Source of the DNA: Elsinoe ampelina
Lineage: Eukaryota
Reading direction: 5' to 3'
Assembly: GCA_010093995.1 (NCBI GenBank)
Contig: ML992505.1
Location: 411,433 to 475,432, forward strand
DNA: 64,000 bases
Part shown: piece by piece, positions 1 through 64,000 of the stretch
Layout: each line of letters begins with the position of its first letter
Position numbering within the stretch: the first letter of the stretch is position 1
Program-made: the position numbers and the translations under genes
The notes under the pieces: model-generated
What the model was told of the DNA's origin: nothing
The model's database searches: none
What the model saw: only the letters and a program-made list of their open reading frames with translations

Positions 1-1000
1 TAGTAACTACGCTAGGCCCTTACACCTACGTTAGTATAAAGCCTATATCTACTATATAACTCTTATATATCTTAACTTTAACAACAACTACGAAATCTAA
101 GCTAAATATATCTATAATAACTATAGAGGTTCGGTACTTTACTATAAAGCCTACTATACTTATAATACCCCTTATAACTTTCTAGGTGTTTCTAATCTAA
201 TCTTTCTCTATAATCTAACGAATATTAGTATAATATCTTATAGACTAATAATATCTTCGACCTAATTAACATATAGCGCGCTATTAATTGTCTTATTCTT
301 AATAGAAGAGTAGATCTACTCTTACTCTTTACTATACGCTATAATGTTAAATATAAGTAAGAGGAGTTAGATTACGTTAACGACAGTAACAACGGTATTT
401 CTTCTAATAACTAATCTAATTAAGGTAGCGCAGTTAAAGCGTCGGCAGGCTAATAGCTTTAGATAGTTATTAATAATATAGACTTATACTTTATAAAGAC
501 TTAATTACGTTACCTCTTCCCGTAAGTAACTAAAATTAACTATAATAATAGCACATATAAGCTCTTAAAGTAGAAGTGTTTATATTACCTCCGGCTACAC
601 TAGTAGTTATATTACTACTCTAGGTAGCACTATTAGTACTAGCGGTAGAAGTACCTCCCTTGTTATTCTCTTTACTATTAGTATTATTCTAGAAAGTAAC
701 TTAACTATTATCGGGCTTAAACCTAGTAAGGAAGTCGGGAGTATAATAAGGTAGATGTTAGTAATAGCGTAGAGAGTAGCGTTAGTAATAAGTTAGCTAA
801 GGTCGTAGGTGCCGTAGTAGAGGTAGTTATTAAGGTCGATAATAAGGAGAGTAGTATAGAGATTAGTTATAGCTTTAGCCTTTATATTATAGTCGATCTA
901 TATAATTTCCTCGTTAATGTTTTTATAAGCGAATCTAGCATAACTAATATAGATATAAATATAGTTATATTAAAGATACTAGCGAGTAAGGGAACAAGCT
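1..1000 (-). pseudogene. RIP-degraded reading frame of unknown function downstream of the hAT transposase
   Basis: Minus-strand translation gives protein-like text interrupted by RIP-type stops. No family confidently recognised. Confidence 0.3.
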
Positions 1001-1149
1001 TCCTTAGGGCGGCTAACGAAGGGAGACTATTAGTATTAGTAGGTAGGATTATATATAGTAATAGGGAAGATATATACGGAAGTACTTTAGAGTAGATATC
1101 GGTATAGATACTATAAGAGCGTTATTGCTTAGAGGCTATTAACTAGATA

Positions 1150-3720
1150 TGCTTAGAATACTAGCCTCTAACCTTAGCAACGTTATATAGTAGATCTTCG
1201 TCCTTATTATACTCTTCTTCCTCGTTAACCTCTTTATTACTTAAACTATAGGTAGTAATATCTCTAAAGTCGTTACTTATACTATCTATCCTACTATTAG
1301 TATTATTGTCAGCGGTAGTAAAATTGTCCGTCTTAGCCGATTAGATGTTTTAAAGATTATTTTCTACTAGCTTAGAGACTATAATTTATCGAATTGTCTA
1401 CGGAAGTAGTCTATACCTTTAATTACTAATAATATTCTTCGCTACATTAAAAACACATTTAATACCTACGCTAGTAATTAGTATTATAAGAATATTACAA
1501 GTAACATAAGCTAGTTATAGGAATAAGTACTTATTTTCTTTCTACTAAGAAAGAATATTAAATTCTAATATTTCCTATATAGGTAAAGTTCTAAAGTAAT
1601 TCTCCTCTTCTATCCTTATTATATAGATATTACTCTACCCTTACGAAAGTATATTATCTTAGCTAGATACTAGAGGTGTAAAGCTACTCTCTATATTCGA
1701 TAAGGAAGGCTTCTTAAACTAGTAAGTAATAGACAAGGCTAGTAGAGGAGGTAGAAGAGTAGTTTAAGAAGGGTAGTTATTATTATAGCAATCGAGGTAG
1801 TTAAGGAACTATTTATAGTAAAGTAATTTAAAATATAGTTCCTACGAAGTATACTTATATATACTAAGTTTCTAAGTTAGATCTAAGATTATACTATAAT
1901 TAAACAGGAAACCTTAACCTTTACTCGTTTACTTATAATACTTAGAAAGCTTAGTATAACTAGCTTTCGCTATATTTTGTATAACTAATAGCTAGTCTAA
2001 GTTATTGTCCTCTTCCTAAGTAGACTTAACTATATTAAGGAAGTCGAAAAGAGTATTATATATAAGCTATATATATTATACTAATAGCGTATAAGACTAA
2101 CTTAGCTAGTTAGTTATATCCTTAAAATTCTCTAGTATTTAGATAACAATCTTTAGATATGCCTATTCGGCGTAGCTAAGGTAAAGGCGTTTTATATCTA
2201 CGTAATTAATAGATGCTATATCTTAATTAGCTAGCGCTTTGTTAGTTTAGAGCTTATATGTAATTATAATCTCCGCGTTAAGCTATTTATTAATAATTAG
2301 TTAAAGTTTAATAGCTTGCTTATATATATTATATATTAAGTTCTAATAGGTATAAATGTCCTAAACGACTAAGAGTTATTTACAAGGAGGTAGATATACT
2401 TAAAGGGATTTAAAGTATTAGTAGCGTTAAGGGGATTAGTTAATTATAATACAAATTATATAGAGCTTTAAAATTAGTTAAAAAACTATAAGAAAGAATT
2501 ATAAGAAATATAACTTACTTTATAGAGGGAATTTAGAACTAATAGAGTTATTTAGATATTATAGAGATACTACTTCTCGAGCTTATTAGCTTTCTTATTG
2601 TCCTTAGTAGTTTCTAGCTATAGAGCTTAAATAATATCTTATATAATAAGATTAATTATGTAGGCTAGATATAGAATTATATTCTTAATAGAGAACTAGT
2701 ATATACTTTTCTTCTTAAGACCTTATTGTACTTTAGATCGTAGAGTGTTATTATTGCTTATATTATCTACTATAATAGTAAGAAGGCATATATTAATCTT
2801 TTTTTCATTTAGAACCCTTAGTAGTTCTATGCTAAGCGTAACTCTAGTATACTATCTACTAATTAGTATAAAATCTAGTAGGCACTTACGTACTTACTAG
2901 TTATTGTTAATATAGTATACCTTTATAGCTACAAAACTTAGATAGTTATTCGTAGACTAGCTATCTAGCACAATTAAAACTTTTGTCTAACTACCGAGAT
3001 TAGTAAGAAGATTAGACTAAATGTCCTTATAGTGCTCTTTTAATAGCTCTAAGGCTCGCGTTCGACTTAGAACATTAGTATATAGCTAGAGGAAATATAT
3101 AAATTAGAGAAAGAAGGAATTATTAACTATTTAGAATAACTAATTATAATTAATAAGGACCTTAATAAGCTCTTTTTTAAATTGTTCTAGGGAGAATTAT
3201 AGTATACGAGATATAGTGCTAGTAGCGTTCGCTTTTAATTGTGTTAGAGCTATCTAAGCTACTAATCGTTTATAGCTAGGAGATTTTGTATTCTAGTAGC
3301 TTTAGCGTCCGAGATGTTTTATTAGGTGTTTATTACTAATTAAGTTCGTTATTAAGTGTTATAAAGCTCTACTATAGTAGAGACAATATATAAGAGGTGT
3401 TCTATTAGCAAGTTTAGCACCTTTATTAAAGTTAGCCTAAATAACTCTACGGCGAGTTATAGAATTCTAGTTTAGTAGGTTTTGTGTTCCGCTAACCCTT
3501 AATTCGCTACCTATTAATGTTATAGGCTACTATATTTTCTAGGCTTATATAGCTAGCTATTCTTCGAGTAGTATATCTAGTTAGTAGAGTAGACAGCTAA
3601 CAATTTTAATAGTTTTATAGAATCGAGTAGAGGATAGATTATTCTAGTAATTAACACGGAACTCTTTAAGCTTATAGAGGAGAGGTAGTAGTAGCGTAAT
3701 AACTTCTAAGAGCATCTATA
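1150..3720 (-). pseudogene. hAT transposase (RIP-inactivated)
   Basis: De-RIP translation shows a zinc-finger-like CLHC..LQHP...GTKHL..HL (about 3320-3400) and KVSIALDGWS..HLSFVAIK.YYINDNWQ (about 2870-2985). It also shows IPCLAHIINLVVQD (about 2635-2680), DVxTRWNSTYDM (about 2325-2362) and the C-terminal dimerisation domain ILSWWKEN..LFPQLARVARDILAIP.TSVGVERVF (about 1440-1560). Confidence 0.92.
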
Positions 3721-3784
3721 GTTAAGGATCGACTAAGTCTTTATTAAACACTAATATTTTAAGAGTAGAGATATAGAATATTAC

Positions 3785-4247
3785 TATTACGAACTGTCTA
3801 AACATAGTCTACGCTAGTAGTCTAAGCTAAGCTAAGAACGAGGTAGTTCTACTTCTATAGTAGTATAGTACTAAGGTAAGAGTCGGAGAAGGTATGTCTT
3901 ATAGATAATAAAGTACAATTAGATAGTATTATAAAGGCTAGCCTTAGTAATACTAGTGTTCGCTATCTAGACAAGGTTAACTATAGTACTTACATAAGGT
4001 AAAGACTATTCCTATATATATATATTCTTCACTATATACTCTATATACTCTATATACTCTATAGCGAGAGTTAGGAGTAACATAGAGTACACGTCTACTA
4101 GTAACCTATACGCTCTATAGTTTTAGAGGTAGAGCCGCTAGAGAAGATAGAGAACTAGGTAAATGTCGGGCTAGGTCACGTAATAACCTTAGTAGTTTAA
4201 TTAGTCCTAACGTCCCTACGCTCTAGCTATTCTACTAGTTTATAATA
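3785..4247 (-). repeat. Gypsy 3' LTR (463 bp)
   Basis: Near-identical to 15664-16117 apart from transitions and one extra CTATATACT unit. Confidence 0.95.
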
Positions 4248-5959
4248 TTACTCTCCTCCTTTAATCGAGTTGTCCTAATAAGTAAGTATCCTTTCTTATC
4301 TTTATACGCTATATACTAAATATGCCTCCTAGTTATTAAAGGTATAGTAAATCTAGTACCTCTATATAAAAGAATTTCTCGGAGTTTATTAAGCTATTCG
4401 GAACTAATATACTATAGACTTATTCTCGTTACAAATCGAAGAGGCTAGACTATAAGGTCTATATTCGGTTAGGTATCTATAGCTAGTATGTCGCAAGTAA
4501 CTACTTAGGTTATAATATTTAAGTAATAAAATCGGAATAGTAGTGTCTCTAGTCTAAGTATATTCGTTTACGAAAGGAATTAGTTATAGCTAAGGCTACT
4601 AGAAGAAGAGCTAAAGAAGCTTATAAAAAGGCAAAAGAGGCTTATTAAAGAGCTATAGGTAATAAGCTTTACCTATGTAAAGAGATATAAAAGTTAGAGG
4701 ATAAGGTAGAGAAAGTAATCTCTTTAAAGGAGACTTGTATTTAAATCCTAGAGTAGAAGGAAATGCTATTGTCGGTAGATCCTATCCTACTATAGGACTA
4801 GTAATTATTTATGTCTAACTCTAACTAGAGTTCTCTATTTAGTAACGATTAAGGTGCTTTTATTAGCTAAGTAATCTTCCTTAGACATTCTCGTTTTTGT
4901 TTAGTATTAGAAGTACTAGGTCTGTCTAGTTAGTTTGCTTAGGATAGGTTCTCGATCTAGTAATCTAGAATTACTTATAAGGTAAGGTACTTCTCTAGTT
5001 CCTATATTACTTCGCTATACTAATGTCCCTTCTAGTAAATAAGATAGTAGCGTTTTTCTTTTATAAGTTTATAATATAAAATCCTTTCGATCTTATACTA
5101 TAGCTTCTATGTTTCTTTATCTAGTTTAATAGGTCTAGGTATAGCGTTCTATAGTGCTCTCTCTAGTAGTAATATATAGAAGACTAGATAGATCCTTATA
5201 TGTCTTAGTAGTTCTAGTTTATATACGTTCTTGTTTTTCTTTTCTAGGATTTTAAAAGGTCCTAGTTTAGTGTAGTTAAGTTTCTTACTTAGTCTTTTAG
5301 TCTTAATGTTCTTACTAAGGAGATAAACCTTCTCTCTCTCCTTTAGAATTAGTCCTATAATTCTCTTCTAGTTAGTAAACTCTACTATTCTTTATAATAT
5401 AAATACTATATCGTAGTATAGCTAGTTATATAGTTTCTTAATGTTAGCTACTAGTATATTAGCATCCTTAGATATTAGCTTAATTCCGAGTATATCGTAG
5501 TATAGATCTAGGTATATTCTATAGTTTACGTAAAATAGTAAAATTCTATTTACTGACTTTCTATTATTAATAGCGAGCTCTATAAGTAGTAATAGCGTTA
5601 CCTATAAGTCTTACTTATAGTTTAGGTAGCACCGTAGGTACTACTCTAGTACTTAATTTGCCTATTTAGTTTATTTGTCTATTTATAGATAAAAGAAGGT
5701 TAATAGCTTATGTTTAACTCCTAGTAGGTCTATAAATAATTACTAGAATTGTAACGTAAATAGCTTATTCCTATTAGTTATTAGGTCTCTTAGTACTCTA
5801 TGTTATAAAATAATTATTCGAAGGAAGGTAAAGACTATATCCTCGGTAATTACTATTGTCTTATATAGTATAAAGTAGTAATACTTCGTAAACCTATCTA
5901 CTAGAACTAGAATGCTATTATACTTTATACCTATAAGAGGTTCTTCTAATAGTAGTAGA

Positions 5960-6162
5960 TGTTAAGAATATAGCTCTCTCTAGATAGTTAGGCCAGGAAG
6001 TCACATGACCTGTAGTTATATAATGCTAAGGCCTAGAGATTCATAAGCTATTCTTTCTTCTAGTAGATAGACTCCTTAATCAATTAACTCGTCTATTACC
6101 TAACTAGTGTGCGGATTAGTTCTATATAATACTCTACCTCTAAACGTGCCTTCCGCTTAATA
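5960..6162 (+). repeat. Copia 5' LTR
   Basis: Direct repeat of 11073-11275 with TGTT...AATA ends (de-RIP AACA). Confidence 0.95.
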
Positions 6163-6174
6163 GGTTATAAGCCC
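6163..6174 (+). promoter_or_regulatory. Copia primer-binding site
   Basis: GGTTATAAGCCC (de-RIP GGTTATGAGCCC) abuts the 5' LTR and is the motif typical of fungal Copia PBSs. Confidence 0.75.
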
Positions 6175-6299
6175 GGAGCTTATAGCACTAGTATAGGATT
6201 GTATGTAAAGCAGTTAAGCATCTACTTTATTAAAATTAGGCCGGATTCCCTGGTATACTCCTCCGTATCCCCTTTATTATCCAATTCTAGACAGATTAG

Positions 6300-9200
6300 T
6301 AGAGGCGGTATAAAGCGTAAAAGACTAGTTGCTTAGTGCATTAAGTAAGGACTCCCTAACGTAGTCTAGCACAGGTTTTAATCCTGTAAACGCACAACAG
6401 CTGCTGTTTATTAGCTGTTATTAACTAACTAAATAACACCTCCGACAAAACCTTTTCTCTCTAAGGCTAAGCTAGCCTTATTAACAAAACAACAATCTTA
6501 AAGGTCATTTATTAAAAGGAACCTAACCTTTATCTATTTATTTAAATTTTCTTCTCTCTTGGAACTTATCCTTAACTATAGAGGACAATAACACCTAATT
6601 AAGGCAGCTAGTACTAACACTCTTAAAGGACAACTATAAGAAGTAGTTCTAATAGATAGAGCTCTAGCTAGCATCTAAGAAGGTGTTATAGACCCTTAAT
6701 TCCCTTACTAAACCACTAGTAATGACTCTAGGGTTATTATTAGCTTCTTTATTTAACTCCTAGCACTCTCCTTAGTCAGTAGAGAAGAACAGTGCTGCCC
6801 TTTACTAGATCTATAGATATATCTTAGAAAGAGATTAAGAGATGATTTAGGAATAGTAGTAGGCTAAACTAGCTTAGGAGAAGCTAAAGAGCAAGTACAT
6901 AAAGTAGACAGGTATATAGGTAAGACAATTATAGAGAGAGTTTATTACATACACTATAAGTAATAAGACAACTATCTTAGAAGCCTAGTTACACCTAACT
7001 ATGTTAGGAAGGAGGATTAATAGATCTTTACAAGTTAAGTAATACTCTACACTAACAACAAGAATCCAAACTCTACTTGCTACTCTTCTAGCTTTATAGT
7101 TATCTACAAGGGATGCCCTAGATGCTTAGCTACACCTTAGTATAGATAAGATCTATAATATCCTTAAGGAAAAGGAAGCCTAGAAGGGAGAAGGGGAATC
7201 TACTATGTTTATAAGAGGTAGACTACAAGGAACTAGTAGGAGCTTAAGCTATATATATATCTTATGTAAGGTATCTAGACATATAGTAATTAGATACCCC
7301 TAACTTTAACAAGCTAAGAAGCATGTCTAGCCTTCCTATAGAGTTACTAAAAGAGCTAGTTCTATAAGGAGATAGTCACCTAAACGCTAGGAGCTGCTTA
7401 AACTTATAAGACAGCTCACTAAGAGGATAGATTCTCTAGAAGTAGCTAAGTTAAAGAGGAAAGGCAAAGCCTATCTAGCTACTAAAGGAGGATTACTATT
7501 AACATCTCTATCTCTACTACTAGAGGTTCTTTCTAGAGGTAAAGAGCTTAAGACTATAGGTTCTACATTAGAGGTTTAAGGTAAGCTTCTACACTATTAG
7601 TAGATACTTGACTCTAGAGCGTCTAACTATATAATAGACAGGCTAACTCTCTTTAGAGGCCTATTAAGCAAGATACGCACTCGATAGATCCAGGTTAGGG
7701 AGGGTTACCTTTAGTTATAGTCAATAGGAACCGCTGTTATTAAGACTAAGAAGAGAGATAAGATAAAGATATAGGCTCTTTATATACCTAATCTTAGTAT
7801 TAATTTAGTCTCCTATTGCAAGCTATATATAGATTTAGGAGTTTCTAGAGTTCTTAATTTAAATTCTTTTCTTGTCCTTAATTTATAGAAGTAGCTACTA
7901 CTTAAAGCTAGAATTCGAGGGGGGGTATATATTATCTAATCCCTCTTTAAGTAGTAAGCTAATTAAAAGCCGCATTCTAGATCTAAGCCCGGCTTAATTC
8001 TAGATCTAGCTAATTAGGACATAGCATTCCTTACTACTTAGCTAGTAATTACATTACACACTAAGTACGCACATCTAACCTAGGATAAGCAACATAAGGA
8101 TCTTATTGATTTAAGATCTAATAACTCTAAGATAGAGTACTAACTCTAGCATAGGAGATTTGCTTACCTTGGAATTAAGAAGCTAAGGGATCTTTATAAG
8201 GTTATAACCCTTAAGAAGCCTATTAACTTAAACTATAATCTATCGATCCTATATAAGGTCTGTTCCCTTACTAAAATAAGGAACAGAAGAGGTAAAACCT
8301 TATAGAGAAGACTAGAGGTTCTTTAGCTTATCTATGCTAACATCTGTAGCCTAATTAAAGCAAGCAGGGAAGGGTTTAGATACTTCCTTAAGCTTATAGA
8401 CAGCTATTTAAGGATAATATAGATTATGCCACTTAAGACAAGAGATAAAGCCCTATAAAGGCTCATTAAGTAGAAGCTAAGGGTTAAGAAGGAGAGTGAT
8501 ACGAAGGTTAAGGTCACTAGGTTAGACAATGCTAGTAAGCTTAATAAGATCCTAAAGTAGTAGGAGCGCTAAGAAGGTATCTATTACACAACTACTAAGC
8601 TATATAATTTAATCTAGAATAGACTAGTAGAGAAAGGCATCTAAACCTCAGAGAATAGTATAAGAGCAATGCTTAAGGACTTAAAGATGCTAAATAAGTT
8701 CTAGCCTAAAGTAGTTTAAGTAGATACATATCTAAGGAATAAGACAGTAACTAGACCTAAGATTAATAGTAAACAAGCTACACTAATTAAAGCCTATATA
8801 GGCATTAAGCTATTAGTTAATTATATTAGAGTCTAGGGCTATAAGGTATATACCTATATAAACCTAAAGTCTCTTCCTATATATAGAAGAAAAGACAAGC
8901 TTATAGACAGAGGGAGAGTAGGAGTATTCCTTAGCTATATAGATAGAACTAACAGGATGTACAAGATATAGGCACCTAATAGGAAGTTAGTAATTGTATT
9001 ACTAAATATTAAGTTCTCTAAATTTGAGAAAGGTAGTAATGTTAATCTTAGTATTAAGATTAACACTACAAGCAATTAGGCACCTATTAGGAGACTAGTT
9101 AGGAGACTAACCTAGATTCGAGCCCTGCTTAATTCTAGGATAGACTAATTAAACTAGCCTATTTAGTAAGAAGCGCCTATAGGGAGAATCTTCTTATATA

Positions 9201-11040
9201 TTAAGATCCTAAGGGTTAACCCTGTTAACCTTATAGATTTCCATCGTAGAGAAGAGCTAATAGTACAATCTAGACTATCTAATTAAGCAGGCTAATCACT
9301 TAAGAGATTAAGAGATAAAGGGTCTAATAATAAAGAGCCTAAGGCTAAGCATTATAGAGCGTTTATTGCTAAGTGTATTAACTAGCAAGATGAAGATAAT
9401 AAGATTGCTATAACAGCCTCTATTAAGTAATATGTTCTAATCCTAAGGGACTATTATAAGGCTGTTACTAATCTAATATAGGGAAGCAAGTAGTAGGAAG
9501 TAATTAATACTAAGCTAAATACTCTAGGATTAAATAACACATAGGAAGAGGTTGTTCCCCTAAAGGGATCTAACTTAGTAACATCTAAGTAGGTCTTTAA
9601 TGTCAAGTACAATATAGATAGCTCCATTAAGAAGTTTAAAGCTAGACTTGTTACTAGAGGCTTCTTATAGAAGTATAGTATTAACTATAAAGACACATTT
9701 GCACTAATAGTTAGAGTAGATACACTAAGATTGTTCTTTGCTATCGTATGTATACTTGACCTTAAGTGTCACTAGGTGGATGTTAATAATACCTTTATAG
9801 AATTATTCCTTAGGGAGGTTATTTACATAAGGCTACTACCTAGACTTAAGGTCTAACCTAGTATTGCCTTCCGGATTCTTAGGAGCTTATATAGACTTAA
9901 GTAAGCTACTAGAGATTAGAATTAGCACTATATCTCTAAGCTCTTAAAGCTAGGCTTTACTTAGAGCGAAGTAGACCCCTGTCTTCTTATGCACTATAAC
10001 AAGAAGATTATTCTCTTAGTTTATGTTAATAATATACCATTTATAGTATAAAGCAAAGAGAACATCTAGTAGTTTAAGCAAGAGCTTAGTAGAACCTTCA
10101 AGATTAAGAATCTTAGTAAGGTTAGTAAAGTTCTTAGTGTTAAGGTTATAAGGGATAGATAACAAGGAACCTTAAGGCTTAACTAAACCTACTATATAGA
10201 TGATATACTATAGAGGCTTAACATGACCTCTAACAAGGCTACTCTAATAAAGTAGCTAATGGACAATAAGCTCCCTTAGAGAGCTTAGACTAAAGATATA
10301 AGGTTTAGTAGAACTAAGTACTTATATGCTATTAGAAGCTAGATGTACCTTAGTACCCTAACAAGGCTAGATACTGCCTTTGCCTTAGGAAGGCTTAGTT
10401 AATTCATAGCAGATCTAATAGACAGCTATACTATCAAGATAAAAAGGATGTTAAGATATATTAGATCAACTAGAGATCTAGGCATTATATTTAGAAGGAA
10501 TAGCAACAAGACTCTTAAGGGATATTCTAATTTAGATTATGCCTTAGATAAGACAGACAGAGTCTCTATTCTTAGATATGTCTTTATACTTGTAGGTAGT
10601 CCTATTAGCTAGATAAGTAGGAAGTAGAAGTCTGTTTTAACCTCTACTATAGAGGCTAAATATATAGTAATATACTCTTATGTAAAGAGATTATAGTTCC
10701 TATCTCAGTTACTAAGAGATATAGGCTGTTATAAGATAGTTAGTTAGTCACCTTAGAAACCAACTATAAAGGAGTCTTAGAAAGTAATAATAAGATTACC
10801 TTTCACTACTAAGATTAATAGTAATAATTAAGTAGCTCTTTCACTTGTGAAGGAGCTATATACTTATAAAAGGGCAAAGTACATTAATGTTGCTTACTAC
10901 TACGTTAGGAGGCTATAGAGGGACTAGAGGATATAGGTTAAGTTTGTAAGGACAGTAGACATAGTTGCTAATAGATTAACTAAGCCGTTATAAGGTTAGA
11001 ACTTTATAAGATTTGTAAAGTAACTTAGCTTATCATTAAT
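6300..11040 (+). pseudogene. Copia gag-pol polyprotein relic
   Basis: De-RIP LWHRRFAHLG (about 8144-8173), KFKARLVARGFSQ..GIDY.DTFAP (about 9630-9708), LVYVDD (about 10016-10035), GYSDSDYA (about 10520-10545) and KHIDVAYHYVR (about 10877-10910). Confidence 0.94.
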
Positions 11041-11072
11041 CTAATAGCTTACCTATAGGAGCTAAGTAGAAG

Positions 11073-11275
11073 TGTTAAGAATATAGCTCTCTCTAGATAG
11101 TTAGGCTAGGAAGTTACATAACCTGTAGTTATATAATACTAAGGCCTAGGGATTCATAAGCTGTTCTTTCTTCTAGTAGATAGACTTCTTAATTAATCAA
11201 CTCGTCTATCACCTAACTAGTGTGCGGATTAGTTCTATATAATACTCTACCCCTAAACGTGCCTTCCGCTTAATA
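11073..11275 (+). repeat. Copia 3' LTR
   Basis: Direct repeat of 5960-6162, followed by TSD GTAGA. Confidence 0.95.
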
Positions 11276-14200
11276 GTAGAGGTCCTATAAAGTCTATCGT
11301 AACTAATTACTATAGTTTGTCTAGTAGTAGTAAGAGTTATAATAGGCTATATAGCTTATGTTATAAGTGCTTAGACTTATAGTATATATTACATGTAGTA
11401 ATATATATCTTAATATTGTTTCGGAGTTCTTTCTATAGGTAGTTTTATATAATAAGTTTAATAGTCTTATCGATCCTACTATGTCCCGCTATTAGGTTAT
11501 TATAGTATATTTAAATAACTTCTTTCTTCTGTTCTTATATAAGCTCCTAGGTAAGGCTATATAACTACTCTACCTTCGGGTACTTATAGACTAAAGCGCT
11601 ATCTTGCTACTTTAGTATAGAGGCCTCTATTATTGTTATATTCTTTAAGTAGTCTAGTTATCGGCTAAGAGCGTCTACTCTACTATTCTCTAATCTCTTA
11701 ACATAGTAGATCTAAAAGTTATAGCTTATAAGTGTTTCTAACTATCGAACCTATTATCTATTAAGAACCTTAGTTATTGTCTAATATAATAGGTTCTTAT
11801 AGTTAGTATAGACTTACATAGGTAAGGTTATTTCTTCTAGGTATACTTTCTACTTACGGAATACTTCTATAATTATAAGTAACTCCTTGTTATATATATC
11901 GTAGTTAAGTTTAGGTCTAGTTATTTTTCGTAAGTAATATATAATTAGGTAGCATTATTCTTCTATATCCTTCTACGCTAGATACGCTTCTATTATAAAG
12001 TCTAAGGCATCTATTTCTAGTAGTGCCTATCGGTCTAGGTCGAAGAGTACTAGGATAGGTACTATTATAAGTCTAAACTTTAGCTCCTTAAAGGCCTACC
12101 TATATTTTTCGTTAAAGACAAAGCTAGTTTCCTTTTTCGTAAGGTTAGATATTAGCGTAGCTACTCTAGAGAACTCCTTAACAAACTTATAGTAGTAGTT
12201 AAAGAACTCTAGTAGCGCTTAAACCTCCTTAACTATTATAGGTTCCGGCTAGTTATTTACTAACTTAATCTTCTTTAGATTAGGTCTAATACTATTAGTA
12301 GATATAATATAGTCTAGAAATTGTATCTTATACTTATAGAACTTATACTTAGAGAGTTTTACTAGTAGGTCTTTCTCTTTTAGTTTCTATAGTACTTTAC
12401 AAATATGTCCTATATATTTATTATACATCTTTAAGAAGATAATAATATTATCTAAATATGCTAAGACAAAGTTGTCGAGGTATTCTTATAGAGTGTTATT
12501 AATTAACTCTTAGAAGGTTACGGGAGTGTTAGTTAACCTAAAGAGTATAACGAGGTACTTATATAGACTCTATCGTGTCCTAAAAGCCGTTTTCTACTCC
12601 TTACTCTCCTTTATTTATACTTAATAATAGGCATCCCTAATATTAATTATAGTAAACTATTTAGCTCTAAGAAGTTAGTCTTAAAGTTTGTTAATCCTTA
12701 GTAGGGGATAGTAATTCTTCCTAGTAAGTGCATTAAGTTTCTAGTAATTAATATATATTTATAATGTCCTATCCTTTTTTAGTGTAAAAAGTACTCCGTA
12801 CGTAATAGGTAATTTTAATAGTTGTATAAATCCTTTAAGTAAGTACTTATCGATATAGTTCTTAAGAACATTCTTCTCTTATTTCGATAGTAGTATAAGA
12901 CCTTAATAGTATGTTAGGGATTTACCTTCTTTAAAAGGTATTTCGTAATTCTATAGTTTATATTAGAGTAAGGCTATAATACCTTCTCTTTCTTTAAACA
13001 AATCCTCGAAGTCTTTATATTCTAGCGGAAGTACTTAGTTACTTACGCTAGTAATAGCTCTAACTATTAGTCGTACCTATACTATTCTTATAGTTAGTAT
13101 CTATAGAGCCGATTATACTTTCTACTTTCTATAATTATACTTAGGGAATTCGAGTGTTCCTTTAATCTAGTCTACGTCTAGATTATGTTATTAAAGCTAG
13201 TCTATACTAAGTACTATATTATACTACATGTCTACTATATCAATTAATCGTTTTTCTATATATGTTCTAATTTTAATTATAACGTTTCGTAATTCCTAAG
13301 TTACTTTCCTATTCTTTCCTATAGAGGTTCTATCTACTATAGTAAGTAGGTAAGGTAACTCCTTCTAATGTTAATAAGGTTTAAGCTAATTAGTAACTGT
13401 TATAGAGACGTAGCTATAGTTAGCTCCTAAATCTATTATTACTCTTACCTTATTTCCTTATATTCTAACTTCTAGTATAAAGTAATTTAACATATAGATC
13501 TTTATTATATTAAGGCTTTAGCTAGTGTTATTATCTTACCTCCTTAGGCGACAACTAGCTAGTTTTTTATCATTGTAGCTCCTTAGATAAATAGCTAATT
13601 CCTTTCTATACGTATCTACTATTAGTACTATATCTATTAGGTAAGTTATATCTTGTTGTTATTTAATATAATAAGGTAAACTTCTAGCGCCTAAGTTCCT
13701 TAGTAACTATAAAGTCTAATAATTCTCTACTAATTACACTAAGTAGTAGTATATACCCGTATAGGTATAACTACTCCCTCTAGGTATAGCTAGGTATTTA
13801 TGTTAAAGATAAATACAAGTTAAGTAGATTTATATTATTGTGTTCTATTCTAGTAGTAGGTGTATATTATTATATAGTTTCTCTATATCTCTATAAGGTA
13901 TACCTTAAGTCGTCTACCTAGTAGTAGTATATTATTATTGTTATTGTCGGATAAGTCTTTATCTATATTATTATATTATAGTCTTTTAGTGTATTCTTCG
14001 TTGTATTTCTCTTCGTCGCTACTACTCCCGGTATAGTTATAGTTAGTAAGGCTATACTAAGTACATTCTCGTACTTAGCTATAGGGAATAGTACTACCTA
14101 TTTTAATTACTAAGAAGTCCGTAGTATATTTAAGACTAATAGCCTCTTCTCTAAGTATATTGTGTAAGTAGATAGTATAGTACTATTTATAATCTAGATT

Positions 14201-15663
14201 TGTACATTTCTAGAGCGATATATAATATGCCTTTCCTTATAGTTCGCTATAAGAGCTAAAGGTAAGGCTACTATATTATTATATAGCACTTACGTCCTAA
14301 TACTTTATTTCGATAATTGTATATTAGTGATTATTACTAACTACCTTCTAAGGTTAGTTAATGTTACTACTAATTATAGAGAGCTCTTCTAGGTTAGGTT
14401 TCTAGTCTAGCTATTTCGTTAGTTACCTACGCTTAGATAGCTTATATAGGAACTAACTAGATCCCTGCTTATCTAACAAGTGAATATAACAAGAGTTATT
14501 ATAATATACTATCTATAATAGCGTTGCATGTTAGCTTTATTATTTACTATTAGTCGTAGAGATATTAAGTATAATATTCGGAGAGAATTCTATTACCTCT
14601 TAAGTTGTTATAGACTTCTTCTATATTTCCTTACCTATACTAAAGGTCGTTAGGTCTTCTATAGTAGTATTAGCCTTTTTTTCTACTAGCCTAGCAACTA
14701 TTATATATAATCTATCGGCTAGCGCCCCTTATTAGTAGTCCCTAGCCCGATACCTAAGTCTTTTACACTTAAAATATAGATTGTCTTATCTATACTTCTC
14801 TCTCTCTTTTCTACTAAGGAACTTTCCTCTATAGCCGTAGCCTTATACCTATAAGAGGCAGCCTTCGTATATAGTATTAAGTTCTATAGGGTCTCTATAG
14901 TTTCGGGAGGAACGCGTATATCTAGTATTTACCTTATATTCTCTATAACGTTCTATATGTCGTTTATAGAGTTAGTTATTAATAGTAATTATAGTATCTA
15001 CTAGTTCTTAGAGGCTATTAGGTAGCTCGAGTATTATTTAGTCTTTAACTAAGTCGCTTAGTCCTTAGTAGAATACTAAATGTTTAGTACTATTATTCTA
15101 GTCTAGGTATATTATAAGTTATTAGAACTAGGAATAGTACTAGGCTATAGACCTACGTTGTTATAGTTATTAGATCTTTATCGTAGTAACGTACTCCTTA
15201 TTAGATATGTTAAAGACTTACTTAATCTTTGCCTAGAAGATACTAAAGCTCTTAAAGATAGCCTTTATATCTAGGCCTAGTTATCTATCTAGGTAGCTAC
15301 TTATATAAGGCTCGAACTACCCGAAGGTAGCGCCTTTTAGGTATATCCCGGCATAGAGGACCTTTACTACGTTATTAGCGTACTTATCTCTCTCTAGGGT
15401 AAAGAAGGCTTTAAGTTAAACAAGAAAGCGCCTTAAGTAAGCGTAGTCCCCGTAGAAGAGTTCTACCTCTAACTTAGGCTTACTCTATTCTTCCCTTATA
15501 CTAAGAGACCTTCTATGTTTACCCGAGGTTAAACTAGTAGTAGATATATCGTTAATAGTAAGCTTTCCTAGCTTACTAGTAATTAAAGATACTAATAGTA
15601 ACTTAGAGTAAGAGTTACTTATTAACCTTATAGCGTGCTATACTATAGTAAGGGTAGTTAAAA

Positions 15664-16117
15664 TGTTATAAACCGTCTAAATATAGTCTACGCTAGTAGT
15701 CTAAGCTAAGCTAAGAACGAGGTAGTTCTACTTCTATAGTAGTATAGTACTAAGGTAAGAGTTAGAGAAGATATATCTTATAGATAATAAAGTACAATTA
15801 GATAGTATTATAAAGGCTAGCCTTAGCAATACTAGTGTTCACTATCTAGACAAGGTTAACTATAGTACTTATATAAGGTAAGGACTATTCCTATATATAT
15901 ATATTCTTTACTATATACTCTATATACTCTATAGCGAGAGTTAGGAGCAATATAGAGTATACGTCTACTAGTAACCTACGCGCTCTATAGTTTTAGAGGT
16001 AGAGCCGCTAGAGAAGATAGAGAACTAGGTAAACGTTAGGCTAGGTTACGTAATAACCTTAGTAGTTTAATTAGTCCTAACGTCCCTACGCTCTAGCTAT
16101 CCTACTAGTTCGTAACA
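15664..16117 (-). repeat. Gypsy 5' LTR (454 bp)
   Basis: Begins TGTTA and ends GTTCGTAACA, followed by TSD ATTAC. Confidence 0.95.
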
Positions 16118-16289
16118 ATTACTAGCTATATAATAAGGAGTAGAAGACTATAAGAATACTCTATAAGAATCTATTAGCTACTCTTAATTTATAGATTAAA
16201 AAAATTTTAATAGTGTAGAACTAGAAAGCTACTAAAACTATAGTCTAATTTTTCTAACTTAAGGTTAATCTATTTATTCTTATCTATAT

Positions 16290-17560
16290 TGTCCTTACTC
16301 TTACTCTCCTTATTATTATTATTACTCTTATCTATTGCCTTATTATTATCTTTATCCTAATTCTCTTTATTAGAATTGTTAAAGTCTTTAGTAGTAACTA
16401 CCTCGTAGTATATTTTAGCTACTTCCTTAGTCTTATACTTGTTAGGTTCCTTATTAAGAAGGTTCTTAATCTTAGAGTTGTTCTTAACTTCTTCTTTAAC
16501 TTTGTTATTACTATACTTAACATAGTAATTGTTAGATTTAAGTAAAATATTATTATTCTTATACTTAAATTCTAGTTCGGGAGTAGATTTATATTTACTT
16601 TAATAGATTAGTATATAACTATAAGAAACAACTATAAGAAATAATATATATCTAATTATCCGCCTATACTACTTAGAGTTTAGTAGGTGTTATATTCTTA
16701 ATAAACTTCTTAAACTTAGCTTAGTTACTATTATTATAGTTGCTAGTATTATATAGTAAGTTAATACTATTACGGTAGATCTTATAGGTCTATTTCTTAA
16801 GAATTCCGCTAGTGCTAAGAAGATATTTTACTTAGCAATTTAGAAATATATTTATCTCGTTATAGAGCGCCTTCTTTATATAATTAGTAAGGAGTTACTT
16901 ATAGCAAAGAAGAGTATTAGCTTTATAGATACTACTTTATTTTTAGTAGATAGATATAAACTTGTCCTCTAACTATTCCCCTATATAGAATTAGTAGATA
17001 TACCGTAAGAATATGCTATAAGAAATATACTACTCTACTAGGTATAATAGCAAGTCTCCGCTATCTTCTTATATACTATATTAAAGGTAGCTTCTTTCTC
17101 CTTATCGAACATTACTTAGAATTCCTTAGAGTTCTTAAGTTTTGCCTTAAGTATACGTTTTATAGAGCAATTAGCATTACTAGTAGTAGTAAGGGCTTTC
17201 TCCTCTATACTAGCTTATATAGTATAATCTCTTTATAAAATAGCTCGCTAGGTATTACTAAGCTATACTTTCTACTATAGAATTCTAAGGGGGTAGCTAT
17301 AGTAAGAAGTTCTAGTATTCTAAAAGCGATTTTTAATTTAGTATTTAATCTTATCGGCCTCGGAATTAAAACTCTATAGTCTAGTTAGTATTTAACTATA
17401 AGAAGCATCTATAAGAATTACTCCTATTATAGTAAGAATTACTTCCTCTTCCTTAGTTATTTCTTTAGTCTTAATTACTAAGGCATTAGTTATCTCTTTC
17501 TCTTTACTAAAGGTTTACTAATCTACGAGATTAGTAGATATTATAGATCGAGAATTAGTA
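16290..17560 (-). pseudogene. RIP-degraded unknown cargo ORF of the hAT element, divergent from the H3-like gene
   Basis: Continuous protein-like minus-strand frame (e.g. KRILKAKLKNSKEF.VMFDKEKEATF) with an acidic low-complexity C-terminus. No family recognised. Confidence 0.45.
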
Positions 17561-17917
17561 GTAATTTATAAGAGAAGGTAGAATATTAAGTATAATAGAG
17601 AGCGAGATATAAGATATAAGTTTTATAAGGAGAAGATAAGAAGAGAAGAATTTAGTATTTCTTATATATATAGTAAATAGAGTAGCTAGGAATATAAGTA
17701 ATAATAGGTATTAATCCTATTATTATACTAATATAAAGTTGTTAATATTGTTAATATAAAGTTGTTATAGTAGAGAATAACAATATAAAATTCATATTCT
17801 ATATACTATTATAAATTCCTTAATAAGGCTTAATATCTCGCTCTTAGTATTTTCGCCTTGCTCTTCTCTACCTTTATAAACAAATTTTAATAATTAATTT
17901 AATAAATTTATGTAGCT

Positions 17918-18499
17918 ATAGCTTATAAGAAGCAAGTAACACCTCTAAAAAGAGTAAAGCTAAGAAAGTAAGGCACTAAGAAAACTACTACTAAAAAGCC
18001 TACTATAGGTAGTTACGTAACAAAATTTAGACTAGTATTAACTAGACAAATTTACTAGGCGAAGAGCTACAGGTTTAAGCTAGGCAGTTAGTTTCTTATA
18101 GTAAATTCTTATAGTCTTATATCTAATATAGTATAGCTATTACTCTCTAAGAGATTTATCGCTACTAGAAGACAACTAAACTTCTTATATATAAGCTTCT
18201 CTTCTCTTGTGTTATTTATAATATTACGTAAGATATTAAGTTAACACTTATAAGTAGAGATTTACGCTTTATACTAGATACTATTAAGTGTCTCTAGGAA
18301 GTAAGTAAGGCAATACTAGTAGAATATTTTAAAGGTATATTAACTATGCATTTAGAATATATAATACCTTATACTAATAACTATAGTAGACTATAATCTT
18401 AATGCTATCTATACTAAGCGTTATACTATTATATAGAAAGACTCTTAGCTTACTAGGAAATATTATAATAAGTACTACCTACTTGCTTTCTTTAATTAG
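17918..18499 (+). pseudogene. Histone H3-like gene (RIP-inactivated, intron-containing) carried in the transposon
   Basis: De-RIP translation across GT-AG introns: MARKKQVA...[48 protein letters not shown](STLMSG)DLRF..DAIECLQEASEAMLVEYFE D(C)NLNAIHAKR.TIMQKDSQLAR. Confidence 0.92.
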
Positions 18500-18568
18500 T
18501 AAGACCTCTCCTCTATAATACTATAAGAATAGACTATAAGAAATAGGTAGGTTTATTTTTATATAGAC

Positions 18569-18595
18569 CGTCACGAAATCCCTAAGCGTAGGGAG
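18569..18595 (+). repeat. Left TIR of the Plavaka element
   Basis: Inverted match to 42347-42373. Confidence 0.9.
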
Positions 18596-18651
18596 TTAGA
18601 ATATTAAGTTTCCCCGTGTTAGACTAAGTTTAACTACGTTAGGTCGCTGCA

Positions 18652-18738
18652 AACGCATTCTACCTACCTAAATTTAGTTCAACGCACCCCTACCTACTTG
18701 AATTCAGTTTAACGCACTAAACCTACCTTAATTCAGTT
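18652..18738 (+). repeat. Three ~29-30 bp subterminal tandem repeats
   Basis: AACGCA..CTACCTAC.T.AATT.AGTT unit repeated three times just inside the left TIR. Confidence 0.8.
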
Positions 18739-18859
18739 AAAGGCGTTAGCGAGATTAAGCATAGAAGCGCTTTTATAAGGGCATAAAAGTAGACATTTCC
18801 TGCTTAGTTCTCTACCTTCTAACATAAGTAATAGACTAAACTAAAATAACCTTGTTTTA

Positions 18860-20420
18860 TTATACTCTACTATCTCTGCTCTACTACTAAGGGGCTTAGT
18901 GTCGTTAGCTACAAGCAGTTTCGTACGACTATCTAGCTAGGGACTAAGCTTATTCGCAACGAGAAGTAGCTCTATATAGCTGTCGCCTATAAGTTCTGCT
19001 ACCTAGCAACCCGTATCGTTACTAGTGTAGAGGACCCTTACGGAGTAGTATTCCTAAGCTAGGGTCGTAAATGTAAAGTAGCGTTCCTAGAAAAGGAGTT
19101 CGTTATAATAGCTAAGGCTAGGTATAAGATAGAGTACGCATACCTTTAGGTCTGTTCTAGTAGCTATTAGTCTATAGTAGTTACGTAGGAGAAGAACAAC
19201 GACGGAAGCTAGATATACTACGTTAATAGCGGCCGTAGTAGCGAGGTTAAGGCCTACTCTAAGAAGATTAATACTAACATAGACAGGTATAAGAGATGTA
19301 GTAGATATCTAGTTTAGGTTAAGCTAACTTCTTTTAGGTCGACTAACACCGACTAGTACACCTACTAGAAGACGCACTTTAGGGCCGCTAAAGAGTAGCT
19401 TTAGAAGTAAGGCCTAATAGATCTCGGTATACTCTCGGAGTAGCCTAGAAGGTAGTACTAGGGACATCTACCCTCTATTAAGGGGAGCTACCTTATCCTT
19501 ATACTGCTCCCTCGATTGCCTTACTACACGATATAGCCGGCAAGAAGGTAACTACTAATAACTATAGGCTTCTTCCCCTCTCTCTCCTTAACCTCCTCCT
19601 AGCTTAATACTAGCGTTAGCCCTCGCCTTACTAGCCTGTCTAGTGCTAGTTCCGGCAATTAGAGAAGTAAAGGAAGCGGCGCCTAGGTTAAGCTTACCGC
19701 TCTTAAATGTAGTACTATATATTAAAGACAAGGCTACCTTAAAGCGCACTAATCTCCCTAGCGTAACTCGCTATAAGGTTGTACCTATAGTAGATAAGGC
19801 AGCGGTAGTAGCTTCCGCGGAGGACGTAGTAGTAGTAGCTTTAGCTATAGTATACCTCCCTATAGCGGAGGGCGCGGATAAGGGCAGGGGGGAGGAGAGA
19901 AATATCCCTTATACAGAGGCAGGTATAATAATACTTTCTTTTACTATATCTCGCCGCTCTACTACAACTACTACTAAGTAGTAGTAGTAGTAGAGCTAGT
20001 AATAGTACGTATAAGAATAATCTAGTTTATAATCTTATAGACAGGATCTGTCGCATATATTATACACTAATAATCTTATAAGTAAATACTTACGATCTAC
20101 GTAGATATAGAGGAGGCTTTAGGGGACAAGGAAGAGGCTACTTACTATACTAACGAAGATAACGCCTAAGTTTTCCCTCCTCCTAGGCTTAAGTAGCTCT
20201 ATACCTATGTCACGTAGCTACTTATAGTTATAGTTATATACTATGTTGTCCCCTACTCCCTAGAAGGCGTTAAGTAGGAACTCTCTAGCGTTGTTACTCT
20301 CTATAGGAGTAAGTCTTTCTTCGATAAGCTTCCTGTAGCTAGAATAGATATTAAAATTAATAAGCATCTTTCGGAGAGAGTCTTATAAGCTAGTCTCATC
20401 GGGGGACTTATAATAGAGAA
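18860..20420 (+). pseudogene. RIP-degraded unknown cargo gene convergent with the transposase
   Basis: Long protein-like plus-strand frame with GT-AG intron-like interruptions (about 19287-19338 and about 20000-20044) and an Ala/Pro/Gln-rich region. The ORF-track hit 19643-19981 is a surviving piece of it. Confidence 0.45.
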
Positions 20421-20779
20421 GGAGTAAACCTCTTAGATTGCTAACCTAAGTCTATCTACGAAACTGACCTAATAACTACTTATTTACCTACACTTTTCAC
20501 CGCCGTTGCAAAATATATATAGGATACTTAAACTTCTTAAAGGCTAAGAGACATCTACAACGCCTCGCTATAATTTCCTAAGCTATTGTAATTAGCATAG
20601 GGGTAAACTAGCCCTTTAACGGGAGATTGTTATAAGGCGTCTTATGCCGCCTACTATATATAGTTCAGCGACTAACCTAATGACATATAGGTGTAAACTA
20701 ACTAGCTAGGGTAATACCTACGGATATTATCTTATCCTTTTTACCTAACATAGTTTAGTAGTTGACCTAAGCGTACCTA

Positions 20780-23700
20780 AGGCGAGGCGGTCGACGTAAG
20801 AGACAACTATTCTAGCTACGGAAGAAGTGCTTAAGCTTCGTTAATACCTCTTACGCTTACTAACTACGCCTAGGGATCTTAGCCTCTCTCGTTTAGAAGC
20901 CTTAGCTAGGTAGAGCTACTTAGACTCCTACGACTTATTCTATAGTATGTTATATGTGTTAAAGTCGGCTATATTATTAATGTATATCTAGCTATTCGGC
21001 CTTATCTTATCTACTAGCACGACGTAGATACTATAGTAGATTTACGAAGTAGAGTAGACACGCCTACTAGTAAGTGCGTTCCGTCTAGCTCTGTCACATC
21101 GATTTGTCTAAGGCTTAATTAGTGTTATACTATGCTCTCGATTAGCTACTCTATCCGGCCGAGTAGGCTAGTATAGATCTACTAGCGCTCCTGTGTAGTA
21201 TAGGCATTAACGTCGACCCGATCTACTAGACTAGAAGCTATCCTCTATAGTTATTATAAACACAATTCGAGCTAGTAACTTACCTTAGAGGCTATCGGGT
21301 AATGCTCCGATAGTGCCTTTATTATTCGTTGTCTATTCTTGTACCTAGAGCTAGTCTCGCCTCTTATTGCTACGTATCTCTTGCTATTTAGTTATACACT
21401 AGATAAAGTTTAGTTTATCTACATTAGAATTATTAGGATTACAGTCGGATAGCTTCCTACACTTTAAAGAATAGTAGAACTTAACGCGGAGGTCGCTAAC
21501 CTAGGAAGAATTTAGTTTAAGTCTATCGGGATCTAGTTCGGCATTAAACTAATTAGGGTGTTTAGTTATTAAGCTAGAGCCTATATTAGCTATACCTTAA
21601 CGAGCCTCGCGGACAAACACCGCTATTACTTGCTATAATAATAGCCTAGGTAGCATGTTAATAAGCGCCTTTAGTTCTCTAACTATACGCTATATAGCTC
21701 CCCCCTTAGCACTAGGCTAGCTAAACTAAGAAGTAACATTAACTATATTACTTACGCCAACCGGCGTACTTTAGATCTTAATTAGTTTAGTAGCCGATAG
21801 CCTAACTAACTTCGAGGGGTTATCGAATGCCGCTAATATATTTACTAGTTTAGTGTTATAAGTAGTAACCTAGTCTTCCTATCCGGCCTTCTTATTTGTA
21901 AGTTTAAAGGCGTCCTTAATAAAGCAGACATAGTTATGCTCTAAATAATTAGAATCGAGGCTAGTAACTACTCTAAAATCATAGATAGCCTTTAAAAAAT
22001 GTATTATTAAGTGCTATTTCGGAAAGTTAAAGTTACTCTCTTCTTTCTTGTCGCTATAGTAGGCCCGGAAGGTCTCTTTATACTTGTTTATTCTAAAGAG
22101 CGCAAGGTTAATATACTAAAGTATATTGTCGTTATAGGTCTTATAGTTTGCTAGTAATATAAAGTCGACTAGTGCGCGTATAAATTTAATAGCTTAAGGC
22201 GCCTTAACTTTCTCGAGTAACAGTATAAATACTAGAAGTATCTAGCGTATAATACTCTTCTACTCTTGACCTGTCTATTGCTTAATAGCCGAGTAGTGTA
22301 GGAAGTGTTAGATGCTAGGAAACACTAGTATACTATTAAAGCGCTTATCGATGATATTAAGTACAATCTCCTTTGCCGAGCGCTAGTAGCCTATTCGCTA
22401 CATAGTCTCTCTAGCCCTTATATACCGTAGTAATTTATATGTAGGTATTAAATCCTAGAGCAATTTTCGAATCTAGCGTAGGACGTGTATTAAAACGCCT
22501 TTAAGAAGTTAGTGTAGAATATCTAGCACTATTACGTAGTAAATATTAGTACACGGAAGATCCTACGTAAAGTAACTAACCTTATAAACCTAAGAGCTTA
22601 TATCTAGCTTTTCGCTCTACTACTAACTCTCGCGTGCCTCTCTCTATAAGCGCTATTATTGCTGCGTAAAGTAGTAAGTTCGGAATAGTGTAGTAACTAC
22701 TAGGTCCTCTCTCTCGTCTTTGCTAATAAGGCAGCTTATATAATAATATAGTAACTTTATACCTGTTATAGTGACCTATTTAGCGTAATCCGTAGGTATA
22801 GTAGCAAGTATAGGGAAGCACCTCCGCCTCTTTCTATCCGTATAGGAGATTGTTTCGCTTCCTCTCGAGTAGTAATCGACAACGGGGTTAAAGATTTTCT
22901 TTATATAAGCGTAGTAGGTCTTCTCCTTAACGACATTTCTACTGTCTTTAATAATAGAAAGTAAGCCGATTAGTAACTACCTCGGCTAGTTGTTGCTATT
23001 ACATGCTTCTACCTTTAGGTTGCCTAATAATAGATAGATAGCATATGCTACAAGATTCCCTTAATAGTTTATTACCTAGGTCTAATCACTCGCGACGATT
23101 AATGGGATAATAGTAGCTCTAGCTATCCTAAGTCGCTCTTGTGCGTCCTACTACTAGTTGCTACTTACTATTTTAGTGTATACTTGTCGTAGCGGCTTAC
23201 TCTCGATAGCTTCTATAAAGACTCTATATAGGCTATAGTCTATGTCTACTACGAAGCTACGATAACTAAGCAAGAAGCGTATTGCTAGGAGGATATTTAG
23301 ATACTAGAACGTATGTCTTTTAGGCCTACAATTAGTGTTTAGTATAAAGCTCAAGGTCTACTAGCCATTAATGCCTCCGGCTACATCTAAATTTTCTATC
23401 TTCTCTACTAGTTCATTCGTAGTTCGCTAACTAAGGCTCTCTACTAGAGGTTATATACGTAGGTCTTTAAGCAATTACGTAATTACGGCTTTACTAAGTT
23501 TTTCCTTAACGAGCTACTAGGCAAGACTAGCGTCTATACTATTAATAAAGGCTTCCTTTAGTTAAGTATCGCCTAACTAATTATAATTTAGTTCATTATA
23601 TATGTTAGTACACATGTTATGCACTTAAGGAGATCTAGACAACGTTAGTCGATATAGACTAAGCATAAACTATGTCTATTACTAACTCTTCGCTACTAGC

Positions 23701-24378
23701 CGGTATACTAGTAACTGTCTCGAACGTAATACAATCGGATATAGCTCTACTAGACAAGGACAATCTCCTAGCACTCTACCCCGTAGATGTACTACTAGTT
23801 GTGCTTACTATAATTACTTACTCTTCCTCGTGTATGCCTTCTCTTATAACCTCTTCCGTGCCCTTCTCTTTCTTATATACGATGTAGCCGAGCCTACTAC
23901 TACTATCGCTGTCTACTCTACGTGCTAGGGGATAATAGTCAAGGTCGGTAAAGAGACTAAGGGGATTGTCCGCCGTAGTATACTATATAGTAGGCAAAGG
24001 GGGGAGGACACTCTATGCTAACTATAGACTATTATCTCTACCTCGTTATTTAGTTCGGTTCTTAGTCCTTATAGTTAGCGGCGGAGTTAAGTAGACTACT
24101 AGGTTATTTAGCGTCGGCGGATTATGCTATATATTGCTACTAATGCTACGTTATTAGTCTTTATTAGACAGTAAGCACTCTCCCTTATTAGAGAAGAGAG
24201 AGTTATTACTAGCGTTGTCTTCGCGGAGATATCTATTAGTATATTAATCTAGTAAGACTTACGCCTTGTTACTTATTAGCAGCTCTCTCCTCTAGTAATA
24301 TAGTAGATGTTAGACAAGGCCTCTACTAGATTATATAATCTTTCTATAGGCCGAGCATTTAGTAATACGCTTTAGCAT
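20780..24378 (-). pseudogene. Plavaka transposase (RIP-inactivated)
   Basis: ATG at 24378 followed by a C2H2-like CSACGK....GLVQHL. De-RIP motifs RVYTEMASGDWWWDAQ (about 23140-23190), IIPLIVASDQTQ...G...AYAIYLSLGNL (about 23020-23112) and CADGKRRRCFPILAAMPADYAEQ...TGIK (about 22755-22845). Further motifs are PDILHQLLKGV (about 22495-22530), QWTGQEQK (about 22258-22282) and FNFPK.H (about 22010-22035). Confidence 0.9.
23658..24125. repeat. ~470-bp direct repeat, copy 1 (inside the transposase N-terminal region)
   Basis: Readily alignable at nucleotide level with 31006-31470. Confidence 0.92.
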
Positions 24379-24559
24379 GTTAGTTCTTGTCGCTTAATAT
24401 TTGTATTTATAGTTAGAATTAGCGCTTTAGATTTGTAACGATAGTAGGAAGTAAGACGTTTAGGCGCTACATTATGTTAGTTTACCTAAAAGATAGTTTA
24501 ACATGCACTAGCACCTAAATCGGTCTACTAAACTAAGGAATTATATTCTTAGGTAATAC

Positions 24560-27500
24560 AGTTAGGCTATTTATCTAGCAATATTAATCATTTCTCTAGA
24601 TTAACTATATCCTTCTTTGCTATAGCTCGTATACGTGTCTATATCTTAGCCCTCTACTTCTCTATTTCTTCGTAGATAACTTTCTATACTATTAATAGCC
24701 TACCCTGTCTACTATTAAGCCACTTCTAAGGCCTATAGAATAGAGCTATTAGCTTTATTATAAACGCCTCTATGTAGTTAGCCTTCTAAGACTTAATGTT
24801 CCTATAGACCCGGGCGAGACACTAGAGAACTAATTACAGCACCGACGCTATGTTAAGCAAGATTATAGTGTCGAAGCGGTTAAGGTTTAGACTAGTCTTA
24901 ATCGCCCTACCCTAAGCAATTAGAATCCTTGAACCTTTCGGCCTTAGGGGCTTAATAAACATGTCGTTAGACATAGCTATGTCGACGATGTCTATATAGG
25001 AAGGTATAGGTGTTATTCTATAGTAGATAACAACTACATTAGAATCCTTATCGATCCTAATTGCTTTGCTGTCTAGGTGCTACTCGAGCCATTTTAGATA
25101 CTATGCCCTTGTTAGCAATGACCTAATTAGACTAAATAGTCTAAACTAACCGTTATAGCGACTACTAGCACTAAAGGTATAAACGTATAGACAATTACTC
25201 GCCTCTTTAACTACTTCGAGTAGGAGACATTCTGCTTAATAATCTTAGAAATAACACTATAAAGGACTTATATCTAAGAACTAGCGTGAATCTTGTCTAT
25301 GTGCTACTATAACGCTGTTGCTAAGGAGTTATATATAATATTATAGGCATACTTAACAGTATAGTTGCTAAACTCCTCTTTAACCGTAGGGCTGTCCTAG
25401 AAGATATCTATAAGAGCAAGGAATATAGAGAAAAGCAGTAGCGGCGCAACTAGGCTTAGTATTTACTCCTTAGTCTTCTTATTAAGAATTGTCTCTAATG
25501 TAACTTCGGACTTATTAGGTTTATTCTTTTGCTTCTCGATCGCCTCCTATATACTCTTATCTATATCCTTTTTAATCTTCTTCTATGTAGCTATAAGACT
25601 ATAAAGATACTTATCCTTAATAGTAATCTCTAGGTCGAATGTCGAATATAGTAGGACTCTAACTACTAGTAGACCGGGGGCAGCATTAAATAGTTTCTAG
25701 ACGTAGTCTACGTTTATCTTAATAAGAATTTTAGTAAGAATATAGCTCTATTTAGTAACTGTTATAGAGATCTCTACTATAAACTCTATACTCCCCTTTT
25801 TGTTAAACTTACTAGGGTCGTTATTCGCCTTATACTATTTGTCAATTACGTAGGCATAGTCTAATGCCTCTTAGAAGTTAAGCTTGTTAGTAATAGCTCG
25901 TTAAGTAGCATCTAGTCCTTTCTTCGGCCTTGCTCGAACTAGGTTGTCCTTAGACTTAGTTAGCTCCTAACTAGATTTATAGATGTAGGTGTTAATATAT
26001 TGTCCTATTCCTTTTCTATTTTTAAGCTTCTCTAACCTAAAGTCCTTATACATAGTAGCTGTTAAGAACGCTACTACGTTTAAGCACTTAACAAATAGCG
26101 TCCTGCTTATACCTAGTATAAAAGGCCTCCCCGGCAGTATTCCTAGATAGGACTAGGTCTACGTCTTCTAGCTAGTAACCTAGTAGAACTTATCGAAGAT
26201 GACAGCGGCCTAATAGATAGGGATAGCCCCCTTCTTCCTCTTAGCTCCCTTAGGAACAAAGTCCTAGTTATTAGTATCTACGTTGTCTTCGCCGAGAAAG
26301 CGGTTAATTATAGTATTACGAGTAGTAAAGAAGAACTAATTATTTATCTATACTTTCTTAGGGTGCTTATTACGTATGTCAACGAGGTCTATAACTCTAA
26401 TAGTGTTAATAGGCTTACTAGTCTTTCGATCTTTTAGCTAAGTCTCTTATTTATAGTAGCCTTTAGGTAGATCCTCTTCGCGAACTAAAGAGTCTATGTT
26501 ATATGCGTTGCTATACTCTGTCTTTTACACTTCTTTGTTTAAATTTCCCTAGTATAGGACGATCTTTGCCTTAGGCATAAACTTACATGTCTCTCGCGCC
26601 TACTATTTTATTACGTTTAATCCTCTAAGAATTAGATTGTAGCTAATAGTATCGGTAGAACTAATAGTTAGCTATAGGTCGTCGACAAGTATCGTTGTCT
26701 TCTAGTACTTGCTCTATTACTCCTCGGATATAGTAGCGTATCTACAATCCTTTAGCACCTCTTTATTTAAGAGTAAAAGGAAATAGAGCATAAAGAGGCC
26801 TATTAGAGTCTTTCTAAATTCTATCTTATATATAAACATAAATGCTAGGTAGCCTTCGAGGTACTTCTTAATTACGATAAGCGCTAAGTATATCTATGCT
26901 GCCTCGACTAGATACTTCTTGTTCTAATGCTAATAAAATACACTAGTGTTCGGTAAGTAAATGTCTTTCTTAAAGCCTATAAAGTCGTAGCCTCTTTCCT
27001 AGAACTCTTCGGACTAGTAATCGATTCTAGTACCTGCGGGGATAAAGCTCTAGTAGGCTAGATTATTACTAGTTTACTCGTCGTTATTGTTGTTAATAGT
27101 ATAAAGTTTAACAAAGTCTGAGCTACTAAGGGTCTTATTAAATGTGCATTTTACTAGTGCTAGTATAGATATAGATAGCTCCTTAGGGACTAGCGGAATA
27201 TAGTATCTAGCTAACTCTTTGCTTAGTATAACTATAAAGGGATATTTATCTATGTCTCGGCATTGCTTATAGTATTTGTCTTCTATTACTTAAGTAGGGC
27301 GCTACTCGACAGTAGGATTATTATTAGCTAGTAGTAGAGAGGTAATTCGCTTTTTAGGGGTAGAGTTACGCGGTAGTATAACCTTAGTTAGAGATAGAGG
27401 AGCTAGAGAATTATCTTCTTCTTTACCCTCGACTAGGGCTAATAGCTTCCAACTATTACGATACTAGAGGGGGTCGACTAAGTATGTTAGTAAACACCTA

Positions 27501-28566
27501 AGTTAAACTAAGTGTTAAACTTATAAAGTACTTTAGTAGGAAGTTTCTTAACGAGATCTATACTAGGCGTAAGATAGAAGAAGATTAGGTTAGAACCTTC
27601 CGTTAGGGAGTTAACATAGTTAATAATAGCAGCACGTAGGTTATAATTGTCAGTAATAGGGAGGATCTTATATAGCTCTATATAGTCTATCTATACAAGT
27701 ATAATGTTATTACTAATTAATTTCTTCTCCTTTAGAAATAGCTTAATTTTGTTAAGGCTATATACATTTAGATTGTAAGTGTCCTTATCTCGTCGATAGT
27801 ACTATAGACTTAACGCCTATAAACGACACAAATATTCTCTTTTTATAATTATGCCCGAACTAACGTCTAAATACTTAACACTTATAAACTTAATAATAGT
27901 TTTATCAATAATACTCTAGACTAGACAGGACATGTCTTCTAGCATTTACTACTAATACATAGGCTAACTAGTGCAGCTATTAAGACCTATGCCTGCAAGT
28001 CCGCTGCCGAGTATAGAAGTCTCTAATCTTTTAGAGAGTCCGCTATTAGACTAGGTAGCGGAGTAGCACTTTCTAATCTACTTCTTAGGATATGCTCTCT
28101 TGTCTGCTTTAGTCTAGTTCTTCTCGTTCCTAAGCTCTTACGCCTTAATGCTAAGGATAAAATCCTTAATGATATTATAGCTAGATATATCGTTTATAAC
28201 GCTAACGTTCTTCTTAAACTAGTCTTAATCTTAATAGTTTAGTCTCTCGAAGAAGATCTCCGTATAGCCTTACTAAGAGTCCTATAGGTTATTCTTAATG
28301 TTAATTATAATTGTAGCTATATTAGCGTTACTAGTCTAAGGTTTCTTATAATCTAATTCGAAAGACGTATAGGTATCCTTATATAGTTCCTATGCCCTTA
28401 CGCGTGCGGCGGTGTATATATCGTTATCCTAGTTAAAGAATTTAAGGAAGAATACCTTAAGCTTAATATTCTAATCGAGCTATACTTAAATATCTATAGG
28501 AGATCTCTTATAGAGCGGAATTTCGCTTGTGGCCTAGCTAGCGCTATTAGGCTAATTCTTAGACAT
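24560..28566 (-). pseudogene. SNF2/SF2 helicase-like ATPase relic, copy A
   Basis: ATG at 28566. De-RIP Walker A HEMGFGKT (about 26807-26832). C-terminal helicase motifs RVIVYTF.P, RILIAQG.AIETGLNL..FDTIILLD and QCLARVHR (about 24800-25200). Several intron-like GT..CTAAC..AG segments. Confidence 0.75.
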
Positions 28567-29389
28567 ATTACGTGCGTTTGTAAGCTTAGTATATACTATA
28601 AATAAGGCTTTAAATAATGTCTAGTAAATAGATTAAGTAGGTGCGATAGATGTTAAGTAAGAGATCTTACGAAGGTATAGCATATTTATAAGTTTAAAAG
28701 AATTAAGAAGAGGATTTATTAACATAGCAGGTCTATACACTTTGTAATATATGTCTAACTAAGACTTAACTAAAAGAAGAGATATCCTATTTAAGAGCAC
28801 TTAAAATAGAAGTTAAAGAGGTTAAAGAAGTGCTAAAGAACTGTATAAGTTACTTGTTTATAGCTAAGAGAGAGTAAACAAAGATAAATAATAGTAATAA
28901 GTAAGAAGAGTAGTGACCTAAATTTAGTCGATTTAGGTCGGGCCCCGAACTAAGCACGTAGGTAGTATACTAGATATAGCACACACGTAACAGTAGATAA
29001 CTTAGTTTAGACACTAAACTAATAGTAACTATAGTCCGTGTACTTAGTTACCTTTCGTTTTACATAATGTGTAAACTAAGAATACTACTATTATTATTAG
29101 GCACTTAACGTAAATAGATTAAACTATATTTTGGCAGCGGAACTAAATTTATATACGAGGCATAAATAGAATATAATTAGACAGCATATAGCGGAATAAG
29201 AGACATAGCATAGCTTATAGACGCTAGTAAAGGAACAAAGAAAGTTATATACTACTATCTAATTGTCTAAACTTTATAATTGCTATATACGGAGCTAAGA
29301 GGTAAAGTAGAGTAATAGCTATATATTCCGCGTAATAAGCAATTAATAGTATATTCTACAAAATTATATATGCGCTTTATTCCTCGCCT

Positions 29390-30339
29390 AGCCCTACTAT
29401 AGAGGCAACAGCGAAGGAGGACGCTATAGGTATAGCTCCGCCTAAGACGCCTTCTACTATAAGCTTATAGCTCGAAGGAGATAGTAGGCGTACCCTTACC
29501 TACGATATGCTTCTATATTTCTCCCTTTATTACACTAGTTATAACTCTACTATCCTGTCCTAAACATTCTTGTCTTATAAGGCAGGTACTCTCTAGTAGA
29601 CACCTTCTTCTCTATTCTCTTTATATACGCTAGAACCCCTAATAGTATAGTTAGTAGCGTAGGAGAGCACTCTACGATAGATTCGTTTAGTTGTAGCTAC
29701 TAGGCGGAGACAGTATTAGATTCTACCGATACTACGCAGCTGGTGTAGAGGATACTATAGAGGAAGATAGAGACGGCGAAAGAGAGAGAGCTATTAAAAT
29801 CTCCTACGTACGTAGAAGCCTATATCGGCATAGTCGGCAAGATAGGGAGGTATATTAACATAGCTTTGCTTAGGTATAACTACCAGGTGGAGACGTTATT
29901 TAATCCTACTAATACTACGCTACTAGTGTAGAGAATATAGTAGGGGGCAGTAGTAATGTCGAGAGGGAAGGAGGTGTCGAGGTCTCTCTACGCACGCTTA
30001 GGTCTATAGCGGCGTAGTTGGCATAATAGAGAGGTACACTAGAATAGATTTACTTAGGTGTAACTATAAGGTAGAGACGTTGTTTAATCCTACTAACACT
30101 ACACTACTAGTATAGAGAATGCTAATAGAGGCAGTAGCGGCGGCGAGAGAGAAGTTAATATTTAAGTCGTTATTATAGATATAACAACGGATAATTATAG
30201 TGCACTAGGCGGGGGCGTCGCTATAATAGCTAGCCGGCTATTGTTAAGCTCGGATAGAGGGGAGAGCAGAGGTCACGCTAGTAACACTAACGCCTACGTT
30301 TAGGTTAGTATAGGCGGAGGAGGCGAACTAAGGCGTCAT
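29390..30339 (-). pseudogene. Unknown gene built from a tandemly repeated exon+intron unit, copy A
   Basis: ATG at 30339. Three related ~180-bp units are separated by intron-like GTAAAT/GCAAAG...ATAG segments. Nucleotide-level paralog at about 36630-37584. Confidence 0.6.
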
Positions 30340-31005
30340 TGTAAGTCGTATCTATAATGAAACTATGTCGCTACGTACATGGTGTACGACGTATTTATAA
30401 TGCTATAGAGATTGCTAGTCTCTAAACGAGAAGACACTTTAGAGAGGACTAAAACTAGACAGTATTACGTAAGCGTACTTCGGTTTGCTTAGTCGCCCAT
30501 AGCTGAAATTTAGGTCATTCTTAAACTTCGAAAGAGCGGACTAACAACTTATTAGTTCGACGTAATAAACTACTAGCCCTCCCTACCGGCCGACACTTAC
30601 CGCTGCTAAATATAACAAGCTAGAGAGAGTAAAGCAATAATTAGCCCTACTAAATTCTAGCCGACCGAGATTCCTACTAGTAAGCTATGTTTTATAGTTG
30701 TTTAGACTACTATATACTTCGCATGTGCAATTTAAATACATCTTTAGCACCCTTAGGTAGTAGTATCGTAGTTAAAGCGCTATATATAGGGCTAGTAGTT
30801 CGCTGCAAGTGTATCCTACTAGAAGTTCCTATACTATAACGACCCTCTCGAGTGTAATTTATGCGTTTAGTAGCTTACTATTTATTAGACATCGGAGCGT
30901 CGAACTAAGATTAAAGTACCTAGCTAAAAGCTATATCTTGTCGATTACTTAGGCTAGAGAATGTGTCTTGTGCGTAGGAGACCTAGACAATATTAGTCTA
31001 CGCGA

Positions 31006-31470
31006 ACTAAGCATAAACTATCTATTACTAACTCTTCGCTGCCGGCCGGTATACTAGTAGCTATCTTAAACGTGGTATAATCGGATATAGCTCTACTAGA
31101 CGAGGACAATCTCCTAGCACTCTGCCCTATAGATATACTACTAGTTGTGCTCGCTGTAATTACTTACTCTTCCTTATGTATACCTTCTCTTATAACCTCT
31201 TCTGTGCTCTCCTCTTCCTTATGCGCGACGTAGTTAAGCCTACTGCCACTATTACTATCTACTCTACGTGCTAGAGGATAATAGTCAAGGTCGGCAAAGA
31301 GACTAAGGGGATTATCTAGTGTGTTATACTATGTAGTAGGCAAAGGAGAGAGGACACTCTACGCTAACTATAGACTATCGTCTCTACCTCGTTACTTAGT
31401 TTAATTCTTAGTCCTTATAGTTCGCAGTGGAGCCGAACAAACTAAGTTGTTAGATAGCGTCGACGGATTA
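31006..31470. repeat. ~470-bp direct repeat, copy 2
   Basis: Aligns with 23658-24125, but the flanks differ from the transposase. Confidence 0.92.
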
Positions 31471-31999
31471 TAGCTAAAATTATATCCTCGCTATAGTACT
31501 AGACCTATTATAACAGGGTTTGCTCTAGTACATCTATACGACAGGGATTATTAACTAGCTCTCCGCTAATAATAATATTAGCTAATATGTTTAATTAGCT
31601 ATTGTCGCGCTATTATACTTAGCTAAGACTATTATAGCAATTATAGAGCAGGGGTGCTACGTAGGCCCTATTATTCTAGCTAGTAAATAATTTATAGTTC
31701 TTGCTGTATTATATCTCGACTTGTCGCCGGTAGTATATTAAGTTAGTTATAAATAGCCTCTACTAACAGAGAGTAAAGGGGGTAGATAAACCTGTTTCGG
31801 CCGCGTAACGTTAGGTGGTTTATACCTTTTAGGGGTAGGCAATTAGTTCGCTAAACTAAAACTTTAAATTTTAGGTGAAAAGTAGTACTAAGTTTCCCGT
31901 AACTATATTTAACAAGGGTAAACTAATAAAATAACCTTCGGTGATTCACTTTTTAGTTTAAACAACTATACTTAGTTTAATTGTCTACTTCGCTATATT

Positions 32000-34900
32000 A
32001 TTATATATAATATTCTATATTATCGTTAGTATACTATAGGTACTATTAAGCTACTTCTTTAACTGCGAGGATAGAGTAGTCGGTTTAAGCGTAAATATAT
32101 CTTTTATATCTACGTAGGTAGATATTATATTCTCTACTAACTATCGAAGGCCTAATAAACAGATCTATAAACCGAATTCCTATCGAGCAAGATTATAGTA
32201 TTAAGGCAGGAGCACTATTATTCTATTTATATTACTAGACTAAGCGTAATCTAAAGTTGCGAACTGACTAGTATAACCTCCTCGAAGTAAAATTAGTTAG
32301 ATATAGCTACTTCGATAATGTCTAGGCGTTTCTCTATTAGCGTCTTTCTATAGTAGACTATAACGACTTTAGTGCCCTTATTAATCCCGATTGCTTAGCT
32401 TCTTAGAAGTCTCTCGAGGCATCCCTAATACTCTACTCTAGTTAGTAATAACCGAACTAGACTACATAGGTCGAACTAACTATCGTAGCTACTACTAGTA
32501 CTATAGTCGTACATATATAGACGATAATTCGCTACTTTATAGTCTTTAACTCGCAGATGTTCTATTCTATAATCTCAGGAATAATAACATAAAGGACCTA
32601 TATTCCTAAGCTAGTATAGTGCTAGTATATATGCTTGTTTATCGCTTCTACCCTAGGTACATTTCGAAGAGAGCCTATAGAGCAATTGTCGAAGTTCCTA
32701 AGCCCTTCTATAATGTTAGCGAATTATATAGTTCCTTCTATACTAGCGGGGCGAATAGGTAAAGGAAGTAAGCTTATAACGACATTTAGCGTTTATACTA
32801 CTAAATTCTTTTTACTCTCTAAATAGATTACATCCTCGGACTACTCTTTCTTATACTATGTCTCTGTAACTGTAGTTTATATACTTACTCTTATACGCGG
32901 AGCGATTTGTGTCTATAGTGCTACTAAAGAAATAAGATGTTTATCCTCGATTAAAACTTTAAAGTTAGAGTTAGAAATATCTTATACCTAATAAGCCTTA
33001 GAAGTAGGCGTAGCTACTAGATGTTTCGTAATTAGGTTAAATTATATCGCGAGAGGAATATTTAAAAGTCTAGCTACCTATATAGGGACTAAAGCGAAGA
33101 TTTCGAACTAGAAGCAGAAAGCGGCTATCCCGTTTACGAAAAGGGGGCCCTAATAGGCTCTAGCTATCCTTGTATTACTATTGCATATATAGAGAGCTGC
33201 CTCTTATTATATTATATAGCAATCTCGAGTTAAATCGTATCTAGTTTATCCTCTCTTATTTCCTCCGATAGGTACGTCTTTGCTGTCTATAGCTAAAGAA
33301 TAGCTTCTACTATGTCGAAGCTGCCGTCGTTAACTAGTAGGCGTTTATATCTATTCCCTCGGGCTAATTAACCTTATACCAAATATTAAGCTTAATACTA
33401 TTTCTATACATGCGGTTAGTAGAGCTATACTAATGCCGAGTAGCAATTGTCTAACAGGGAGAGGCATAAGACAGTAGGGCATTAGGGTGTTTCTCCGGAG
33501 GACTTATTTAGCCTAATATAGAATAAATCTGTCCCTAGCTTAAGGCTAATCGAACTAAGTTAAGTTCGTAGTTAGTAGGGGAGGCGCGGCCTAACCTAAA
33601 GCAACTCTGCTATTTGTTAGGAGGTAGTAGCTAGCACTAATAATAGTCGATAAGGACTCTATACTATAATTAATTTCTAAGCATACTATGTATAAATCTC
33701 GCTAGCACTCGAGGGTGTAAAATATTAATAACATTAGTAGTAACGCCTCGGCGCTCCTTAACGGCACTATACTATTGTTATTTAATTTAGTTAACGCTAA
33801 GTTTAGCATAGACTAAGTCTTGTATAATTGCTCCTAGTATTGCTAGGGGAAGAGATTCTATCCTACTAACTTGTTCTACTTATTATTAAATGCCCTTATC
33901 TATTAAAAGCACTATAACATTACTTAGTCTCCCTTGTTAATAATATAAAGGAGATAATCTCCTCCTCGATATCGATGTTGTAGTAGTTAGTGCCCTATAG
34001 TATAATATTCTTAGATTTGCTCTCTCTACTTGCTTGTGTTATAGCGTGCCTAATAGAATATAGGAAGTTACTAGTTCGGAAGTGGAAGCTAGGAGAGACA
34101 TTAGAGAGCTCCGAGAGATTATGTTCGTCCGGATCGATAGCTAACTACAGGTGTATAATAGCTTCTAAGGTATTCTTAAAGTTGTAAAAGTAGTATAAGT
34201 ATAGGCAATACCTCGGCAGCCGACGCTACGTTCTAAACTAGCTATGTTCTTATAGCGAGAAAGTAGGGACTATATTCTCTTAAGCTGTGTAAACTAAGAC
34301 TCTATCCTAGACTAAGTTACTAGGTCGATTAAGATTTGTTAAACTATAGTCGGAGGACTATTAAGCAAATTTACCTCCGATAACAACGATAGGAATATTA
34401 TAGGCTTTATAGGGGCTATAGTCCCTTAGGGGCAGAATAAACTAAGAGAACTTTATTAGTTAAGAACTAAACTGTTTCGTGAATAATACAATAGCAAATG
34501 AAATATAATAACATTACTACTCTTGCCTTTAGCGTTTTTGTCGCTATTGTATATATTATGCATCTAGCATCTTAATGTCCTCTCTATGTTTCTCTCTATA
34601 CTAATCTCCTTTATACTCTTTTTCTATACTAATATCTACGAAGTAAAGCTTCTTAGAAGTAGTAAGCACTTCCGAGTCCTCTTCTATACTAGTCTCGACA
34701 ATAGGAGGTGCTTACTAACTACTACAATATTAATAAGAGTTGTCTATAAGTGTTAGTATATATAGACAAATAGTAAAGAGGTTAACTTACTTCGTATAAA
34801 GTTAGGAAGGTCTTTAATAGATGCTATAGAAGAGGTAAGATAGAGAAAGATCTCGTAGGTACCGGGGACAAGGGCTATAATATGCTTAGTAATAGCGGCG

Positions 34901-35850
34901 TCTAGATCGAAAGAGTCTTTAATAGCGAAGACCTATACGGAGTTATATAGATTAATCTAGTAGAGGCGGAGAAAATTACCTTTAAGATTAAGGATCTGCC
35001 TAAGTATGCTTATAAAGTACATAATGCAATAATTATTTTCCTTGCCGGGACTAGGTAACCTTAAGTTATAGATGCGAATATTCTTTCTCGATGTTAGGTA
35101 CGAGACAGATTCCGTTTTAATAACCTCTATAATCTAGATTATAGTAAATTTGATATTAATTTAGATACGATTAGACGCTAATGCCTAGTTAAAGCTTAAG
35201 ACTCTATAATAAGGCTATGTATACAAGTCTAATCTCCTGTCGCCTGTCTTTACACGAGCGGTATATCTCTCTAAGGATAGTGTTCTTACTTTAGAGAGTA
35301 TTAGCGTTTATATAGACGAGGTAGCTAAAGGATATAGACTCTAGGTGCCTCCTCTACCTAGTGAGGTTGTCCTCTCTCTTTTAAGCGACAGTAGAATACC
35401 TAACCTTATTAATTGCATAACATTTCGAAGCAATTGCTATATAGCCTTTATCTCGTCGATACTACTTATAGTCTATAAGTTCTCCGTGAACTAGTCTAGA
35501 TCTTTCCGATCTAGTCGGTTAACAAAGAGCTTTACATCCTATGCTATACTACCTAGTAGGTTAGTCTTAACTTTAAGGCGTATATTAAGTATATTCTTAT
35601 CGCGTAAATCTCTCCTATCTTGTTTCTCGATTTTGATACTATAATTAGTAAAGACTTTTAAGATTATTTCCTTTATCCTTACAAACGTAGTCTAGTACTT
35701 CTAGTTGTCCTATTTAAAGAAGAATTAGAGGGATTTCTTACTAATATTATTCTCTATAAGCGTATTTTTAACAATAGCTAGAGTAAGTTTGTTAAGTAGA
35801 ATCTTTTCTATAAGTCTAGGCGTATTAGTTAACTTCTTTGTTTTTAGCAT
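32000..35850 (-). pseudogene. SNF2/SF2 helicase-like relic, copy B (diverged paralog of copy A)
   Basis: ATG at 35850. Protein-level matches to copy A include WIDL...FAIKDSFDLDAAITKHI vs WIDC...LPITDDYDLRAAIINHV and RLDTIILLD vs RFDTIILLD. Introns sit at equivalent positions (about 34745-34790 vs 27478-27523; about 32425-32480 vs 25102-25150). Confidence 0.65.
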
Positions 35851-36629
35851 AGTACTAATATATGTATTTAATGTTTGTAAGAATATCGACTAGTAGAGAC
35901 GCTATATAGAACAGGTAAACTTAGAGGGGTCGAGATTATATAGCTAGGAGCTAAGGATAGTAAGGTAAGCACTATAGAGCAATCGGCAGTAATAATATAT
36001 ACCTATTATTCGATATAGATTTAAAATACTAAGTGGAAAGTAAATAACAAGTTCTTTAATTAGGTAAAGGTTATATCTAATATAATATACCGAAGTAGGT
36101 AGTTAAATTTGTAACTGAAAACTAGTTTAGGCCTCGACCTAAAGTAAACTAAGTTAATAGAGTCTATGTTTTATATATACTAATTATAGTATGTAATAGT
36201 AGGTAGTATTAGTTTAATACTAGAACTAAAAGGAACTAAGTTAGTTTATAACTAACAAATCTTACGCGGCATAAATTAGGTAAGTAAACAAAATATGTCT
36301 AACTAAAGGTATATAGTTAGCTATACTAAAGGCTTATATATCTCTCCCGCGTATGTCGGCGCTTTACGTAGAGTTATATATATCTAGAACATTTAGTAGA
36401 TGTATTAACAAAGAGTAGCATTATATAAAGCGACAATCTAAATGTCTTTATAGCGGACAATAGACAAAACAAACACTAAGGAACAAAGAGACGTATACTA
36501 TACTTAGATATAGTAGATAAGGAGATTTTGTTACTAGTTAGAGAAGGTAAATTAAAGTAATAAGCGTATAGTCCGCGTAGAAAGAAATACATTACTAACG
36601 CTAGGGAGTTACAATAATGCGCCATTAAT

Positions 36630-37584
36630 AACCTAGGCCTGCTATAAAGGCAACAGCGAAGAAGGACATAGCTAGTATAGCTCCGCCTACGATGCCTTCT
36701 ACTATAAGCTTATATCTAGTAGGAGGTAGTAGACGTAGTCTTACCTATAACGCGCCTCTATCCCTCCCCCTTTGTTACACTAGTTATAACTCTACTAACC
36801 TCTCCTAAACATTCTCGTCTTATAAGGCAGGTAATTCCTAGTAGACGCCTCCTTCTCTATCCTCTTTACATACGCTAGAACCCCTAATAGCGTAGTTAGT
36901 AGCGTAGGCGGACGCTCTATAATAGATTCGGTTAGTCGTAGCTACTAGGCAGAGATAGTATTAGATTTTACCGATACTACGCAGCTAGTGTAGAGAATAC
37001 TATAGAGAAAGGTAGAGACGGCAAAAGGGAGAGAGCTATCGAAATCTTCTACGTACGTAGAAGCCTATATCGGCGTAGTTAGCAAGATAGGGAGGTATAT
37101 TAATATAGCTTTACTTAGGTATAACTACTAGGTGGAGACGGTGTTTAATTCTACTAACACTACGCTATTAGTGTAGAGGATACTATAGGGGGCAGTAGTA
37201 ACGTCGAGAGAGAAGAAAGTATCGAGGTCTCCCTATGTATACTTAGGCACGCGGCGGCGTAGTTAGTATAATAGAGAGGTACACTACAATAGATTTACTT
37301 AGGTGTAACTACTAGGAGGAGACAGTGTTTAATTCTACTAACACTACGCTACCGGTATAGAGGATGCTAATAGAGGTAGTAGCAGCGGCGAGAGGGAAGT
37401 CGATATTAACGTCGCTATTGTAGATACGACAATAGATAATTATAGTACACTAGGCGGGGGCGTCGCTTTAATAGATAGTTAGCTATTGTTAAGGTCGGAT
37501 AGAGGGGAGAGCATAGGTTACACTAGTAATACTAACGTCTACGATTAGGTCGGTATAGGTAGAGAGTACAAACTAAGGCGTTAT
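36630..37584 (-). pseudogene. Unknown repeated-exon gene, copy B
   Basis: Clear nucleotide similarity to 29390-30339, including the internal tandem units. Confidence 0.65.
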
Positions 37585-37799
37585 TACGCATTGTATATGT
37601 AGTATAGCTCTATCGCTGCGGATTAAGCATGCAATATAAATATAGAGAGATAGAGTTAGGTACGTTAAACTTTAAAATTTTACAAGTTTTAGTTTAGGCT
37701 AACTAATTATAACTAAGTAACACTTAGGTATATACCCCTTACAAACTAAGACTTACAACTTCTAAGGCTAATCTATCTTAAGCGACACTCCTACCTAAC

Positions 37800-40700
37800 T
37801 ACTAACTATACTGCCGCTTCCCTCTCTCCTCTCTACTCTCCTCGGCCGTACTTATATCTACTTCTTATTAACTAGTAATATACTTAATTAAAGCTATTAA
37901 GCAAGCTCTCGCCCTTGACAATAAAGGCTATAGAGACTTATATAGTCTCTTAGAGAATATTATAGTAAGTAAAGGCATAGTTAGAAGAATATTTAGGTCG
38001 ATTTCCGACAGGAGAAGACTAGAGAAGAAGGTACTTCTAGTAGCACTAGACAGTAATAACATCCGATACACGTTTCGGCATATAACGGAGCTATTAGAGA
38101 GCGGCGACAGTTAAGCTACCTTCCGTGCTCTTGCCTATAAGATAAGTACGAACTTTAGACATTAGTAGGTATAGTTACACTTAAGATTATATAAGCCTAG
38201 AGGGATATAGAACAATACTAACACGCCTACCTCGATTAAATCCTCGGATCGCTAATTGCAATTATAAGCGCCTTTGCTCTCTAATCGATTAGACGACATA
38301 CTATTAGTAGTTCGTAAGGATAGAGAGATATACCCTGTCTACTCGATTAGAGATCTTCTACTTACACGTCGTAAAGCTATAGTTGACATGTTTAAAGAGG
38401 ACGTAGATATCGAGTTTAATTAGCTAAGAGTAATATCAATTATAACGGACCACTATATATATAACAGGCAAAGCGATGTAATAGGGTAGAAGGACAATAG
38501 AACGCTACATTTCGCTACGATAGAGAATGCTATTTAGTTTAAGGCTATTATCTTGTCTAAGATATTACACAGTTCGCCCCTGTGTATCCTAATAAGGCGA
38601 CGAGATTAAGGGAAGCATCCGGCGGAGACAAGCATAAAGCATAACAGTCTAGTAGTAGACTAAGTCGAACTAAAACATAGCGGGTAAGCTCCGCTAAGCC
38701 GTACCTACTACTAAACCCCGAGGATTTAGTTTAACTAGCACGCTTTATTCTTCCTTACCTTCTAACTAGATCGACCTATAGAATTATTCGTATAAGCTAT
38801 CTTTCTATAATTAATTTGTTTAGTCTAGTAGCATCCTTATATAAGGCTCCTAAGTATAGATATTAACTACACTAACCTTGTTTCTTTAGCGGCTAACATC
38901 TAGACTATAGAATTAAGTACGTAGGCTTCTCTTATTTGTTTAGGTGTAGAAGCATAGTCTTCCGACAGTCTACCTAACTAGTCCGGGCCTTAGCTTAGAA
39001 GCTCTCTACTAGACATATAAGGAGAAGAGTATAATTACGTTAGTAGCTAGTAAAAGTAATATAGGACTCAGTAGCCTAAATAGCTTAATAGATAGCAACT
39101 CTTAGAGGAAGACATTGCACTTATATAGTAGAAGGTAGGCTAATTACGAATAATAACGGAGGAAAACGCTAGCGCGATTAGATAACTATAGCGAGAGAAC
39201 TTTGTACTTAGAGAGTATATTAGTAAAGCTTTTCGGGGGTTTAGCGTTGCCTCTACGGACCTTACTAGGGAGTTTAGGGGCTTATTTAGATTAGACAAGG
39301 GTACACGGCGCTACACTAATAGTGCTACTCTACTATTACTAAGTATAGTTACTAATAGCTAATTAACGCCCGCCCCTTGTAGTAACATAATTAGTAGACA
39401 ATAAGTATCTCTATCTAGCGTACTCTATTCGGATATACTAGACTACGAGGTAGAGAGCAATTAGTGCTTTTAACACTTAGAAGACATTCTACTTGGTAAA
39501 GAAGGGGCTACTAGCGTAATTAGTAAGGGAGCTATAGTATAAATTGTGCTACCTATCTATATATAGAAGGGCTAATGCCTATAGTCTCTCGAATTAGTTT
39601 ATAATTGCTCGGTATAAGTTTAATCTACAATTTCTCTCTATAATATTCTACCTCTAGTGTTGCTTAACGTAACTATAAATGCCTTATTTAGTTTAAGTAT
39701 TTAGTCTAAGTAAGTTCGAGCATTTTTCTTTTTTAGTTTAGGTTCTAATAATTAGCACGCCGCGAGTTAGAACTAGCTATAAGTTTAATTTAATACCCTT
39801 ACTAGTTACAATTTCTATAGAGTATAGGCAGGTATAACTAGATTTAATTAGAAGAAAGTCGTGCACTCTAAACACCGAACTAAGCTATTATCTAACTTAA
39901 ACTAACGCTAAGTTACTATAACTCGCATAAGACAACTATTCCTGTTATAGCATACATTATTAGGGCCCGTCGTGCTAAACTCTCTTATACCTATATACCT
40001 CTTAACTAAAACGATTAGGATAAGTAATGTCCTAGTTACGTCGGCGTTAGTATAGCTTAGGCTACAAGGCTAATAATTATTACAAAGATAACAATTTAAG
40101 TTAGGTAAACTAGGACAAAGAAGAGTATAGCTTTATTAGTAAGAAGAGCTAGGCTAACTACGTAGGCCGTAAATACAATATCGAAGACAAAGGAGAAGGC
40201 ATAGATCGGACATCGCTACGCTTAATCTAAGATTAAGGGAGCTATAAGCCGATAAGAATAGCCTAGTATTAGCCTCTATGCCGGTTTAGTTAGTAAAACA
40301 ACATTTATAGGACGTACTAAACAAGTATAGTAACATCTTCGCGGCGGTATAAGACAAATTATGTATAAGTATAGCTATTAGGCAGAATTATAATACAATG
40401 TTACTAACGTTAAGTAATCGATAGCTCCTTATACGAATTATAAGGCACTAGCGCTCGATCTATAAGTAGCTACTAGTGGCTTATCTATAGAGGACAATAG
40501 GCAAATACCCTTCTATAATTATAGCTAGTAAAGTATATTACTTGCTAAAGTTAATTACTTACTAATAACGTCTAGCTCCGAGAGGTGCTCTGCTATAGTC
40601 GTAATAATATTACATAATCGGTAAGCGAGATACTCTAGCGCGAATAGCTTACATAAGAGCTAGAGGATAGCGAGCTACCGAATTAGGCACGTAAGCTACT

Positions 40701-64000: not shown

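Follow-up and report, generated by a model that had tools for sequence, protein, structure and literature searches.

A RIP-killed histone H3-like gene in a split hAT element of Elsinoe ampelina, probably of the same lineage as Pyrenophora tritici-repentis H3L

Here we describe an H3-like gene in a 64,000-nucleotide (nt) stretch of the Elsinoe ampelina genome (GCA_010093995.1, contig ML992505.1, positions 411,433 to 475,432; hereafter the window). The copy of the gene in the window is dead and without present function. We consider it very probable that it represents 'H3L', a passenger gene of a hAT transposon that was killed by RIP, and that it descends from the same diverged lineage as the H3L gene of Pyrenophora tritici-repentis (Ptr). 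According to the history that we propose, the gene would not be a fresh capture of the canonical H3 of the host, but would belong to a lineage shared with the intact, expressed Ptr H3L, and its own branch would have gained a five-codon insertion in loop 1 together with a different N-terminal tail. The hAT–H3L element would have multiplied to roughly tens of copies in the genome, RIP would then have riddled every copy seen with C>T and G>A changes, and a long terminal repeat (LTR) retrotransposon would later have landed between the transposase and the central open reading frame (ORF) of the copy in the window. The shared derived residues were read by eye; that the entire element has an ancestor in common with the Ptr element, as well as any former function of the gene, is what we infer.

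Bases 1 to ~43,500 of the window form an AT-rich block with a GC content of 0.27–0.39 and RIP indices of 1.78–2.18 for TA/AT and 0.16–0.44 for (CA+TG)/(AC+GT). The corresponding values in the gene-bearing remainder of the window are 0.51–0.53, 0.46–0.58 and 1.25–1.32. The H3-like gene sits within this heavily RIP-mutated AT-rich fungal block, and positions 17918–18499 alone have a TA/AT index of 2.03 and a (CA+TG)/(AC+GT) index of 0.26. The GC-rich part of the window contains a myosin motor domain (870.8 bits) in a long ORF at 49266–56045 (+), and a run of 95 N (56517–56611) lies after this ORF. For the analyses below, RIP was reversed by undoing C>T and G>A changes codon by codon, and the reachable residues were listed for each codon. 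Other genomic copies were represented by contigs from two public DNA runs of the same organism (X1 and X2), placed on positions 13000–25000 at 80% likeness; X1 and X2 derive from one sample, which is possibly the source of the window itself, and do not constitute independent support.

The H3-like reading frame comprises four exons and three introns on the plus strand (Table 1), and is split over two frames in a translation of positions 17850–18560. The gaps between the exons, of 42, 50 and 55 nt, each begin with GT and end with AG, and the boundaries of intron 1 carry the greatest uncertainty in the gene model. The joined exons amount to 435 nt and are in frame, with seven internal TAA or TAG stops and a terminal TAG; all seven internal stops are reachable by RIP from Gln, Arg or Trp codons. 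With X placed at the stops, exon 3 matched the Pfam Histone family (PF00125) at 21.9 bits, under the gathering score of 26.4, and also matched solved histone H3 chains (E values in Table 1). The latter alignment requires a five-residue insertion between K79 and D81, in loop 1. The gene thus has an H3-type histone fold. These results bear out a sequence-only reading of the same DNA, which had proposed a complete, intron-containing H3-like relic at 17918..18499 with about five extra loop-1 residues, and they set the number of extra residues at exactly five. The insertion holds a 10-nt palindrome, which is unremarkable, as the AT block contains 3.5 such palindromes per kb.

Several residues of the relic can be constrained from its codons. 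Position 68 is TCT (18205–18207), for which the RIP-reversed ancestors are only Ser or Pro, and position 107 is TAT (18392–18394), for which they are Cys, His, Arg or Tyr, with Cys reached through one reversed G>A change. The ancestor sets exclude Gln68 and Thr107, in agreement with the earlier claim that Ser68 and the non-Thr residue at 107 cannot arise from canonical codons by C>T or G>A alone. Position 84 is TTT (18268–18270) and encodes Phe, which had likewise been read as kept, and Trp is unreachable from this codon by RIP reversal. The tail had been reported to start with MARKKQ; this stands as a de-RIP reading, in which Met and Arg are reachable at codons 1 and 3, but not for the actual letters, which read IAYKKQ (ATA, GCT, TAT, AAG, AAG and CAA). 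Past position 135, the gene continues for seven extra codons (LLAFFN and a stop). Two presumed RNA runs, searched for transcripts at 80% likeness, yielded merely two and one tiny pieces.

Table 1 Features of the split hAT element, the H3-like gene and the nested retrotransposon in the window
Feature	Position	Strand	Basis
hAT transposase C-terminal dimerisation domain relic	1374..1607	-	Pfam PF05699, 31.1 bits (gathering score 21.4), E 2e-7
Presumed rest of transposase relic, up to the retrotransposon insertion site	1608..3784	-	Size fits a hAT transposase; dyad at 2486-2507
LTR retrotransposon, nested, outside the hAT element proper	3785..16117	-	LTRs, target duplication, RVT_1, gag
Right part of the hAT-H3L element	16118..18584	.	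Depth plateau; copies crossing the empty retrotransposon site; terminus taken to be Ac-like
Central ORF relic, 421 codons, K/N/D/E-rich C-terminus	16270..17532	-	One frame with far fewer stops than the other two
H3L exon 1, N-terminal tail	17918..18016	+	Letters read IAYKKQ...; no ARKS reachable by RIP reversal
H3L exon 2, alpha-N region	18059..18086	+	Compatible with YRPG
H3L exon 3, alpha1, loop 1 and alpha2	18137..18334	+	Pfam Histone E 2.2e-4; PDB H3 chains E 3.2e-6
H3L exon 4, last part of alpha2, alpha3 and C-terminal residues beyond the canonical stop	18390..18499	+	Translation, codon sets
Loop-1 in-frame insertion, 15 nt (5 codons)	18241..18255	+	HMMER gap of 5 versus H3
Dyad motif in H3L intron 2	18093..18114	-	Alignment, motif scan
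Dyad motif, other copies	2486-2507, 16148, 16619, 17396, 18521	+	Motif scan
Terminal inverted-repeat-like end, TAGGGATTTCGTGACGG on the minus strand	18568..18584	-	Located at the depth drop

The H3-like gene lies inside a hAT element, as the sequence-only reading had proposed, and the evidence consists of the hAT domain, a nested retrotransposon that splits the element in two, flanks that are contiguous in other copies and a shared dyad motif. The hAT dimerisation stretch at the left of the window is the only one that tblastn detected in the window, and the presumed rest of the transposase gave no Pfam match at E ≤ 1. Closer to the H3-like gene, the only relics revealed by the first Pfam scans were those of a Plavaka transposase on its right side and of a reverse transcriptase and gag on its left. 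A six-frame Pfam scan of 12–24 kb, with frames of 4,000 residues, found no hAT domain and missed even the histone match, and further six-frame scans found no hAT domain in 14.0–17.9 kb or in 42.3–44.4 kb. The central ORF has no Pfam family, merely a weak match to DUF7891 (13.8 bits), and a word-indexed protein search returned no relatives of it. The element thus combines a hAT transposase that includes the dimerisation domain with a central ORF, and the order is transposase, central ORF and H3-like gene.

The two LTRs of the nested retrotransposon (3785–~4246 and 15664–16117) are 92.6% alike; their first two bases are TG (TA in the left LTR) and their last two are CA, and a perfect 5-bp target duplication, ATTAC, is present at 3780–3784 and 16118–16122. 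On the minus strand, the retrotransposon contains an RVT_1 domain at ~12305–12737 and a weak gag match at ~15055–15274. The repeat to which this 12.3-kb retrotransposon belongs is more abundant than any other observed; its summed depth, 80,000–195,000, is 10–20 times that of the hAT part. Contigs of other copies that align from 16118 rightward carry '...ATATAGAAT' at their left, which is the sequence of the window just before 3780. Since these copies cross the empty site, the H3-bearing repeat continues to the left of the retrotransposon, and the 12-kb gap between the hAT domain and the H3-like gene exists because the retrotransposon is nested in the element. With the retrotransposon left out, the stretch that begins with the hAT domain and ends at the right terminus measures 4,874 bp, corresponding to a restored element of ~4.9 kb or more.

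The summed depth of the contigs forms a plateau over 16208–18613, of ~8,000 in X1 and 11,000–15,000 in X2, with sharp edges. The repeat to the left of this plateau is far commoner (80,000–195,000) and the repeat to the right is rarer (800–2,400), and single contigs in low-copy stretches have a depth of ~130–350. The H3-bearing repeat is present in roughly tens of copies, a figure that is depth-based and not a true copy number, and all copies seen carry mutations. Depth was measured from 13000 rightward, and we infer that the repeat is continuous over 1374–3784.

A dyad motif, CTATAAGAA-N4-CTATAAGAA, occurs six times in the window, and every occurrence lies inside the split element, as compared with 0.00 expected in 100 shuffles. 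In addition, 57 nt of 2456–2510 resemble 16589–16643, linking the left and right parts of the element. The dyads are spread over the whole element and not just its ends, which is unusual for hAT subterminal repeats; they may be candidate transposase-binding or regulatory repeats. At its right end, 85 bp past the stop codon, the element terminates in ...CGTCACGAAATCCCTA, which we take to be an Ac-like hAT terminus, and the depth falls at this point. The 17-mer at this terminus recurs inverted at 42358–42374 with one transition. Neither a left terminus nor an 8-bp target duplication was found, a scan for paired terminal inverted repeats and target duplications giving 0 candidates. A scored scan of positions 1–1500 for a left terminal repeat gave nothing above background, and terminal repeats sought by local alignment were no better than those in shuffled sequence.

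These observations bear on the alternative that the gene is not transposon cargo at all, but a RIP-mutated copy that arose from a resident H3 variant gene by segmental duplication and happens to lie beside unrelated transposon debris. The distance of 14.5 kb between the gene and the hAT domain in window coordinates, and the failure to find a complete pair of terminal repeats or a target duplication, would be consistent with such a duplicate. It is nevertheless opposed by the sharp edges of the depth plateau, by the hAT-like terminal sequence 85 bp beyond the stop codon, by the occurrence of the dyad in the H3L intron, the central ORF and the transposase part, and by the nested retrotransposon with its perfect target duplication, and we see scarcely any chance that it is correct.

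Further terminus-like sequences were observed around the right end. At 18568–18608, a spacer of 4 bp separates the hAT-like terminus (...GAAATCCCTA) from a second, opposite-facing terminus-like sequence (TAGGGAG...), and the same back-to-back junction occurs in inverted form at 42335–42374. Inverted TAGGGAG ends delimit the interval 18589–42353, and outward-facing 17-mers lie on either side of it; the interval may represent a large element with terminal repeats and the Plavaka relic inside it, or may reflect a larger rearrangement. The Plavaka-family transposase relic itself, at 22478–23330 (-), matches PF18759 (108.8 bits, E 4.2e-31) and lies in a region with a GC content of 0.385, which is less AT-rich than the hAT element. 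On the other side of the gene, 96 bp upstream of the H3L start, the right-terminus 17-mer is present in the same orientation at 17806–17822 (-), with RIP-type transitions and one transversion. At that tolerance, 0.37 matches to the 17-mer are expected per whole window, and this match could be due to chance, or could mark an older inner terminus, in which case H3L would lie between two termini.

We next compare the relic with canonical H3, using as a reference 53 H3 cores, which were taken from proteins of at most 140 residues containing an exact 42-residue canonical stretch, with all others dropped; a residue present in at least 10% of the 53 cores was counted as canonical. Over positions 45–135, 42 of the 91 residues are unchanged, 30 differ in a manner that RIP can explain and 19 are not derivable by RIP. 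The differences among the genomic copies comprise ~1,039 transitions and ~50 transversions (X1 and X2 contigs at 80% likeness, positions 13000–25000), and since transitions dominate, non-RIP change since amplification has been rare. The 19 positions, together with the almost exclusive occurrence of transitions among the copies, uphold the earlier suggestion that the captured histone was already a distinct variant before RIP. In the loop-1 region, no indel was present among the other genomic copies listed, and the 15-nt insertion is therefore probably family-wide in the E. ampelina genome.

An explanation of the relic as a RIP-mutated pseudogene of canonical H3 was considered and rejected. Its core is indeed similar to canonical H3, in that 72 of the 91 positions are identical or RIP-derivable, but the other 19 positions, the 15-nt insertion and the C-terminal extension rule this explanation out. 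Stop codons are not removable by RIP, and the extension past the canonical stop is therefore not a RIP product.

A transposon-borne H3-like gene of comparable setting is known from Ptr. According to the accessible part of Manning et al. (2013, PMC3538342), the Ptr hAT–H3L element is 5.6 kb long and contains a transposase, a central ORF and H3L; a 2.3-kb derivative exists, and there are 26 near-identical expressed copies. The element in the window resembles the Ptr element in its gene order and size (about 5–5.6 kb), its dimerisation domain and its intron-bearing H3-like gene. To place the H3-like gene itself, the codon ancestor sets of the relic were compared by eye, with no computed alignment, with the proteins in part 1 of Table S10 of the same work. 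Ptr canonical H3 and Ptr H3L (PTRG_00559) differ at 30 positions over 45–135. By eye, the relic fits only H3L at nine of these (68 S, 70 V, 95 A, 102 G, 103 Y, 107 C, 110 N, 124 S and 130 Y), of which 95 and 102 are weak H3L marks, their residues also occurring in other canonical H3s. It fits only canonical H3 at ten (52, 58, 62, 74, 77, 82, 109, 131, 132 and 134), both proteins at three and neither at eight. Across all 91 positions, the by-eye comparison finds the relic incompatible with H3L at 24 and with Ptr canonical H3 at 23. The relic is thus no closer to H3L overall, and the case for H3L rests on shared derived states, namely S68, V70, Y103, C107, N110, S124 and Y130, along with the LLAF C-terminal extension.

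Neither the relic nor Ptr H3L has an ARKS motif in its tail (the Ptr tail being read by eye). The two genes also differ in several respects. Ptr H3L has no loop-1 insertion, whereas the relic has five extra codons there, and the Ptr tail extends for 63 residues before T45 and has another sequence, whereas the relic has ~42 codons and hence no long tail. In Ptr, the copies hardly differ from one another and are intact and expressed, unlike the window copy with its seven RIP stops, and the relic keeps the canonical residue at ten positions that are changed in Ptr H3L. Relative to the H3L family, only the loop-1 insertion appears to be new, and the pattern as a whole looks like that expected of two branches which split from an H3L ancestor that had itself already diverged.

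Similar features might have arisen if a hAT element had independently captured a host H3 gene with its introns, in which case the likeness to Ptr H3L would be due to convergence or drift. In line with such a capture, the relic retains the canonical residue at 10 of the 30 positions that diverged in Ptr H3L and has a tail of near-canonical length, and the Ptr and Mycosphaerellaceae events are treated as independent in the accessible part of Dhillon et al. (2019, PMC6710886). However, seven identical derived states (68, 70, 103, 107, 110, 124 and 130) at near-invariant positions, in combination with LLAF, are very unlikely to have arisen by chance, and the gene order and element size match those of the Ptr element. 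We accordingly judge an independent capture to be highly improbable and retain common descent with Ptr H3L as the preferred reading.

The other known case concerns hAT-amplified H3-like repeats in Mycosphaerellaceae (Pseudocercospora fijiensis and five others), for which the accessible text describes intronless retrocopies, often two per element, in a 9.5-kb element that has DUF659 and in which no dimerisation domain can be recognised (Dhillon et al. 2019, PMC6710886). These repeats share with the relic their confinement to AT-rich blocks, their amplification by hAT and the inactivation of all copies by RIP. The relic differs from them in having three introns (GT–AG, 42–55 nt), and is thus not intronless; its element, moreover, carries one H3-like copy and has a dimerisation domain. 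The same source, as far as accessible, calls the Ptr H3L event recent and independent of Mycosphaerellaceae, and its survey of other genomes used predicted protein sets.

A comparison of a representative protein library with the RIP-damaged pieces gave 19 matches at E ≤ 0.001, all to ordinary or duplicated H3 except for one 79-residue protein (P0018). We considered P0018 and six close relatives as possible kin of the relic and rejected them: their loop 1 is also five residues longer, but has another sequence, and they have W84 and Q68. Together with P0020–P0025 and P0139, P0018 makes up a small family of predicted H3-like proteins, encoded on very short public contigs, in which loop 1 is five residues longer, position 84 is Trp and RIP-like substitutions occur (R to C/W/H, P to L and E to K). 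The loop sequence of the family is unrelated to that of the relic, and the proteins may stem from a further repeated family, of H3 or CenH3-like type, in some fungus. A word-indexed search of longer proteins with exon 3 matched nothing. Our literature search found no description of a loop-1 insertion or a CenH3 reading for a transposon-borne H3, and the text of a 2025 preprint on Ptr ToxB contained none of the strings 'histone', 'H3L' and 'transduplicat'.

CenH3 proteins are characterized by a long loop 1 and by the loss of Q68, F84 and T107. Malik and Henikoff reportedly stated in 2003 that CenH3 has a residue other than Phe at position 84, namely Trp in the fungal proteins. A published abstract describes an extended loop 1 as the usual state of CenH3, though not as a requirement. 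The relic resembles fungal CenH3 (CenH3/hH3v) in being a histone-fold relative of H3 whose loop 1 is extended and whose tail has diverged, and the sequence-only reading had interpreted it as CenH3-like, with the loss of Q68 and T107 as a diagnostic feature. Under this interpretation, the transposon histone would have evolved CenH3-like properties before RIP, and a CenH3-like or otherwise specialised deposition would have helped the element. It draws on a loop 1 that is five residues longer than that of H3, on the absence of Q68 and T107, which RIP does not explain, and on an insertion that seems family-wide, no loop indel occurring among the other copies listed.

The comparison does not support the interpretation as a CenH3-like histone. 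Phe84 is kept in the relic and cannot have been Trp, whereas Trp84 is present in all three fungal CenH3s in the accessible part of Table S10. The loop 1 of these CenH3s is three residues longer than that of H3, and its sequence is unlike that of the relic. Two of the three (Ptr and S. nodorum) keep Q68 and one (N. crassa) keeps T107, and the loss of Q68 is thus no CenH3 mark in these fungi. Both residues are replaced in the relic, but the replacements, S68 and C107, are inherited states common to Ptr H3L and are therefore non-discriminating. Of 21 positions with CenH3-specific states, the relic fits only four (57, 78, 95 and 121) by eye. Moreover, H3L was placed outside both H3 and CenH3 by its authors (Manning et al. 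2013, PMC3538342, in the part accessible), and the relic is multi-copy in a repeat within a transposon, with all copies seen mutated, as opposed to the single essential gene expected of CenH3. Ser68 and the non-Thr residue at 107 would therefore appear to be marks of the H3L family and not of CenH3, and on the residues compared the likeness to centromere histones appears superficial. We regard a CenH3-like histone as quite improbable.

The relic also bears on how transposon-borne histones are viewed. In the accessible part of Dhillon et al. (2019, PMC6710886), such H3-like genes of Dothideomycetes are treated as recent, independent captures of a housekeeping gene. The combination of shared derived residues, retained ancestral residues and a loop-1 insertion of its own suggests that the H3L lineage may be older and more widespread than this 'recent capture' view implies, and that it would predate the Ptr expansion. 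The relic shows that the H3L histone fold kept evolving while riding the transposon. Since RIP destroys the reading frame, surveys of predicted proteins would miss such copies, and the 2019 survey, based on predicted protein sets, would not see a relic of this sort. The relic in the window is a new dead member of a known H3L kind, and nothing is left of the CenH3 angle. Should whole genomes confirm the age of the lineage, they would provide a dated series for asking whether a transposon can maintain its own histone variant.

A more far-reaching reading, which we put forward as speculation and think unlikely, is that H3L is an old transposon-encoded H3 variant lineage, carried by hAT elements under selection across fungi and building variant nucleosomes that evade or dilute silencing. 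The tail devoid of ARKS (the context of K9 and K27), together with the changes at 107, 110, 124 and 130, would then enable such nucleosomes, so that heterochromatic silencing near the element is evaded or diluted; these four positions presumably cluster at the H3:H3′ four-helix bundle. The loop-1 insertion would represent a lineage-specific retuning of the choice of chaperone or partner, and RIP would then have ended the experiment in the E. ampelina genome.

Follow-up and report, generated by a model that had tools for sequence, protein, structure and literature searches.

The 64,000-nucleotide stretch of Elsinoe ampelina DNA analyzed here (the window) raises the question of whether a cut-and-paste transposon can carry its own chromatin-remodelling motor. 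Known factors by which transposons counter silencing either alter marks on DNA or histones or bind to the element's own sequence, as described for TET/JBP, SET/methylase and VANC (PMC12730594; 10.1101/2025.02.11.637652). An element-borne Snf2 motor, if true, would open a different way into silenced chromatin, a mechanical one, and offer a testable handle on the movement of 20-kb cut-and-paste elements in fungi. The original prediction placed two SNF2-like ATPase genes, here designated as A and B, inside a Plavaka element and proposed that they form an active plus pseudo-ATPase pair. Both genes lie on the minus strand and fit the predicted outer coordinates, but the ATPase half of B is decayed and frameshifted.

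The 23,805-bp element in the window is a genuine Plavaka TIR transposon (Table 1). Its terminal inverted repeats are 30 bp long, and of 20 copies fetched, all 17 with both ends located are flanked by a 2-bp TSD and none by a 3-bp TSD. The genome holds at least 26 copies in two subfamilies, and all copies examined are inactivated by RIP. Most copies start with CGTCA or CGTTA, while three start with CAT, which is explicable by CpG mutation. Of 37 flanks, 36 are AT-rich and RIP-like, and the TSD is TA in 11 of 17 copies; these features were not counted as insertion-site targeting, since RIP spill-over and selection account for them equally well. The transposase matches PF18759 (E 1.3e-31, 110 bits against a cut-off of 26, at about 23333-22479), has seven intact relatives with 30-40% identity, and shows an omega of 0.28 (transversions only). 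The right-arm relic has an omega of 0.15 (p 0.004), and a Pfam search of its RIP-mutated frames yielded no family. No viral contig carried transposase or helicase alignments. The first copy of the 1-kb direct repeat appears to hold a small divergent segment resembling a gene, which contains an internal repeat of ~183 nt.

Table 1. Features of the Plavaka element and its genes, in positions of the window.
Feature	Position	Strand	Basis or remark
Whole Plavaka TIR transposon, 23,805 bp	18569..42373	none	inverted repeat; 2-bp TSD AC at 18567-18568 and 42374-42375
Left terminal inverted repeat	18569..18598	+	starts CGTCAC
Right terminal inverted repeat	42344..42373	-	
Plavaka transposase, main coding part	20780..23620	-	PF18759; RIP-inactivated; 3' end approximate
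Probable transposase 5' exon	23628..24129	-	first copy of 500-bp direct repeat
Second copy of transposase 5' exon	30976..31476	-	homogenised with first copy inside each subfamily
Gene A, putative divergent Snf2-family ATPase, ~1,295 codons	24585..28566	-	sister copies and outside relatives
Gene A introns	27524-27478 and 25150-25101	-	
Gene A motifs	Walker A 26830-26807; Walker B 26194-26183; motif V 24902-24879; motif VI 24824-24801	-	
1-kb direct repeat, first copy	29300..30340	+	
1-kb direct repeat, second copy	36545..37585	+	
Gene B, full-length paralog of A	31950..35850	-	start codon 35850
Gene B introns	34790-34744 and 32480-32431	-	positions common to A
Gene B frame-conserved part, first ~460 codons	35850 to ~34450	-	
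Gene B decayed ATPase half	Walker A position 34142-34122; Walker B position 33527-33504; motif VI near 32147		no K; no DE; frameshift
Right-arm gene relic	37870..38660	+	tblastn to ORF adjoining Plavaka transposase in locus L102, E 4e-5

The Snf2 assignment of gene A was built on sister copies and outside relatives, not on raw RIP-mutated frames; the raw frames of A, B and the N-terminal exons matched neither SNF2, Helicase_C nor any other Pfam family. Gene A reaches 28566, about 350 codons further 5' than in the earlier reading, and its N-terminal domain of ~350 residues matches no known family in Pfam. The exon at 27439-25154 contains 42 stops, all of which are TAA or TAG (TGA, 0). Walker A of the window copy (26830-26807) is YKIEFRKT, whereas sister copies show GFGKT, with DEFH at Walker B. 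The de-RIP Walker A predicted earlier, HEMGFGKT, was largely recovered: among 19 aligned copies, the H (CAT, one copy), E (GAG, one) and two G positions (GGA, two; GGG, one) were each seen at least once, but M was not, the codon being ATA in all 19, which is RIP-compatible. Walker B DEFH was likewise recoverable from the 19 copies (GAT 4, GAG 1, CAC 1). The predicted GLNL of motif V was never observed (IKTSLNLN in 19 of 19 copies) but is compatible with RIP, and of the predicted QxxxRxxR of motif VI the arginines stand, the least mutated codons giving xCLARVRR. A frameshift-aware alignment shows, in either subfamily, no frame change in gene A other than those at the junctions of its two introns and a single one at the end of the gene. 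Where the subfamilies differ in A by indels, these either preserve the frame or are compensated inside 9 nt (P 3e-7 relative to the rate for the ATPase half of B). Purifying selection on gene A is weak, with an omega of 0.61 (p 0.0016) against 0.56-1.62 in non-coding control frames; a codon-position test on raw transversions gave no informative signal.

Gene B is paralogous to A over its length (E 2e-10, 2e-12, 3e-12 and 7e-8, with a different frame for each of the last three), and both intron positions that had been predicted to be common to the two genes were confirmed. The first 1.4 kb of B holds three indels, none of which breaks the frame, whereas the rate seen in the ATPase half would predict 9.4 frame-breaking ones (P 8e-5), and the N-terminal domain encoded there is also present in A (E 2e-10). 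Both observations favor B having been trimmed to a functional N-terminal-only protein of ~460 residues, e.g., one that regulates A or the transposase by binding DNA or in a dominant-negative manner. We regard this as possible, though not as the favored reading, because the omega for the first exon of B (0.77) is not significant, the indel rate may vary along the sequence, genuine stops are indistinguishable from RIP stops, and one genomic copy (16,560 bp) has lost B through a crossover between the two 1-kb repeat copies.

Helicase genes of two metagenome contigs, on which the element ends are not visible, sit just upstream of Plavaka transposases; gene A matches them motif by motif (z 24 and 15). 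These contigs are designated L099 and L100. Seven SF2 motifs of gene A, including Walker A GKT, Walker B DExH and the motif VI arginines, were recovered from sister copies and are colinear with those of both helicases. The gene A profile scored 213 against the L100 helicase (20 shuffles: mean 51, maximum 68) and 118 against that of L099 (40 shuffles: maximum 51), and the N-terminal half of gene A alone gave no significant match to L100 (z 1.3). The translation of the probable transposase 5' exon looks by eye like the ORFs preceding the L099 and L100 transposases. Co-occurrence with Plavaka thus extends to these two loci, but an ATPase was not seen at the other seven of the nine metagenome Plavaka loci, three of which have less than 0.5 kb of upstream sequence. 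Homologs were not found elsewhere: the gene A profile had no match in PDB, the word-indexed protein set or 1.84 billion representative proteins (HMMER), and the nearly intact L100 protein had no relative in the word-indexed set and none in the E. ampelina genome. The ATPase-less loci, the weak constraint on gene A, and the interpretation of a similar-looking repeat, X3X3R8, as an endogenous gene cluster (as described in PMC3017866) would fit Pack-type capture of a host SNF2 gene that rides along neutrally and plays no part in transposition. We consider such a capture unlikely, since the position and orientation of the gene are equal in L099 and L100 despite transposases only 30-40% identical, and since the frame of A is kept across subfamilies. 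The phylogeny suggested earlier agrees: in a quick tree, with its long-branch risk, A and L100 form one group (SH-aLRT 97), whose long branch lies outside every one of the 17 host SNF2 proteins included, and gene A falls in no named host Snf2 subfamily.

The accessory helicases of the fungal transposons AcademH and KolobokH are RecQ-like. That gene A encodes an unwinding SF2 helicase, as in those elements, and not a Snf2-type translocase appears quite improbable, although several features point that way. The L100 helicase matches Pfam ResIII (8e-4) slightly better than SNF2-rel (2.6e-3) and Helicase_C (0.018), all under the curated cut-offs (PF00176, 17.4 bits against 24.9); in the gene A family, the Snf2-specific block that follows motif III has degenerated and no GQ closes motif VI. 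Walker A of L100 is GFGKG, not GKT. The L099 helicase matches Helicase_C (E 1.6e-6). The HMM check proposed with the original prediction failed with the raw frames and reached only E 0.39 with a host-SNF2 HMM on a simple de-RIP consensus of gene A, but the gene A family profile matched 25 host SNF2 proteins with a probability of 98.6 and E 5e-16, spanning motifs I-VI. Of 55 PDB sequences matched by the C-lobe profile at E<=1, 54 are named as Snf2-family, the best being ISWI (6e-4), and the atlas neighbors of the family are SNF2/Helicase_C clusters. Elongated spacing between motifs III and IV, a criterion of the Snf2 family as described in PMC1616948, amounts to 304 residues in A and 286 in L100, against 172-495 in 11 host proteins. 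A single-sequence fold of L100 was unusable (pLDDT 33), and the fold matches of a poor C-lobe model (pLDDT 45) rank Snf2 remodellers first, which lends weak support. These comparisons support the assignment of gene A as a probable Snf2-family ATPase that accompanies Plavaka transposases beyond this element as well.

The ATPase half of B has taken a different course. As predicted, B is without Walker A: the lysine, together with the DE of Walker B, is missing in 19 of 19 copies. Neither subfamily has a continuous frame over both RecA lobes, and the subfamilies differ in this half by 17 non-triplet indels, compared with none in the first 1.4 kb. The frameshifts are not of a kind that RIP makes, and some are common to both subfamilies; because the half was frameshifted independently of RIP, no full-length pseudo-enzyme is possible. 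In one segment compared, B has accumulated 97 transversions per kb against 32 in A, about threefold faster, and its similarity to L100 is gone (scores of 49 and 54 against a shuffle mean of 50). That B is nonetheless the full-length, catalytically dead partner of A would accord with its full-length outline, its common introns, the specific loss of Walker residues, its retention in 25 of 26 long A-bearing copies, and one apparent frameshift (34450-34240) that could be an intron, but this is very improbable and, for both subfamilies seen, largely refuted, given the indels, the rate, the segments before and after motif VI that score 72 and 106 in different frames around a frame-shifted 46-codon segment in the window's subfamily, and the B-less element, which is complete with a TSD. 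An extra intron was sought near 34450 and none was resolved. The element carried one motor and a decayed duplicate, not an active/pseudo-ATPase pair; the dead-partner idea, the more surprising part of the prediction, fails here.

We therefore favor, as the likely explanation, an ascomycete Plavaka lineage that brings along a fast-evolving Snf2-family ATPase of its own, encoded immediately upstream of the transposase and in the same orientation, B being a relic. Gene A lies inside a unit moved by cut-and-paste, it kept its frame and catalytic motifs until RIP, and its relatives are equally placed in two other contigs. An old tandem duplication copied a 7.3-kb block comprising the transposase 5' exon, the ATPase gene and the 1-kb segment upstream. 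B, the distal copy, was stripped of its ATPase motifs and frame no later than during the subfamily split, while the flanking repeats were homogenised. By analogy with Snf2-family biochemistry, the product of gene A would use ATP to translocate along double-stranded DNA without separating the strands as a helicase does. Its likeliest job would be either to clear nucleosomes or silencing proteins off the ends or promoter of the element or to strip the transposase complex after strand transfer, and its unique N-terminal domain would confer specificity. Gene B would be a passenger relic, possibly still yielding an N-terminal-only protein. A bolder and rather doubtful extension is that a giant ascomycete Plavaka clade maintains a dedicated Snf2 translocase as a standing transposition or anti-silencing part, which would make it the first cut-and-paste element with its own remodelling motor, the duplicate having been reduced, in this family, to an N-terminal domain that lacks the ATPase and serves to regulate or target the motor.

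Gene A shares motifs I-VI, the long III-IV spacer and probably the Snf2-type motif Ia with Snf2-family ATPases (ISWI, Chd1, INO80, Rad54 and Mot1, as described in PMC1616948), but differs in its very long branch outside the host subfamilies, degenerate family-specific blocks, unique N-terminal domain and lack of a Pfam-detectable chromatin-reader domain. In the literature on transposon-borne SNF2 or helicase genes, judged mostly from titles, we found no earlier report of Snf2-type cargo for the Plavaka group. PlavakaB of the CMCT clade (Kojima 2025, PMC12730594) likewise has a PF18759 transposase, short TIRs, a 2-bp TSD and accessory genes by the transposase; its described ends are CATCA..TGATG and its cargo is TET/JBP, whereas the present 23.8-kb ascomycete element has termini that mostly read CGTCA or CGTTA (CAT in three copies) and carries a Snf2-like ATPase. 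The main text of that paper lacks "SNF2" and has one unrelated "helicase", and neither word occurs in the one supplement searched. In the red alga Bostrychia, giant Plavaka elements (17-19 kb) are similar in having three accessory genes, for which an action on the elements' own chromatin has been proposed, but those described are methylase/SET, ParB/2OG-oxygenase and one of no assigned kind, with no helicase (10.1101/2025.02.11.637652). AcademH and KolobokH, as described in PMC10799480, are also DDE-type fungal transposons with an SF2 helicase accessory gene, but belong to another transposase superfamily, and their helicases are of the DEAD/Helicase_C type, not Snf2-like. X3X3R8 of Parastagonospora nodorum is comparable by description: this multicopy repeat of 26 kb is RIP-mutated and holds a Rad5/SNF2-like helicase in tandem duplicate, the second unit being incomplete (Hane and Oliver 2010, PMC3017866). 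That account reports a ubiquitin-conjugating enzyme, for which a Pfam search of the RIP-mutated frames gave no counterpart in the window element, and no transposase or TIR; an element-borne Snf2 motor may also allow the X3X3R8 "endogenous cluster" to be re-read as a transposon.

The element that carries the two SNF2-like genes, A and B, is a cut-and-paste Plavaka transposon of 23,805 bp, as the original prediction had proposed; it is bounded by paired inverted repeats, and one reading frame on the minus strand hits the family of Plavaka transposases (E 1.3e-31). A search of the 28.3-Mb genome gave long matches to gene A (at least 26), gene B (at least 25) and the right arm (at least 26), all of which are lower bounds, and the copies form two subfamilies with approximately 92% and 80% identity to the window. 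Of 20 copies retrieved, 17 had both ends located; each of these is flanked by a perfect target duplication of 2 bp, which in 6 is not TA. In one case (G000 C10 near 312790, fetched copies L035/L036), an element copy is inserted in the terminal repeat of another in the opposite orientation. The first 43,200 positions of the window are rich in AT and bear strong marks of RIP (TpA/ApT 1.7-2.4); the remainder is usual gene-rich fungal DNA. Mutation at polymorphic sites was 67% in CpA, 49% in CpG, 16% in CpC and 2% in CpT. Immediately beyond the RIP block lies an intact gene with introns, whose cysteine pattern presumably resembles that of a secreted LysM-type protein; two ORF pieces of it had no match in Pfam.

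Features of the window, with positions in nucleotides
Feature	Position	Strand	Details
Gypsy-type element (outer)	repeats 3792-4252 and 15671-16123		
Copia-type element (inner)	repeats 5951-6163 and 11065-11276		RVT_2 E 1e-28
Nested LTR retrotransposons	3792-16123		RIP-mutated; Copia-type within Gypsy-type
Inverted repeats of the element	18569-18598 with 42344-42373		
Transposase	20800-23600		
Gene A	28566 to about 24585	-	introns 27524-27478 and 25150-25101
Gene B	start 35850	-	
Gene-like segments	29300-30340 and 36545-37585		divergent orientation to each ATPase gene
Right-arm gene	37870-38660		
Intact gene with introns	43977-45257	+	
Myosin II heavy chain	49173-56045	+	Myosin_head E 2e-263

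Before RIP, gene A was a frame-intact Snf2-like ATPase gene in a mobile unit, at a position common to other Plavaka loci. Its long exon contains 42 stops, every one TAA or TAG; frameshift-aware alignment revealed nothing but intron junctions in both subfamilies, and the indels between subfamilies are all in frame or compensated locally (P 3e-7). The transversion-only omega was 0.61 (p 0.0016), a modest test given non-coding control frames of 0.56-1.62. The mutated sequence had no match in Pfam, the PDB, a word-indexed protein set or 1.84 billion proteins, and a host-SNF2 HMM gave only E 0.39 on a simple consensus. The Walker A position reads YKIEFRKT in the window; of the predicted HEMGFGKT, H, E and both G residues each occur at least once among 19 aligned copies, but M occurs in none. 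D, E and H of DEFH also survive in these copies. Motif V is IKTSLNLN in 19/19 copies, and the predicted GLNL is therefore only RIP-compatible.

Several comparisons point to the Snf2 family for this ATPase. The family profile matched 25 host SNF2 proteins from motif I through VI (E 5e-16). The C-lobe profile matched 55 PDB sequences at E<=1, of which 54 have names of Snf2-family ATPases (ISWI scoring best, at 6e-4), and the best match of the N-lobe profile was INO80 (E 0.038); atlas neighbours were SNF2/Helicase_C clusters. Motifs III and IV are 304 residues apart in gene A and 286 in the ATPase of the metagenome locus L100, and long spacing here is a Snf2 hallmark according to PMC1616948. A quick tree, with the 17 of 25 host proteins carrying both anchor motifs, put gene A and L100 together outside the host proteins on a very long branch, although long branches attract.

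The relatives outside the genome came from a transposase search that yielded seven intact proteins (30-40% identity), the alignment of which retrieved nine metagenome loci. The two closest of these, L099 and L100, each have an SF2 ATPase gene immediately 5' of the transposase and co-oriented with it. The former matched Helicase_C (E 1.6e-6), and the latter matched ResIII, SNF2-rel and Helicase_C, all under the cut-off. A RIP-aware gene A profile constructed without these two loci aligned approximately 940 residues of L100 with every motif in register (213 against a shuffle maximum of 68) and scored 118 against 51 for L099. The remaining seven loci, with more distant transposases, had no ATPase match, and three of them have less than 0.5 kb upstream. 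The L100 helicase gene (1-3351) is lightly RIP-mutated, with Walker A GFGKG instead of GKT, and a database search with it found no relative.

Gene B is paralogous to gene A along its whole length, and both introns coincide in position. Its matches to the middle, second exon and tail of gene A nevertheless fall in three different frames, and frameshift-aware alignment detected clear shifts. One of them falls at motif VI, where the parts on either side score 72 bits (before) and 106 bits (after) in different frames. The Walker A position is xYRSGRT or RIP derivatives and the Walker B position [FL]I[LS][YC]-stop, with K and DE, respectively, in 0/19 copies. The ATPase half has 17 non-triplet indels between subfamilies; since RIP produces no indels, this decay predates RIP. 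Detectable similarity to L100 is gone, whereas gene A retains it. The best reading of gene B is a duplicate that has decayed; a product of its N-terminal part only is the less probable reading. The three indels between subfamilies in the first 1.4 kb are each in frame (P 8e-5), and omega for exon 1 was 0.77, not significant in the same modest test. Taken together, an SNF2-type ATPase is real cargo of this element, but the active plus pseudo-ATPase pair does not hold.

The two genes lie within a 7.3-kb tandem duplication with a direct repeat at each boundary: one repeat is the probable 5' exon of the transposase, and the second is a segment of 1 kb that precedes each ATPase gene on its upstream side. 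In parts, the repeats are closer within an element than across subfamilies (21 and 29 against 37 and 33 transversions per kb; 40 and 13 against 80 and 73), while the difference between genes A and B is 150-167, a pattern suggestive of gene conversion. One copy of 16,560 bp, with both inverted repeats and a target duplication, lost gene B by a crossover in the 1-kb repeat. The gene-like segments contain an internal unit of approximately 183 nt, of which one subfamily has two copies and the other a single copy.

The transposase (omega 0.28) diverges far less between subfamilies than other element parts, synonymous sites included (pS 0.029 against 0.086 in gene A), and this suggests that the segment was exchanged between subfamilies. 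The right-arm gene shows purifying selection. It is similar to an ORF immediately downstream of a Plavaka transposase in another metagenome locus (L102, 2401-3252) and may be a second conserved accessory gene.

Because enzymes of the Snf2 type move along double-stranded DNA and push off the proteins bound to it, with no unwinding (PMC1616948), the most likely role of the gene A product was either to remove nucleosomes or silencing proteins from the element or its ends, or to take apart the transposase complex; the data do not separate these options.

In the literature searched, no Plavaka element was described as carrying an SNF2 gene. Plavaka elements of giant size that bear other cargo have been published (10.1101/2025.02.11.637652), and the termini of the present element are near the PlavakaB end pattern given by Kojima 2025 (PMC12730594). 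X3X3R8 of Parastagonospora nodorum, which looks similar by its published description, was reported as an endogenous cluster (PMC3017866); this RIP-mutated repeat spans 26 kb and contains a Rad5/SNF2-like helicase in tandem.
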